Source of the DNA: Candidatus Thorarchaeota archaeon
GTDB taxonomy: Archaea > Asgardarchaeota > Thorarchaeia > Thorarchaeales > Thorarchaeaceae
Direction of reading: 5' to 3'
Length of the DNA: 64,000 bases
Assembly (NCBI GenBank): GCA_046758445.1
Contig: JBHIAE010000008.1
Span: 15,806 to 79,805, forward strand
In this document: positions 1 to 64,000 of the stretch, one piece after another
Numbering within the stretch: the first letter of the stretch is position 1
How the letters are laid out: the number at the start of each line of letters is the position of its first letter
The notes under the pieces: model-generated
Database searches by the model: none
Seen by the model: the letters and a program-made list of their open reading frames with translations, nothing else
Told to the model about the DNA's origin: nothing
Position numbers and translations under genes: made by a program

Positions 1-1
1 G

Positions 2-1156
2 CCTACACCCACGCTCTCCTTCATCACGAAACAACACGGCTTCGATGCAGGACTGATGGTAACAGCCTCACACAACCCCCCAGAGTACACAGGAGTCAAG
101 TTCTGGAGTCGTGATGGAATTGGGTATACGCCCGACAAGGAGGCGATAATCGAGGGTATCTACGACTCTGGCGAGTTCAGGGTGGCAGCATGGGACAAGT
201 TAGGCTCAGAGAGCGAGCTCGGAAGTGCAGTGGATGAACACATAGACTCAATCCTTTCGCATTGTGACCATAAGCTCATCAGCTCTAAGGAGTTCAGCGT
301 TGTCGTCGATCCAGGCAACGGTTCAGGATCGGTCCTCACTCCTCAACTGATGACACGACTTGCATGCAAGGTGATTTCGATAAACAGCGAACCAGACGGT
401 CACTTCCCCTCAAGACGCTCTGAGCCGGACGAAGATTCTCTCGGAGATCTGGTGAGAACGGTAAGAGACGTGGCGGCGGACCTTGGCATCGCGCACGATG
501 GAGATTCTGACAGAGTAGTCTTTGTCACCAATACTGGAGAGGTCGTAAGGGGAGATCGAATGATTGCACTCCTCGCGAGAGAAGTCATCGAAAAGAAAGA
601 CAGTAAGGCTATTGTTACAACAGTTGATAGCTCGCTTGTTCTGGATGAGACCGTAGAGAAAGCTGGTGGCACCACGCTAAGAACGCCAGTCGGGGATATT
701 CAAGTGGCAATCAAGATGAAAGACACAGGTGCAACCTTCGGGGGTGAGGCCGCTGGAGTCTTCATCTATTCCGACTTTCAACAAGCACCTGAGCCTTTCC
801 TGACAGCGTGCAGGGTCCTTGAATTATTGGCAAAGACCGGAAGGAGCATAGGAGATCTCATCTCAGAAATCCCCATCTATCCGTTGAAGAAAGCGAAGCT
901 GAAAGTCCCGAATGATATGAAGAGCAAGGTCATGGCCAAACTGAAAAAGACTCTTCCAAAGGCAATGACCGGTACTGTTGATGTGGTAACTGTCGACGGG
1001 TTGGGAATCAACTTGAAGGATGGTTGGGTGTTGGTGAGACCTTCTGGCACTGAACCGGTCATTAGAATCACATGTGAAGCCCGCTCTCCAAAGACTGTGG
1101 AAAGGATTCTTGCTGAAGCCAAGAAAGCAGTAGAGATGGCAATTGAGGCATCCTGA
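2..1156 (+). CDS. Phosphohexomutase (phosphomannomutase/phosphoglucomutase/GlmM family), 5'-truncated by window edge
   Basis: Frame open from base 2 (PTPT); TASHNP active-site Ser, DGDSDR metal loop, GGE sugar-binding motif, RPSGTEP phosphate loop. Confidence 0.95.
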   Translation, partial: PTPTLSFITKQHGFDAGLMVTASHNPPEYTGVKFWSRDGIGYTPDKEAIIEGIYDSGEFRVAAWDKLGSESELGSAVDEHIDSILSHCDHKLISSKEFSVVVDPGNGSGSVLTPQLMTRLACKVISINSEPDGHFPSRRSEPDEDSLGDLVRTVRDVAADLGIAHDGDSDRVVFVTNTGEVVRGDRMIALLAREVIEKKDSKAIVTTVDSSLVLDETVEKAGGTTLRTPVGDIQVAIKMKDTGATFGGEAAGVFIYSDFQQAPEPFLTACRVLELLAKTGRSIGDLISEIPIYPLKKAKLKVPNDMKSKVMAKLKKTLPKAMTGTVDVVTVDGLGINLKDGWVLVRPSGTEPVIRITCEARSPKTVERILAEAKKAVEMAIEAS

Positions 1157-1253
1157 CCACACCGAACATTTAATCACAGCAGCAATCCCTCATCTACGCT
1201 GACAATGTTTATAGACAAACCCACACAATCTGGGGTCTGAGGAGGTCCAATGC

Positions 1254-1628
1254 ATGAGTAAAGACGACGAACTGGCGCTGGATGAAGAGTTTCTTTGGGC
1301 ACTTCAGGATCCCACTGAACAGAAAATCAAGGCCCTTGGAGAAGTCGTCAGCATAATCACGACCAAGCTCACAGAGGCAATCTCCGAACTGCAAGAGAAT
1401 GTGTACAATCTTCAGAACCAAGTTGACAGTTTGGGTGCGAAGATCAGCTCTCTAGAGAGAAGTGGTGTGAGTGTGGCCCCCTCAGCTGCTGCCTCAGCGG
1501 CTCCAGCCTCTGCCGAGGCGCCCATAGCCAAAGCTCCAGCACCAAAGGCTCCATCAGGACCTGGAGGGATGATGGGAGAGCTAAAGGCACTACTGGCTGC
1601 TAGAAGAAGAAAGGCTGAAGGCACCTAG
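1254..1628 (+). CDS. Small coiled-coil + Ala/Pro linker protein with C-terminal Ena/VASP FAB-like motif
   Basis: GAGGAGG upstream; heptad pattern in residues ~22-69; C-terminal GGMMGELKALLAARRRKA. Confidence 0.75.
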   Translation: MSKDDELALDEEFLWALQDPTEQKIKALGEVVSIITTKLTEAISELQENVYNLQNQVDSLGAKISSLERSGVSVAPSAAASAAPASAEAPIAKAPAPKAPSGPGGMMGELKALLAARRRKAEGT

Positions 1629-1644
1629 GCCAAGTCCTGCTTCG

Positions 1645-2312
1645 CTATATAAGACGGTCGACACTGTTCTTCGTATAGAATGGGCCAGCGTGTGTTGGCA
1701 TGACTATTCTGAACGCTTCCGCTCTTTTGCAGGCGGCTTGGACACCACGAAGGCGAGTTCTTGCATCATACAGCTTCAGATAGTATTGGTCTGACTTTGG
1801 GACCTGTGACTTATGTTCATTCAATGCCTGTATTGCTGCAGAATACGTCTTCGTAATGTCTACATGAACGTGAGGCCTCGAGAGAAGGTTATTCACTTCC
1901 ATGTGGTAGACTCTCTGTACTCTGTGAGCATTGTCGAAGACAGTGGCGTGCGAGGCCCACTCTACTGCCTCATCAACAATCCGTGAACACTCAATGTGGT
2001 TCTTATTGTAATCCTCCTCGGAGTGAGTGATGACCACAGACGGTCGCGACTTCAGGATCACTCCTATGGTTTCATTGGTCAATGAGGGGTCAATCGCAAA
2101 ATCGTCTCTATCGTTAGGTAGAGCTGACGAATGCCCAAGACGTTGCAGGCATTTCTGAGCTCCGTGTTTCTATTCTCATTGCCTGTCATACACTGAACGT
2201 CAACAGGGATACCGTGGTCCACATGTTGCCGAATGGTTCCTCCGGCACCCAGAGTTTCATCGTCAGGATGCGCAACTATGACCAGAATAGAACCCTCAGT
2301 GGAGTCATTCAT
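1645..2312 (-). pseudogene. bshB1: PIG-L family deacetylase (BshB1-like), split by a 1-nt frameshift near 2114 (true lesion or sequence error)
   Basis: AHPDDE motif in ORF 2079-2357 and VITH..D..H half in ORF 1645-2082; one extra A gives ...LYLNDRDDFAIDPSLTNET...; divergent from bshA. Confidence 0.75.
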
Positions 2313-2444
2313 GAAAGGGTCATTGTTGATGCGACTAATCAAGGTTTGGCAGAGCACAAGCCATTAAAGCTCACAGGCTTCATGCCCAGTAGGGAATGTC
2401 GAGACCATTTCCCTTAAAGGGTCGCATCTTCGCCTTGTCTGAAG

Positions 2445-3617
2445 GTGGATTGCTTGAGGATAGGAGTGAATCTGTATCCGTCAATGGGTGGTTCGGGGCA
2501 TCTTGCCACCAGACTCGGTCAGCACCTTGCACGAAGCGGCCACATAATCCATTTCATCTCATATCAGAGGCCTTTCTCTCTCATGTGGGAGCAGACAAGG
2601 GGCGTCTACGTAGACTTAGTTGACCGTTTTGACTATCCCCTCTTCAAGACGATTGGACCACCCTATACAGTGGCATTGGCGTCGAAGATAATCAAGACTG
2701 TGAAAGACTCAAAGCTTGATCTGATTCACTCCCATTACGCCATCCCGCATGCCACGTCGGCTTACATGGCCAGGAATATAATCGGAGTGCCTTATGTAGT
2801 AACTCTGCATGGTTCAGATGTTCATACACTTGGATTAGACCCCGCTTATCGTCCTGTTGTTAGGCATACGATAGAGAATGCGGATGCAGTCACTGTTGTG
2901 TCTGACTTCTTGAGGAGGAAAGCCCATGACGAAATGGGAATTGAAAGGGACATACATGTCATCCCAAACTTCATCGATGTGGAGCGATTTCGACGACTGG
3001 ATGGCATCAGGCTAACAGTTGAGAGCGGGTGTGTGTCCCTGCGTGATGCCGAAGAAGCAAAGGCGTTGAATCCCGGAGAGAAGATTCTGCTTCATGCTTC
3101 AAACTTCCGGAGAGTAAAACGTGTTGTGGAGCTCATTGATATCCTGAGGATTGTGGTTGATCATCGTCCGAAAGTACGCCTGATAATTGCAGGAGATGGA
3201 CCGACGCGCATTGAGGTGGAGAGGAAGATTGAAGCGCTTGACCTCTGTGATAATGTACATCTACTTGGCATCAAAAGTAACATGCAGGAGATCATGTGCT
3301 CTTCAGACGTGTTTCTTCTGAATTCCACTCTCGAAGGGATGCCTCTTGTACTGCTTGAGGCAATGTCCTGCGGACTCCCTGTAATCACTACTCCTGCAGG
3401 AGGAATCCCTGAACTGGTGCGACCTGGGAAGGACGGTATCGTCACAAAAGGGTTTGATTCTGAGGAGTTCGCACAGGCTGTGATTGAGATGCTTGATGAC
3501 GACTCTCTCCGGAGCAAGATTGGACAGGCAGGAAGAACACGAGTTGAAGAGAGCTTCTCAGCGGACAAGATAGTGCGCAAGTACGAGGCAGTTTTCGAGA
3601 AGGTTCTAGCCGGCTAG
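2445..3617 (+). CDS. bshA: N-acetyl-alpha-D-glucosaminyl L-malate synthase (GT4, BshA)
   Basis: YPSMGGSG, HSHYAIPHA, TLHGSD, HASNFRRVKR, EGMPLVLLEAM motifs; next to bshC. Confidence 0.9.
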   Translation: MDCLRIGVNLYPSMGGSGHLATRLGQHLARSGHIIHFISYQRPFSLMWEQTRGVYVDLVDRFDYPLFKTIGPPYTVALASKIIKTVKDSKLDLIHSHYAIPHATSAYMARNIIGVPYVVTLHGSDVHTLGLDPAYRPVVRHTIENADAVTVVSDFLRRKAHDEMGIERDIHVIPNFIDVERFRRLDGIRLTVESGCVSLRDAEEAKALNPGEKILLHASNFRRVKRVVELIDILRIVVDHRPKVRLIIAGDGPTRIEVERKIEALDLCDNVHLLGIKSNMQEIMCSSDVFLLNSTLEGMPLVLLEAMSCGLPVITTPAGGIPELVRPGKDGIVTKGFDSEEFAQAVIEMLDDDSLRSKIGQAGRTRVEESFSADKIVRKYEAVFEKVLAG

Positions 3618-3630
3618 GGAGGCCCTTTGA

Positions 3631-5346
3631 ATGAACCCGAGTGTGTCAGAGGTATACCAGCGGTTTGTTTGGAATGAAGAACTGTCTGAGCTGGCGTCAA
3701 AACTGTACGACACACCTGCATTGACTATGGGAGCCGTTTTTGATGAAACTCCACCTCTGCTTGAAAGATACGCAAAGACACAATGGCACAGCGGAGAGAA
3801 GAAGACCCACGTCGTTGAGGCACTTATATCAGCAAATCGTAGACTCGGCGTTCTAACACCGAAGGTCAAGGCTAACATTTCCAAACTCTACAATGGTGTT
3901 GTAGAGGCTGGCCATCAGACCATCGTTTTGGGTGGTCCCTGCTATATCCTGAACAAAGCGGCCACCATAGCGAGGATTGCTGCTTTGGGGCACGACAAAG
4001 ACCTTCAGTTCGCGCCGCTCTTCTTCTTGGCTGATTATGATACCGTACAGAGTGAACTCACTAACGTCAGAACCCCCAATGTCGGCCAAGAGGGCAATCT
4101 CGTGGGATTTCCGGTGGAAGAGGGATTTGAACATTCTCCAGTGAGCGCTATCCCACTGCCCAAGTCCGAATGGTATACTCGGGTAGAGGAGAGTATCCGC
4201 AACAGCTATCGTCCACTGACAAGATCGCTTGACAGCAGAGTCCGTGTACTCCACGAGGAAAGGCTTGAACATGCTATGGCATTGACAAGATGGGCCTACG
4301 ATAACTCCAAGACTCTGGGAGAGTGGGGAGCGAAGATCATGGGGCGTCTGTTCAACATCGAGGGGAATCTTGGCATCCCCTTACTTCCAGCGTCCGATGA
4401 CTCATTCAGGTCAGTCCTAGTGGAAGGACTTGAGTTGTTGCTGGCAAGAAGGAACAGGGAACGATTTCTAGCTGCACACGATGCAGCGACATTCCTTATC
4501 GAGGAGAACGGGTTTAGGGCACACATAGGTGCGCGAACCGACAGTTACGTACCGTTCTTCTATGAATGTTCAGGGAAGGACTGCCACCGAGCTAGGATTC
4601 AGCTCGCCTATCAGGAGAGTGGGAAGACTGCAGTACTCTCAGGGAAATGCCCCAATTGTGGCGACGTAGTTTCGATTGAAACGAATACGGACACACCCGA
4701 CCTCTCAGACGTGTCCAACTCGTTATCACCTCGCGTTGATTCAAGACAGATGGCTATGGACACGCTACTGCCGGTTGTGGTCCATGTCGGTGGAACTGGA
4801 GAAACAGCTTACTACGCACAGGTGATTCCAGTCGCAAAGGAGTTAGGGCTTCCATTCCCCGAAGTCCTAAAGTATCCACGCGTTTACTTCAACACACCTT
4901 GGAATGAGGAGCTCGCTGGCACCCTTAGCCAGAAAGGACTTCCTACTCTACACAGTCCAGAGATGTTCAAGACGATTGGACGGATAGCCCGATTTCGGAA
5001 GAAAAAGGCGTATGAAGAAATGAACTCCGCCCTCGCGCAATTTGATAATCAACTTCAGAACTCGCACATGAAGCTCAATCATTTGCTTGCAGATCTAGAA
5101 TCTAGAAGAAGAGAAGAAGAGAGCAGGACCAGCGATGACAATTTGAAGACCAGGCTTGAGTTGGAGAAATACTTGAGCTGGGTCTATGGACAGTTCACAG
5201 AGGGTAAGATTGGTCAAGAGGCTACTTGGTCATGGATGGAATGGGCCGTAAATTCAGGATTCCCAGACTTGTTTGGTCCATACTGGAGAGCTTACGTTGC
5301 TGAGATGAAAAACGGAGCCACTCACTTCGTGAACTTCACACTGTAG
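3631..5346 (+). CDS. bshC: Bacillithiol cysteine-adding enzyme BshC-like, with Cys4 insertion
   Basis: AGHQ..VLGGP.Y..NKA, FFLADYD, HVGGTGETAYYAQ, PR motifs and C-terminal coiled coil; context with bshA/bshB. Confidence 0.8.
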   Translation: MNPSVSEVYQRFVWNEELSELASKLYDTPALTMGAVFDETPPLLERYAKTQWHSGEKKTHVVEALISANRRLGVLTPKVKANISKLYNGVVEAGHQTIVLGGPCYILNKAATIARIAALGHDKDLQFAPLFFLADYDTVQSELTNVRTPNVGQEGNLVGFPVEEGFEHSPVSAIPLPKSEWYTRVEESIRNSYRPLTRSLDSRVRVLHEERLEHAMALTRWAYDNSKTLGEWGAKIMGRLFNIEGNLGIPLLPASDDSFRSVLVEGLELLLARRNRERFLAAHDAATFLIEENGFRAHIGARTDSYVPFFYECSGKDCHRARIQLAYQESGKTAVLSGKCPNCGDVVSIETNTDTPDLSDVSNSLSPRVDSRQMAMDTLLPVVVHVGGTGETAYYAQVIPVAKELGLPFPEVLKYPRVYFNTPWNEELAGTLSQKGLPTLHSPEMFKTIGRIARFRKKKAYEEMNSALAQFDNQLQNSHMKLNHLLADLESRRREEESRTSDDNLKTRLELEKYLSWVYGQFTEGKIGQEATWSWMEWAVNSGFPDLFGPYWRAYVAEMKNGATHFVNFTL

Positions 5347-5385
5347 TAGGTGGCAAGAACGGATGCCTATCAGGGGCAATCCATT

Positions 5386-6651
5386 CTAGAGATGCTCAGA
5401 GAGAAGACTACCAAGACGCTCAATTCCGGCAGAAATCACGTCCGGTGAAGCGTACGAATAACCAAGTCGCATCGTGTTGTCTTTAGGCTTGCTTGGTTCG
5501 AGATCACTTCCATTGTTGACAAGCTTGTACCCGGTGATTGGATAGAATGCTCCCCCAGGCACATACAGAAGTTCGTTAGGTATCGCAACATCCTTCAAGA
5601 ACTTTGCACTGTCAAAGGGCTTCTCGCTCTCCCACCAGATGAAGAAGCCACCTGTTGGGTCAGTCCGTTCTCCAGCAGGAAAGGATGCGTCAATCGCTTT
5701 CGCCATCGCCTCATAGCGTTCCTTGTACTTCGGTATCGCTTGGCGCATTGCTTCGTCGATATAGTTCGTGTAATAGATGTCTAAGATGCGCTGTACAAGT
5801 GTCGATGTACACAGATCTAGGTATCCCTTGTCTTTGACCACCTGATCCCTGACATTCTCTGGTAAGACTGAGTATCCGACTCTCAACACCGCAGCTTCCT
5901 TGCTTGAAGTGCCAAGATATGCTACTCGCTCATTTTCCTTATCGAGGGTCTTTATGGCACGCGAATTCTCCTTGAATTGTATCTCTGCATAGGCTGAGTC
6001 TTCGAGAATTAGGATGTTGTGACTCTCGCATATGTCGAACAGAGCTTGACGTCGGTTCATGGGAAGCGTTGTTCCCTTTGGATTGTCAGAATCAGGCACC
6101 ACATACACAATGTCTGGGCACTTCCCGAAGCTCGACTTGGATAGCAGAATGGCCTTCTCCACGTCCTCCGGTATCATACCGTCAAGGTCCGTTGGCACGG
6201 TGATTACCCTGGCACCAAGCTTCACAGCAGGGACAAGAAAGCCCAGATATGCTGGCGAGGGAGTGATAATCACATCACCCGGATTAATCATAGTGTCAAG
6301 AATGGCATAGAGTGCCTGTTGTGACCCGTTGGTCACAGACACACATTCCCACTCATTCTCACAATTGACAGGGATCTTCCTCACATCTTGAAGGCGCTTC
6401 GCCAGGGTCTTGAGGAACCAAGGCTGGCCCCCTGTTGGACCGTAATTCAGGTCGTCAATGGCCTGCTTCGGTTTCTCCTGGTATGTCTGACCCAAATCCT
6501 TCATGATCTGACCGAAGATCTCAGTTGGCATGATACCAGGTAATCCACCAGCGAAGTAGTACTGCACCTTGTATTTGAGAAGAGCTCTAATCTGGGACTC
6601 CGCAATGAAGGATGTCCAAGTCGCAAAACTATAACCTGAGTTGTTTCCCAT
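5386..6651 (-). CDS. PLP-dependent aminotransferase class I/II (LysN-like)
   Basis: FAGGLP, TNGSQQAL, DNPKG, EDSAY, TSSK..LRVGY, MRL motifs; start set at MGNNSG (ORF extends to 6726). Confidence 0.9.
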   Translation of the reverse strand: MGNNSGYSFATWTSFIAESQIRALLKYKVQYYFAGGLPGIMPTEIFGQIMKDLGQTYQEKPKQAIDDLNYGPTGGQPWFLKTLAKRLQDVRKIPVNCENEWECVSVTNGSQQALYAILDTMINPGDVIITPSPAYLGFLVPAVKLGARVITVPTDLDGMIPEDVEKAILLSKSSFGKCPDIVYVVPDSDNPKGTTLPMNRRQALFDICESHNILILEDSAYAEIQFKENSRAIKTLDKENERVAYLGTSSKEAAVLRVGYSVLPENVRDQVVKDKGYLDLCTSTLVQRILDIYYTNYIDEAMRQAIPKYKERYEAMAKAIDASFPAGERTDPTGGFFIWWESEKPFDSAKFLKDVAIPNELLYVPGGAFYPITGYKLVNNGSDLEPSKPKDNTMRLGYSYASPDVISAGIERLGSLLSEHL

Positions 6652-6869
6652 CAGTTCTCGCTCCCCGAGTCTGCTGGTGGCCCACCACCCGGCCCGGATG
6701 CGCTGATCATGTACAAGAGTGTACATTCACAACAGGATAGGGCTTTGCTTGCCCTTTATCTGTTTCTCAGAAATGGACTATCTGGACGTTCCATCTTGGT
6801 CCATGATGTACACAAATGTGCGCTCTGGCTGAGCACAAGACGAGATTCGATAGCAGGCGATCAAACGGC

Positions 6870-7694
6870 TTATTGCGTTTCGGCCGCGATTGATGCTGCG
6901 ACACTTCCCGGATGGTCAGCGTTGACAATGGACCTAGCGACGATAACGTAGGATGCACCAGCCTCAACTGCATCTTTGGCCGCGCCGCCCTGGGTGCCCA
7001 CCCCTGGACTGAGAATTGGAATCTCACTATCCAGGACCTTTCGGACTTCCTCAATCTTCTCCGGAAAAGTCGCCCCTACAACAGCTCCGTCGCTGCCCCA
7101 CCGATTGGCACGTCTCGCAAAGGACACGTAGAGAGGCTCATGCGTCTTCTTGTCAAGGTTGACTTCTAGTCCATAACCCTCACTCGCTCCAGGATGCGAC
7201 ATGTAGCACAGTGTGATGATACCGCGTTGCTTCTTTCTTGCAATCTCAAACACAGAGTCCATTCCGTCCTTCCAGCCAACAAACGGATTGACGGTCAGTG
7301 CATCAAATCCGGCATCAAAGTAGTGCCGGGCAATGTGGGCATTGGTGTTTCCAATATCGTTGATCTTGCAGTCCATGATTGTACTTAGTCCTTCATCGTG
7401 GACTGCTTCCACGATTTTGGGAATTCTATCAAAGAGCCCGAGTGGGAGAACTAGCTGTCTGTTGAACTTGAAGGCAATCGCATGGTCCGCAGTGGCTTTC
7501 ACGATATCCAGTGCCTCCCTTTCCACTCGGTCCTTCTCGGCTTTCTGCTCCTTTCGATTCTTCCCACGCATTTGGGCCACTAAATCAAGTCCGATAATGA
7601 GTCGACTCTTCCTCACGAACGCTGCCGCTTGGAGCTTCCTCGCAAAAATCTGATCTACCACAGCTCTCCAACTCCACACCATACCTGTCCTCAT
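6870..7694 (-). CDS. pyrF: Orotidine 5'-phosphate decarboxylase
   Basis: DCKINDIGNT catalytic motif, MSHPG, VVGAT, SPGVGTQGG, IVARSI; true start may be slightly downstream. Confidence 0.95.
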   Translation of the reverse strand: MRTGMVWSWRAVVDQIFARKLQAAAFVRKSRLIIGLDLVAQMRGKNRKEQKAEKDRVEREALDIVKATADHAIAFKFNRQLVLPLGLFDRIPKIVEAVHDEGLSTIMDCKINDIGNTNAHIARHYFDAGFDALTVNPFVGWKDGMDSVFEIARKKQRGIITLCYMSHPGASEGYGLEVNLDKKTHEPLYVSFARRANRWGSDGAVVGATFPEKIEEVRKVLDSEIPILSPGVGTQGGAAKDAVEAGASYVIVARSIVNADHPGSVAASIAAETQ

Positions 7695-7740
7695 ACCACT
7701 TATATGAAATGCACGCCTCGTTCAGCTCGGAGAGCATAAG

Positions 7741-8784
7741 TTGAGTCCGGACTGGTTGACGACACGACTAACAGTCGTGATGTTGGGTGTGATGGGTCCA
7801 GTCTACTTCTTTCTACTGATGATGTTCCTTCCTTTCCAGCTCATGCCTTTCATGGACCCGGTCTTGGACTGGTGGTACCACTACATAATTGTGCCAAGCG
7901 TATTCTCTGCGCCGTGGGTGGGCATCATATACTACAGCCGCTACAGGTTGGCAAACACAGTTCATCTGATGGACGAAACCACAGATGCTGTGCCTCTCAG
8001 GTGGCGCGTCTTCTACGGGTTCAATGCTGCCTTCGTGGTGACATTCTTCATTCTGCCAATGGTTGCAGCTCCCCTTGCAATAGTTTCAGGCCTGTTCGTC
8101 GCAGGAACTGTGTTCTACAGGATTGGCGTTGGCAAGTTTGGAGGAGGGAGAGCTGCCGCAGCTCTGGCTGTAATAATGGGAATTGTCCTTTGCATAGTCC
8201 CGTTCATAATCACAATTGAGTTCATACCCAGGTACCTTGAGGTCTGGAATGCAGTGCTTGGAAGTTGGGAAGGCTATTGGCTCAGAGTTGTCTATGGATT
8301 TGCACAGTGTCTGGTGAACGCATTGAGTTTCGGGGCTCCAGTCTATTTCGTGTTCTTTGCAGCCAAGGAGTACGACAAGGGTCTCTATGGCACTGTCTAC
8401 ACCCGGACTCCCACGAGGTGGATTAGGATCGGCGAGCTCATTCTCTTCCTGGTCTTTCTGTATGTGTATCTCCCGCCGATAGACACACCTTTTGGACAAC
8501 TCCAATTCCTAGACCAGTCGTGGGTCTTCACGAACGGCATCAACTGGATATCCCTCTCGATTGTTGCATTGATGATTCTCGTGAGGTTCAGAATGGGTGT
8601 TCAAGACAACAGCACTCTGGGGGGCCCTTCAAACATACTAGTCGTAGGCATGTTTCTGGTAGTGGAGCTGTTCTTCAAGACCAACCTTCTGCTCATCACT
8701 CTGATAATCTGGCTTGCGTTCCTGATCTTCGCCGCAGTCAGCCTTGCGAGCTTCGCCAGAGCATCTCCGAGGGAGATGTACTAG
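7741..8784 (+). CDS. Hypothetical polytopic membrane protein
   Basis: 347-aa ORF with many hydrophobic segments; divergent from pyrF across a TATA-like CTTATAT. Confidence 0.8.
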   Translation: MSPDWLTTRLTVVMLGVMGPVYFFLLMMFLPFQLMPFMDPVLDWWYHYIIVPSVFSAPWVGIIYYSRYRLANTVHLMDETTDAVPLRWRVFYGFNAAFVVTFFILPMVAAPLAIVSGLFVAGTVFYRIGVGKFGGGRAAAALAVIMGIVLCIVPFIITIEFIPRYLEVWNAVLGSWEGYWLRVVYGFAQCLVNALSFGAPVYFVFFAAKEYDKGLYGTVYTRTPTRWIRIGELILFLVFLYVYLPPIDTPFGQLQFLDQSWVFTNGINWISLSIVALMILVRFRMGVQDNSTLGGPSNILVVGMFLVVELFFKTNLLLITLIIWLAFLIFAAVSLASFARASPREMY

Positions 8785-8785
8785 C

Positions 8786-9223
8786 TTGCAGAAGAGACCT
8801 GCTTCCTCTGTAGACATAGCGATTTCTGATGGGCAACGGATCGTCTTGGTCAAGAGAGGTTGGGAGCCCTTCAAAGGACGATGGGCCTTGCCAGGAGGAT
8901 TTGTGGAGTATGGCGAAACAGTCGAAAAGGCTGCTCTCAGAGAAGTCGTTGAAGAGACCTCGATGGTAGTGAAGCTGGAAGCCGTTTTGGGAGTCTATAG
9001 CGCACATGACAGAGACCCGAGAGGCCACACAGTGACATCCGTATTTGTTGCTCGACCGTTGAGTGGAGAGCCACAAGGCGGTGACGATGCAGCTGCTGCG
9101 TCCTGGGTAGACCTGGAATCTGTTGACGCAGAGGACTTGGCCTTTGACCATGGCCTCATCGTGAAGGACCTGAAGAAGTGGCTCAAAGAGAGATCCACAT
9201 TCTGGTCCACAAAAGACCGATAG
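8786..9223 (+). CDS. Nudix hydrolase (ADP-ribose pyrophosphatase-like)
   Basis: GGFVEYGETVEKAALREVVEET Nudix box, RDPRGH, LAFDH; likely TTG start right after upstream stop. Confidence 0.92.
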   Translation: MQKRPASSVDIAISDGQRIVLVKRGWEPFKGRWALPGGFVEYGETVEKAALREVVEETSMVVKLEAVLGVYSAHDRDPRGHTVTSVFVARPLSGEPQGGDDAAAASWVDLESVDAEDLAFDHGLIVKDLKKWLKERSTFWSTKDR

Positions 9224-9406
9224 CGAACTACAGATTGAGAATCTCAAGCTTCTCAGCAAGTCTGATGATTGGAAGGTAGGCAACCCGAGGTTGCGCTTCG
9301 GAGCTGGGATAATCGGTGCTGCCCGCAACATTGACCCAAATGGTGTACAGAGCAAGGTCGGTGGAAGATGACTTATCAGTCTGAGCCTGGGATGGTCATA
9401 TGAAAC

Positions 9407-11986
9407 ATGAGTACTCTAGACATGACCCTTGAGAAGCTCTTCATAAGAGAGGACCAAACAGCCCTGCGCAAGGATCTCCGTTCAATGACCTCCAGCCTCG
9501 GATGGAAAGAAACCTGTGGCCGCTTGGGTAATGCGATTAGATCATGTTGTTCTGGTCGATGGCTTCTCGTAAACAAGCGCCTCCTCTCGCTCTTCGATAT
9601 GGAGGAATTGATTGGATATGATGGCGATGTGATGGAAATCCTGCAGTCTGTTCCAGATACAGATGATTTCAATGAAGTGAACCGTCTGGCTCGGGACAAG
9701 ATGATTGCTATTGTACAAGAACAGTTGGAGAGGTCTGGCTCGACACTCTTCTTTGACATTGAATCTATGACGAAGAAAGCCACAGCCAAAGTGGTAGCCG
9801 AAGTTTCAAAAGCGCGCATACATGAATTCGCTGGAGTTCTAAACGCTCAGACAAAGAGTTCAACTCTAGACCTTCTGGCCCTCTGGGTAACCGAATACGG
9901 GTTTCGAATGCTCAGGGCTTTGGGAGTGGAAGGAATCATCGAGTTGAGTGAAAGTCGGGGAGCTACATATGTTATTGAGTATATCAAGAAACGATTCACA
10001 GAAGTCGAAAAGCTTGATCCGAATGCCTCAATCTTGAACGGTGACTTTCAGCATAAATCTCCGCTTCTCGAAATGTCTGTCAGACTCAGAAATCTAATGA
10101 CCTCACTTCTTGACCTCGAACTCAAAAAGGACCTCGTGCCAATCTCGTCCTTGACCTATCTTCATGAGGCTGGCTACGCTGACGCTGCCGAGTTCCTGAG
10201 GATGATTAGAAAGGTTCTTACATCCAAAATCAGGACAGAACCGTGGAAGAATGTCGACGTCAGACCCTTCATCTTCGCGATTCGCGAATTCGCCGCAAAG
10301 GCGCCCAAGATTGCGGTCAAAGAACTAGACTTGATGCTCAATCTTCCACTTCCCATGAGAAATCATGAAGACTATGAGCTTGTCGATACTGTTCATGTAG
10401 AGTGCTTGAGAAAGCTGAGGGATATAGGAACAAAGCAGGCCATCGATGTGATCAACCAGTTCGTTTCCAAGCTGGAATGGGAGTCTGACATTGAGGACGG
10501 ATGCAAGTCGAGGGCAGGTCTGAAATGGTCCACAATGCAGGCGTTGAAGATTGCTGAGGATGTCATGCTGGAACATAGACGGTCTGAGATGGCGAATGTA
10601 TACATGGAATTCAAAGAGTGCCTTAGATGGCATGCTCCGTGGTACATAGGCGAGCTATGTGAATGGGTTGTGGATGGAATTGTGAAAACGCAAGGATCGC
10701 AAGCTATCGGTCCTCTATTGGAGCATCTGGTCTGGAATCATGCAAAATATGATGAGTGTAATTACGAAATCGAAATCGATGGCAGAATCTTCAATGGTCT
10801 AGTCAAGATAGGAGAACCAGCTATTCCGGGCCTTATTGACCAGTTGGAAGACCATGAATTGGGCTTTCTTCTCTTTGACGTTCTAGCTCACATTGGAGGC
10901 TCCGCCGGGGAACAAGTCTTCGCCCGATTCAAACATGGATTTCATTACGCTTCTTCTGATTTTGGTCGAGCCTTTGTTAGCTTCTTTGCGAAACAGGACC
11001 ACCCAAAGGCACTTGAAGCATCACTAGTTGCCCTCAATTCACCTCCCGATGACATGACTGAGGATGAATGGTTTGATTCGATGTCGGTTGGGATAGATGA
11101 AAGTGAAATTGTTGCTGCTTTATCAAGTGACAGCAGTTGTGTCAGAAATGGTGCTACTCTGTATTTGGCCAAGAGGGCAAATAGCGTGAATAGTGTCACC
11201 GCGATGCTAGACCTCGGAGCGTCCCATTTCCAAACAAGGCAAGTCTACTTTCCTGACCGCTACGATGACTACGACACTGCCCCGGAATGGACATTCTACC
11301 ATCTCGCTGAGGCTGCCCTTAGAATCGGTGAGAGAGCCATCCTAGCTGTGGTCAACAGGTTTGAATCCTCAGACTGGACTCAAAGGGCTTGTGCCGCCTT
11401 GACATTGTCCACCATAGCAACATTTGAAACTGGAGAACAGCTCCTTTGCGCGAATGGTCTGGATGAGTTTCTGGCGAAGTTCTTTGATGAAGGATTCCGA
11501 CTTGGAAGAAGCTATGAGGAGATGAGAGATGAACTCTGGTGTGCCGACCTTCCCTTTGGCGGTTTCTGGATGAATCGAGCGGTGGCAATTGGTAAGTTTC
11601 TGACTCTGAAAGACGGTAACTGGAGTTGGGATAGGGATAGTGTCAAGGAAGAGGTTACAGCCTCTGAAGAACCGTGGCTTGTAGTGGGCAGCGTTGGCCA
11701 GTTCGAAGAGCTGCTCCAAGACGAGAGTATTGTTGAAGCCATACAGGAGGTTGGTGACCGCATTGCTATGGGAATCGAGTCGGCAATGTCAGATGATATT
11801 AGAGTTCTCCGAATTGTGACAGAGGTACTAGGCATTAAAGCTATCACGACAAATGGCAGATTCCAGAGTGCACTGATGGAAGCGCTCAAACATCCTCGAA
11901 GAGTGAGTCTGCGAGCCCGAGTTTCTGAAGATCTGGTACTGATGGAGAACGAGCAGATTCGCAGAACAATCAAGATGGGGAACTAG
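9407..11986 (+). CDS. Large HEAT/PBS-lyase-like repeat protein
   Basis: 859 aa, helical; repeats such as LVKIGEPAIPGLI, ALRIGERAILAVV, VRNGATLYL. Confidence 0.7.
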   Translation: MSTLDMTLEKLFIREDQTALRKDLRSMTSSLGWKETCGRLGNAIRSCCSGRWLLVNKRLLSLFDMEELIGYDGDVMEILQSVPDTDDFNEVNRLARDKMIAIVQEQLERSGSTLFFDIESMTKKATAKVVAEVSKARIHEFAGVLNAQTKSSTLDLLALWVTEYGFRMLRALGVEGIIELSESRGATYVIEYIKKRFTEVEKLDPNASILNGDFQHKSPLLEMSVRLRNLMTSLLDLELKKDLVPISSLTYLHEAGYADAAEFLRMIRKVLTSKIRTEPWKNVDVRPFIFAIREFAAKAPKIAVKELDLMLNLPLPMRNHEDYELVDTVHVECLRKLRDIGTKQAIDVINQFVSKLEWESDIEDGCKSRAGLKWSTMQALKIAEDVMLEHRRSEMANVYMEFKECLRWHAPWYIGELCEWVVDGIVKTQGSQAIGPLLEHLVWNHAKYDECNYEIEIDGRIFNGLVKIGEPAIPGLIDQLEDHELGFLLFDVLAHIGGSAGEQVFARFKHGFHYASSDFGRAFVSFFAKQDHPKALEASLVALNSPPDDMTEDEWFDSMSVGIDESEIVAALSSDSSCVRNGATLYLAKRANSVNSVTAMLDLGASHFQTRQVYFPDRYDDYDTAPEWTFYHLAEAALRIGERAILAVVNRFESSDWTQRACAALTLSTIATFETGEQLLCANGLDEFLAKFFDEGFRLGRSYEEMRDELWCADLPFGGFWMNRAVAIGKFLTLKDGNWSWDRDSVKEEVTASEEPWLVVGSVGQFEELLQDESIVEAIQEVGDRIAMGIESAMSDDIRVLRIVTEVLGIKAITTNGRFQSALMEALKHPRRVSLRARVSEDLVLMENEQIRRTIKMGN

Positions 11987-12076
11987 TTCTTGCTCCCATG
12001 TCTTGGAGTCCTCATCAACAACTCTCGTATCATTAAGGTCACAAGAACCCAATCGAAGGCAGTCATGGGTATGGAT

Positions 12077-12433
12077 CTAGAGGTCGAGAATCTCTAGTTT
12101 CTCGGCCAATTTGATAATCGGAAGATACGCAACCCTCGGCTCTGCCTCAAGAGTCTTGACAAACTCGATTGATTCCTTATCCCTGCTCCTGTACGCCAAG
12201 AAGCTACCTTCCGGTGGTCCCTCGCCTTCCGCGTAAACCCACAGGGGTAAACCATAGTTAAGAAAGAATCCGTGGTGTGAGATAAGCGTCCCGAAGATGT
12301 GACGGCCCTCATATTCAAAGTAGAACATGCTCGCAGGACGGTCCCTCTGTGAAGATGATACGAGCATCCTCGCAAGCTCCATCATCGACTCAAGCTTGAT
12401 GTTGACAGGTGACTTGACTCCTTCCTCGCTCAT
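12077..12433 (-). CDS. Conserved archaeal hypothetical protein (resembles the 'cren protein' family)
   Basis: 118-aa ORF with ELARM...YFEY...GLPL..Y...YLPIIKL pattern; recalled similarity only. Confidence 0.6.
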   Translation of the reverse strand: MSEEGVKSPVNIKLESMMELARMLVSSSQRDRPASMFYFEYEGRHIFGTLISHHGFFLNYGLPLWVYAEGEGPPEGSFLAYRSRDKESIEFVKTLEAEPRVAYLPIIKLAEKLEILDL

Positions 12434-12481
12434 TCAACGCACCTTAAGGCCACACAATTATGCTCGCTTATAAGAGTAGTT

Positions 12482-14698
12482 TTAGGGCGTGCTGAGGCTC
12501 TGACGGCTCGAATCTGCAAGGTTGGACAGTTCTGATGAGATGGTTGCTACTTCCTTGCGATTGTCCCCCACAAGAACTGCAGATACACATGTGAGTGATC
12601 CACTTGCTCCACCGGACAGGGCAACGCGAATATCCCCTTTCTGTAGCAGAACAAAGGAGAAACCATCTCCATGGTCGATTGAGTCAAGTGTCATACCAGA
12701 ATCACTGAGGGCTTTGACGACTTCCTCAAATAGGAGATGAGGCTCTACGTCACGCTTCATAATGGCACTGGTTTCTCTGTGTAGTGTCTTAGTCCCAAAG
12801 AGAAACTCGTGTGTGACAGGAGAATAGAGTACCTTACGAGTGATCGCCTTGCTAAGGAGCGACTCCGAGATGAGGCCGAAGCGACGTATCGACACTTCAC
12901 TTCCATCAATCAATGCAGGGGTGTATTCGTCGAATGGTTCGACCTCAGGCAGCTCCCACTCTAGGGCGGTTCCTGGAACGGCATCTTCTTCTCTAGGAGA
13001 TGATTCCTCAGTCAGGTTGAACTCCTGAATCTGTCGCTCAGATAGAGTCTGAATGTACTCTCTCATCCAGGTATCTAGGAGTTCCCAGTCTTCTTTGCTG
13101 AGTTTTAGTGGAGGTCGAGGAACCTCAGGTAGCTTCTCTACCAACTCCTCAAAGGCCTCTGGCCCAGCATCCACTTCCACTCCTGACGGATCTGACTCTT
13201 CAGGAAGCGCATCCTCCGGCATCATCCTCACAGCCTCAAAAAGCGCTGATAGTCTGTCTGTTCCACCGTGTTGCGAGATGCGAGGACGAACTTGTATCAT
13301 GAAACCGCGTTTATTCTCAGTGCTCTGGTCGAAGACCATGGCAACTCCGCGAGGAAGACTGCTGATGAAGACCTTATCACGAAACTTCTCGGGCATCACA
13401 GCAGGCGCCCTCTGTTGGAGAGCTCGGATGTCGGAATCGTGAGAGAGGGAGTGTGTAACTATGATGTCGGCCTGCGAAATCGCTTCGTCTGCAACTGCAG
13501 AGGGTTGTTGTGTACAGAGCACAAGGCTGCAACCAAACCTACGTCCCAGCTTGGCATAGCCAACAATTGCATCTTTGGCGGGTGTGCTTCCTGATTTCGG
13601 AACAAGCGTATGAGCCTCGTCTACAATGAGCCATGTTGGTGGCAGCTCCTCTCGCGCGCTCACTCCCTCGTCAGTCCAAGCCATTCGATATGTCAAGACC
13701 TGTCGACATAGCATGTTCGCAAGGATTGCAAGGACTGTGTCTGCGTCCGATCCAAGTGGGGCTACATCGATGATCGTGATCTGGCCAGTAACGGCGAGGT
13801 CCTGAGCGCTAGTACCTCCGGGATGAAAGACTCCAAGCCGGTCTGCACGCTTGAGCCGTTGGATCATTGCGGTTCTTGTGGCCGGCTGATATAGCTCTTC
13901 GAGTGACGGGTTTGACTCGATACACCGAATCATGTCACGAACGCTGAAGTCTCGCTTGGGGGCCACCTTCTCTCCACTATCACGCGCGTATCCTTGGAGA
14001 AGACTCTCCAGCACATCACCAATGAGGTTGTCCATGGCAGTGCTTAGCTGACCACCCTTCTCTAGGACATAGCCCCAGTCAGCCCCCGTGAGTTCCCTGG
14101 GACTTATCGCAAGGGGAAGAAGGCGCGCCTTCTCTTTGACTTCATCCGGAAGTCCTGCATAGGTTCGACGTGGAACGTAAATTGAAACAGGAAAACCTCT
14201 AGATTCCAGACTCCATTTCTTCAATAGGTCCTCTTGGCCAGTGTTTGGCTCTACGCTCTGTCTGAACACGTCAACTGTATCGATGACTACACCAGCAACC
14301 TCAATCTCCTTACGCTCCATTGTCCGTGCCAGTTCTTCAGCGATTATCCCGAGCGTGTAGCTCTTACCGGAGCCCCTCTTTCCTGCGACGAGCATCACAT
14401 GAGGACTTACTAGGTCTAAGTACACAGGCATCCCAAGTAGCGATTCGAGAATGTCATCGGAAGATTCTGTCACCGCCCCAATCATGCCCAGGCCAGTGTG
14501 CTGGTACCTCCTGTGAAATGAGTCGGACCTGCCGATGACTACACCTACACCTAGATCTACTAGCAAGTCCAGAGGCTCTTCGACTCTAGGATGATATGGT
14601 AGTGCGGACATTGGAAGCAGGTCTACCAGCTTGTCTGCGACAGTCGGCTTCTTGCCTGGCTCTGGAGTTTTGTCTTCTGAGTGGTGGTACTCGTCCAA
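12482..14698 (-). CDS. HerA/FtsK-family ATPase (DUF87) with acidic linker and C-terminal extra domain
   Basis: Walker A GKRGSGKS, Walker B IVDEAH, GRRFG Arg finger, TQQPS. Confidence 0.88.
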   Translation of the reverse strand: MDEYHHSEDKTPEPGKKPTVADKLVDLLPMSALPYHPRVEEPLDLLVDLGVGVVIGRSDSFHRRYQHTGLGMIGAVTESSDDILESLLGMPVYLDLVSPHVMLVAGKRGSGKSYTLGIIAEELARTMERKEIEVAGVVIDTVDVFRQSVEPNTGQEDLLKKWSLESRGFPVSIYVPRRTYAGLPDEVKEKARLLPLAISPRELTGADWGYVLEKGGQLSTAMDNLIGDVLESLLQGYARDSGEKVAPKRDFSVRDMIRCIESNPSLEELYQPATRTAMIQRLKRADRLGVFHPGGTSAQDLAVTGQITIIDVAPLGSDADTVLAILANMLCRQVLTYRMAWTDEGVSAREELPPTWLIVDEAHTLVPKSGSTPAKDAIVGYAKLGRRFGCSLVLCTQQPSAVADEAISQADIIVTHSLSHDSDIRALQQRAPAVMPEKFRDKVFISSLPRGVAMVFDQSTENKRGFMIQVRPRISQHGGTDRLSALFEAVRMMPEDALPEESDPSGVEVDAGPEAFEELVEKLPEVPRPPLKLSKEDWELLDTWMREYIQTLSERQIQEFNLTEESSPREEDAVPGTALEWELPEVEPFDEYTPALIDGSEVSIRRFGLISESLLSKAITRKVLYSPVTHEFLFGTKTLHRETSAIMKRDVEPHLLFEEVVKALSDSGMTLDSIDHGDGFSFVLLQKGDIRVALSGGASGSLTCVSAVLVGDNRKEVATISSELSNLADSSRQSLSTP

Positions 14699-14774
14699 AG
14701 GACTCCCTCAGAGTAGCCGCACTCTGAAATCGAATAAAGCTTTGTGGGAAATGCGGGCTCATGCAGTTTAGACT

Positions 14775-15218
14775 CTAATCTTCATCGTTGACCCAGGCCA
14801 TGTCGGGCTCCCAAGGACTGACTGATACATCTCGCACGAACTCTTCGTCCTCAAGATACCCAGATAGCCTTTGATTCAGAAGAGCGTCTCTCAGAATCCG
14901 CTCAATTGTTTCTCTGGGTAGATTCGATTCTCTCTGCAGTTCTGCTATAGCGACTCTCTTCCTCATGGCGGCAATCTCTAGGACGCTGTATTCCTGGCGA
15001 GCGCTTCTTGACCCTGGACCCCACAGATACGCTCCAACGAGTAAGAGAAGCAACCCTGTGATGAGAAGTATCCGCGAGATTGACGTGAAAAGGACGTTAT
15101 CCTGCATGTGGGGAAACGTAGTCCAAGCGAGAATCATCACCCCCGCAACAGCCTGCACATTGATTGCTGCTATCACTGCCCACATTCCAATTTCGTCAGG
15201 GGATCTTCCTGGCGCCAT
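14775..15218 (-). CDS. Two-TM membrane protein with C-terminal PCI-like winged helix
   Basis: Two hydrophobic helices, then RVAIAELQRESNLPRETIERILRDALLNQRLSGYLE. Confidence 0.6.
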   Translation of the reverse strand: MAPGRSPDEIGMWAVIAAINVQAVAGVMILAWTTFPHMQDNVLFTSISRILLITGLLLLLVGAYLWGPGSRSARQEYSVLEIAAMRKRVAIAELQRESNLPRETIERILRDALLNQRLSGYLEDEEFVRDVSVSPWEPDMAWVNDED

Positions 15219-15324
15219 CTTCCTATACTCCCACTCTACTGAGGGAAACCAATGCTTTTAGAGATTCGCAGCATTTGGCCATGTCGCACAACACTCAAAA
15301 CACCAGCACTAATGAGAACTGTCT

Positions 15325-16104
15325 ATGCAAGACCTCATTCAAGATGGCGACCATGTCTACATTTTCCTCGACGCCAAGAGAAACTGGATCAGGAAGGTGA
15401 AAGCGGGGGAAGAGTTTCACTCAAACAAGGGCATCATCCAGTACGATGATCTGATCGGTCGTCCATTCGGTTTCAGGGTGGAGAGTCACTCAGGCATTGT
15501 CTTTCAGGTACACCGGCCCAACCAGACCGATGTACAGATTGCAATGGGTCGAAATACACAGATTGTGTATCCAAAGGATGCCGGAACAATTCTGATTGAA
15601 GCCGAGATAGTTGCTGGCTCCAGGGTCGTGGAATCGGGAACTGGATCAGGAGCTCTCACCGGGATTCTTGCCAGGGCAGTTGGTCCCACAGGACATGTAT
15701 ACACATACGAGGTTCGGGACGACATGTTCAAGGGTGCCAAGAGGAATCTACAGCGCTACGGTCTCACTGAGAATGTTACCATGCACCACAAAGACATCCT
15801 AGATGGTATCGAGGAGGAATTTGTCGATGCGATTGTGTTGGACCTGGCCACTCCGTGGGAGATTGTAGACGATGCCCATCGTGCACTCAAGCCTAGTCAT
15901 ATGCTCGCTAGCTACAGTCCCACGATTGAGCAGTCTATGAAGACATGCAAGGCTCTCGCAGAAGCAGGGAAGTGGGGCATGGTGAAGACTTTGGAGGTCC
16001 TTCAGCGAGAGATAATGGTACGAGAAGGAAAGACAAGACCCACAACGTGGATGGTAGGTCATACTGGATACATGACATTTGCCAGGGCAATGATTGTGTC
16101 ATAA
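15325..16104 (+). CDS. trmI: tRNA (adenine-N1) methyltransferase TrmI
   Basis: TQIVYPKD, ESGTGSG SAM motif, LDLATPW, SPTIEQ, GHTGY. Confidence 0.95.
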   Translation: MQDLIQDGDHVYIFLDAKRNWIRKVKAGEEFHSNKGIIQYDDLIGRPFGFRVESHSGIVFQVHRPNQTDVQIAMGRNTQIVYPKDAGTILIEAEIVAGSRVVESGTGSGALTGILARAVGPTGHVYTYEVRDDMFKGAKRNLQRYGLTENVTMHHKDILDGIEEEFVDAIVLDLATPWEIVDDAHRALKPSHMLASYSPTIEQSMKTCKALAEAGKWGMVKTLEVLQREIMVREGKTRPTTWMVGHTGYMTFARAMIVS

Positions 16105-16180
16105 TTGTGACCAAAACCTTATATTGAGATGCTACGTGTGTAAACTGTCGATTGTTGTCGACTACTGTTGGTAGATTATT

Positions 16181-16555
16181 ATGTCATATCGCCACAAGAA
16201 GTCTTCCTGTTCTAAGAAGACACGAGAGATTCTTGAAGACTTTGAGCCCCCTGAAGAGGACAAGTATGGACCAGTCCAAGTTACGGAAGCTGTAAATGAC
16301 CTTGCCTCAAGAAAGGAGTCTGATACTGCGAAGGAAAAGGAAACGAATGTCCTTCCCCCTGATGCAGAGGAAAGGCTCAGAAGTGATGATGAACGTCAGG
16401 TGCAGATCCCACCTATGCCTACGAATGAGATAGAACCTCTGGAGGACTACGTTCCTATCCAAGAGGCTAGTTTTGAGGTTGAGGCCACAAAAGAGGACAT
16501 TGAGAAGAAACGGAAGAAGCGCAACTACGTGGAGTTTCGTGCTGATTATGGATAG
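16181..16555 (+). CDS. Hypothetical acidic, probably disordered protein
   Basis: 124-aa ORF after TATA-like CCTTATAT; Glu/Pro-rich with basic C-terminal patch; coupled to next gene. Confidence 0.6.
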   Translation: MSYRHKKSSCSKKTREILEDFEPPEEDKYGPVQVTEAVNDLASRKESDTAKEKETNVLPPDAEERLRSDDERQVQIPPMPTNEIEPLEDYVPIQEASFEVEATKEDIEKKRKKRNYVEFRADYG

Positions 16556-16570
16556 GGAGGGGACTATGCT

Positions 16571-16942
16571 ATGTCAAGGCCGAAGATTGATGATCTGCTG
16601 CATGAGATCAAGGAACTCCGAAAGACGGTTCTTGAATTGAGAGAAACAGTGCGCCAGCTGAATGCTCGAATGGAGAGAGTCAGCCAGCAGGAGATTCCTC
16701 CGGTTGAGGTAGGAGAATATACTGTGATTTCCGATCAAGGAAGTTACATCGAGGGCGATACTAGTTGGACAAGGCTTGTCAGCCTGCTGCAAGATGCAAA
16801 CCATGGGTTGACTGCAGCCGAACTAGCGGCAATGTGGGGCAAGTCACGCTCAAGGACCAGTGAAGTCCTGAACAGGTTGGTCCATGATGGCCAGCTCGTG
16901 AAGTATAGAGACGGAAGAACAATACGCTTTCGTCCTTCGTAG
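16571..16942 (+). CDS. Coiled-coil + winged-helix DNA-binding protein
   Basis: GGAGG RBS; N-terminal heptads; GLTAAELAAMWGKSRSRTSEVLNRL HTH plus wing. Confidence 0.75.
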   Translation: MSRPKIDDLLHEIKELRKTVLELRETVRQLNARMERVSQQEIPPVEVGEYTVISDQGSYIEGDTSWTRLVSLLQDANHGLTAAELAAMWGKSRSRTSEVLNRLVHDGQLVKYRDGRTIRFRPS

Positions 16943-16967
16943 AACCCTTCCAAGGTCATTTGCCAAC

Positions 16968-16976
16968 TCTTTTTTT
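16968..16976 (+). terminator. Putative archaeal oligo-T terminator
   Basis: T-tract ~27 bp after the stop codon. Confidence 0.35.
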
Positions 16977-17077
16977 GGCACTAGGCTAGATTATTCAGTG
17001 AAAGCAGTCCAGTTGTCCAAGGTAGTCTTAAGTACCGCCTCTGGGACCAATGTTCTGAAACGCAAAACAGCCATGGA

Positions 17078-19414
17078 GTGTTCGTTGTGGCGAGTGGAAC
17101 GCCCGGGAAACGTGTCGACACAGGCACCGATGACGTGGAAGTCTACACGAGCAGACTCTACGATTTGAATATCCAGGCGCAGGACTCAGTAAGGGAGTTT
17201 GCTCTACATGACATCGACGACACTCCAGGTCTAGAGAAGAAACGCATTGCTATGCACGATGCTTTCAGTGAACTCTATGACGAGATTGCAGCGTTCAGTA
17301 ATGAGATTCGAGGTGAAGATTTCGACATCTCCTATCTACGGGAGAGGATTACTCACGCTGACGGGGACACGAAGGAACAACTTGAGAACGCTTTGAAGGA
17401 ACTCATAACAAAGGCTCAGGAAACTCTTGCAGAGGTGTGGATGGCAAAAGTGATGGCCTGGCTACACCAAGCTGCAGCCGCTAGCGGCCCATTCTTGGAG
17501 AGTGAGCATCCTGACAAGCTCAAGAGTGCCTCTGCCCATCTTGCCGAGGTCTATACGATGCTCGAGAAGCCGTTCTCGGCTGTGCCCTCAAAGGTCGACG
17601 GCACAGAGAAACTTAGGCGTGTTGCCCTAGGCCATAAGGCCTATGGCTTGATGAGCGAGGGACGCAGGAAAGGCGATAAGGATCTGGCGGAGATTCTTGG
17701 CAATAACAAGACGGCTGAGGCCGAGTTCTTTGATGAGTTCTTGAACGAATTGATTGGAAAAGAGAGTACGTTCAGGCAGGCGTTCAATCCTTTTGACGAG
17801 CTGATTTGGCGCGACATTCTGAGCTCGTTCATCTTCGAAAAAGCCACGGACCTTTACAACGAGGCACTCCCTCATTTCATGAAGAAGAGAAAGGCCAACA
17901 AGCAGAAGATCTCCATGATCAAGTCTTGGAAGCAGAACACATCAGGCCTCAGTGAAGTGTATCTTGCAATGACCTATAATGACATTGCAGATGCCCAGAT
18001 GAGAGCTGGTAATCTGGAAGATGCGTCCAAACTCTACCAAGTGTCGTCTGATGCGTTTGGACGTGCTGAGAAGTGCTTCAGAGAGGAGCTTCAGCTCCAG
18101 GAGAACGCTGAACAGTCTGGCGCGGACAAGGACCAAAAGAAAGCCCAATCGCTCTTCTGCAGAGCTGAAAACTCTGTGCAGACACTCTCGGAACTCATCA
18201 GGTTCAACAACAGAAACGAGTCAATTGCAGTTCTAAAGGACATCTTCAAAGACTTGAGAAAGGCAGAGAAGCTTGCCAAGACCAGAGAGCTCACGGCAGC
18301 AGTGAAGGCTGACCTAGCCACCTTCTCTTTTGTTGAAGACCTTCTAAAGAAGAAGAAGAAAGATGATGATCTTGTGGGTGTCGTAGAACAGATTGACTTT
18401 GCAAAGACAATAAGGAAGACCTCACTAGTTCAGAGCCTCAGCAAAGCACTCGACGAGGCAAGCGCTCACATGACCGACGAGCCTGTTGAATCGTTGGAGG
18501 CAATCAGAGAGGGTCTTGACACTCTTGGAATACTTCTCAGCCTCGAGATTGAAGATGAAGAGGTAGGAAGTCTAAGAAACAAGACGATTGCAATTCTTAA
18601 CAACGTCAAGTATGTGATACAGTTCCAGCTGAGCTCGAAGCTGCAACAGGGAGTCAAGTTCATTCTGTCCAGGATTCTTGAGAACCTTCATGCCATGGAA
18701 GCAGCGTCCTACTTCAAGGTTCTTGGAGAAACCAATCCGGCTGAAGAGCTCACAGATCTCGGCAGACTTGCCCTAGCAACTGCGTATGCCTCCGAGGCAC
18801 AGGTATATTCCAAGCAGGCCGAACAGTGGGCATTCAGAACCCAAATGGAAAGAGTCAACTACTTCGGACAGGTCCAGGATGAGATTGCGCGACTGGAGAT
18901 GGAAGAAGACTCAATTGACAGCACCATAGAAGCCCATGACACTACGATAGGTCGAATAAAGCAGACACTGGCCGCATTTGAGGCAGCTGCAAATGAGCTG
19001 GACTGTGTCAAGGGAGAAGAGATTCGGAGCAAGAACAACGTGGATGTTCAAGTCAGACAGCTTGAGGCAGTCGTTATGAAGTTCAAGGGTGACCACAGTC
19101 GCATCGAGGGTGCCAAGAGCGATTTCTTGGCCGAAGTGGAGTTCACCAAAGGATTGAAGTCGAAGGCTAAGATCCACTTCTCCGATGCAAATGATCATCT
19201 CAGGGAGGCCTTTGGAAACTACAATGTAGCAGCCCAAGTATTCATGCAGAGTGGCGATGGTCAGGCAGCTCAAAGTGTCCAGAACAGAGCAGAGATGGCC
19301 GATCGACTCGCTCGCGGCATATGGGACAACCGACAACGAATTGACAGGGGCCAAGATCCCACTGAAAAAGGGGAAGCAGAGCTCTCCGCCCTCTACATGG
19401 GCGGTGGAGAATAG
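17078..19414 (+). CDS. Large all-alpha-helical (TPR/SNAP-like) hypothetical protein
   Basis: 778 aa, Ala/Glu/Lys-rich amphipathic helices, e.g. YNDIADAQMRAGNLEDASKLYQVSSDAF. Confidence 0.7.
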   Translation: MFVVASGTPGKRVDTGTDDVEVYTSRLYDLNIQAQDSVREFALHDIDDTPGLEKKRIAMHDAFSELYDEIAAFSNEIRGEDFDISYLRERITHADGDTKEQLENALKELITKAQETLAEVWMAKVMAWLHQAAAASGPFLESEHPDKLKSASAHLAEVYTMLEKPFSAVPSKVDGTEKLRRVALGHKAYGLMSEGRRKGDKDLAEILGNNKTAEAEFFDEFLNELIGKESTFRQAFNPFDELIWRDILSSFIFEKATDLYNEALPHFMKKRKANKQKISMIKSWKQNTSGLSEVYLAMTYNDIADAQMRAGNLEDASKLYQVSSDAFGRAEKCFREELQLQENAEQSGADKDQKKAQSLFCRAENSVQTLSELIRFNNRNESIAVLKDIFKDLRKAEKLAKTRELTAAVKADLATFSFVEDLLKKKKKDDDLVGVVEQIDFAKTIRKTSLVQSLSKALDEASAHMTDEPVESLEAIREGLDTLGILLSLEIEDEEVGSLRNKTIAILNNVKYVIQFQLSSKLQQGVKFILSRILENLHAMEAASYFKVLGETNPAEELTDLGRLALATAYASEAQVYSKQAEQWAFRTQMERVNYFGQVQDEIARLEMEEDSIDSTIEAHDTTIGRIKQTLAAFEAAANELDCVKGEEIRSKNNVDVQVRQLEAVVMKFKGDHSRIEGAKSDFLAEVEFTKGLKSKAKIHFSDANDHLREAFGNYNVAAQVFMQSGDGQAAQSVQNRAEMADRLARGIWDNRQRIDRGQDPTEKGEAELSALYMGGGE

Positions 19415-19450
19415 ACTATTCCCAGAAACGGATCGGATATAGCAGATAGT

Positions 19451-20689
19451 CTAGAGCACCGCCTGACCTAATCCAGGTAACCACTCTTCTTGACAATGCC
19501 ACCGTGCATATCTCAACAGATCCTCTACATCTGCTTCTGCGAGGTTTTTCGACATGTTATCGACAAGATTCTGAAGCATGTAATCTAGGGCAGCAGCCAT
19601 GGAATCAAGATCTTTCGGAGTCGTAGTTTCTTCGAGAGCGCACTGAACTGAAACGCCATCAAGTATTCTTACTCTGGACAACCATGGATGATTCGGTATT
19701 CCGTTTGACGATATCTCGCGGATGACGTTCTGAACATTCTCGGCACCCAACAGTTCAGCACATGCATCTGCGAAGCTGTTCAAGATGCACTCATTGACAA
19801 GCACACTTTCTCGCTCAATCGATATCTTGTGAATGTGGCCGGATAGCAACAGATCACCCAGCTCATTTAGAACTGTTTCTTTCTTGCTCTCCTTCAATCC
19901 CTCATAGAAGGGCTCCAAAGGACTCCGCCCATCCAGACTGCCGACTACACCGATAGTCATGGCTGACACCCCCAAGGGATTAGAGCTGTCCAAGATGGTG
20001 CTGAGGGCCCTATCAGAGATTTCTAGAATATCTCGTTCTGAAGGGATGTATTTTATGTGGACTGCATTATGCCAGTAGGCAACTGAAACAGTATCACGAG
20101 TATCTTTGATAGATAGAGAGTGCTTTGCAGCGAGCTCAGACACAGCCATAGAGCCCTTCAATTCCTGAATGAGCTGGTTCACCATGGGGTAGGTTTTCGG
20201 AATCTCAAAGCGTTCAAGGGAGTCCTTCCACTCGGCTCTCCTCTTAACAATGGACTGTGGGGCGACTCTGTCTGCCACGAAGACCTTCATTACGAACTCG
20301 TCGAACTCAGTGAAAAGCCTCCCGTTGATCCCATCTGAGTCTTTGAGAACATCAAAGCTATCCTTGAATTCTCTAACGACTCTTCGCAGCCGGCTTCGAA
20401 GCTCTGTGGTTTCTCTGGAAACAGCGAGAACACCGACAACCCAGTCGTACAACTCAACCACAAAGGTCGTGTCTGAACCATAGACGGTCTTCCATCCCGT
20501 TTCTTCTGAACCGACGAACTCAGCAAGAAAGCTCCCCATGGCTGTTACGAATCCCGAGAGAAGTTGGGGGTCTACACCGCCAAAGATAAACTCGTGAGAG
20601 TAAGGCGCTAGGCCAGTGTGCTTGTTCAGAAGGAATAACACCTTCTCATTTGAGCTGAATTGGACAGTAGATGGCCCCGCCAACAGCAA
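19451..20689 (-). CDS. Longin-like domain + tandem winged-helix protein
   Basis: N-terminal GLAPYSHEF..DPQLLSGFVTAMGSFLAEF longin pattern; LKGSMAVSELA and LDGRSPL winged-helix segments. Confidence 0.7.
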   Translation of the reverse strand: MLLAGPSTVQFSSNEKVLFLLNKHTGLAPYSHEFIFGGVDPQLLSGFVTAMGSFLAEFVGSEETGWKTVYGSDTTFVVELYDWVVGVLAVSRETTELRSRLRRVVREFKDSFDVLKDSDGINGRLFTEFDEFVMKVFVADRVAPQSIVKRRAEWKDSLERFEIPKTYPMVNQLIQELKGSMAVSELAAKHSLSIKDTRDTVSVAYWHNAVHIKYIPSERDILEISDRALSTILDSSNPLGVSAMTIGVVGSLDGRSPLEPFYEGLKESKKETVLNELGDLLLSGHIHKISIERESVLVNECILNSFADACAELLGAENVQNVIREISSNGIPNHPWLSRVRILDGVSVQCALEETTTPKDLDSMAAALDYMLQNLVDNMSKNLAEADVEDLLRYARWHCQEEWLPGLGQAVL

Positions 20690-21122
20690 TTCCTCGCAAA
20701 CCTATCTTGCTTCTTGTACGTTTCTTCATGAGAGGCTAGCACATACTCACTCGGACAATGACAGTTGATAGCAGATGTCCGTAGTATTGTCCACGCTAGC
20801 TCTGGGCTCCGTAAGTAGAGATTTCATTCTCGCCTCACATCGCTAATACCTGGTAGTCGCATTAGTCCCATCTTTATGGATTGACAGACTTCTATATCAC
20901 TGTTCTCTTGATTCCACGAATTCTAAGCATTTCCAACGAGCAAAGGACGCGCAGACTGCATCTCAGATCAGGCCTAGCGATTTTGCATTGGGTCAGAGAT
21001 TCTCATACCAAATGCCCTTTGGCTAGAATCCCGCTGATCTAGGTTAAAGGCCTAAGATCTGGCTTCAGATGAGGTCTACGATGGTCTACACGCTATCTTC
21101 ACTTGGGTCAGTGGGGGTTTCG

Positions 21123-23318
21123 TCACGAAACAGCATAGCTTTCCTGGAGCTGCGCGGCACCAAGAGGAGAAGTATAGATACGACGTGCTCTGAATGGCAT
21201 GAATGGTATGCCTCCAGCGTGGAAGAACTTCGAGAACCACTCAACGTATGTTAATCTCAAGGTGTGCATGAAGGCAAGCAGCCCTTCAAGGATACCAACA
21301 ATGAAGGTGCCAATGATTGCTCCCAATAGGGGCAAATGTGCATAAGTTGGTGCCATCGGGTCGTGTGAGTGAATCTCATGCGGGATGAACTCGATTCCGA
21401 ATAAGTTGAGTTCAGGGAACGGAATATAGGAAATTGCCGGGATTAGTGTGAAGAAGACACCACTCAAGATGACATGGACTGTATTCAGTGCAAAGATACG
21501 GGCATAGCTGACAGTGTGGCTGATCATACCTATTCCGTACTCAAGGAATAGTACAACACCATCCATTCCACCTTTGAACGAAGCCAGGGCCATTATCACA
21601 AGTGGAACGATGAATGTAGTCAGCGAAAACAATAGAGGACTGACTGGAATCGCGGGATAAATGCCATTATTGCCAGTGCCGTATCCAATCCCAGCAATGG
21701 GGACCCACAAGTTCACCTGGCCAGTTGGATTGAACCATTCATTGACACTGCTGTAGCTGACACCAAAGAGTAGATTGATGAAGCCATAGTACAGGATTAA
21801 GTACGAAACCCCTACGACCGTATCACGTCGCTCATGGTGTTTGATCTTGTTGTATATGTTCAAAAGTATACCCAATATGATGTGGATGGCACCAATCTCG
21901 ATTGACAACTTCAGCATGTGAGCTGCTCTGTATGGATTCGCAATCATGTGCCCATGACCGTCATCAATGTAGTGTGCAAACGTCGGCCACAAGGGTTCAA
22001 AGATGGTTTCAGCGCCGAAAAAGCTGCCAAATAGAAACCCACCTAATATGGCGAACAGCCCCATCATTATGAGGCCCTCTGCTCCCGCCTGAACATACCC
22101 CATTATCTGGCCCCAGTCGTGACCCTTCCTATTCGCGCGCCGAGCTGCCAAGCCTATCAATAGTATCAAGAAGCCTTGTCCGATATCAGCGAACACGAAT
22201 CCGAATATCAGAGGAAATGCAAGAAACACTATCTTCGTTGGGTCTAGGTCGTGCCTTGAAGGCGTCCCAAAAGCACTCACGATACCCTCAGTAGGCTTCA
22301 TGAAAGACGGATTATCCAGGTATGTGGGCGCTTCGTATTCTGCAAAGTCAGGATGTTCGAATCTGATGTCAACAACTGCGCCGGTCTTCTCCTGCAATTT
22401 GTACTCAAACTCTTCCTCTGTCCCTTCTGGTATCCATCCCCACGCCTTGACTGACTGCTCCGTATAGACAAGGAACTTCTTCATCTCGATACGCTGCTTC
22501 TCAATCTCAACAATCTCCCATGCGGCGAGCACTCTGGGACCCCACTCTTTGGCGATAGCTGACTTTCGGACCTCAAGCCGTGAGGCTTCCTCCTCCAGCT
22601 CGGCAACTCTCTTCTCCGCCGCCTCTGCAACAGCCTCCGGCCTTCCCTCGGCTTCTTCGGGCATGGTGAACGCCTCAAACTCCATTGCGGACAGGATACG
22701 TTCGACAGCGTCACGTCTCTCTATGGGCACGCTAGCACTTGCTACAGATACTCCCCTCTTCATCGGGATATGCTTGAACGCGTATGCTCCTTCCGTGACC
22801 TCCTTCAGACTCCACTCCAGTTGTGAAACTCTTCCTGCTGGCACAACTCCTGCCACTGTGAAGGTATACTTGGTGGCACCAATGCGGCTCGGGTCTAGGC
22901 CCAGTGGTTTCAGGGAAATTGCAACGTCTCTAATCGCTCTCTGCTTGTTTAGCTCCAGTTGCGTCACGGAAGTTTCAGAATCAATCTCCAAGACCTCTGG
23001 CTCCACCGAACCGATGACTTCGGTTATGTGTGCAAGAGACCTCGAAACCTCGCTATCGTCGACTTCTACTCTGATACCTGTTCCTCGTCCAGGCTCTAGG
23101 CCCAAGGAGTCAACGACCTTTGCCAACCGATCAGACGCGACAAATACGGTTTCTTCATCTTGAAATCGCTTGACTTCAACTATGGAAGCTTGGCGTGTCA
23201 CGTCAATGAATTCAAATCGCCCAAACTCCTCAAGAGCGAGCAAGACCTCTCTCTCGTAGTCTCGATGTGACACTACTCTAGCGACGACCATCTCTGTGGG
23301 GCTTATTCGAGGGCCCAT
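21123..23318 (-). CDS. atpI: A/V-type ATP synthase subunit I (a)
   Basis: APTYLDNP, FADIGQG, GFLFGSFFG, SHTVSYARIFAL (essential Arg), HTLRLTYVEWFSKFF. Confidence 0.95.
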   Translation of the reverse strand: MGPRISPTEMVVARVVSHRDYEREVLLALEEFGRFEFIDVTRQASIVEVKRFQDEETVFVASDRLAKVVDSLGLEPGRGTGIRVEVDDSEVSRSLAHITEVIGSVEPEVLEIDSETSVTQLELNKQRAIRDVAISLKPLGLDPSRIGATKYTFTVAGVVPAGRVSQLEWSLKEVTEGAYAFKHIPMKRGVSVASASVPIERRDAVERILSAMEFEAFTMPEEAEGRPEAVAEAAEKRVAELEEEASRLEVRKSAIAKEWGPRVLAAWEIVEIEKQRIEMKKFLVYTEQSVKAWGWIPEGTEEEFEYKLQEKTGAVVDIRFEHPDFAEYEAPTYLDNPSFMKPTEGIVSAFGTPSRHDLDPTKIVFLAFPLIFGFVFADIGQGFLILLIGLAARRANRKGHDWGQIMGYVQAGAEGLIMMGLFAILGGFLFGSFFGAETIFEPLWPTFAHYIDDGHGHMIANPYRAAHMLKLSIEIGAIHIILGILLNIYNKIKHHERRDTVVGVSYLILYYGFINLLFGVSYSSVNEWFNPTGQVNLWVPIAGIGYGTGNNGIYPAIPVSPLLFSLTTFIVPLVIMALASFKGGMDGVVLFLEYGIGMISHTVSYARIFALNTVHVILSGVFFTLIPAISYIPFPELNLFGIEFIPHEIHSHDPMAPTYAHLPLLGAIIGTFIVGILEGLLAFMHTLRLTYVEWFSKFFHAGGIPFMPFRARRIYTSPLGAAQLQESYAVS

Positions 23319-23511
23319 GAAGCTTCACCTTTGGAATAGAGCAGGGCTGACTCGCATGGAGAAAAGCCCGTTGGATTGGGCCAAGGGATGCCAAAGATAA
23401 ACATTGTGAAATGAGTTCGTGTCCAGCTCATTCCATCGAGTGCAAAGGTGAATGTTTAAGAAGGGCATGGATTTGCCTTGGACAGCCTGCGATACTCAGA
23501 GGTTTACAGCG

Positions 23512-23835
23512 ATGTGTGCGGCTCTAGACGAGATCGATCAGATACATGAAGCTGAGGAAGCTGCGAAGAAACGAATTGCAGATGCAGAAGACATGGCGAA
23601 ACAGATCAAGGAAGACGCTGAGAAAGAGGCCAAGAGAATAAAAGACAAGGCTGAGAAAGAGGCCAGAATGGCTGCACAACGCTCAAAGGACGGTCTGAAC
23701 GAGAAACGGACGAAGATAGAATCCAAGATCTTGAAAGACGCCGAGAAGACTGTGAAGGAGATAGAGGAATCAGCCCGCGGTGAAGTGAAAAAGGCAGTCA
23801 AGATTGCGTACAGGATGATAGCAGGGGAGGAGTGA
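23512..23835 (+). CDS. atpH: A/V-type ATP synthase subunit H (G)
   Basis: IHEAEEAAKKRIADAE coiled coil; directly precedes subunit E. Confidence 0.8.
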   Translation: MCAALDEIDQIHEAEEAAKKRIADAEDMAKQIKEDAEKEAKRIKDKAEKEARMAAQRSKDGLNEKRTKIESKILKDAEKTVKEIEESARGEVKKAVKIAYRMIAGEE

Positions 23836-23839
23836 CATT

Positions 23840-24466
23840 ATGGAGGGAGTTTCCAACATCATTGAGATAATCGAGAAGAAGACGAGTACTGAAACAGAAC
23901 GGATCAAGGCCGAGGCTGAGGAGTTTAGGGCAGAGCGCCTGGAAACAGCTAAGGAACGGGCTAAAGCAATTGAAGATGAGATAGCAGGCAAGGCACAACG
24001 CGAGGCAGACGCCGAAGTAGCAAGGTACGAGGCGAGTGCAAAGCTGAAGGCAAAGTATCGAATTCTGGAGAGCAAAGAAGCGCTGATGAAAGAAGTCCTT
24101 GACGCGGCATGGGATGAAATCACGAAGAGCGTCCTGGACAAATCCTATGACAAGACGGTCACAAGACTGGCAGTAGACGGTGGAGTATCACTTGAAGAGG
24201 ATAACATTGAGCTTGTCCTCCCGGAGGGTCATAAGTTCAAACTTGACACGGCCGCAATTGCAGGTGCGATCTCTAAGGCGACTGGAGTGAAGACGTCGGT
24301 CAGTATCTCAAAGGATGTAACAAGGGCTACTGGTGGCGTGATAGTTAGATCCAAGGATGGTACAAAGTGGGTCGACAATACATTTGAGGCCAGACTAGAA
24401 CGACTTGAAGCAAAGATACGCGACCAAGTTTCTTCAACCTTGTTTGGTACAGATAGTTCCGAGTAG
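23840..24466 (+). CDS. atpE: A/V-type ATP synthase subunit E
   Basis: N-terminal coiled coil; GGVIVRSKDG..VDNTFEARL. Confidence 0.93.
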   Translation: MEGVSNIIEIIEKKTSTETERIKAEAEEFRAERLETAKERAKAIEDEIAGKAQREADAEVARYEASAKLKAKYRILESKEALMKEVLDAAWDEITKSVLDKSYDKTVTRLAVDGGVSLEEDNIELVLPEGHKFKLDTAAIAGAISKATGVKTSVSISKDVTRATGGVIVRSKDGTKWVDNTFEARLERLEAKIRDQVSSTLFGTDSSE

Positions 24467-24513
24467 AGAGAACGGGAGAATCCCGTCCATTCTCCACTTC
24501 AAATGTGGAGATT

Positions 24514-24924
24514 TCAGCCAATCAGGCTTGGAACATATCCGATTAGCAGGAATGCAATGACGAAACCGTAGATGGCAACAGCCTCAATGAACACGACATA
24601 GAGAATACTCTTGCCGAAAGTCTCTGGTTTCTCGGTGATCGCCCCGAGTGCCGCAGCAGATGCCGTACCCATGCCCAAGGATGCCCCGATACCTGCAAGG
24701 CCTATGGCAAGGCCTGCACCGATGGCAAGGCCGAGTATAGCCATACCGTTGCCTTCTGTCACTTGCAACGGAGCAAAACCACCATTAGAAATCGTACCAA
24801 GTGCTCTCACAGTTGCGGGAATGTTGAACAGTACAACAAGAAACACCAGTGCACCCATTATGAGCATGAAAAGACTGCTTGTCCTCGTGTCTATCTTCAC
24901 TGAATAATGTCCTCCAATTACCAA
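24514..24924 (-). CDS. atpK: A/V-type ATP synthase proteolipid subunit K (c), single hairpin with extra N-terminal hydrophobic segment
   Basis: GLAIGLAGIGA, EKPETFG, FIEAVAIYG with the ion-binding Glu. Confidence 0.92.
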   Translation of the reverse strand: MVIGGHYSVKIDTRTSSLFMLIMGALVFLVVLFNIPATVRALGTISNGGFAPLQVTEGNGMAILGLAIGAGLAIGLAGIGASLGMGTASAAALGAITEKPETFGKSILYVVFIEAVAIYGFVIAFLLIGYVPSLIG

Positions 24925-25356
24925 ATTGATATCATTCGTCTGATGTCTTTTGGGAGAATATCCCCTTTCTAAAGGTTACTGATTGACCCCGGCAGAAACA
25001 CCCACTGAACGCCATTCACCGCGAACAAGTACGTCAGCATGTGGTGATTCGGGACTGTGATAAGAAACTGTCAGACAGAAACGGCGTCAGTCCGTAGGTC
25101 GATTCGAGAACTTCGGACGCCGTAGTGAGTTCCTGCCGGTCTTCGCTTCTTTCCAGAGTGGAGCTCCTCGGTGTCCAAGGCGGCCAGGTGAAGTAATACC
25201 TAACAGTCTTTACATGACTCACTGCTCTGTCAAGAAATGGCATACATGATATCCGTCTTCGCACGAAAACCTCTCATTGTCACTCGAACAAGGCCGCACC
25301 AAACTCAGGTCTAGTGACTTTCAATTCTATTCAAGTCTCATACAGCGTTTCGAAAC

Positions 25357-26421
25357 CTACCAGATCGTAATCATTCTCCTGATATTCTCAGGCGACTCCC
25401 CTCTCTCAAGTCCCACCGCAATGGACCGGATATTGCGAATCTCGTAATACTTGAGACTGAAGAAGCCCAAGACGGTTCCAATGTGGAAAGGGAACGCCGT
25501 GAGCTGGAGCATTACCCTCTTAGCGATGTAGTCCTCGATGACCAGCTCGACCTCTGAGAGATCATTAGTTTCCTCATACAGTCTAGCCAGTCTCCCCGCG
25601 AGTTGAGCATACCTAGTTGTTCCAAGTCGGTTCATGACCTCGCGCCAGTTTGCTCCAAGCTGAATGGACTCTAGTATTGACTCGGACTTGCGAGTGAAAC
25701 GGACGAGAGATAGCTCGACCACTTTTGCCTCTAGCTGTAGAGCCAGTGCACGAATCATGGTGAGCATGTTCCTCAGGTCTACTCTTGCCTCCAGCACATC
25801 CAGAACCCGGAGCTGATCATCCTTGGAGAAGTCCTCCAAAGCATCCAACACTGTTCGAAGATACCACTCTTCAACAGCCACCTCAAGAGGCGCAGTTGAC
25901 TCAAACTCCTCGTATGCGGGGAACCTTGTTAGCAGAGCAATCTTCACTTCCCAGTAGGGCATGATGTCGATTACCTTTCTAACGGAGCCGGCGTCAACTA
26001 GGCGTTCGAACTCGCTGGCCTGTTCTGGAGATGTTGGTACGAGAAACCTTAGCACCTCTTCTCTATCGAGCTCAACATGAAGCCCTCGGATAATGGACTT
26101 GATGCTGTCCGCTAGGAACATGTTCATGTATGTTTCAGTGAAGTTTCGGACCTTTCCTGAGAGGGTCCTGATTAGCCTGTAGCTGACGTCTGCAAAGTCA
26201 TTTGAGAGAGCAAGCCCCAATTCTGCAGGCTCTGGAACCGTCTGCGTGAACTGGCTCGAGATTATTGGACCGTAGTAGGTACTACCGAGTCCTCGTATGA
26301 AGTCTTCATAGGTGGCGGACTGCAGAAGTCTTTCGTAATCGCCGACTGTCAGGAATCGGGACTTCAGGCCTCGAATTCGTGCATTTATGTAGCCGTATTC
26401 ATTGGCAGCCCGTGAGGACAT
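25357..26421 (-). CDS. atpC: A/V-type ATP synthase subunit C (d)
   Basis: YGYINARIRGLKSRFL, DLRNMLTMIRA, KYYEIRNIRSI; start set at MSSRAANEY. Confidence 0.93.
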   Translation of the reverse strand: MSSRAANEYGYINARIRGLKSRFLTVGDYERLLQSATYEDFIRGLGSTYYGPIISSQFTQTVPEPAELGLALSNDFADVSYRLIRTLSGKVRNFTETYMNMFLADSIKSIIRGLHVELDREEVLRFLVPTSPEQASEFERLVDAGSVRKVIDIMPYWEVKIALLTRFPAYEEFESTAPLEVAVEEWYLRTVLDALEDFSKDDQLRVLDVLEARVDLRNMLTMIRALALQLEAKVVELSLVRFTRKSESILESIQLGANWREVMNRLGTTRYAQLAGRLARLYEETNDLSEVELVIEDYIAKRVMLQLTAFPFHIGTVLGFFSLKYYEIRNIRSIAVGLERGESPENIRRMITIW

Positions 26422-26722
26422 CTTGAAACACCTTGATCTCCCATCTGCGGGGATTACGAGTTGTCTATGCAGTCGACATAAAAGGTTGACGAAGGGGAGA
26501 ACGCACCGATAATGAACGGATGTGCTCATTTGGGTGCCTAGTCACTCTCCTCTTGGGTTAGTCATGTTATGAAACCAACGATTCATAGGATTTGCCAGAT
26601 TGCAGAGAGCGAGCTCGGGAACTGCCGTGACTTGTCGGCAAATCACTCAGAGTAGCGGTGTCTGGCATGACCTTGGGAAGGTTCGAATTCAAGGGGTGGC
26701 CTAGACATCGAGATGTACGTAC

Positions 26723-27403
26723 TCAGTGTCGTTTCTTTCTGGGTCCCAAGTAGTTAGCAAGGGACAGTACAAAACTCTCCGTAGGCTCCATGGCCTCGGG
26801 AACAAGCTTCACAGAAACAAACACATGCGGCTCCCGATGAGCAATTGAGAGCCGAGTGAGATACGGCCTGACAGCTTCAGCGTCAATCCTGAATTGAGGA
26901 CTACGGAAGAGATTCTCACTGGCCTCATGGTCAGACGCGACGACGTAGAACTGCTCAGTCAGATTCTCAATCTCTAGTTCACGAACACTTTCGGAGCGGT
27001 CCTTCAATGCTTCCTCAAGACGGTGTTGTTCCCTACGAGTGGCGAGTTCGAGGCCGAATGTTGGAGGTCTTCTGAGATTTGCTCTTATTTGGAGTTGATC
27101 AGTTCGGCCTCGAGCCCTGCAGTAGATCATATGGAACATGTTGGAACGGTCGAGCAATAAGACGGAAGTTTCAAGTTTCGAGAAAGGACCACTTGATTTC
27201 TGATGAAAGGAGAATTTGGCTCCTGTATTACCAAGAAGTCTGACGCTGACCTTTGATGTAGTTGCTTGAAACCGAGTAGCGACATTCTGTGCGACCTTAT
27301 TGCGAAGTTTTGATGTGACCATGCGACCTATCATCCAAGTCCCGACTACAAAGATTGCCAAACCAGCTAGGAGAATATACCCAGTTTCAGAGATGTCCTG
27401 CAT
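26723..27403 (-). CDS. Single-TM protein resembling CCDC47/DUF1682
   Basis: N-terminal TM ending WMIGR..SKL; LLLDRSNMFHMI...RTDQLQIRANL; recalled similarity. Confidence 0.55.
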   Translation of the reverse strand: MQDISETGYILLAGLAIFVVGTWMIGRMVTSKLRNKVAQNVATRFQATTSKVSVRLLGNTGAKFSFHQKSSGPFSKLETSVLLLDRSNMFHMIYCRARGRTDQLQIRANLRRPPTFGLELATRREQHRLEEALKDRSESVRELEIENLTEQFYVVASDHEASENLFRSPQFRIDAEAVRPYLTRLSIAHREPHVFVSVKLVPEAMEPTESFVLSLANYLGPRKKRH

Positions 27404-27529
27404 TACCTTCGACTCCCATTAGTGGTACATTGAACAGGCTGTTTCTTGTACAATATCCCCCCTTAAGGATATCCCAGAAGCACAAGCGATATAACCCCGA
27501 CGTGCGGTGAAGTCTGTGATGGAAGCATC

Positions 27530-28147
27530 ATGACGACTGACAGGCAGGTTGACGCTACACGTGAGATCTGCATCGAAGCATGGAACATGCTTTTTGGACG
27601 CGCAGTGTTTGCCTACATCTCACTGCCTGCAGCATGGGTAACAGGATATCAGATCAATGACCCCTTGGTCACCAATCGATTCCTCTACAAGAACCTCGTA
27701 TGGGTTGGCTCAGGTGAGATTGAATGCCTCATCTCACGTGGGCATGGAATGGAGAAACGCCCCAATCTTGACTTCAGGTTTAAGGTGGTCGTAGACCTAC
27801 AGAAAGACGCTCTTGTTGCACCCAGTCCTGAGGACCTTCTCAATCGGCACGACGAGAAAGGCCACGAAGTACTAGAGCATGGGGAGCTGCATACGGGCGG
27901 CCATAGCGGAAGCTATGTGCTTTGGGCTTCATCCCGACCCCGCTTCGGAGTCTTTGGACGACCTCGTCTCAAAGCGCAGCTTTACGGCTATATACCGTGT
28001 GACGAAACATCTCGGCTCGTAAAGGTTGTCTGGACCTCTCCATCTCCTAAGCTGATTCTCGAGCACTCAGGCGAGCTAATCACTTCGCTGACCTCCATGC
28101 TATGTCATGGACGCGAGATGCAACCTCACGAAGATGCCCTTCTCTAG
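27530..28147 (+). CDS. Hypothetical protein upstream of cstA
   Basis: 205-aa ORF, TATA-like GATATAA upstream; no family recognised. Confidence 0.65.
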   Translation: MTTDRQVDATREICIEAWNMLFGRAVFAYISLPAAWVTGYQINDPLVTNRFLYKNLVWVGSGEIECLISRGHGMEKRPNLDFRFKVVVDLQKDALVAPSPEDLLNRHDEKGHEVLEHGELHTGGHSGSYVLWASSRPRFGVFGRPRLKAQLYGYIPCDETSRLVKVVWTSPSPKLILEHSGELITSLTSMLCHGREMQPHEDALL

Positions 28148-28295
28148 TCGTGAACGTTACTGCCAACGATTCTCTCAGCTACACTCGCACACAATGGCCA
28201 AGATTAAGGAAGATTCACCGGTACATTTAAGGTGAGGAAGGGGCATAATCTACGTTATCTGAAACCGAGATTCCGAGGTTCTTGGAATCTCGGCT

Positions 28296-30113
28296 TTGAA
28301 GGTGGTTAGGGTTTTGCAACAGTTTAGTCCTGCTATCTTTGTTGGTGTCGGACTAGTGATTTACATTTTCGGCTACTGGCTATATGCTAGGTATGTAGAC
28401 CGCAATGTCTGGCAGCCCGACCCCAACGTAAAAACACCTGCGCACATGTATATGGATGGCGTAGAGTTCTTTCCGACCTCAAAGAGTGTACTGTTTGGGT
28501 TCCAGTTCAAGTCTATTGCTGCTCTCGGCCCCATTAGCGGACCGTTCATAGCACTAGTATTCGGCTGGTTACCTGCGTTCCTTTGGATCATCTTTGGTAC
28601 GTTCTTCATCGGTTGGATTCACGACTACACGTCTGTCATGATTACAGTGCGCAGCGAGGGTGAGTCATTCGGTCCGATTGCATATCGGATGGTGGGCTCC
28701 CGAGGCCGCAAGGGTCTGATGGGTTTCATCATTTTCTACTTGATTCTAGTGATGTCAGTATTTGCCTACATCTGTGGAGCGTTCTTCAGAGCATTCCCAC
28801 AGAGCATTGTCCCGACAATCTTCGTGATTGCTGGCGGGGCTGTGGCTGGAGTCATGATGTATCGAATGAAGATCAACATCGTCATATCGACCATTGTTGG
28901 ATTGTTGTTCATGGTGGTCGGCATCTGGTTGGGACTTTGGCTCTTCTTAGCTCCCCCGGCCGGAATTGGGGCTCTTGCTTGGATCAGTGGTACTCCAATA
29001 GAATGGTGGATCATACTTGCTCTGGTTCTAGTATACTTTGGTGCGACATTGCCCATTACAGACTGGGCGCAGCCAGTTAACTACGTTGCTTTCTGGCCGT
29101 GCTTTGTGGCTGTGGTATTGATCATCGCTGGCGCCCTGCTGAGTCCTCTCACAATGGGACTCTATCCTGCAGAACCAGTTCTGGTCCAAATAGATCCAGT
29201 CATCACGCTGTTTACAGAGGCAAACGGTCCGATTTGGCCGATTCTCTTTGTTGCAATTGCATGTGGTGCTGTTTCTGGGTGGCACAGCTTGGTGGGCAGC
29301 AGTGCAACAGGCAAGCAGATTGCATCTGAAGTGGATGCGCTTCCAGTTGCCGGAGGCTCAATGTTCGTCGAAGGTCTTCTAGCCATATCCGCCATGTCAG
29401 CATATGTCGTGATTGCGCCAGCAGCTATCCAGGCTGCCTGGTTCCTAAACTTTCCAACAGGTGCAGCAATCCTCACGCAGGGGTTGTTCGGTGGAGCAGC
29501 GGTTTCAGGTGTGATTCTGGTTGCCTTCTTTGCGATGGTATTGGAGCTCTATGCCATCACGGTATTGCAGCTCATGCCTCGATTCTTCCGAATGGCAGCA
29601 GCTGATCTCGCTGGGACTTCATTCATCGCTCCCTTGTTCCGCAACAGATGGATTGGTGCACTAATTGGAATACTCATTGCGTTTGCTTTCGCGGCCACTG
29701 GAGCTTGGTACCACATCTGGATGTTGTTCGGCGGGAGCAACCAACTGCTCGCTGGACTGGCTCTCATGCTAGCTTCTGTCTACCTAGTCCGGACGAAGAG
29801 ACCAACATACTACACTCTGATTCCAGCCCTTTTCATGATTGTGACATGCGAAGCAGCACTTGTCTGGGAAACCTGGATCTTCGTCAGTGCCCTACTAACA
29901 ACAGGCTACTTTGTTAGACCTGGTAGTTTGCTGGGCGATATGGCTGCTGCAGGCAACACCTTGCCAGCAGTCACACTGACATGGATATTCATTGGCATCT
30001 CTATCATACTCTTCTTCCTTGGATGGCTCGTCTTTGCAGACGCATGGGCTGCGTATCGTCGTGGTCCGGAGGTCGCCGAGCCTGAGATAAAAGTAGCAGC
30101 TCCCCCTCAGTAG
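28296..30113 (+). CDS. cstA: Carbon starvation protein A family transporter
   Basis: TPAH..DGVEF.PT, SIAALGPISGP, IHDY, PILFVAIACGAVSGWHSLV, WMLFGGSNQLLAGLAL. Confidence 0.95.
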   Translation: MKVVRVLQQFSPAIFVGVGLVIYIFGYWLYARYVDRNVWQPDPNVKTPAHMYMDGVEFFPTSKSVLFGFQFKSIAALGPISGPFIALVFGWLPAFLWIIFGTFFIGWIHDYTSVMITVRSEGESFGPIAYRMVGSRGRKGLMGFIIFYLILVMSVFAYICGAFFRAFPQSIVPTIFVIAGGAVAGVMMYRMKINIVISTIVGLLFMVVGIWLGLWLFLAPPAGIGALAWISGTPIEWWIILALVLVYFGATLPITDWAQPVNYVAFWPCFVAVVLIIAGALLSPLTMGLYPAEPVLVQIDPVITLFTEANGPIWPILFVAIACGAVSGWHSLVGSSATGKQIASEVDALPVAGGSMFVEGLLAISAMSAYVVIAPAAIQAAWFLNFPTGAAILTQGLFGGAAVSGVILVAFFAMVLELYAITVLQLMPRFFRMAAADLAGTSFIAPLFRNRWIGALIGILIAFAFAATGAWYHIWMLFGGSNQLLAGLALMLASVYLVRTKRPTYYTLIPALFMIVTCEAALVWETWIFVSALLTTGYFVRPGSLLGDMAAAGNTLPAVTLTWIFIGISIILFFLGWLVFADAWAAYRRGPEVAEPEIKVAAPPQ

Positions 30114-30140
30114 ATTAGGAGTAGCCGCAAGGCTACCTCC

Positions 30141-30153
30141 TTCCCCTTTTTTT
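30141..30153 (+). terminator. Pyrimidine/oligo-T tract, putative terminator after cstA
   Basis: TTCCCCTTTTTTT ~30 bp after the stop. Confidence 0.35.
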
Positions 30154-30233
30154 GTGACGATGGATATGGCCCTTTCAAAACACTCATTTGCTTCGCTAGA
30201 AGAAATGAGGTAGACAGCGAAGGTGATCAACAG

Positions 30234-30494
30234 TTGAGGATATTCAAGGCAATCAAAAGAGCTCTGGAAGGGATCTGGGATGCACAGAAGGCGTCTCTCG
30301 CTGGACCACTTATCAAAGCCAAGACAGTCCATGATGATGCTATGATGTTCATAGTCTTGGGTGACCTACTTGGGTACCCATTTCAGTCAACATTCTACTC
30401 CCGGCTGTTGTTTACATATTGGCTTACAAGAATCCCTCCGTGGAAGCAGCGGCTCTTGAAGGAGCAAGATGTGCTGGCCAAGATGCACGAGTAG
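30234..30494 (+). CDS. Small CstA/ArsA-associated protein (cory-CC-star-like), paralog 1
   Basis: DDAMMFIVLGDLLGYP..FYSRLL..W motif; position between cstA and ArsA-like genes. Confidence 0.7.
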   Translation: MRIFKAIKRALEGIWDAQKASLAGPLIKAKTVHDDAMMFIVLGDLLGYPFQSTFYSRLLFTYWLTRIPPWKQRLLKEQDVLAKMHE

Positions 30495-30564
30495 GCCATC
30501 TAGTCAGATTTAAACAAAAAGAGTTATAGGGCCCTAGCCTTCCAGACCCTTCAGGGATTACCGC

Positions 30565-30852
30565 ATGCAACCTGAAAAAGAAGGTGACACTTCGGACAAG
30601 AAACGTGGCGCAAAGGGAGCAGTGAAGGACTTCTTCTACGGCATGGCAATGCAAGGTATGGCCAGATATGCATTGAAGACGCGCATGTACTTGGAACACT
30701 TGTTCATGCTCATCACTCTCGGAGATATGCTAGGCATCCCTATCCTTCCGCCGTATTACTCGCTCAAGCTTCTACCCTATGCAGTACCCAACATTAAGAC
30801 TTGGAAACGTACGCTGTTCAAGGAACGCGACTTTACGGATGCACTCTTCTAG
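30565..30852 (+). CDS. Small CstA/ArsA-associated protein (cory-CC-star-like), paralog 2
   Basis: EHLFMLITLGDMLGIP..YYSLKLLPY..WKR; clearly paralogous to the preceding ORF. Confidence 0.78.
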   Translation: MQPEKEGDTSDKKRGAKGAVKDFFYGMAMQGMARYALKTRMYLEHLFMLITLGDMLGIPILPPYYSLKLLPYAVPNIKTWKRTLFKERDFTDALF

Positions 30853-30899
30853 GTCGGTATTCCTCACCTCACATTCGTTGCATATCGAGGAGAAATGTT

Positions 30900-31907
30900 A
30901 TGGCACGAAACATGAGCAGTTTCTACGAAATCAATCCTGACGTAAGAATAGCAGTGTTTGCTGGGAAGGGAGGTCTGGGCAAGACCACATGCAGTGCTGC
31001 ACTGTCAATGTGGCTATCAAAGCAGAAGAAGAACGTTTTGTGCTTCAGTACCGATCCTCAAGCCTCATTGTCCGACATCTTCGAGAAAGATGTGTTCGGG
31101 AAAGGGGCCCAGAAGCTGGCTCAGGACCTATTCGTGATGGAAATTGATGCGGACAAACGCATCGCGGCCTTCCAGGAAGAAATCCGGCAGCAAATCAAAG
31201 ACATGTATGGTATTAAGGAAATCCCCAAGGAGATTGATGAATATATCAGTGCGGCCAGTGCTGAGCCCGCCATGCACGAGTCTGCCACCTATGATGCAAT
31301 GGCAGGTTTGCTGGCCTCTGAAGAGTATGATCTCTATGTCTTTGACATGCCACCTTTTGGCCACGGGATTCGAATCGTTTCCATGGCTCGAATCTTGGAC
31401 ATCTGGGTGGATAAGATGGAAGAAACGCGAAGGAAGGCCCAAGAGTATGGCGATTCTGCATATCAAATGCAACAGAAGACAGCTGGTGCCGGCCAAGATC
31501 AGATGCTTGCCGAGCTGCAAGACATCCGGAAGAAGCTGGGCTTCTTCCAAGATATCCTTACTGACAGCAAACGAACAGCATTCTATATGGTTGTCACACC
31601 TGAGAAGATGTCAATTCTGGACACGGAACGCGCACTTCAGATGTTTGAACAAATGGAGATTACGCTGACGGGGGTCATCGTCAACCAGGTCTATCCAAAG
31701 GAACTGCTCCAACGGAATGATCTGAGTCCGTTTCTGCGCGAACGTATTGAGATGCAGCAGAGATACATGGTCGAGATAGAAGAGAAGCTGGGTGACCATG
31801 TGTGCGCTGTGATTCCGATGTTTGACCGCGAACCTAAGGGACTCGAAATGATCAGGAAAGTATCTGATGTCATGATGAGTTGGAATGAAAAGATAACGGG
31901 GGACTAG
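30900..31907 (+). CDS. ArsA/Get3-family ATPase 1
   Basis: GKGGLGKTT, STDPQASL, EIDA, FDMPPFGH, VVTPE, IVNQ; GAGGAG RBS before ATG 30900. Confidence 0.92.
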   Translation: MARNMSSFYEINPDVRIAVFAGKGGLGKTTCSAALSMWLSKQKKNVLCFSTDPQASLSDIFEKDVFGKGAQKLAQDLFVMEIDADKRIAAFQEEIRQQIKDMYGIKEIPKEIDEYISAASAEPAMHESATYDAMAGLLASEEYDLYVFDMPPFGHGIRIVSMARILDIWVDKMEETRRKAQEYGDSAYQMQQKTAGAGQDQMLAELQDIRKKLGFFQDILTDSKRTAFYMVVTPEKMSILDTERALQMFEQMEITLTGVIVNQVYPKELLQRNDLSPFLRERIEMQQRYMVEIEEKLGDHVCAVIPMFDREPKGLEMIRKVSDVMMSWNEKITGD

Positions 31908-31911
31908 AACA

Positions 31912-32922
31912 ATGTCTGAATCCAAATTCAAGGACTTCGTGAATCAGCACCCGAAGCTGAAGTACTTCTTCACAGGCGGTAAGGGTGGCGTTGGCAAGAC
32001 TGTTAGTGCTGCCGCGATTGCTCAGTATTTTGTTTCACAGGGGAAGAAGACCCTCATTGCTTCTCTGAATCCCGTCCACTCGCTCTCAACTCTCTATGGT
32101 CAGGAGATATGGGGGCAAGGGATTCAGAAGATTAATGGAGCGGAGAATCTGTGGGGAATAGAGGTTGATATCATGGAGAAGATAGGAACCTATCGTGATC
32201 AGCTCACGGAACGTATCACCTCATTTCTCAAGTGGGCGGATATCCCAGTTGACCCTGCAGCGTTCATTGATATCGCCGTGACCAATCCGGCGTTCGAAGA
32301 ATCTGCTCAGTTCGATACTATGACTGATATTATGCTTGAACAGGGAGAGAACTACGATGTCATTGTGTTTGACTGTGCAGCCGTGGCCAATGCGATTCGA
32401 CTATTGGGTCTCAGCAAGATCTACGACCTCTGGCTAAGCCGCATGATTGAAAGCAGGAAGGAAGCCTTGTCTCTCAGAGTTCAGCTCTCCTTTAGAAAGG
32501 AGAAGGTTGCCGACGAGGTCAAGAAGGACCCTATGATGGCGGACCTCTTGCGGCAGCACCAGAAGATGAGTAGGGCGAAAGAGATTCTTAGTGATGTGGA
32601 GAGAACTGCATTTGTATTCGTTACGATTCCGCTGGCACTTCCCATTGCCGTGGTACAGAGGTTCATCACAATGGTGCGGGCCTTTGATATTCCTGTTGGC
32701 GGAGTCTTTGTAAACCGCATCATTCCGCAGTCAGCAGCAGAAGAAGACGCCACCGAATACATGAAGAACAGTTACCAACAGCAGGAACGATACATGAATA
32801 TGATTCGTGACCAATTGGGAAACCTTGTTAGTGCTTATGTTCCTCTGTATCCCACAGAAGTGAGCGGTGTTCAGGGAATCGTCCAGTTCTGCGAGGACAT
32901 GTTAAGTTTCAGACCTGAGTGA
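31912..32922 (+). CDS. ArsA/Get3-family ATPase 2 with degenerate switch motifs
   Basis: GKGGVGKT, SLNPVHSL (Asn for the switch I Asp), FDCAAVAN, FVNR. Confidence 0.92.
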   Translation: MSESKFKDFVNQHPKLKYFFTGGKGGVGKTVSAAAIAQYFVSQGKKTLIASLNPVHSLSTLYGQEIWGQGIQKINGAENLWGIEVDIMEKIGTYRDQLTERITSFLKWADIPVDPAAFIDIAVTNPAFEESAQFDTMTDIMLEQGENYDVIVFDCAAVANAIRLLGLSKIYDLWLSRMIESRKEALSLRVQLSFRKEKVADEVKKDPMMADLLRQHQKMSRAKEILSDVERTAFVFVTIPLALPIAVVQRFITMVRAFDIPVGGVFVNRIIPQSAAEEDATEYMKNSYQQQERYMNMIRDQLGNLVSAYVPLYPTEVSGVQGIVQFCEDMLSFRPE

Positions 32923-33101
32923 TTAGTCACTCATGACACCTTCGCTGCGTCTCAAAGATGGACTCTGCAGAGTGAGCAGTGACATGCCCTTTCAAGTTCT
33001 GTTCAACAAGCTGGCACTGACGGCCAGACTAATGTCACCTTCGGAAGGCTCTAAAGCATCTATGCAATAAACGAATGGTAAGAATTGTGCGAGGTCTAAG
33101 A

Positions 33102-33458
33102 ATGGCCATTACGTTGGACGCAGAGGACATTCGTAGTATTGATATCAAGCATGGAGAGAAAGACGAAACAACCTCTGGCTATGCCGTCGTATACCTTCGG
33201 AAGCACAGACCAGAGGTAAATGTGTTCCATTTCAACTTCTCAATGACCAATGATGACTTCTTTGAGCAGATAACCGCGTTAGAGGCAGCTGCTCAGAGGT
33301 CAGGTTTCGAGCTGAACCTGACGAGGAAATCAAGATTCTCCTTGGCCGTCGAGAAGTTGCTGGTAGGTGCACTGGCAGGTACCGCGTACCAGAGCCGCGG
33401 CTGCCCATCTTGCCGAATGATTGACACATTCATCGCCGGTGGACGTAGCATGGCATAG
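33102..33458 (+). CDS. Hypothetical protein
   Basis: ORF fills the intergenic space; C-terminal CPSC. Confidence 0.45.
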   Translation: MAITLDAEDIRSIDIKHGEKDETTSGYAVVYLRKHRPEVNVFHFNFSMTNDDFFEQITALEAAAQRSGFELNLTRKSRFSLAVEKLLVGALAGTAYQSRGCPSCRMIDTFIAGGRSMA

Positions 33459-33644
33459 CCCTGCCTGTCACCAATCATCTGAAGAACTCGGGGTGCGAAG
33501 GCCCGCTCTATCGATATTTGCGGTTGGGCACGTTAGTGTTGAGACCGTCTGGTTCCGTCAGAATGCCGCCAGACGCCAATTGAGCATCCTTAAGAGAGTC
33601 AAGTTCACTATCGCAGATCACCAATATCGAAGTTGGTTTTGCTC

Positions 33645-34583
33645 ATGCGGACAGCTATCATGGGTGCAGGAGGAGTCGGCGGATACTTCGGAGGACTGCT
33701 GACCAAAGCTGGCGAGGATGTGACTTTCATAGCGAGAGGGCAGCACCTCAGGGCAATAAGGAGGGACGGACTGCGGATTCAGAGCCCCAGGGGAGATTTC
33801 TCTGTGAGGGCCAAAGCATCAGAGGATCCAGCTGAAGTCGGACCTGTGGATCTAGTCCTTTTCTGTGTCAAGGGCTACGACACAGTCGAGGCTGCAATGC
33901 AGACGAAACCAATGGTGTCCACAAACACGACAGTGATATCCTTGCAGAATGGTGTGGATAAGGAAGAGATCCTGGGCCGCATTCTTGGAGTCGACCGAAT
34001 TATGGGCGGATTATGTGCACTGAACGCCTATATTGAGTCCCCCGGAGTCATAACACACCTAGGACTTGAAAGGCTTGCCTTTGGAGAAACGGACGGAACT
34101 CAGTCGGAACGAGGGAAACGCATACTGGAAATGCTTGAGAATGCAGGCATAAATGCTAGTCTATCACAGAATATCTTGGTAGAAGAGTGGGAAAAGTTCG
34201 CCTTCATTAGTGCGGTTGGAGGCCTGTGCTGCCTCACACGTTTGCCCCTGGGCCCGATCTTGGAGTTTGAAGAAACAAGGCTGCTCTACATCAACACACT
34301 GTCAGAAATCCTTGCAGTCGGCCGCAATGAAGGAGTCGCATTAGATGATGATGTCCTTCAGAAACTTATGAGATTCTCATCTGGTCTTGACCCAGATCTG
34401 AGACCATCCATGTATCGTGATTTGAAAGCGGAGAAGAGGATCGAGATTGAAACTCTTAATGGTGCTGTCGTCCAGCTCGGTCGAGAATCAGGAACTCCCA
34501 CACCCACCAATGATTTCATCTATGCGTGCCTAAAGGTCGTCAATGAAGTGAACCTCAGACGTGGGAATATGACAAGGGCTTGA
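33645..34583 (+). CDS. panE: 2-dehydropantoate 2-reductase (ApbA/PanE family)
   Basis: GAGGVGG, FCVKGYD, SLQNG, WEKF, PSMYRD..EIETLNG. Confidence 0.93.
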   Translation: MRTAIMGAGGVGGYFGGLLTKAGEDVTFIARGQHLRAIRRDGLRIQSPRGDFSVRAKASEDPAEVGPVDLVLFCVKGYDTVEAAMQTKPMVSTNTTVISLQNGVDKEEILGRILGVDRIMGGLCALNAYIESPGVITHLGLERLAFGETDGTQSERGKRILEMLENAGINASLSQNILVEEWEKFAFISAVGGLCCLTRLPLGPILEFEETRLLYINTLSEILAVGRNEGVALDDDVLQKLMRFSSGLDPDLRPSMYRDLKAEKRIEIETLNGAVVQLGRESGTPTPTNDFIYACLKVVNEVNLRRGNMTRA

Positions 34584-34687
34584 AGAATGAGGTTGCTACG
34601 CCAGCTTGAGTAAGACAAGTTACACAGCTTCACACCCAACGGCAAAGACTATAGGTAACAGATGTACCCTCGTCTCTGGGTGTTATC

Positions 34688-35236
34688 ATGAGAATCTCAG
34701 GTCAGGATGAAGAGAGTAAATCAGTAATCGATGTGGCACGCCTGATGCTTCTCGCAGCCAGAACCGCACCGAAGGCGGCCGGCAAGGATGACATTGACAC
34801 TGTCATCCTCACGGGGAAGGACAAGGATGCAGTGGCTAAAGAGATGCTGGAAATGGCAGAGTCCCAAGGGGAACTGTGGATTCGAGATGCCAAGAACGTG
34901 GAGAAATCCGACGCGCTTATGCTCATCGGTCTGAAGGGCCACAAGACACTGGGAATCAACTGTGGAGCTTGCGGCCATGAAACATGTGCTGATTTCTCCA
35001 AGGCAGAACGAAGACAAGGAGTTGCCTATGAAGGACCAATCTGCACAATAAAGGCTCTCGACCTAGGCATAGCCTTGGGGAGTGCTGTCAAGACAGCACA
35101 GATCCATAATGTAGACAACCGTGTCTTCTATCGATCCGGCGCGGCAGCTCATCGGCTTAAGCTGATGCCTGACTGTCCCATAATCCTCTGTATTCCTCTC
35201 TCAGCGACCGGCAAGAGTGTCTTCTTTGACCGGTAG
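34688..35236 (+). CDS. DUF2148 ferredoxin-domain protein
   Basis: AARTAPK, NCGACG..C, DLGIALGSA, VDNRV, GKSVFFDR. Confidence 0.88.
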   Translation: MRISGQDEESKSVIDVARLMLLAARTAPKAAGKDDIDTVILTGKDKDAVAKEMLEMAESQGELWIRDAKNVEKSDALMLIGLKGHKTLGINCGACGHETCADFSKAERRQGVAYEGPICTIKALDLGIALGSAVKTAQIHNVDNRVFYRSGAAAHRLKLMPDCPIILCIPLSATGKSVFFDR

Positions 35237-35478
35237 CATATAGACCACTAACTAGAGAACGCAGTGGACCAAGGTCGGATCAAGGATTCGGCTTGTGGAT
35301 TTCCAAGCAATCCTAGGTGTACCAGTCCGGCTTTGACAATGACAAAGTGACTCCACCAATGGAAAGTAGATCTCTATCAAGTATCCTCGCTACAGAGTAG
35401 AGAGGTAGTCACGCTTCGCATGAGCCCCCTCATCTTCGATTCGAGCACATGCGTAGATAACATGGCGTTGTGTCTTTG

Positions 35479-35889
35479 CTAAAGCCGGGCAATGAGCTTC
35501 TTCAAAACAGAGTGGTGACGGTTCTCATCTTCGAGAACGTGTTCAAGCAGTCTTTTGATTGTCTCGTCCTTCATAGTCTTGATCTGTTTCTTGAGTGTGT
35601 TGATCATGTCCTCTTCCAGTTTGATGTGTTCTTCGAGTTCAATGGGAGAGATATACTCCCCGATTCTTCGGCTCACAGCGAGATCCCACTCCGATGGAGG
35701 AATGGTCAGAGTCTGCTTGATGACTTCGAAGATCCTCTTATGTTTCCTTGAATCCATAAGCAGCTCTTCAAATACTAGCTTAAAAGCGAAATTGCCAATC
35801 ATCTCCATTGCTTCTTCGTATGCCTGGATGGCCTTCTCTTCGATTTCTATTTGATAGTCAAGTATCTTCGTGAGTTCTTCGCGATCCAT
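35479..35889 (-). CDS. Ferritin-like (rubrerythrin-type) di-iron protein
   Basis: Two E...(D/E)xxH half-sites: EIEE/DSRKH and KLEE/DENRHH. Confidence 0.85.
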   Translation of the reverse strand: MDREELTKILDYQIEIEEKAIQAYEEAMEMIGNFAFKLVFEELLMDSRKHKRIFEVIKQTLTIPPSEWDLAVSRRIGEYISPIELEEHIKLEEDMINTLKKQIKTMKDETIKRLLEHVLEDENRHHSVLKKLIARL

Positions 35890-36144
35890 TAGCTATTCAC
35901 TCATTCCACTTTTCGTTCTGGCAATGGGTAGCGGTATCGAATTGCCTGCATAAGACATTTGTTGTTGGTCGGTCAGATGATGAGTCTGAACTCCCCAAGA
36001 AGCACAGCTTGTCTTGTTTCACTCCAAACAGAAATGCATTCGAGAACGTGCCATCTCGATTATGTGGTTCATTGGCCGAGGCGCCGTGCCAGCCAAGACA
36101 AGATTCAAATAACCGAACAAGCACCTGCAACCCAGTTGGTCGCC

Positions 36145-36729
36145 ATGACAGAAGAAAGTGGGGAACTGGCACCTAGGAGAGACGAGTATTTCGATCTGGG
36201 AAGCATCTTCAGAAACTCAGCTACGATCACTTTTGTGATTCAGATTGGAGCGGTGATTCTGATGGTAGGCTCACTTACAGCGTATGGGATTGGTGACCTG
36301 TTTCTTTCACTCGCCCCTGACCTTCAGATACTCATGCTGCTAGTAATCAGTATCATCTTCCTGGTCATATTCTTAGCTGCAATCAGCGCCTTCATCCGTT
36401 TTTCGAGGAGGATTGGGAACGTAGTAGTGGGCCCCGGTATAGAACGTGTGCCATTCAATACTCCTAGGGTGAAGACGGTTGTCATGATGTATGGAGTGCT
36501 TGTGACTCTGATGGCCATAACAGGACTCTACATCTGGTATCTAGTCGACCTGAACTTCCTGATTCCATTTGCGTCTGGCAGTACATCGCTCAGGCTGTTT
36601 GGTTTTGCGCTCGGCGGGTTTGTAGTTGCTCTACTCATCCAGATAATCGTGGCCGGTGTTGGACGCAGTGCATCCAGAATAATAATCGAGGTGCTGGATG
36701 CAGACGACGATGAAGAGTTCCTTAGGTAG
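36145..36729 (+). CDS. Hypothetical 4-TM membrane protein
   Basis: Four hydrophobic helices; start set at MTEES. Confidence 0.7.
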   Translation: MTEESGELAPRRDEYFDLGSIFRNSATITFVIQIGAVILMVGSLTAYGIGDLFLSLAPDLQILMLLVISIIFLVIFLAAISAFIRFSRRIGNVVVGPGIERVPFNTPRVKTVVMMYGVLVTLMAITGLYIWYLVDLNFLIPFASGSTSLRLFGFALGGFVVALLIQIIVAGVGRSASRIIIEVLDADDDEEFLR

Positions 36730-37057
36730 ACTGGTCTCTTTCGTCTTTCCCCGGTAGGTCAAACTCCTCATAAATCTCCTCAGGCAGAGGAGTGTAGATT
36801 CGTCGCTCAGCACTTGCCTTCTCCAGTCGGTCGTAATAGCCAATTGTAGCGTAGACACTGTATACGCCGAACACGAATCCGACTAGTGCTCCAATAATGG
36901 CTCCGGGTACAGCTCCCTGCGGACCCCAAATTGAAGATCCTATGAACTGGCCAACATACAAGAGAATTATCACTGAACAGGGCAGTTCCGACCCTACTGC
37001 CAACCATCGCCCCATCCCTGTAAGGCCAGACCGTTTCTGTTCTTCTGTCTGACTCAT
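36722..37057 (-). CDS. AtpZ/AtpI (ATPase gene 1)-like two-TM protein
   Basis: LAVGSEL...VGQFIG...GALVGFVFGVYSVY pattern. Confidence 0.6.
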   Translation of the reverse strand: MSQTEEQKRSGLTGMGRWLAVGSELPCSVIILLYVGQFIGSSIWGPQGAVPGAIIGALVGFVFGVYSVYATIGYYDRLEKASAERRIYTPLPEEIYEEFDLPGKDERDQST

Positions 37058-37149
37058 CACCAACACTCTCAACAGTCATGATACCGACATTGGTCAGACT
37101 TAAGCATGTTGAACTGCAGACGAGTCAATGCTTTTTTGTAGGCAGTGTG

Positions 37150-38460
37150 ATGGTCAATGACGAGGCCACTCTGTTGAAAGTCGACGTGACCTACGGAGAT
37201 TCAACCATTGAACTTGATATCCCCGATGAGAACCTGTCGGGTAAGATAGTCCCCAAGCAGCTGGCAGCCGAGGTAGACATAGAGAATGAACTTGCCCGCG
37301 TCCTAGCTAATCCACACGGCCCGCACCTGACAGACCTTGTCCGGGGCAAGAGTATCTGTGTCTTGATCGCGGACCACACAAGGGACGCGCCCCATAGGGC
37401 ACTTGCAGATGCAGTGGCACCTCTTCTTGTTGACGCTAACAGAGTGCTCTTCGTCATCACCACAGGATCTCACGAGGTCGAACACCCCGGAAACCTCGAG
37501 ATTGTGAGTATGTTGTCGCATGCAGCCAGTGACGCGGGCCTCGACTCCTACAAGGTTGCCATCCATGATTGCCAAGCCAGTGAAACTGCTGACCTGGGAG
37601 AAACCACTAGAGGTACTCCTCTGCTCGTAAATGCATTAGCAGTGGGATATGATGTCTATGTCCCACTTTCGGACATGAAGGCCCATTACTTTGCAGGATA
37701 TTCAAATCCTCTCAAGGACTTCCTTCCCGGCGTCTGTGCATTCAGAACCATCGAGGCAAATCACTCAATGGCATTGAATCCGAAGTCGACCTTTGGGCGA
37801 CATCCATATCATCCCGATGAGTCTCGACGTGACAATCCACTGGCTGATGACATGAGAGAGGCCACCGAGATGATTACACGGAATGCGAGAGTCTTCACAC
37901 TTGCTGTGATTTCGAGTGGAAGTAGACTGGTCTGGGCAGACGCAGGACGCCTGAGATCGGTCATTGCGCGAGGCATCGAAGTCCTTGATGAAACCACCAG
38001 CTTCACAGTCAAACCAGTGTCGAGAATTGTGGTGTCCCCCGGGGGCTATCCACAGGACAAGAGTCTATATCATGCCCAACGTGGACTTGAGCTGACTAAG
38101 AATGCTGTCACCGAAAAGGGCGAGATCCTTTTTCTTGCAGAGTGTAGGGACGGGGTTGCACCTCCAGCAGCAATAGAGAACTTCTACGACAGGTTGAAAG
38201 CCCCATTGGATGATGTGCTAGAGAGCATCAGTGGGAAGTATCATTTGTACGAACACAAGGCGTTCAAGTTTGCTGAGCTGCTGAAGCGTGTTTCTGGCAT
38301 CAAGATACACACTCAGCTGGACACAGACACCGTTGAATTAGCCCATCTAGAAAACGTTGAAGACCCGCAACAAGTGATCGACCAGTGGATCTCAGAGGAC
38401 CCAGAAGCTCAGATTCTGGTGCTGGACAAGGGAAACAAGTTGGCCGTGTATGCATCCTAG
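37150..38460 (+). CDS. LarA-family (lactate racemase-like, DUF2088) protein
   Basis: DHTR, TGSH, GETTRGTP, HYFAGYS..K..LPG, SPGGYPQDKSLYHA, AECRDG. Confidence 0.88.
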   Translation: MVNDEATLLKVDVTYGDSTIELDIPDENLSGKIVPKQLAAEVDIENELARVLANPHGPHLTDLVRGKSICVLIADHTRDAPHRALADAVAPLLVDANRVLFVITTGSHEVEHPGNLEIVSMLSHAASDAGLDSYKVAIHDCQASETADLGETTRGTPLLVNALAVGYDVYVPLSDMKAHYFAGYSNPLKDFLPGVCAFRTIEANHSMALNPKSTFGRHPYHPDESRRDNPLADDMREATEMITRNARVFTLAVISSGSRLVWADAGRLRSVIARGIEVLDETTSFTVKPVSRIVVSPGGYPQDKSLYHAQRGLELTKNAVTEKGEILFLAECRDGVAPPAAIENFYDRLKAPLDDVLESISGKYHLYEHKAFKFAELLKRVSGIKIHTQLDTDTVELAHLENVEDPQQVIDQWISEDPEAQILVLDKGNKLAVYAS

Positions 38461-39971
38461 TCCCAGTTTATCCCTGAGACTGATCTGTAGAGTTGCTTGT
38501 ACCTTTCAAACCCGCTCGCGTAGGTGGCCTGGTGTTCCTTGTTGGGTATGAGAGGCTCTTTAGGCCGTACCATCTCTTCAGCCGCATGTGCAATCGATTT
38601 GAAGAGGCCAACTCCGTTGCAAGCGAGAATTGCGGCACCCAGAGCGGTTGCCTCCTCCATCTCTGTTCTGATCACTGGGACTCCTAAGACGTCGGTCTGT
38701 ATCTGCATCCAGACCTCGCTCCTAGCAGCTCCACCCGTGACTCTAATCTCTTCGGCAGGGATCTCAAGTTCTCGCATTACCTCTAGATTCGTACGGATCT
38801 CATACGAAACCCCCTCTAGAATGGAACGAAGCAAGTGGGCCCTAGTATGTCCTAGGGCGAGGCCGGCAAAGACTCCCCTTGCATGGGGATTCCAATGTGG
38901 CGCTCCCGCACCAGCAAAGTGAGGAATGTGGATGACGCCCTCGGCTCCCGGAGGGATGTCTGCGGCCCCTTCCGTTAACACTTCGTAGGGGTCGACGCCT
39001 CGCTCCTTGGCGATGTCTATCTCAATGCTGCCAAGTTGGTCTCGGAACCAGCGGAGTACAGAGCCAGTTGTGAACATGCTCGCCTCCACGACAAATGCGT
39101 TTGGCACCACATGTCTGCTGCAGAGAACCCTTCGACTTGGGTCGAGTCGCTCATTGTCCGAGTATGCAAGCATGAATGTACCTGTCCCTGTAGTGGATTT
39201 GATTCTGCCAGGTCGCGTGACACCAACACCAAGAGCGGCACATTGTTGGTCACCACCGCCAGCCACAACTGTCGTGTCAACACTCAGGCCAGACTCTTTT
39301 GAGGCATTCTGAGAGACCTCTCCTACAGGAGTGCCTGGCAAGACTGGCTCAGGAAGTTTCTCAATCGGCAACTCGAAGGAATCAAGAAGTGTCTGTGACC
39401 ACTCAGCTTTCGAGATATCAAACAGTAGTGTTCTGCTCGCGTTCGAATGGTCGGTCAATGTCCGTCCGGTAAGTCTGTAGATGATGTAATCGTGAACCAA
39501 GAGAAACTTGTGGGTATTCCTGAAGATGTCTGGCTCATTCTGTTCTATCCAGATGATCTTCGGGGCTGTGAAATATGGGTCCACTGTAAGTCCAGTCACT
39601 GAATAGATGTTTCCTAAGGACACACGGTCGCGTATCCAATCGCACTGGGACACCGTGCGGCGGTCCTGCCAGACGATGGCTGGACGCAAAGGACGTCCTT
39701 TTTCATCAACTGGGACAACTGTTTCTCGCTGATTCGTTACACTCAATCCAGTGATACTTTCAGGACTCACCTTGCTGGAACTGAAACAGCGAGCGACAGT
39801 CTTGCAGGTCGCTCTCCACCAGCTCTCGGCATCCTGTTCCACCCACGAAGGACTCGGGAAGATGCTCTCGAACTCCTGATAGGCCTTAGCCACTACCTCT
39901 CCGTCAGGTCTGAAGAATATGGAACGTACGCCTGTAGTTCCCGCATCGATTGCCAGTACAATCTGTTTCAT
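38457..39971 (-). CDS. FGGY carbohydrate kinase (xylulokinase/glycerol kinase-like)
   Basis: IDAGTTG, VTNQRET, WQDRR, GGGDQQ, TGTGTF, TGGAARS. Confidence 0.93.
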   Translation of the reverse strand: MKQIVLAIDAGTTGVRSIFFRPDGEVVAKAYQEFESIFPSPSWVEQDAESWWRATCKTVARCFSSSKVSPESITGLSVTNQRETVVPVDEKGRPLRPAIVWQDRRTVSQCDWIRDRVSLGNIYSVTGLTVDPYFTAPKIIWIEQNEPDIFRNTHKFLLVHDYIIYRLTGRTLTDHSNASRTLLFDISKAEWSQTLLDSFELPIEKLPEPVLPGTPVGEVSQNASKESGLSVDTTVVAGGGDQQCAALGVGVTRPGRIKSTTGTGTFMLAYSDNERLDPSRRVLCSRHVVPNAFVVEASMFTTGSVLRWFRDQLGSIEIDIAKERGVDPYEVLTEGAADIPPGAEGVIHIPHFAGAGAPHWNPHARGVFAGLALGHTRAHLLRSILEGVSYEIRTNLEVMRELEIPAEEIRVTGGAARSEVWMQIQTDVLGVPVIRTEMEEATALGAAILACNGVGLFKSIAHAAEEMVRPKEPLIPNKEHQATYASGFERYKQLYRSVSGINWD

Positions 39972-40043
39972 CTGAATCCACAAAGTGTGAAGAGCAAACC
40001 CGTGATATGAACGCTTCGCGGCTAGAAATACCAAGAGGCCATC

Positions 40044-40334
40044 CTATCTATAGCTCGCTTCCGACTCGACCACTTCTAAGAGATGCCGACGTGGGCCAAT
40101 AAGGCTCATCTTCAATCGTCGATTTCGCTGGATTTTCCGCTCAAGCCGCATGGCGTCACTTCTAGTAGGACACTCTTCGAGATACACAAGGTACGTTGGC
40201 TTGTGCATTCTCAGATAAGACGCGGATTTCGAATTCCCCGACAGATGTTCTGTGAACCGTCTATGAAGATCATTGGTCTGACCTGTGTAGTAAGTCCCAT
40301 CCTCAGTTTCGATTATGTAGACGAAGTACATCAC
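40044..40334 (-). CDS. GIY-YIG nuclease (UPF0213)
   Basis: FVYI...YYTGQTNDL.RR..H, AMRLE. Confidence 0.88.
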   Translation of the reverse strand: MMYFVYIIETEDGTYYTGQTNDLHRRFTEHLSGNSKSASYLRMHKPTYLVYLEECPTRSDAMRLERKIQRNRRLKMSLIGPRRHLLEVVESEASYR

Positions 40335-40487
40335 TGAGCATCCTTGGGAGGAGAGTGTGTTTGCGATGATAAAGCCCTTTCTAATAGCTGGCTATGTGTC
40401 CTCGCAATACTCACAAAATGGATTGAGGTGTCTACTAACTAGAGAAAGCCTATAACTGGCCGTGCTTTCTTTGAGGTCCGACACAGA

Positions 40488-41444
40488 ATGACCCAGAAGA
40501 CGGCTCTTGTCACCGGTTGTGCAGGTTTCATCGGCAGCCATCTAGTGGACCAACTCTTGGAGAGAAACTACCTAGTGGTTGGTGTCGACAACCTGCGAAC
40601 AGGGACTAGGGTCAATCTGAACGCCGCCCTAGAAGATCACAGGTTTGCATTCATGGAGAAGGACATCTGCGACGAGGACCTAGCCGAGAGCATACGCTCG
40701 GACGTCAATGTCATCTACCATCTCGCAGCAATCTCTTCTGTCAAGTTGTCAACTGAGAGGCCTCTTCTTGTCTACAGAAACAATGTGACCGGCACTGTAA
40801 ATGTCTTGGAAGTCGCAAGACAAAGAGACATCGAGAGAGTCGTGTTCAGCTCAAGTGCTGCCGTATATGGCAATCCCCCAGAGATGCCAGTGTCCGAAGA
40901 AACACCTGTGTTCCCGGTCAGTCCGTATGCAGCATCCAAAATCTCTGCGGAGCAATATGTGAGAGCATACGGTTTGACTTACGGCATAGAGACCATCGTC
41001 CTACGTTATTTCAACATATATGGCCCTAGGCAAGCATTCTCAGAGTATAGTGGCGTCATCTCAATCTTTATCAATCAGGCGCTGAGAGACAGCCCAATCA
41101 CAATCGATGGCGATGGAAGCCAGACTCGTAGTTTCCTCTATGTGGACGATGCCATCACAGCCACACTCCTTGCCGGCGAGGTCAGCGGTACCGCCGAAAC
41201 GACCTTGAATGTCTGTGGCGAGGAATCGATTCGTATCGACTCTTTGGCTCAACAGGTTCTCAAATCCGTTCAAGGCTCTCGGTCCGAGATTGTTCATGGC
41301 CCTCCTAGAGTTGGGGATGTGAAACACAGCTCCGGAACAATTGTCAAGGCGCGGGAGTTACTCGGCTTTTCTCCGACAGTTCTCCTTGAGCTCGGAGTGA
41401 CGAAGACCGTAGAATGGTTCAGGACTCATCCGGTGAGTAGATGA
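40488..41444 (+). CDS. NAD-dependent epimerase/dehydratase (UDP-glucose 4-epimerase-like)
   Basis: TGCAGFIGS, SSSAAVYG, YAASK, RYFNIYGP. Confidence 0.95.
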   Translation: MTQKTALVTGCAGFIGSHLVDQLLERNYLVVGVDNLRTGTRVNLNAALEDHRFAFMEKDICDEDLAESIRSDVNVIYHLAAISSVKLSTERPLLVYRNNVTGTVNVLEVARQRDIERVVFSSSAAVYGNPPEMPVSEETPVFPVSPYAASKISAEQYVRAYGLTYGIETIVLRYFNIYGPRQAFSEYSGVISIFINQALRDSPITIDGDGSQTRSFLYVDDAITATLLAGEVSGTAETTLNVCGEESIRIDSLAQQVLKSVQGSRSEIVHGPPRVGDVKHSSGTIVKARELLGFSPTVLLELGVTKTVEWFRTHPVSR

Positions 41445-41451
41445 CCTGTCG

Positions 41452-44400
41452 TCACGTCACTGTGAGAATCAGGCTCATAGTGTCCACCACTCCTTCCTCC
41501 GTCTTCAGGACTAGCTGAACGAGATACTGAGCCACTATCAATCCTGTTGGCAAGAAGGCTGTCACCAACGGGGACGTACCATACAGGTCGCCAGGCCCTA
41601 CAGTTCCTACGCCGAGGACGAACGTCGTGTTAGTGGGACTTACAGTGGGTGCGACATCTCCACTGTGCCAATTGACTGAGAAGTTACCTGCGTTGATGAC
41701 TATCTCCAGGGTTAGGTCATGACTCACGTTGTCGTTGTTTCTCAGAAGCGTTACCAGACTTGAATGGTCACCTGAAACCATTGTCACCGGGCTGAAGACG
41801 GCGCTGTCAAAGCCGACCTCACCAGTGCCGACTGCTGTCTGATTAAGCAGGCCAAACATCTCATAGTATGCCTCTATGACATTGCTTCCAAGAGTGACCC
41901 GCTCCCCAGTTTCAGCATCTACCAGGCCCACTCCACCGAGTTTCTCGATGACTATATTCTGTTGGGTTGTTTCCACTTCGAGAAAGACTGGGACAACGAA
42001 GAAGAGATCACCTCCAAGATGATAGAGCAGCCTGTTGCCATATCTGTGAGAGCCCCATAATTGCAGCTGAGTACGGACTGCATCGTTGGTTTCGAAAGCT
42101 TGCTGAGCTGCTGAGGGGCCCAACAATGTCGAGAAGCCTAACTCACCTGCCTTGTAGAACCTCAGAACACCAAAGTCTTTGTTCCCAGATCCCATGACGT
42201 ATATTCCGGCCAGGTTTCGTCCTGGTGCGTCCCTGAACTCGCTATTGTGCATTGCTACGAATCGTTCCACTCCGCCGATGCGCATGATGATGTACCGAGT
42301 ATCGGACCCGTCCGGAGTTTCTTGAAAGTCATAACCACCTCTCCAGACTAGACCGTCAGTCACATGATAGATGTAGGCAACTTCGAGCTGACGCTCGTAG
42401 AGATCTTCGGGCCACTTCATCTGTGATTGCAGCCAGCTCGGCGTTGCAGTCCAGTTATAGTAGCTCATGTACGTGCTGTCTAGGAAGAAGGCACTGTCCT
42501 CCACAGGTGATTCGTAGAAGACCAACTCTCCTGTTTCAATGTCAACAAGTGCTACTCCTATGAACCGCATATAGTGTTCATGAGCATAGCCGGTGGCGAG
42601 AGGGTAGTCCACGAATATGGAAACTGCATAGTGTATCCTGCCATCAGGTGCAACAATGATGTAGGGATCTTTGTCGACTCGAAGGCCCTGAAGCATGACT
42701 GCCTGCACTCTCGAGACCACATCTCGCTGAACAAGCATGTCCATATCTCGACCCAGAAACGACCATGCCTCTGGACCCATTGTGAGTATGTAGAAGAACG
42801 ACTCAAAGCCGCTAAGAGTGTAGTCAGGTTGTCCTTGGAACGTCACGTTTCCAACCTCGTTGAATCCAGGAACGTTCACAAAGACGACATCTGAGAACCC
42901 TCTTCCTTCACCATAGTAGGTGTTCACCATTGATGTTCGATTGAGTAGAGCAATCAGGTTGTCTCCTTCAACAATGTCTCCACTGTAGGCGTCCAAGACA
43001 ACCAACCCTTCGGTATGAGTGTAGATTAGATGTTGGTTGATGAAGCTGGTGGTAGTAGCCTCAACATCAAATGTCAAAGGAGCAATCCAGTACTCGTGAC
43101 TTTGCAGAAACACTATGTCAGAGTCTGCAAGCTGCATCCAGTTGGTCCCAATCTGATTTCTCATCCGCTTATAGCTTGCTTCCTGGTCCCATTGACGTAC
43201 AGTAGTCAGATACTCCACTTCGCCCTCGGGCGTTGCGTTCAGAGTCAAGTCATCGAGGGCCTGAATCTGCATGTCGGCTACGCCAGCCGCCCAGTTAGTG
43301 ATCTCAATCTCCTTGCGAGTTTCATATTCGAATTTCCAGTCCAGGTACTTGTCGCCCTCCATCTGGATACCATAGTATACTGCCTGGATGGCAGGCAGCA
43401 TCACCACGACAAGTATGAGAATCACTGCAACGACACCAAACCTGCGCTGCACTCCAAAGATTGGAACCAATCTTTCGAACTTCAGTCGCCTAAGCTCGTT
43501 GCCTATGTTGGCCCGATCTTCCATCAGGAGTGTTACTCTTCTCTTGTAGTCCTGGGCATCGATAGCGCCCGACTCATACTCCTGTCGGAGTGACATGAGC
43601 TCCCCCTGTAGACGCGCAAGGTCCTCCTCAAGGTTAGATATCTTTCCCCGCAGCCGCTGTTGCGCATCGCCAGACCTGACCCTCACGAACATGAAGAGAA
43701 GCGCCCCGATGAAAGATGCAGCTAGAGCAACAATTAGGGCAACGTATGACATCCATGTTCCGGCATTGACTGTCCACATTGGAACGCTGAGAATCTCCAG
43801 TATGATGGCTAGAGCGACGACGAAGAGGCCCTTGGAAATCACTACGAACATGTCCCGTCGTGCTGTCATCATGTCAGTGACCACGCTCAGTGCAATCCGA
43901 CCAGCAGTGAAGATGACGAAAGTCGCTATGAGGCCCATGTAGAGTTGGTAAGCCTCCATGGCCGGAATTATGCTGATGACTGATGAGGCTGGAGTCCCCG
44001 GAGCAAAGGGCAAGGCGAACAGCGTGCCTACTTCTCCGGGCGAGATTGAGATGGAACCATCGCCCATCAGCATCATTAGAAACGCTACGTTTTGACCTGT
44101 GACTGAGTAGCCTCCGGTCGCAACATAGTACATGAAGAGACCGCCAAATTGGAGGAGCCTCCATGCAACCGCCGATCGGAGTTCCAGACGCTTTGGAATT
44201 GCCCCTGTCTGGGCAAGGGCAGACAGGAATGACAGGAAGGTCGATCGCTGGGGGAGAGTGATCATACTAAGAATGGTAAGCAGCAGTGACGCTGTGAAGA
44301 TGTTGTTCTTGAGCGTCCACGTTTGCCAGAAGTCCACTCCGGCCTTTGCGTCGTAAGTGTTCTGGAAGATTACCTGGCCTAAGAACCAACCGTAGCCGGC

Positions 44401-44493
44401 GCCCAGGGCTGTAATGATGACTGCTGCTAGGATAACCAGAATGATGAGGACTCGTCCGATTCTCATAAGGTCTGTACCTCTTGATAGCGTCAA
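41452..44493 (-). CDS. UPF0182-family membrane protein with coiled-coil insert and beta-rich C-terminal extension
   Basis: N-terminal TMs; VRQWD, NQHLIYTH, YYGE, DPY, WPEDL, GN.L motifs. Confidence 0.8.
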   Translation of the reverse strand: MTLSRGTDLMRIGRVLIILVILAAVIITALGAGYGWFLGQVIFQNTYDAKAGVDFWQTWTLKNNIFTASLLLTILSMITLPQRSTFLSFLSALAQTGAIPKRLELRSAVAWRLLQFGGLFMYYVATGGYSVTGQNVAFLMMLMGDGSISISPGEVGTLFALPFAPGTPASSVISIIPAMEAYQLYMGLIATFVIFTAGRIALSVVTDMMTARRDMFVVISKGLFVVALAIILEILSVPMWTVNAGTWMSYVALIVALAASFIGALLFMFVRVRSGDAQQRLRGKISNLEEDLARLQGELMSLRQEYESGAIDAQDYKRRVTLLMEDRANIGNELRRLKFERLVPIFGVQRRFGVVAVILILVVVMLPAIQAVYYGIQMEGDKYLDWKFEYETRKEIEITNWAAGVADMQIQALDDLTLNATPEGEVEYLTTVRQWDQEASYKRMRNQIGTNWMQLADSDIVFLQSHEYWIAPLTFDVEATTTSFINQHLIYTHTEGLVVLDAYSGDIVEGDNLIALLNRTSMVNTYYGEGRGFSDVVFVNVPGFNEVGNVTFQGQPDYTLSGFESFFYILTMGPEAWSFLGRDMDMLVQRDVVSRVQAVMLQGLRVDKDPYIIVAPDGRIHYAVSIFVDYPLATGYAHEHYMRFIGVALVDIETGELVFYESPVEDSAFFLDSTYMSYYNWTATPSWLQSQMKWPEDLYERQLEVAYIYHVTDGLVWRGGYDFQETPDGSDTRYIIMRIGGVERFVAMHNSEFRDAPGRNLAGIYVMGSGNKDFGVLRFYKAGELGFSTLLGPSAAQQAFETNDAVRTQLQLWGSHRYGNRLLYHLGGDLFFVVPVFLEVETTQQNIVIEKLGGVGLVDAETGERVTLGSNVIEAYYEMFGLLNQTAVGTGEVGFDSAVFSPVTMVSGDHSSLVTLLRNNDNVSHDLTLEIVINAGNFSVNWHSGDVAPTVSPTNTTFVLGVGTVGPGDLYGTSPLVTAFLPTGLIVAQYLVQLVLKTEEGVVDTMSLILTVT

Positions 44494-44632
44494 GTCACCA
44501 AGTATTATGATGCATATGAGGCTATGGTTATCTGAAATGGCCGGCTAATCTAAACCAGTAGAAGGCCAGAAACTGCCCTTTTCTGACGTCAATTCGGAAG
44601 CAATATCAGTGCGAAATAGATGTACTTTCGTT

Positions 44633-44795
44633 ATGGCACGGCCATTATGGTCTGTACACCTTCTGAAGAAGACGCTTCCAAGCGTCAGAAACATCGCCAA
44701 GATGACCAATATCCCTGTCATTGGGAGGATTATTGGCCAATGCTCTTCGGGAACGACGATGTCATCTGTCCGCCGAAGGACAGTGTGGCCCGGGG
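44633..44795 (+). pseudogene. N-terminal remnant of a 4Fe-4S binding protein gene (frameshifted, truncated)
   Basis: MARPLWSVHLLKKTLP...IPVIGRII, then in a shifted frame MLFGNDDVICPPKDSV; recalled as the N-terminus of an archaeal 4Fe-4S protein family. Confidence 0.55.
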
Positions 44796-44811
44796 GCACA
44801 CTGATCACATC

Positions 44812-44837
44812 CATTGTACTCCAGGGAGTTGGACACC
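44812..44837 (-). repeat. Degenerate copy of island motif at the left border
   Basis: Minus strand reads GGTGTCCAACTCCCTGGAGTACAATG. Confidence 0.45.
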
Positions 44838-45701
44838 TTGAGAGAAAAGCCTAGAGTGATCGATTTCAGAAGATTTCAGAACATGGTGTATGACTACGCT
44901 CAGACTAGGGAATTCCTTGGAAACGTTGACCTGCGTTCGCCCCTTGTGATGGACTTCATAATGCTCATGGCTGAGAACCGCATGATTCCTGAACACCGAG
45001 AGATAAGCATTGAACAGACCATGAGGGAACGGGAAGTCCAATTCCTTGACTGGTTTCTTCTGGAGAGAGAGTTTCACGATGGAAAGACAATCGGTGAGCT
45101 GTACATCGACAGCGAGAGCTTCGAACGCGACTTCGGCCTTGCAGCAACGGCAGACCTAAGACGGATTGTACAAACACTCAGAGAACCCATCTGGAATGAT
45201 TTCACTGTCGTCGGGAAGCAAGAAAAGGACCGGTACTGGGTGGAGCAGTTTGACACTGACAACGCATTTCTCGTTCATGATAAGTCGACCTTTGTCCGGT
45301 TCGAGGTTGGTGCGACCTTCTATTCAAAGCTGATTCCGTTTGGTGGCGTGTATTATCTGGGAACTGACCCAATCATAATACCTAAGGAGCGCGTAGAGAA
45401 GTACTTCAAGGTCAAGGCGCTCTTAGAATCACTTGAGGAAAGGCTTGAAGTGTTCATGGAGGGAAAGGCGGGTCTTGCTCCCAAGACTCGACGCAAGTAT
45501 GAGGAGTCGATTCCACTCCTGCTAGACTTCGTTGATTTCAAGCACTACACGAAACCGAGTCAGGTCAAGGATCTCGACGTAGACACGATGATAAAGTGGG
45601 CTAGTGAGGAGTTCTGGCTCTCCAAATGGAAGGAGGACCAATATCGCAGTGCGATCAAGCACATCGTGAGGTACCTATCCAAGATAGAGAACTGGGAGTA
45701 G
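44814..45701 (+). CDS. Hypothetical protein with C-terminal integrase core-binding (SAM-like) helical segment
   Basis: FLDWFLLE...GKTIGELYI; LEVFMEGKAGLAPKTRRKY...; likely start 44856 or 44883. Confidence 0.65.
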   Translation: MYSRELDTLREKPRVIDFRRFQNMVYDYAQTREFLGNVDLRSPLVMDFIMLMAENRMIPEHREISIEQTMREREVQFLDWFLLEREFHDGKTIGELYIDSESFERDFGLAATADLRRIVQTLREPIWNDFTVVGKQEKDRYWVEQFDTDNAFLVHDKSTFVRFEVGATFYSKLIPFGGVYYLGTDPIIIPKERVEKYFKVKALLESLEERLEVFMEGKAGLAPKTRRKYEESIPLLLDFVDFKHYTKPSQVKDLDVDTMIKWASEEFWLSKWKEDQYRSAIKHIVRYLSKIENWE

Positions 45702-45753
45702 AGAGCGGCAAAGATTGCGAAGCAGGTGGTGAAGAGGGCATCTGACTCGCGCT

Positions 45754-45864
45754 GAACAGAGACCAGAAACAATCTGCCCAACTCTGTCCAAGTTCGAGGT
45801 AGCTGTTCGTAGTCCTTCTGATGCATTCATCTCATAGAAGGCTTGGACAACAACCATGTTGGAT
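45754..45864 (+). repeat. Island motif copy with facing inverted half-site
   Basis: GAACAGAGACCAGAAACAA-TCTGCCCAAC-TCTGTCCAAG, then CTTGGACA (45842) and GTTGGAT (45858). Confidence 0.7.
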
Positions 45865-46301
45865 CAGGACTCAACTTTCGTGCGGAACTCTTCCAATAGG
45901 CGGGAAGCAAGATCGAAGACAATCCTTGCTTGTTCAACTGCACGACTGGCATCCGCCTGGGTGAACAGCTCGTCGGGCGGCGTGCCCGAGCTCTCATCAC
46001 CGTACATTGCCAGGCCTGTTACACCAGAGAGCTGGCGTGATATGATACGTACACGGTCAATCTCGGTTTCGAACCAGTCCGGAAACATCTCTCGATTGTG
46101 CAAGATTAGATCACTGACCTCATGACTCCCCGGATATTCGATTCCAAAAAGCCGGAGAACAGACTTTGTCGATATCTCGACGCACTCCTGTGAGTATCGT
46201 ATGGCCTCAGGGTAGTCTTTCCGCTTCAACGCCGCAGGCGCATCGACCAGACGTGACCTTGCCCTCTTTAAGTACCCCTGGGCCATGTCAATGTTCGTCA
46301 T
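45864..46301 (-). CDS. HEPN domain protein (HEPN-MNT pair)
   Basis: A..YL.RA..RL, SQECVE..K, YPGSHEV, AMYGDE..PP; ATGA overlap with MNT. Confidence 0.9.
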   Translation of the reverse strand: MTNIDMAQGYLKRARSRLVDAPAALKRKDYPEAIRYSQECVEISTKSVLRLFGIEYPGSHEVSDLILHNREMFPDWFETEIDRVRIISRQLSGVTGLAMYGDESSGTPPDELFTQADASRAVEQARIVFDLASRLLEEFRTKVES

Positions 46302-47041
46302 ATCTCGAAGACTTCCCCCATCTTGACTCCTTCCTTCATCACCCAGTACCAGCTTCTGTCAGGAAGTACGACACGTTTCGACCCCAACTCCTTCATTCTG
46401 GCCTCCACACGTTCTAGAATCTTCCTCATGAATCCGTCCCGGTCAAGGAGAATGACTGCGTCTAGTACTAAGTCCATGTACAACAGTCTTGGACTGTTCG
46501 CCTCTTCTGCGTCGAGAGTCAGGAATTGTATAGGTGCCAGTATGCCATCTTGTTGCCACATGTTCTTCCGGACAGGAGTGAGTGACAAGTCTATCTTGCC
46601 AATGTCCTCGGCTCTCTCCATGACCGACTTCTCCCATTCCTTCACCACCAACAGCACATCAACATCGCTCTCAGAGCTCGCATCACCACGAGCAACGGAG
46701 CCAAAGACTGTGACGGACAACAGATGCCGTCCGAACTTGTCAAGAAGGGCTGAGAGAAGCCCCCGGAACAGTGGGTCGTAGGGGGTGCTGAGGAGTCTTC
46801 CGAGCTTCACTGCTCCACTGGTTGCGGCCGCAAGATACGACGGGCTGAGAAGCTGATACAAACCTCGTTCAATTCGTATCGCAGACCCATGCTCCACAAA
46901 CCGACTCATCAAGATTCGTACTGACGGCCTCGTTTCACGAAGAACATCCGATGCGGTACTGAGGTCAAATGCTTTCGATCCATGGACATACCAGAGCTTG
47001 CTGTATGCCTTTCCCAGCCAGCGTGGCATCCATCTCATCAT
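46298..47041 (-). CDS. Minimal nucleotidyltransferase (MNT) with N-terminal winged helix
   Basis: FGSVARG..SESDVDVLLV; C-terminal WYW motif. Confidence 0.9.
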   Translation of the reverse strand: MMRWMPRWLGKAYSKLWYVHGSKAFDLSTASDVLRETRPSVRILMSRFVEHGSAIRIERGLYQLLSPSYLAAATSGAVKLGRLLSTPYDPLFRGLLSALLDKFGRHLLSVTVFGSVARGDASSESDVDVLLVVKEWEKSVMERAEDIGKIDLSLTPVRKNMWQQDGILAPIQFLTLDAEEANSPRLLYMDLVLDAVILLDRDGFMRKILERVEARMKELGSKRVVLPDRSWYWVMKEGVKMGEVFEI

Positions 47042-47137
47042 TGTTACCTATTTGGTAGTCATAACCAAACAGTCTATAAACATTCCGACCAATGTAACAG
47101 GACAATGGAAGCACCGGACCACAAACAGCTCCAAAGG

Positions 47138-47256
47138 TTGTGCCGTTTCTCGTTCAACGCCCGTTTTCTGGGGTCACCAGGGATTGTTTGACATGGGCCC
47201 ACTTGCGATTGGACCGGCCGGCCACAAGGACACGGCTACGCCTTGATGGAATGGAC
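47138..47256 (+). repeat. 119-bp direct repeat, copy 1
   Basis: Colinear with 54876-54994, ~83% identity by eye, last 52 bp 49/52 identical. Confidence 0.9.
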
Positions 47257-47460
47257 GTCAAATACCGTCGACTGAAGTCAATGGCTTGTACAGTCAGTCG
47301 GTAACTGCCCACGTCTGAGCCGTTGGCTGGACCCCGGACCTAATGCGATATGCGACACTGAGGCACCACTCTCTCGTCCCACTGATTGTATTCAAGCACG
47401 TACAGGATACCTATTCCTCCCACGACCGAAGTCGCGGGTATCCTAGATGAAGCCTTGTGA
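47257..47460 (+). mobile_element. Non-autonomous IS200/IS605-like miniature element (~200 bp)
   Basis: Begins GTCAAATACC-hairpin(CGACTGAAGTC)-GGCTTG; ends ATTCCTCCCACGACCGAAGTCGCGGGTATCCT-N12-GTGA; no ORF. Confidence 0.75.
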
Positions 47461-47565
47461 AGATTGGCCGCTTAGAAGACGGCAAAGGCTGCGAAACAGG
47501 GTGAAGAAGGCAATCTGATCCTCGTTGAATGCGTCGGCTAGCGGGAAAACGAGTAGGCCTACATA

Positions 47566-47616
47566 TTTCCTCTCTACATATTCTCTATTCTCTCTTTATT
47601 CTCTCTATGTTCTCTC
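47566..47616 (+). repeat. Pyrimidine-rich low-complexity tract (degenerate TTCTCT(CT)AT units)
   Basis: TTTCCTCTCTACATATTCTCTATTCTCTCTTTATTCTCTCTATGTTCTCTC. Confidence 0.6.
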
Positions 47617-47625
47617 AAGTGTCCC

Positions 47626-47717
47626 GAACAGAAGCCAGCAACAATCTGTCCAACTTCGCCCAACCTGCAATGAAAGGTCTTTCATGCTAGAGTCTTTCGA
47701 TGAAACTTGGTCTAGTC
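47626..47717 (+). repeat. Island motif copy with facing inverted half-site
   Basis: GAACAGAAGCCAGCAACAA-TCTGTCCAAC-TTCGCCCAAC-CTGCAATG, then TGAAACTTGGTCTAGTC (47701). Confidence 0.7.
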
Positions 47718-47740
47718 TGAGAAACGCTGGGACTACAGTG

Positions 47741-48528
47741 TCAGACTGTATCGATTTGGAGCCAGTCTAGTGAAGCTCGCAGTTGTTCAAGTACCTCGGT
47801 CATTTGAGGTACTGGGTGAACCAGTCTCTCGAGACTCTTCCCCCAATACTCAGACAGGACTTGCTCAAGATGGGGGGAAAGATGTCCTTGATTGTGGGCC
47901 ACGGTATGTTCTTAGCTCTCAGCTTCCTGCGGAGAATCTCTCGAACTCGGCTTCGGTTTATCCTAGATTCAGCCATTCTCCAGACGTCGTAATAGTCTCG
48001 TGCTTTCCCACGTTGCAAGATTGCTCTCAGTTTCTCTGCAAGTATCTCCTCTCTACTTAGAACTCGTACTTCGAAACTGGGGTAGTCGGAGTATACTTGC
48101 CAGAGCGGTAGGCTCTGGATGGTTCACAATGGAGAGTCGGATGTCATGTCTACTCTCAGCCAGTTCCTGTGTAGTATAGCGTAATACTGGACCTTCAACT
48201 GAAGGTAGCTTGGATTGCTGTATTGGCTCCGGATGGAGAACTCAATCCCGGAATCGCCTGATGCCGCCTTAAGTGCGTCTGATACTTGAGTTCCAAGAAT
48301 ACCCCAATCATTGTGGGTCGTGGAGAAGTCAAGGTCCTCAGATAGTCTCCAAGTTTCGGGGAAATAGACCTTGGACAGTGCTGTACCTCCTTTGAAGATG
48401 ATATCCGATACGTTCTTCAGACCGAAGAGTGCCCATCCTAGAACATAGTCTTTCTCAATCATGGCTAGGGGTAGTCCTCTACTTCGCGCCATGGTCATCA
48501 GTTCTCGCTTGGGAATCAGTACATCCAC
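47741..48528 (-). pseudogene. AbiEii/AbiGii nucleotidyltransferase toxin, inactivated (in-frame TGA at 48124-48126 and frameshift in the G6 run at 47872-47877)
   Basis: IEKDY, FKGGTAL, RLSEDLDF before the TGA; EEILAEKLRA..RGKARDYYD in the same frame after it; plausible C-terminus resumes in a shifted frame. Confidence 0.85.
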
Positions 48529-49331
48529 CCCTCTGGATCCAAGCGGCAATTCACGAGTAGATTCCATTGGCTATCATGTTTTCCTCTCCTGGGCGACAAT
48601 GGGTCTAATTTGGGATACCCCTTGGTGGGTATGAACCCTGTTAGGTAATCCCCGTACTCTCTCATCATGTCTAGATTCTCGAGAATGTAGCCTAGCCGCT
48701 TGAGAATAGTGGCGTTTCCCATCTTTCTAGCATGTTGGACCACGCGTTCAAAATCAAGCTCTACATGATAGAAGTAGATTGACATCGCTATCTGTTCGAT
48801 ACCTCCGCAGTTCTCCGGATGATCCAAACAGTCTACGACAGTCTTTTCTCCATCAGAGATTCGGACTTCTCTCGACTCGATTTCTGTTTCTTCCCATCCG
48901 AAGAATTTCCTCGACGAGAGCTTTACAAACCTGTATTCGGTGTTCAGGACATGGAGTGGATGCTTTGGTGTGGTTGTTGCAACAAAGACTGTTCTCGGAA
49001 TCTGATCGGTCAGTCCATGATGGTTTAGAGCAGACCAATACGCTATGTAGTAGCTCTTGGTCAAGAACGATGCAATTACAAACTCATGCATCAAAAACGC
49101 ATCTGCCCCCTCAAGCCCCATGTCAAGTGGTACAATCACATAAAGCCCTCGCTTGAGCCTGAGAACCCACTTCTTCTTTACTAGACCGCGAACTATGTTC
49201 TTTGCACTTGGACCTACAATATCCTGAGCATCACTGAGGGCAAAGACAACATTCTTTGTTTCTGCTAGCCTAAGCAATAGACGCGCCTCTTTCCTACCCA
49301 ATCCTCTATATTGCCTTGCAGATAACGACAC
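48516..49331 (-). CDS. AbiEi-family antitoxin / transcriptional regulator
   Basis: wHTH RLKRGLY, YIAYWSALNHHGLTDQIP, SDGEKTVVDCLDHP..CGG, KRLGY. Confidence 0.92.
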   Translation of the reverse strand: MSLSARQYRGLGRKEARLLLRLAETKNVVFALSDAQDIVGPSAKNIVRGLVKKKWVLRLKRGLYVIVPLDMGLEGADAFLMHEFVIASFLTKSYYIAYWSALNHHGLTDQIPRTVFVATTTPKHPLHVLNTEYRFVKLSSRKFFGWEETEIESREVRISDGEKTVVDCLDHPENCGGIEQIAMSIYFYHVELDFERVVQHARKMGNATILKRLGYILENLDMMREYGDYLTGFIPTKGYPKLDPLSPRRGKHDSQWNLLVNCRLDPEGWMY

Positions 49332-49586
49332 CTTAGACCACCTACTGCAATGACATATGAACCCCCCCTCTTAAACACAACCCTTGGAAACATTGGTTAG
49401 TGCTTATGATTGCCTTCCCCTATGAGGAACCTGGCAAGTGAAGTCTGACTGGCTGGAGGATGTAGACACCGAGGTTTGCCGAGATGTTCAGCCCACGGCT
49501 ACTAATGTCCGAGGCGTGCAGATCGAAGGCATGGCTCGCACAGTACCTAGTGCTGTCAAGGTTCAGTGAATATCTGACAGCTGTGT

Positions 49587-49742
49587 GAAACTTGGACAGT
49601 CTTGGACAGGCCCTCACATACTCACGTACGAGATAGCATCCTGATGTTGTTTTGACACGACCAGTGACCTCACAGAGTATGTTCCCAGTGCCGTTTCTGG
49701 GAGGACAAGACTCTGGTGTCCGACTCTGTCCAACTTACAATG
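49587..49742. repeat. Inverted pair of island motif copies
   Basis: GAAA-CTTGGACAGT-CTTGGACAGG (49587-49610) and GGTGTCCGAC-TCTGTCCAAC-TTACAATG (49715-49742). Confidence 0.7.
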
Positions 49743-50230
49743 TGTTGCACTTCAAATTGTAACGTTTACATTTTCTGGAGCACTTAGTGAAAAAAGAGAG
49801 CGTTTCTAGCTAGTGTTGTCTGGGTCCATATCAATCGGTATCTCGGGATAATTGGCTATATGGGGGAAGGGTCCAGTCCAGATGCATTTCTGATCCACCC
49901 ATAGAAACAGCACACTTAGCAGTAGTTCAGGGGCCAAATCCTTTCGAATTAGAAATAGAAGTTTGAAGGAGGACTGTCAGCCAGTCAGAAAGAGTGATAG
50001 GCCTTCGTGTCCAATAGATGACCTGGTGGCGTGGGCCTAGTTTTCGTTACATGCCCTCAAAATATCGAAACTCCCCTCCTACCACGATTTGCCCACGCCC
50101 CAGCTCTTTCTTGCCAGTATCAGATAGCCTGATGTGCCATACTTGAGCATAGAACAAGGAGCTCGGATATCCACGTGGTCGACTCGATCCCCTCGACTAA
50201 CAGGTACCTCTTGAGGAATAGGACGAGTCT

Positions 50231-50467
50231 TCAGATGCCCAGATGCCGCTTTGCCTCTCTAATCCCATCACCTGAGAGAGAGTAGGACCGGACCTTCATC
50301 TGAAGGACATAACCGTCTCTGACCAGCCGCTTCAGTTGCCTTTTCAGACTCCTTTGAGTTGTACCGCATAGACGGGCAATCGCCTCAATCGGAATATGCC
50401 TGCTCTTCATTGCTTTGCGTCTGAACATGCAGGCCAGCAGTTCTAGGTCGGAATCTGAAAGAGCCAT
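50231..50467 (-). CDS. Small winged-helix protein
   Basis: IEAIARLC...LKRLVRDGYV..YSLS..G; TTAAATA box ~25 bp upstream. Confidence 0.7.
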   Translation of the reverse strand: MALSDSDLELLACMFRRKAMKSRHIPIEAIARLCGTTQRSLKRQLKRLVRDGYVLQMKVRSYSLSGDGIREAKRHLGI

Positions 50468-50573
50468 AGGCTATGCACCATAATAAACCTATTTAAGCAT
50501 TGTGTATTATAGAACAGAGAAATATATATAGATGTAACAACATGACGCAATAGGATAATTGAACCATTGAATT

Positions 50574-51266
50574 ATGGAGAGATGTTTCGCAATGAGTGAC
50601 AGAATGAGATTTGAAGACGCTGTAGGAAAGGTACTTGGTGCCATCAAGTTGAATGAGCCCCTGACAGTGAACAAGATAGCTGATGAGTCCGGGGTGATGT
50701 GGCCTACCGCGGAACGGATCATAGATCTCACGTTAGAAATCCAAGACTTTCTTGCAGCCAATGAGATCCTTGTCATTGGAAGTCGTCCCAAGAAGTTGGT
50801 CCTCATTGAGGCGCGCGTGGAGATGACCCGTCTTTCTGGAGAAGTGTTGGACTGGTTCATCGAATCAGCATACTTCACCACTCCGAGGAGAGAATACTCC
50901 ACTGAAGAGGCCCGCAAGATCATAGCTCCGAGAAAAGAGACCAGGACCCCCTTTCATGAGGCCATCATTCGAGTGGTCCGCGCCCTGGAACTAGAAGACC
51001 AGCTCAGTATTCTGGAATTATCCAAGCGGTGTGACTTGAACCGCCGGACGGTAGAGAGAGTGCTTTCTCTGCTCTTGTTACACCAAGACACGATCTCCAA
51101 GTCCCAGTTTGTGAAGGAAAAGGACTTCATCATCAGACAGCCGTTGCCATCTCTCTATGAGCTCGACAGTGCCAGGATGATGTATCTTCTCAAGAGGAGG
51201 TATATTCCTGATGAAGCTGCTAAGATCCCCAAGGAGAGAGAGCGTGAACTCCTGAGTCTTCCTTAG
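50574..51266 (+). CDS. Tandem winged-HTH regulator (internal duplication)
   Basis: LTVNKIADESGVMWPTAERIIDL and LSILELSKRCDLNRRTVERVLSL; AT-rich divergent promoter at 50480-50540. Confidence 0.75.
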   Translation: MERCFAMSDRMRFEDAVGKVLGAIKLNEPLTVNKIADESGVMWPTAERIIDLTLEIQDFLAANEILVIGSRPKKLVLIEARVEMTRLSGEVLDWFIESAYFTTPRREYSTEEARKIIAPRKETRTPFHEAIIRVVRALELEDQLSILELSKRCDLNRRTVERVLSLLLLHQDTISKSQFVKEKDFIIRQPLPSLYELDSARMMYLLKRRYIPDEAAKIPKERERELLSLP

Positions 51267-51307
51267 TGGCGTGGCTATCGAAGGACCCGACTATTTAAGG
51301 TCCGAAG

Positions 51308-51339
51308 TTTCCCCGGGGAAAGTTCGCCCGGGCGAACTT
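51308..51339. repeat. Two abutting perfect palindromes
   Basis: TTTCCCCGGGGAAA (51308-51321) and AAGTTCGCCCGGGCGAACTT (51320-51339). Confidence 0.85.
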
Positions 51340-51343
51340 CCCA

Positions 51344-51640
51344 CTAGGCGACGTTCGAGTGGGATGCGGACTTGATGATGTAATAGAGCCCCAGACCAAA
51401 GAGGATGGAGGTCACGACCCCGCCGAAGATCACAGCGGGAAACATGAGCAGCTCCTCTAGTGGTGCATAGGTGAAGGGAGGTGCGTTACTCCTGATAGCA
51501 ATCACATAGACGGCGTATGCTAGAAGGCCCCCGCTGGTTCCTAAGTAGACCAGACCCTTCCGGAACCAAGCTTTGTGTAAATCTTGACCCAAGTTTGAAC
51601 CCTCAATGGATTGTTGACGAGAATGAATGAAGCTCTGCAC
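51344..51640 (-). CDS. Two-TM protein, possibly the 3' remnant of a decayed longer gene
   Basis: Two hydrophobic helices; protein-like fragments in other frames upstream to ~51780. Confidence 0.4.
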   Translation of the reverse strand: MQSFIHSRQQSIEGSNLGQDLHKAWFRKGLVYLGTSGGLLAYAVYVIAIRSNAPPFTYAPLEELLMFPAVIFGGVVTSILFGLGLYYIIKSASHSNVA

Positions 51641-51891
51641 TAAAACTTTGTGTGATAAGCCGCAAGAATCTGGAAGTATTGCTGAAACACCTCATTACCT
51701 TTACTACGAGCTCGGCGATGGTCTTGATCAGGTTCTCATCGATGAGTCCCTCATTCAGTTTCGTCTGATTCCCTGGATAAGAACTCCCCTCAGCAAATCT
51801 CACATCGCCACAACCTGCTAGAGTCCCTCTCTCACAGTAATCAGGTCGACATAGAGGATCCTCGAGGGTCCCGGGGGAGTCTTCATGTGGA

Positions 51892-51911
51892 AATATGGCG
51901 CGCGCCATATT
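51892..51911. repeat. Perfect 20-bp palindrome
   Basis: AATATGGCGCGCGCCATATT. Confidence 0.85.
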
Positions 51912-52264
51912 CGGACGGTAGGCTCTCTCACAATTGAAAGAAGCGGGCAGCTCATACCCACTTCTCCTCTTTATTTCTGCGTTTCATCTTCCTGGCAAAC
52001 CAGCGGAGCATGTGCTCTATCCGTCTCTCAAGAATGCTGAAGTCTGACTATTTAAGGCCCGAAGACCCCGGGTTTTGACTCGAGGGAATTCTATTCCTCG
52101 ATCTCGATTCTATCAAGACCACGAGATAGAGAAGCTGTGTGAATCCCTTTCAATATGAGATTCATTGCTGCCAATGGAACATTTCATGCTAGTGAGTATT
52201 GTACAAATCACCACCGTGCGACATATAAGATTGATAAACAATATGATTTGTTAGGGAAATTGTC

Positions 52265-53200
52265 ATGGGATGTAGGATGAATCGAGGCATACTAATCTTC
52301 TCAGTGGCTGGGCTTTTCTTGATGGCTCAGCTGTCATTTGTGACGCCTTATGCAGTACCGATAGCTGATGGAGCACCTAAGATTACCTTTGGAGACCCAC
52401 AGGAGGCTCTATCGTCAGGTGACTATTGGTGTCCGGGAGACTCGCAGGAGGCTCTATCATCAGGTGATTATTGGTATCAAGGAGCACCGCAGACGCCTCT
52501 ATCATCTGATGAACGTTGGTGGGCGGGAACACAGCGTTGGGGCGGTCCTCATGCGCCCACCATAGTAAAATCTATGGAGACGGTGATAAAGACTCCTAAT
52601 GGGTGGCCAGGGTCAGATGATGAATACTATTTACTCCTCTCTGCTTGGGTAGATTCCCCCGGATGTGCCACTTATGTTCAGATTGGTTTCTCAACTATTG
52701 ACTACCCCCATGACCCTAGTCAGGTTTGGGGTCTGACAACGTCATATACTGTGGATGGGCTCTTTCCTTGGGACCCAAACTGGGGCTGGGTTGACCCATG
52801 GGAATATGTGTACGAACCGCATGAGATGACTTTGGGAAAGAACACCTACTACACCTTCGAGATGGTCATCGACGATGGCGACCTTACCTTTAATATGTAC
52901 AAAGGTGGATTGCGACAATTCACCAAGACTGTGGACACAGGCGGTAACTGGCTCCTAACTTCTGCGTGGGTCTACCCATCTTGGAGATACTGGCCGTGGT
53001 TCCCAGTTTATGGTTATACTTTATATGAGGAGATCTTGCCAGACGGTGTCACACCAAGTTTCGATTTCGTGTTCTCTGGCATATATGCAGGCGACGTCAA
53101 GTGGACCTATTGGCATGAGTGTTACTACGGTGATGTCCCTCCTGAAGTCGATGTATTCTTACCTTCACCCATCTACTGGTTTAAGATACTCAACTCATAG
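52265..53200 (+). CDS. Secreted aromatic-rich protein, glutamic peptidase G1-like
   Basis: Signal peptide; WWAG, SAWV...YVQIG, LYEE, F.F.G elements in G1-like order. Confidence 0.55.
   Translation: MGCRMNRGILIFSVAGLFLMAQLSFVTPYAVPIADGAPKITFGDPQEALSSGDYWCPGDSQEALSSGDYWYQGAPQTPLSSDERWWAGTQRWGGPHAPTIVKSMETVIKTPNGWPGSDDEYYLLLSAWVDSPGCATYVQIGFSTIDYPHDPSQVWGLTTSYTVDGLFPWDPNWGWVDPWEYVYEPHEMTLGKNTYYTFEMVIDDGDLTFNMYKGGLRQFTKTVDTGGNWLLTSAWVYPSWRYWPWFPVYGYTLYEEILPDGVTPSFDFVFSGIYAGDVKWTYWHECYYGDVPPEVDVFLPSPIYWFKILNS
52391..52525 (+). repeat. Three 45-bp (15-aa) tandem coding repeats
   Basis: GDPQEALSSGDYWCP / GDSQEALSSGDYWYQ / GAPQTPLSSDERWWA. Confidence 0.9.
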
Positions 53201-53433
53201 GCAACGGATACTCAGAACAGTCAGAGGTATATGGGGCACGCTCTCGCAGGAAATCACTGTTTCTCATTGGTGGAATCTCAGCTATGCTTCATGAACCTCT
53301 GTGGCGCTAGGACGACGAGAACTCGTGGTGAAACCGATGAGTCAGATGTCAAATCGGAGGTTATTGAGTGACCGAAAAATCGATATTGGCTTACGAAAGA
53401 TATCGTCATAGTAGAGTGGTTTCATAACGGAGC

Positions 53434-53793
53434 TTGTGTAGGTTGAAGATTACTATGGTCTATTTTCCAGCCCTCACTTACGCCATTGTGGTCCTAGGTG
53501 TTGCCTACTTCATATATAGAAAGACTTGGAAGACGGACCCAAGTGTCATCCCGATGAGATCGCTTGTCTTTCTTGTGCTCGTCATCCTGTTTGCCGCCCT
53601 AGATGTTATCGCGCTGACGACTCCATTACTTGGTGGCCCTGTGTGGGTAGACAGCCTGCCACAGCTTCTGATATGGATCTGGCCTGATATCATAGTACTT
53701 GTTGCGTTGGTTGTTGATCTATGCAGGTCTTGGCATCTTCGGACTCTTCGTGGTCAGAACCCTGATTTGGCTCAAAGGATTCCTTCTAGTTAG
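53434..53793 (+). CDS. Small 3-TM membrane protein
   Basis: Three hydrophobic helices; likely start MVYFP at 53455. Confidence 0.6.
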   Translation: MCRLKITMVYFPALTYAIVVLGVAYFIYRKTWKTDPSVIPMRSLVFLVLVILFAALDVIALTTPLLGGPVWVDSLPQLLIWIWPDIIVLVALVVDLCRSWHLRTLRGQNPDLAQRIPSS

Positions 53794-53916
53794 ATTGATG
53801 TTCGCCAAACCTTAGGCATGAGAATGGTTAGTCGAGTAAACTATTCTTCCTCCTTTCCGATCCATTGTAGTGCTCGTGTGGAATAGGAGTATTGAAACCT
53901 GACCAGGTCCAGTCCT

Positions 53917-54534
53917 CTATCCATCCTCTTCAACGTCCCGAGTCCACATGAGATCAAGCTCAAGCAGACGGTCCATGACTCTTCTCGCCACCTTGGGAAC
54001 TTGTTCCTCGCACTTGGCGCCCACGATGACAATCTTGCCGGAGCCGAATATCAGGACCACGGCCTTTGGATCCTTCAATCGATAGACTAGGCCCGGGAAC
54101 TGTTCAGGCTCATACATACTGTTCTCGAGTGTCATGACAGCCCGTTCGAGGTCCACGGGAACACCGAGACTGCCACAGGCCACGACGTTCTGTATTGTGA
54201 TTGCAGGTCTGCCCCTCATCCTGATACCGGCCTTATTGAGGCTCTTAACAATCTTGCGAACTGCCCTCTTGACCTCCTTCTCACTCTTGGTTCCAGTACA
54301 CACCATCTTTCCGGTACTGAAGATCAGTGTTGCAGTCTTGGGCTTCCTGAGACGGTAGACTAGACCGGGGAACCCTCCCGGGTCATACTCAACATTGGGT
54401 ATTGTAAATGCTATCTCATCCAGGTCAAGCCGCTGATTGAGAATGACAGAGGCTACAATGTTCTCAATCTTGGTCGTGATCTTTGATTTCGGCGTAATGA
54501 CACTCTCTGATTTCTCTACATGTAAGAGAACCAC
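53917..54534 (-). CDS. tbp: TATA-box binding protein
   Basis: Two repeats: IENIVAS..YDPGGFPGLVYRL..LIFSTGKMVCTG and IQNVVA..YEPEQFPGLVYRL..LIFGSGKIVIVG. Confidence 0.97.
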   Translation of the reverse strand: MVLLHVEKSESVITPKSKITTKIENIVASVILNQRLDLDEIAFTIPNVEYDPGGFPGLVYRLRKPKTATLIFSTGKMVCTGTKSEKEVKRAVRKIVKSLNKAGIRMRGRPAITIQNVVACGSLGVPVDLERAVMTLENSMYEPEQFPGLVYRLKDPKAVVLIFGSGKIVIVGAKCEEQVPKVARRVMDRLLELDLMWTRDVEEDG

Positions 54535-54838
54535 AGGCTCTTCATATGCTTCTTTGCATTAACTCTGGGATGGCCGGTTTCGCGTGCCGAGTCTACTTGG
54601 AATCTCAAGAAGGAAATTATTGATGGCCTAATTGACATGCTATTTGGAGAGTAGTAGATAGTACTTGTAGTTTGCGCGCGCCAAGTCTTGACTATGAGGC
54701 CGCTTGACATGCTGAGGCTCAGACTTCGATGAAACTGGAAGACTAAACCTGTACCAGTCCCCATCGACCTGTTCCAGTTGGCCATTGAAGCACAGGCTGT
54801 TGATCACATCCTCTGGAGGTTCTCTGGAGGGACAAGGG

Positions 54839-54872
54839 ACAATGTGTCGAACTTTATCTAACTTACAATGAA
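54839..54872 (+). repeat. Island motif copy
   Basis: ACAATGTGTCGAACTTTATCTAACTTACAATGAA, 26/34 identical to 47641-47674. Confidence 0.7.
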
Positions 54873-54875
54873 CGA

Positions 54876-54994
54876 TTGTGCCACTCCTCTTTCAACCCCC
54901 GTGTCCTGGGATCATCAGGCATGGTTTCGCATCAGCCCTCTCGCGATTGGACCGGCCAGCCCCAAGGACACGGCTTCGCCTTGATGGAATGGAC
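54876..54994 (+). repeat. 119-bp direct repeat, copy 2 (followed by ATGA)
   Basis: Matches 47138-47256. Confidence 0.9.
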
Positions 54995-55132
54995 ATGACC
55001 TCGTGCTGAAGTGTCTGGCCGTCCAGTGATGGAGCATTGTTTATAGCGTAGGTTGCGGACGCAGTCACTCACGAACACCTCACTATTGCTGACAGGATTG
55101 TCAGTTGGAGAGATTGGATCCTCAGATTCGCG

Positions 55133-55600
55133 ATGAGGTACGACACTGTGCCGAAGACTACCAGAGTCAATGTGGACATAAGGGATATCGCTGAGGCCAT
55201 TGCCAACGGGTCACCAGGTATTGAGTATTATCTCGATCTTGAAACCGGCGAGATTGTGTGGCTTGCAGACGACATCGTAGTGGAAGAAGATCGTGGGATC
55301 AGGGAGGCAATTGAGGCAGGCATAGAGGAGCGATTTGTGGACATACCTTACGTGCACTCCCATGAGGGATATCGGGACATGAAGGACTTCATTGACACTC
55401 TTGTTGATGACAGCCTCAGAGAGAAGCTCTACATCGCAATCGACGGTAGAGGAGCCTTTAGGCGCTTCAAGGACGTGCTTCTGAGCTATCCAGAAGAGAG
55501 GGAGAAATGGTTCGAGTTCAGTAGCAGCAGGAACTTGCAACGGGCCAAGGCCTGGTTGGAGGAACGAGGAATTGAGGCTATCCGCGCCGATGATAGATGA
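55133..55600 (+). CDS. UPF0158 family protein
   Basis: YYLDLETGEI, GYRDMKDFI, AIDGRGAFRRFKDVL, W..F...AKAWLEERGI. Confidence 0.9.
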   Translation: MRYDTVPKTTRVNVDIRDIAEAIANGSPGIEYYLDLETGEIVWLADDIVVEEDRGIREAIEAGIEERFVDIPYVHSHEGYRDMKDFIDTLVDDSLREKLYIAIDGRGAFRRFKDVLLSYPEEREKWFEFSSSRNLQRAKAWLEERGIEAIRADDR

Positions 55601-55627
55601 GCCTCGAATGTCAACGACCTCCAGGTT

Positions 55628-55677
55628 TCATAGAAATCGGTCAAGGAAACCACCGACTTCAGTCGATGGTAGTTGAC
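55628..55677 (-). mobile_element. Minimal 50-bp single-hairpin IS200/IS605-like remnant
   Basis: Minus strand GTCAACTACCATCGACTGAAGTCGGTGGTTTCCT-N12-ATGA. Confidence 0.75.
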
Positions 55678-55977
55678 TGAACATTGCAGATGCAGAGATG
55701 CGCTTCTGTCCCAAGCGGAACAGAGGATTCCCTTTTGGACAAGAAGGGGAGTGAAACGCGACTGACCGAAACAGGTCAGAGTTCTATGAACGGTGATGGC
55801 GATGCAACAGTTGTGTATCCGGTAGCACAGGAGAGGCCTCGATGGAGAGGATTGAAAGCGTCTGTACGGTAGGACTTACTTCAGTCCATTGCAGAACATA
55901 TCCCCCCGCTACAGTTCTCACGACTGAAACATCATCGAAGTCTTGCCATCGGACCATTTGACCGGCATGTTGGAATA

Positions 55978-56133
55978 TTAGTCAACGGTCGTGCTGTAAT
56001 CAGCGAAGAGTGCAGGGGCTGTGGACGCTGTGTAGAGGCATGTCCAAATGGTGCCATCAATCTTTTCATTGACGACTCGGACTACTTCGAAGAATCGGCC
56101 AGGCGGGTTTCCAGTGCTGTGGATGTTTCTTAG
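55978..56133 (+). pseudogene. C-terminal remnant of a 4Fe-4S binding protein gene
   Basis: LVNGRAVISEECRGCGRCVEACPNGAI...SAVDVS*; no start codon in frame back to TAG 55870. Confidence 0.8.
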
Positions 56134-56249
56134 CGACTGGAGAAACGATTCTACTGGTACAGTTCGCCCTGTTCAGTAACCTTTTTCTGTCATCACAGCG
56201 CGCCACGACTGTCACTGTGATTGCGAACTATGGAATCTGAGGGTTCAAT

Positions 56250-57599
56250 ATGACCAAGATCGTAGTTATTGGAATGGGCTATGTAGGAATCCCCTGTGCT
56301 GCCCTCCTGGCAGATGTCGACGGTTTTGACGTAACCGGACTTCAGAGGAGGTCAAAGCGTTCAGGATGGAAGATAGATGTTCTGAACGACGGCAAGTCAC
56401 CTATCGAGGGTGATGAGCCCGGCCTTGCTGAACTGATTGCCAGGGTAGTCAAGAAGGGGACTTTCAGAGTGACCGATGACACGAAGGTGCTCTCTGAGGC
56501 TGATGTCATACTGATAGATGTACAGACACCAACGGACCAACTCCACGTTCCACAGTACCAGTCTCTCAGAGAGGTAAGTGCGAGCGTTGGAAAGCACATG
56601 CAACCTGGGACTCTGGTCGTTGTGGAGTCTACAGTGGCACCTGGTACAACAGAGAACGTAGTTCAGAAGATAATAGAGAGAGAGAGCGGACTCCAGTGCG
56701 GAGAGGACTTCGACCTTGCGTTCTCATACGAACGTGTCATGCCAGGGAAACTGATCAGGAATATTGTCCATTTGCCTAGAGTCGTCGGTGGAGTCAATGC
56801 AAAGAGTACCGACAGGGCTGTGGAAATCTACTCGAAGATTGTCAAGGAGAAGATATACAAGACTCAAGTGCTCACCGCTGAACTCTCAAAGACTATCGAG
56901 AATGCATATCGTGATGTCAACATTGCCTTTGCTAATGAAATGGCACTGGTCTGTGAGAGTCTGGGGGAGAACGTGTATGAGATAATTGACCTTGTCAACG
57001 TTCTACCCAGTAGGATGATGCTCATACCAGGCGCCGGTGTCGGAGGCCATTGCCTTCCGAAGGACTCTTGGCTCCTTCGACATGGGCTGTATGAATATGG
57101 GGCATGGAAGGTTGAGCCTGAGTTCATCTCTCTTGCCCGACGGATCAACAACCAGATGCCCATCCACATGAGCCTCTTGGTGGAGAACGCACTCGTTTCT
57201 AAGGGGGTTTCTGTGGGAGAGGCGAAAGTCACCATCCTCGGAGTCGCCTACCTTGAGAACTCAGATGACACGAGAAACACGCCGGCTGCGCCGTTGATAG
57301 CTGCTCTACAGGCAAAGGGCGCAGAGGTTGTGCTCCATGACCCTCACGTTCGAGAATGGGACTTCGGGCCTCTCAACATTGAGCGAGACATCATCAAGGC
57401 CTGCACTGGTTCGGACTGCTTGGCCTTGGTCACCAAGCATCGTGAATACCTCTCATTGGACCTAGACAGATTGAAGTCGGCCATGCGAACGCCGGCCATT
57501 GTCGACGGAAGAAACGTCTTCCACCTCGATGAAGTCCAGAGCAAAGGGTTCGAGTATAGATGCGTAGGCAAGGCAGGTATATACCGGCAAGACAAGTGA
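56250..57599 (+). CDS. Nucleotide-sugar 6-dehydrogenase (WecC/UDP-GlcNAc dehydrogenase family)
   Basis: GMGYVG, VESTVAPGTT, ERVMPG, ENAYRDVNIAFANE, GVGGHCLPKD. Confidence 0.95.
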   Translation: MTKIVVIGMGYVGIPCAALLADVDGFDVTGLQRRSKRSGWKIDVLNDGKSPIEGDEPGLAELIARVVKKGTFRVTDDTKVLSEADVILIDVQTPTDQLHVPQYQSLREVSASVGKHMQPGTLVVVESTVAPGTTENVVQKIIERESGLQCGEDFDLAFSYERVMPGKLIRNIVHLPRVVGGVNAKSTDRAVEIYSKIVKEKIYKTQVLTAELSKTIENAYRDVNIAFANEMALVCESLGENVYEIIDLVNVLPSRMMLIPGAGVGGHCLPKDSWLLRHGLYEYGAWKVEPEFISLARRINNQMPIHMSLLVENALVSKGVSVGEAKVTILGVAYLENSDDTRNTPAAPLIAALQAKGAEVVLHDPHVREWDFGPLNIERDIIKACTGSDCLALVTKHREYLSLDLDRLKSAMRTPAIVDGRNVFHLDEVQSKGFEYRCVGKAGIYRQDK

Positions 57600-57622
57600 G
57601 AAATCAGATGGCCCAAGCCAAT

Positions 57623-58864
57623 CTACGCGCCCATCTTCTCAATGTGTCCGGCATAACCTAGCAACGTGGGCATCACGTCTATCCCCTGGATAGTGTGAAG
57701 GGACCCGGCTGGCGCGTCCACTTCCGAGAACTGGTCAACAGCATCCGGGCGAATGAACCTGCTCCAGAACACTATTGGCACGGGGTCACAGGTATGCTCG
57801 CCAGCACTCAGGGGTGTTGTGTGATCGCCAGTAATCGCAATCACTATCTTGTCACCCACACTCTCCACGATCTTGCTGAGCATCTTGTCGCTCCTCTCAA
57901 TTGCGAGAACCTTCTGCTGCGCATCACCGTCATGGCTAGCATTGTCGGTCGCCTTGATGTGGATGAAGACGTAGTCATAATCAGACTTGATGGCCTCAAT
58001 TGACTTGGCTGCGATGTTGCCAAAGTTGGTGTCGATGGTACCAGTCTGACCTTCAACAGATAGATGTTCCATTCCTACATACTTGGCTGTGCCAATGTAC
58101 AACGAACCTCCGGCAATGACTGCAGACTTGATGCCGTACTGGTCCCGCAGCGTCGGTATCTCTCTGTGCTGCCCAGGACCACGTAGAAGCAGGATGTTGG
58201 CGGGAGGGAGCCCTCGTTTCCTGCGTTCTTTGTTCAAGTCTAGATCTTTCAGACGTTCATGTGACAGTTGTACAAGTCTGTTAACAACAGCAGCTGTCTT
58301 CTCGGCTTCGGATTCAAGTGGTCTTGACTCCATCACCCTGAGGCCGGTTTCATGTGGGTCTGTCTCAGTGATGTCGCCTGAGAGACCGCTTCCCTCTAGA
58401 ACTACAGCTCCGCGGTGCTCGACCGTTGCGACGAAATGGACCTTCACACCATCGATCTCGATTCCGGAGAGAGCCTTCTCAAGAACCGCGTGCTCCTCAC
58501 TGGAGAACGCTCGACCGGCGCGTCTGTCAGTGACAACCATGTCAGAGTCGACGGTTCCGAAGTTCGCCCTGAATGCAACATCACCCGGCTTGGACTGCAG
58601 ACCTGCCCCTAGTGCCTCCAAAGGTCCTCGCCCGGCGTAGCAAGCTACCGGATCGTATCCAAAGAGTGCAAGATGAGCCGCGTCACTGCCGGGTGTTATC
58701 CCAGGGCCAATGACGTTCATCAGACCATTCTGACCTTCCCTTGCAAGCCTGTCTAAGGTCGGGGTTTCTGCCGCCTGAAGAGGGGTCTTGTTTCCAAGCT
58801 CCAGAACAAGTCGGTCGCCCAGTCCATCAAGAACCAACAGAACCGCGGTACGCTTGTCAGTCAT
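57623..58864 (-). CDS. apgM: 2,3-BPG-independent phosphoglycerate mutase
   Basis: LDGLGD, TPGSDAAHL, GRGPLEA, DNASHDG, TGDHTTP. Confidence 0.95.
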   Translation of the reverse strand: MTDKRTAVLLVLDGLGDRLVLELGNKTPLQAAETPTLDRLAREGQNGLMNVIGPGITPGSDAAHLALFGYDPVACYAGRGPLEALGAGLQSKPGDVAFRANFGTVDSDMVVTDRRAGRAFSSEEHAVLEKALSGIEIDGVKVHFVATVEHRGAVVLEGSGLSGDITETDPHETGLRVMESRPLESEAEKTAAVVNRLVQLSHERLKDLDLNKERRKRGLPPANILLLRGPGQHREIPTLRDQYGIKSAVIAGGSLYIGTAKYVGMEHLSVEGQTGTIDTNFGNIAAKSIEAIKSDYDYVFIHIKATDNASHDGDAQQKVLAIERSDKMLSKIVESVGDKIVIAITGDHTTPLSAGEHTCDPVPIVFWSRFIRPDAVDQFSEVDAPAGSLHTIQGIDVMPTLLGYAGHIEKMGA

Positions 58865-58867
58865 TTC

Positions 58868-60175
58868 CTAGTATTTCCTCCATGCACTCGCGAACTCCTT
58901 ACCGGGATATCCATCCTTGCCATCCAGAAGGTCATGAATCACTAGAAGACGGTTGTACTTCTCTACTCTGTCACTGCGTGCAGGACCTCCAGTCTTGATT
59001 TGCCCAGTGGAGAGAGCAACAGCCAGGTCTGCGATGAACGTGTCCCCCGTCTCACCACTTCGGTGACTGACTACAACTGGCCATCCAGCCTCGTTTGCCA
59101 CTCTTGCAGCCTCAATTGATTCTGTCACGGAGCCAATCTGGTTGAGCTTGAGAAGGAGAGCGTTCCCGGCACCCATGAAGATTGCCTTCTTCACGGTCTC
59201 GGGATTGGACACCGTAAGGTCATCAGTCACCACCTGAACCTTTGTCTTCTTGGTGTACTCTGCAAAGTCGTCGAAGGCCTCCTCGTCGAATGGATCCTCA
59301 ACAGTCATGATAGGGAAGGTCTTCTCCAGGTCAAGATAGAAATCAAGAAGTTCTCCAGAGTCCATTTCCCTTCCATCGATGGCGTATTTGCCGTCCTTGT
59401 AGAATCCACTTGCAGCAGCATCAATTCCTAGAACCACATCTTTGCCGGGCTCGTATCCAGCGGCTGTAGCTGCATCCAGCATCTCGCTAAATGCGCTATG
59501 AGTGTCTTTCAGCCCATAGCCACAGAAGCCGCCCTCGTCCCCTACATGCTTGGCCATTCGCCCGTACTTCTTGATCATGTTCTTCCCCAGTGTGTGGTAT
59601 ATCTCACTGATGCACCTGATTGCCTCTTTGATATCAGTCGCACCAACTGGAAGTATCATGAACTCCTGAATGGCGAGATCATTCCCTGCATGGGCTCCTC
59701 CGTTGATTACGTTCGAGTGCGGGACAGGTTGCAGATACTTCTCATCCTTTTCGATAACGCTCATTCTCAGATGTTCAAAGAGCTCGATGCCAAGGTGTCG
59801 TGATGCAGCCACAGCCGTTGCCATTGATACAGAAAGAATCGCATTTGCACCAAGCTGGCTCTTTCCTCTGCTTGAGTCGGTCTTCAGAAGAACACCGTCC
59901 ACGTCACTCTGGGAGAGCGGGTCAACTGAGCCCATTGCTTTCACAATTGCTGTGTTGACATTGCGGACAGCCTTCTGAACGCCCTTGCCAAGGAAGCGGT
60001 CCCCGCCGTCCCTGAGCTCAAGGGCCTCACGGACACCTGTGGAAGCACCACTCGGGACCTTTGCAGTCCCTACAGTGCCGTCGCTCAGGAAGACTCGAGT
60101 CATTAGAGTCGGGTTGCCGCGGGAGTCTAGAATCTCAATCGCCTTGATCTTGTCAATCTTGACCATCATTGTCAC
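58868..60175 (-). CDS. eno: Enolase
   Basis: DSRGNPT, PSGASTG..EA.ELRD, GDEGG, LLKLNQIGS, SHRSGET. Confidence 0.98.
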   Translation of the reverse strand: MTMMVKIDKIKAIEILDSRGNPTLMTRVFLSDGTVGTAKVPSGASTGVREALELRDGGDRFLGKGVQKAVRNVNTAIVKAMGSVDPLSQSDVDGVLLKTDSSRGKSQLGANAILSVSMATAVAASRHLGIELFEHLRMSVIEKDEKYLQPVPHSNVINGGAHAGNDLAIQEFMILPVGATDIKEAIRCISEIYHTLGKNMIKKYGRMAKHVGDEGGFCGYGLKDTHSAFSEMLDAATAAGYEPGKDVVLGIDAAASGFYKDGKYAIDGREMDSGELLDFYLDLEKTFPIMTVEDPFDEEAFDDFAEYTKKTKVQVVTDDLTVSNPETVKKAIFMGAGNALLLKLNQIGSVTESIEAARVANEAGWPVVVSHRSGETGDTFIADLAVALSTGQIKTGGPARSDRVEKYNRLLVIHDLLDGKDGYPGKEFASAWRKY

Positions 60176-60462
60176 CCTAGCCTAGAGCACTTCGCACTGG
60201 GCTTGGTTTGTGAGAGCCCCTAATGGGATTTAAAACCACTTCTTACTATTGTAAGTGGACTCGCAGGAACCTTTTGTGTTCCACCCTTCTCACGACCGTT
60301 GTCACCAGCCTGAGTCAGACCTGGGTCTGATGCAGTGACGTGAGCTTTTCCCGGCTTCCTTGAGATACTATCCCTCTGTAGGAACTCAGCTTCAGTCCGC
60401 TGCATTTCTCCATCATTGCCAGAAGTTCTGAATGCAGGCGGGATTTCCACAGTTGGTTTCGC

Positions 60463-61410
60463 TCAGGTCCGCCGGAGCCTCTCGAGATTCCAGGTAAGAG
60501 CAGGATATTCACTGACACGGTCATGAAGTATCCCTGACGGGTCTATGAGATCGCGGTCAAAGACGAAACTGTCGTAGAACTTGATGACTCCCTTCCTCTC
60601 ATCCTCTGAAAGCTGAGAAATGAGATTGACGATGAAGCGATGGGTTTCTTTGCGAATCATGTTGAAGTGCTCTTTGTCATACTGGTTCATAGGAAGAAGG
60701 TTCTGAAGACCAGAGTTGAATGGTATGGAATCCAGTAGGTCGTCAAAGTCAATCTGGAAGAATGGAAGGTCAAGAGATGCCAGACACTCTACTATGAAGC
60801 ACTTCTTGAACCTCGCCATATCCATGCTAGAGCTCGAGATAAGCCAGACATCGAACAGGTCTCTTGGAGTTGCACGGGAGAAGAGTGCGGCCAGCTTTCC
60901 AGCGTGGAGTTCTTCAGGGACCGGCGTGGTGACTTCAACAGAAGTCTGAGAAAGCTGATACTGTGTGTCTTCTAGTAGAGGAATCCTCTTCGTGTAGCCA
61001 ATCTCGATGAGAATACTCACTGGATTCCTGTCTTTGTCAGGAAGACGGACAATGAATCTACCGAGTGGATACTTGGCATCAATCTTAATGTCACTCTCAT
61101 CCGCTCCCATTGACAAGAGAATCGTCTTGATCTCTGTGTCGACTCTTTTCCTTGACTCGTATAGAGCATCCGAGTCACCCAATGTTTTCACGTTTCGGAA
61201 GTTGAAGTCTGCATCCATTGTCAGCCGATGTGGCGGATAGGTGTTCGAGTGCACAAGGTGAAGCGCTGCTCCACCAATCAACGACAACTGGTCTTTGAGG
61301 ACTTGATTCCTATAGATTCTTGCCAGGACCTCCAGGAGGACCTCCATCCGTTGGAAAGCCCCTTGGTTGAACATGTATTGAGGAATTGGTGGGAGATTTC
61401 TGCGTTTCAT
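60463..61410 (-). CDS. AbiEii/AbiGii nucleotidyltransferase toxin
   Basis: LIGGAAL, RLTMDADF, EELHAGKL.AL..R..PRDLFD; start abuts the antitoxin stop. Confidence 0.88.
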   Translation of the reverse strand: MKRRNLPPIPQYMFNQGAFQRMEVLLEVLARIYRNQVLKDQLSLIGGAALHLVHSNTYPPHRLTMDADFNFRNVKTLGDSDALYESRKRVDTEIKTILLSMGADESDIKIDAKYPLGRFIVRLPDKDRNPVSILIEIGYTKRIPLLEDTQYQLSQTSVEVTTPVPEELHAGKLAALFSRATPRDLFDVWLISSSSMDMARFKKCFIVECLASLDLPFFQIDFDDLLDSIPFNSGLQNLLPMNQYDKEHFNMIRKETHRFIVNLISQLSEDERKGVIKFYDSFVFDRDLIDPSGILHDRVSEYPALTWNLERLRRT

Positions 61411-62270
61411 CAAACAAGACCTCCGCCTAGGATAGTTGTGAGCCAGACAGGAACATATGTCCGCCAACGCTTGCTAAAGATGAGGGATTTCCTCCCTCTA
61501 TAGTACGGTGTGTTGGCCTTGTTTCGGAAGAAGTATCTCGCTGGTCCCTGAACAAACTCGGCGAGCCTAAGCAACTGCCTGTTGCTAATGGCCTCTCTGA
61601 TTAATGGTGAAGCCTCCCGCAGAATCTCTAGGACAATCCCCACTTGCCGGAGAAGGAATTGATTCTCCCGTTCAAGAAGCAGTTGCCGAATGACTCTGAA
61701 TCTTAGCCCGTCAAGTCTCATCAGACTGTTCAATACCTCTTCCCACCCTCCACAGTACTCAGGCCTCTCAACGCAGTCAATCACAGTGCGCTCCTTAGAG
61801 CTCACTCTGATGTCCTCCTTGTGATGGCGGTGCTTGGCGATGCCTGACTCATTTTCCCGTACTACGACTGGACGGATTCTGACACCATAGAGTGAGAATG
61901 GCCTGAACCTATTGGCTTCTGGCCCACAGACGTAGGATTCGTTATAGTACAAAGAATGAGCCGACCCATAGAACTCCAATGCAGTATGGAATCCCAAGAA
62001 GCTAGAGGGCCGTACCTTGCTGGCAACTAAGAATAAGTCAGGCGCCTTTGTGTCACTGACCGGCAAGACAACATGATAAAGCCCACGACGGATGGAGCGA
62101 ATCTTGCCCTCTCTACGAAAGCGGGTCAAGAACTCGCTTCCCAGGTATGCTCGGGAAGCTCGTCGATGAAGGACCTTGCGCGCAATTCGTTCCACATCAT
62201 CCAAGGTGACAACTTCTTTATCAAGCATCTGAAAATAGATCTGCTCAGTCTTTGAAGTCATGTTATACAC
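61410..62270 (-). CDS. AbiEi-family antitoxin
   Basis: IRRGLY, FLGFHTALEFYG, SSKERTVIDCVERPEYCGGWEE. Confidence 0.9.
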   Translation of the reverse strand: MYNMTSKTEQIYFQMLDKEVVTLDDVERIARKVLHRRASRAYLGSEFLTRFRREGKIRSIRRGLYHVVLPVSDTKAPDLFLVASKVRPSSFLGFHTALEFYGSAHSLYYNESYVCGPEANRFRPFSLYGVRIRPVVVRENESGIAKHRHHKEDIRVSSKERTVIDCVERPEYCGGWEEVLNSLMRLDGLRFRVIRQLLLERENQFLLRQVGIVLEILREASPLIREAISNRQLLRLAEFVQGPARYFFRNKANTPYYRGRKSLIFSKRWRTYVPVWLTTILGGGLV

Positions 62271-62756
62271 GTTCTGTTACGATAATTATGTCTAAAACCA
62301 TATTAATGTAGCGCAATGTGTATAGCGCTATAAAGAAGCTTGAGCACAGAGATCCAAGAGTCCATGAGGCAGACCACGACCCACCACTGTTTCTGGGGAC
62401 ACCCCCTGGTCAAGAGGAAGAGGAATAAACGCAATGGATGGTTCTTCGGGCTTACACTGTATCAGGAGTGTGACTGTATCTTTCGAGAGGGGAAACGTCC
62501 TTCTGAGGTGTTCGACTGAGATAATGTACCACCGAAGGCTAGGCAGTCCCCATGTACGACTGCAATGTCCTTGGCACCTGCACTCTCTACGGTCGTCGAT
62601 TTCCTCGGCCCTGACCTCTAGTCCTGTCTTGATTGGTCCAGAGGCGATCAGACTGCTGACCATAGTTAGCAAAGAGCTCCAAAGTCCCGTGGCAGAGAAG
62701 TGCTATTATAGTCGAGCTTCCCTCCAAGCAGTAGAGTCTAGAATATGGTGAAGCTC

Positions 62757-64000
62757 ATGGTCGTCAAAGGGACTCGCTCGAAGATCGTGTGTACAATTGG
62801 CCCGGCCTCAAGATCGCGGAAGATTCTGTCAGGCATGATTGATGTCGGAATGGATGTTGCGCGGCTCAACCTCTCGCACGATGTCCACTCAACACACAAG
62901 AAGACGTTCGACAAGATCCGGTCTATCGATGACACGGTCCCCATTGTCTTAGACATACAGGGACCCAAGATCAGAATAGGTGAGATAAAGGAGCCAGTGG
63001 AGCTGGAAACTGGAGCAGAGTTCGTCCTTTCTACAAAGGATTTTGTGGGCGATGCAAAGAGAGCCTCAATCTCCCACAAGGACCTCCCGCGAGATGTGAA
63101 GCTAGGAGATACCATAGCAATCAATGATGGCATTGTCAGGCTAAAGGTCAGGGAGATCGACGACGCAGAGGTTACTACGGAGGTGACTCATGGAGGACCT
63201 ATCTCTAGCAGGAAGGGTGTGAACATTCCCGGAATCAGGTTGTCGTGTGCCCTCCCTACCGAGAAAGACCTCAAAGACCTGGATCTTGCGGCACAGCTAG
63301 AGCCAGACTACATCGCGCTCTCCTTTGTCGTTGATGCAGAAGACGTCAAGCGCGTGAACGACATCCTGAAGGCAAATGGTCCTAAGAATGCGGACATCAT
63401 CAGCAAGATTGAACACACGCTAGCTGTGAAGAACTACGCTGCGATTCTAGATGAGTCGCAGGCCGTTATGGTTGCAAGGGGAGACCTTGGAATCGAGGTC
63501 CCGATAGAAGAGGTGCCCATCCTCCAGAGGGACCTGATACGACAGGCAAACCTGTGGGCGAGGGCTTCCATTGTGGCTACTCACATGCTTGAGTCTATGA
63601 CACAGGAGAGAGTCCCCACTCGTGCAGAGGTCAGTGATGTTGCACATGCAGTGTTCGATCGGGCTGACGCGGTAATGCTCAGCGGAGAAACAGCAGTCGG
63701 ACATGACCCCGTCGCTGCTGTGGAGATGATGAACAGGATTGTAAGGAGGGCCGAGGAGAGGATTGCGCCCGTCAACCCCGAAGAAATCACATCACCGAAG
63801 CGATTGATTGTTGAGATCATTGGCAACTTGGTGTACAATGCGGTTTCACTTATTCCAGAGCAAGTTGATGGCATAGTTACCGCAACAAGGAGTGGTTTCA
63901 CTACCCGGTGGATATCAAAGTTCAGACCACCAACCGACATCTATGCGGTGACAAGGAATCGGGCCGTGATGAGAAAGATGCGTCTCTGGTGGGGCGTCCA
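62757..64000 (+). CDS. pyk: Pyruvate kinase, 3'-truncated by window edge (absent from ORF track)
   Basis: Manual translation: SKIVCTIGPAS, ARLNLSH, DIQGPKIR, SKIE, MVARGDLG, ATHMLESM, PTRAEVSD, VMLSGETA. Confidence 0.97.
   Translation, partial: MVVKGTRSKIVCTIGPASRSRKILSGMIDVGMDVARLNLSHDVHSTHKKTFDKIRSIDDTVPIVLDIQGPKIRIGEIKEPVELETGAEFVLSTKDFVGDAKRASISHKDLPRDVKLGDTIAINDGIVRLKVREIDDAEVTTEVTHGGPISSRKGVNIPGIRLSCALPTEKDLKDLDLAAQLEPDYIALSFVVDAEDVKRVNDILKANGPKNADIISKIEHTLAVKNYAAILDESQAVMVARGDLGIEVPIEEVPILQRDLIRQANLWARASIVATHMLESMTQERVPTRAEVSDVAHAVFDRADAVMLSGETAVGHDPVAAVEMMNRIVRRAEERIAPVNPEEITSPKRLIVEIIGNLVYNAVSLIPEQVDGIVTATRSGFTTRWISKFRPPTDIYAVTRNRAVMRKMRLWWGV

Follow-up and report, generated by a model that had tools for sequence, protein, structure and literature searches.

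The window, that is the whole stretch of 64,000 nucleotides analysed here, carries an accessory island with genes on both strands (Table 1). According to Pfam, the island holds a 272/295-aa orphan gene, a HEPN-MNT module, a truncated AbiEii with AbiEi, a wHTH protein, further orphans, a TBP paralogue and UPF0158. At least four congeners lack the island: in G010, G007, G004 and G006 the flanks are ~510 nt apart and the orthologues of a 4Fe-4S protein gene are intact; here the island replaces ~510 bp of this gene and leaves a remnant on either side. Protein searches found no close copies of MNT or of the 272-aa gene in 30 relatives. The 272-aa protein itself gave only a sub-threshold SAM-like match (E 0.024), its Atlas look-up returned only unnamed clusters, below 0.9, and genome- and metagenome-contig scans returned nothing on the context of its only homologue (P0002). 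A first-pass annotation had suggested that a recombinase or transposase acting at a recurring tandem motif stacks cassettes at this locus, an expectation that the comparison with the congeners did not bear out: judged from the alignments, gain or loss involves the entire island as a single block, and its right breakpoint is free of the motif.

Table 1. Features of the accessory island and its surroundings, with positions in the window.
Feature	Position	Strand	Basis
5' remnant of the split ~290-aa 4Fe-4S protein gene	44629..44789	+	junction alignment
Accessory island, 11.2 kb	44790..~55975		absent from congeners G010, G007, G004, G006
Half-copy, one TGTCCAA unit and TACAATG	44809..44838	-	right-end HMM E 0.29, non-significant alone
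Left end (AAGG, then ACTACGAACAGCTACC...) and left arm of a minus-oriented family member	45776..45837	-	left-end HMM, covariance-model alignment
Degenerate right arm and tail (..CTGCAATGAAAGG)	47622..47678	+, orientation ambiguous	repeat families D3, D12
Complete gene-less ~200-nt mini-element	49546..49748	+	covariance model R1: 170 bits, E 4e-49
3' fragment of the family: hairpin remnant, right arm, tail ACAATGAACGA	54819..54875	+	nhmmer E 0.0012 genome-wide, E 4e-6 island alone
Second TnpB element family, 5'/left-end fragment	55720..55800	+	blastn, sequence comparison
3' remnant of the same 4Fe-4S gene	55975..56130	+	junction alignment
Third TnpB family, 3' region, immediately following the second AbiEii gene	60231..60453	-	72% identity to C24:356-564

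The motif, TGTCCAA(G/C)-NN-TGTCCAAC-TTACAATGAACGG, clearly exceeds chance, as its tandem 20-mer is matched three times at ≤3 mismatches with 0.01 matches expected, and the plus-strand copies at 45769, 47641, 49715 and 54839 as well as the minus-strand copies at 44812 and 49587 are present as first described. When the 12-kb island was scanned with HMMs whose training copies all lay outside the window, four significant segments were found, and the other 52 kb of the window gave no score below E 0.4. Three of the reported half-copies are individually non-significant in this island scan (44812, E 0.29; 45842, E 1.8; 47701, no match). The sequence is not specific for the island; it constitutes the right end in a family of repeats that occurs genome-wide. 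The reported location of the copies at module boundaries amounts to their lying in intergenic DNA, and the proposed fit to the integron attC consensus is uninformative, the core RYYYAAC being found 84 times in the window with 103 matches expected. Among the three pairs in which a plus copy faces a minus copy, only 49587/49715 is a real unit, formed by the arms of a single element with 108 nt between them. The two ~90-bp palindromes fold no better than shuffled sequences (z -0.15 to -1.5).

The mini-element in the island could be aligned with eight copies from other contigs. Its left end starts at ~49571 with TATCTGACAGC... and is followed by a left arm of two TTGGACA units (~49590-49608), the inner hairpins, the right arm (49715-49734) and the tail TTACAATG (49735-49742). 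The segment 49682-49742 reached E 3e-17 in the island with the outside-trained HMM, and the copy folds with an MFE of -60.3 kcal/mol (z -2.3). As both junctions are mutated, with AA for GG on the left and TGTTG for AACGG on the right, it is a fossil copy. The minus-oriented element at 45776-45837 is the best match of the left-end HMM outside its training set (E 0.0022 genome-wide; E 8e-6 in the island, with left end and inverse motif at 45810-45776), and the supposed plus copy at 45769 is this element read off the opposite strand. For the piece at 47622-47678 we obtained E values of 0.004 (for 47647-47678, outside-trained HMMs) and 0.005 (right-end HMM) in the island and of 0.011 with the covariance model. 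It shows 82% identity to the piece at 45754-45791, and a 50-nt upstream block is common to both (45699-45750 and 47473-47525). Both fragments, 45776-45837 and 47622-47678, are degenerate and partly ambiguous in their orientation. The half-copy at 44809-44838 lies 19 nt inside the left edge of the island and brackets the 272/295-aa gene together with the element at 45776-45837. Full copies of the second TnpB family are located upstream of tnpB genes on contigs C37, C70 and C102. A degenerate motif copy reported at 60248 turned out to belong to the 3' region of the third family, for which similar pieces exist in many relatives and whose match C24:356-564 continues a TnpB ORF with a TNB domain at C24:5-121. 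The segments 47133-47294 and 54871-55027 were also considered as an empty/filled pair and rejected, since only their right-hand flank is common and their left flanks score 26 versus 21 +/- 3 in shuffles.

In the 3.25-Mb genome the repeat family is represented by ~17 copies, in relatives by 0-21 per genome, and only genomes of the same family carry any copy. Three copies follow TnpB-type genes, two of these three being confirmed TnpB genes: on contig C6 the copy is found 26 nt after a 484-aa TnpB gene and on contig C38 16 nt after a 396-aa TnpB gene. Both proteins match Cas12f1-like_TNB (E 5e-13 and 3e-11, respectively) and OrfB_IS605, and VDRG, FEDL and SDVNAA in the C6 protein are candidates for the RuvC D-E-D triad, as read by eye. 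The window itself has no tnpB gene. The right end is common to C6, C38, C61 and G015, where a 45%-identical TnpB carries it; it begins inside the last tnpB codons and stops after ACAATGAACGG, and the homology of the whole family ends sharply after ACAATGAACGG(T). In C38 the left end known from the mini-elements lies ~660 nt upstream of tnpB. Most copies, however, are gene-less mini-elements of ~200 nt adjoining housekeeping genes (MetRS, eIF2-alpha, S8e, Trm5 and TYW1, among others), and the neighbouring genes are unrelated and stand in either orientation. Mini-elements consist of a left end with the inverse motif (2 x TTGGACA), inner hairpins of the omegaRNA type and the right end; they have no ORF, both their ends are homologous to the coding element, and they are multi-copy and polymorphic between genomes, as is typical of a non-autonomous derivative. 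We rejected the ATG of ...ACAATG as the start of a conserved ORF, as the sequences behind it diverge at once and some reach stops. With the same ends present genome-wide beside housekeeping genes and after tnpB, the reading of the locus as an unrecognised system is not supported.

Filled and empty sites could be paired at three loci (C45b, C20 and C1, compared with G010, G007, G004, G006 and G012). In all three pairs GG is present at both element junctions and a single GG in the empty site, the target is AGGG or TGGG, and the insertion is scarless, with no duplication beyond GG. Both arms are subterminal, with distances of ~23 nt and 14 nt to the element ends, and the crossover GG follows 14 nt 3' of the motif. 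Searches of G000 (assembly 92.7% complete) gave no PF01797 match for a Y1 (HUH) TnpA and no PF00239 match for a serine recombinase TnpA. The window contains no integrase or transposase, and the only two Phage_integrase matches in the genome are on contigs C34 and C52. Two IS607-type TnpA ORFs (MerR HTH and Resolvase) are found in G018, neither with a copy of the family beside it.

Taking these results together, the motif very probably represents the conserved ends of a TnpB/IS607-like insertion sequence and of its gene-less mini-elements, with the island being an accessory insertion that contains their remains. On this reading, a complete element is ordered left end, tnpB and right end, the last ~65 nt of the right end overlapping the tnpB stop codon. 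The TGTCCAA pair, two 7-bp repeats one helical turn apart, is subterminal in the right end of such a TnpB-type IS, and the same pair is present in inverse form (2 x TTGGACA) in the left end. The ~200-nt copies are then derivatives of the PATE/MITE kind, in which the structured omegaRNA region with the right end directly follows the left end as a fusion. We propose that they are mobilised in trans by an IS607-type serine transposase, which would bind the 7-bp repeats and cross over at the GG; a Y1 transposase appears less likely, although IS605- and IS607-type mobilisation are not rigorously separated by these data. The inner part is predicted to be transcribed as a TnpB guide RNA, with the DNA just past ...ACAATGAACGG as the guide. 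The motif itself most likely serves recognition at the ends of a mobile element, which a recombinase moves in trans. To this extent the suggestion of sites for a trans-acting recombinase can be kept, but not the stacking of cassettes, given the mixed orientations and the single-block island. Since ends of a known mobile-element kind are scattered genome-wide, the island would be a common type of accessory insertion strewn with transposon ends in decay, and it has collected one whole fossil copy, several fragments of the family and pieces of two other TnpB families.

The inner helices of the elements are well supported by covariation: in 26 copies 94.6% of the cells are paired versus 86.9% in shuffles, and 29 cells show double changes versus 9 in shuffles, which none of 500 shuffles reach. 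Rfam and tRNA scans gave no match. It could be argued that the main role of the arms is to form the helix that closes an independent structured RNA, either a TnpB guide RNA acting in trans or a small RNA that has been domesticated, and that the motif is a feature of this RNA and not a recognition site in the DNA. RNAalifold does pair the left with the right arm, the window copy folds likewise, some double change is seen in 9 of the 14 pairs (1/500 shuffles by cell count), and L036, L022 and L005 show wobble-type as well as independent inner and outer compensations. Still, covariation support for the arm-to-arm pairing is weak. Its paired fraction, 83.3%, is no better than the 82.0% of the shuffles (47/500 reach it), even if 13 double-change cells compare with 6.3 there, and a G:A mismatch is consistently retained in the G018 subfamily. 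In the G003 lineage (locus L026) all four units have changed together, a pattern that speaks for a protein site. Furthermore, the last 200 nt of the tnpB-bearing copies do not include a left arm, and in the covariance-model alignments helix 1 fails. A left arm inside the C6 tnpB coding region, as expected if the arms were a guide-RNA helix, is not supported by the alignments of C6, G015 and C38, and the left arm of C38 sits 1.8 kb away in the left end. We regard this RNA reading of the motif as unlikely. A transcription factor that binds the motif as the operator or promoter element of a single regulon would agree with tandem 7-mers at a 10-bp phase that often stand upstream of genes, but conservation extends over ~200 nt including co-varying hairpins, orthologous sites either have the whole unit or lack it, and the adjoining genes have neither function nor orientation in common, making this reading highly improbable.

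Slightly better, yet still very unlikely, is a reading of the elements as TIR-type MITEs that belong to a DDE transposon and use the arms as terminal inverted repeats: the inverted arms of ~20 nt and the short, gene-less, multi-copy units would suit it, but the arms are subterminal, nothing is duplicated beyond the GG common to both junctions, the right end is shared with tnpB genes and the inner helices co-vary. An integron-like or otherwise new cassette-capture system, as originally proposed with the motif copies as recombination sites, is already largely refuted and has next to no probability left. Several copies are indeed clustered in an island of 10 kb with many toxin-antitoxin and defence genes, with one weak half-copy near its left edge and the 272-aa gene bracketed by a left end and a weak right end. 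Against this stand a window without integrase, copies of mixed orientation, a motif found beside housekeeping genes throughout the genome, an attC core at chance level and instability of two of the three palindromes; the island is moreover one indel that deleted 510 bp of the target and has a motif-free right edge, and for MNT and the 272-aa gene the genomes of the same family offer no counterpart by which module exchange could be judged. A related thought is that IS607-like ends with alternative or distant partners have mobilised passenger genes, such as the toxin-antitoxin modules and the TBP paralogue, and assembled defence islands in this way. On the plus strand, right ends at 49742 and 54875 come after the left end at 49571, and on the minus strand a left end (45837-45776) and a weak right end (44838-44809) bracket the antisense 272-aa gene at the outermost part of the island, so that mobilisation of cargo could have occurred, though we consider it improbable.

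Our analysis removes a false lead, as the locus appears to be neither integron-like nor a new capture system. What takes its place is a well-defined TnpB element family in an archaeal lineage with exact boundaries, an (A/T)GGG target with GG crossover, a predicted guide-RNA scaffold supported by covariation and gene-less, guide-only copies. This is not surprising biology, but it may be useful for genome annotation, for explaining small indels beside housekeeping genes and for mining compact RNA-guided nucleases. Should the cargo reading be true, TnpB-type elements in this archaeal lineage would have a cargo-carrying mode that builds defence islands.

Among known systems, TIR-type DDE MITEs differ from this family, in which the repeats are subterminal and a target-site duplication of fixed length is missing. 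Integron attC sites show a superficial likeness, as imperfect inverted repeats with RYYYAAC-like 7-mers are found near toxin-antitoxin genes, but here IntI, attI/Pc and a one-way cassette array are all missing, and the sites are dispersed in the genome, attached to tnpB and match the core at chance frequency. Gene-less PATE-like elements encoding omegaRNAs have already been described (Meers et al., bioRxiv 10.1101/2023.03.14.532601). Like these IS200/IS605 derivatives, the mini-elements are ~200 nt long, have no ORF, share homologous ends with tnpB-bearing elements, occur in multiple copies and are presumably served in trans by TnpA and TnpB; unlike them, they have junctions that look IS607-like, without TAM/TEM and subterminal hairpins at each end, and no Y1 TnpA was detected. 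In IS607 elements the core is GG and the target TGGG, a TSD is not formed, and either end carries inverted motifs of 6-7 bp that are needed for excision (bioRxiv 10.1101/2023.11.20.567912). The family described here resembles IS607-family TnpB elements such as CboIStron (bioRxiv 10.1101/2023.11.20.567912) in its structured right end and guide-RNA region overlapping the tnpB 3' end, in its scarless insertion into (A/T)GGG with GG at both junctions and no target duplication, and in its short 6-7-bp motifs that are inverted between the left and right ends. It differs in its archaeal host, in having no group I intron, in that no serine TnpA was found in the genome or adjoining any copy, and in its inverted tandem 7-mers, which are clearer than the published 'no inverted repeats' would suggest.

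The tandem TGTCCAA-type motif copies named by the first-pass annotation were found in the window sequence, where the tandem 20-mer has three matches with up to three mismatches (0.01 expected). A repeat search of the window showed that the likeness reaches past the motif itself, with 45754-45791 resembling 47626-47663 and an upstream 50-nt block being common to both. The stretches 47646-47672, 49716-49742 and 54844-54870 have the common ending (T/C)T(A/G)CAATG, and arm 49717-49739 is arm 49586-49608 inverted. In a blastn comparison of 44000-61000 with all 113 contigs of the assembly (3.25 Mb; window at C8:15806-79805), relatives of 49561-49742 were located on many contigs, all stopping at the same base. 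Far from being confined to the island, the motif family is spread over the genome. About 14 copies, located by pattern scan and then aligned, yielded the right-end consensus ...CCCAGTGCCGTTTCTGGG-GGACA..ACTCC-GTGTCCAAG-NN-TGTCCAAC-TTACAATGAACGG(T), with a sharp loss of similarity just past TTACAATGAACGG(T). A genome-wide HMM, whose training copies all came from outside the window, recovered the window copy 49682-49742 (E 8e-15), the 54819-54875 fragment (E 0.0012) and two further loci.

The majority of copies lie away from tnpB in intergenic DNA, their neighbours including the genes for MetRS, eIF2-alpha, S8e, Trm5 and the wyosine radical-SAM enzyme. An alignment of nine gene-less copies over about 200 nt resolved a unit of five parts (table), and its covariance model R1 matches window 49546-49748 with 170 bits (E 4e-49). 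As this match spans both of them, the copies reported at 49587 (-) and 49715 (+) belong to a single element as its left and right arms. Thirty relatives carry 0-21 units per genome, confined to the same family. In 26 copies, whose alignment was fitted to the model, 94.6% of the cells of the inner helices are paired vs 86.9% in shuffles, with 29 double-change cells vs 9 (a level that none of 500 shuffles attained), and these helices are well supported by covariation. Support for the arm-to-arm helix is weak, with 83.3% paired vs 82.0% in shuffles (47 of 500 reach 83.3%) and 13 double-change cells vs 6.3 (reached by 1 of 500). Given this weak arm pairing, the concerted change of all four 7-mers to CTAGA(A/C)A / TGTCTAG in the relative G003 (locus L026), a G:A mismatch retained in the arm pairing of the copies of another relative (G018), the failure of helix 1 to form within the last 200 nt of tnpB-bearing copies and the C38 left end, whose TTGGACA is found ~660 nt 5' of tnpB and 1.8 kb from the right end, we interpret the 7-mers chiefly as repeats by which both ends are recognised at the DNA level. 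The inner part of the unit is read as a putative guide-RNA (omegaRNA) scaffold.

Two copies directly follow genes with matches to Cas12f1-like_TNB and OrfB_IS605, 26 nt 3' of a 484-aa ORF on C6 and 16 nt 3' of a 396-aa ORF on C38. In the C6 protein, residues compatible with the D-E-D catalytic triad are readable, and the conserved hairpin is encoded within the final codons of its gene. A third copy (C61) lies 3' of a degraded TnpB-like gene that aligns with the C38 protein over 65 aa at best (37% identity, E 6e-4), and a full-length, 45% identical TnpB homologue with the same right end is present in the congener G015. The genome holds 13 TNB-domain matches; neither a Y1 transposase nor a serine recombinase was found in it. 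The relative richest in family copies (G018, 21 copies) encodes two MerR-HTH + Resolvase proteins of IS607-TnpA size (207 and 177 aa), and no family copy was found beside either ORF.

Within the island, HMMs trained outside the window detected the complete copy (E 3e-17) and three partial ones (table), with nothing under E 0.4 in the remaining 52 kb of the window. As GG is gone at both junctions of the complete copy (AA at the left; TGTTG for AACGG at the right), it is a fossil. Neither the half-copy at 44835-44810 (E 0.29) nor that at 45838-45850 (E 1.8) reaches significance, and 47701 gave no match. The folds of the two supposed ~90-bp palindromes (45765-45870 and 47635-47730) are not better than those of shuffles.

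Family pieces, unit parts, transposase genes and insertion sites (C, contigs of the same assembly; G, genomes and L, loci of relatives; plain positions refer to the window; / marks the empty joint)
Feature	Position	Strand	Sequence or remark
3' part of family member	54819-54875		E 4e-6, HMM run on island alone
Left end and left arm	45810-45776	-	E 8e-6, HMM run on island alone
Right arm and tail	47647-47678		E 0.004-0.005, HMM run on island alone
Second TnpB family, fragment	55720-55800		Matches 5' region upstream of C37, C70 and C102 tnpB genes
Third TnpB family, fragment	60231-60453	-	Matches 3' region of C24 tnpB
Unit part 1, left end			T(T/A)(G/T)C(T/C)AACAGCTGCC..AAAAC
Unit part 2, inverse motif			TTGGACA-AAG-TTGGACA
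Unit part 3, inner region			Three hairpins
Unit part 4, tandem motif			TGTCCAA-type
Unit part 5, tail			TTACAATGAACGG
IS607-type transposase gene (G018)	L069:1468-2091	-	MerR-HTH + Resolvase
IS607-type transposase gene (G018)	L070:742-1275	+	MerR-HTH + Resolvase
Site C45b, empty	G010		GACAGGG/TTGCGAT; similar in G004, G006, G012
Site C45b, filled			GACAGGG-TTGCTAACAG...ACAATGAACGG-TTGCGAT
Site C20, empty	G010, G007		CCTTAGGG/CATGTCAC
Site C20, filled			CCTTAAGG-TATCCAACAG...ACAATGAACGG-CATGTCAC
Site C1, empty	G007		CAATGGG/TAGACAC
Site C1, filled			CAATGGG-TAGCTGAC...ACAATGAACGG-TAGACAG
Different ~9-kb insertion	G005:C30, G002:C28, G014:C6		Between UPF0182 gene and 4Fe-4S gene start, ~ window 44451-44590

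The island as a whole is not a clean site-specific insertion. In four relatives (G010, G007, G004 and G006) the counterparts of window ~44789, at the end of the UPF0182 region, and ~55977 are ~510 nt apart, this stretch being the central part of a ~290-aa 4Fe-4S protein gene that is intact there. In the window only the two ends of this gene remain, the 5' one at 44629-44789 and the 3' one at ~55975-56130, with the middle absent, and the island is therefore a single 11.2-kb indel with target deletion. The weak 44812 half-copy lies 19 nt from the left edge, and no family motif was found at the right edge. Three congeners carry a different insertion a few hundred bases leftward (table), which makes the intergenic stretch a recurrent insertion hot spot. 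Genomes of the same family hold no close relatives of HEPN-MNT, AbiE or the 272-aa orphan (44883-45701); among 5.8 billion proteins, just two are related to the orphan, and one of these is identical to it. The first-pair AbiEii toxin is truncated (48124-48567, 147 aa, profile positions 14-89 of 238), and the AbiEii of the second pair has 334 aa (60463-61467).

Other repeats occur nearby. A third dispersed type, a ~110-nt conserved element (49458-49566, GTA.GTACCGAGCTTCGGCGAGGTATTCAGCTCACCGCTACTAATGTCCGAGGCGTG...GTTGTCAAGG), directly precedes the mini-element; it is structured in appearance, has no Rfam match, is present in 4-5 copies in the genome (C53, two on C67, C97) and is ~80% conserved in most congeners, at times as three successive copies spaced ~750 nt apart (G010:C219). 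A ~65-75-nt element (50031-50093, GGGCTAGTTTTTCGTTACATGCCCTCAA...CTCCCCCCTCCTACCACGATTT; seven genomic copies, ~86% identity across almost all genomes of the genus), with no Rfam or tRNA match, could represent a small RNA or a terminus of some other mobile element. The island TBP gene (53899-54644) shows 89% nucleotide identity to its paralogue at C21:21534-22279, and short repeats around the latter (C21:21373-21420, 22398-22430 and 22459-22512) reappear within the island (51291-51338 and 51983-52036). A local ~160-nt duplication (47133-47294 and 54871-55027, 83% identity, part recurring inverted at 55647-55677) starts exactly where the right-end fragment at 54870 finishes with its tail; it was rejected as a clean filled/empty pair because the left flanks are unrelated. 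A 311-aa orphan ORF (52265-53200) contains three tandem 45-nt repeats (52391-52525), of which the other two share 84% and 69% identity with the first.

The first-pass observation is largely real, and of its interpretation, an unrecognised integron-like gene-capture system, one part stood, namely that the motif most likely marks mobile-DNA ends recognised by a recombinase. The fit to the attC core consensus occurs at chance frequency, integrase is absent from the window, and genes as well as sites lie in mixed orientation. The 272-aa protein shows, in its C-terminal 85 aa, a weak, sub-threshold likeness (E 0.024) to the SAM-like core-binding domain found in phage integrases and is without a catalytic domain. 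The ends may have mobilised cargo to build the island, a role supported by none of the tests run here. What the ends do on insertion was visible in orthologous loci of congeners, where at three of three sites a single GG when empty becomes GG at each junction when filled, the target being (A/T)GGG and any longer duplication being absent. This pattern matches that of IS607-type elements, which use a strict GG core dinucleotide and a 5'-TGGG-3' target/TAM without TSD, leave scarless donor joints and have ~40-60-bp ends with short 6-7-bp inverted motifs required for excision (bioRxiv 10.1101/2023.11.20.567912). Gene-less PATE-like elements that encode omegaRNAs and rely on TnpB in trans have already been described (bioRxiv 10.1101/2023.03.14.532601). 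The motif family consists of TnpB/IS607-like elements and their putative guide-RNA-only miniatures and is of this known kind, within which the family itself is new and well delimited.
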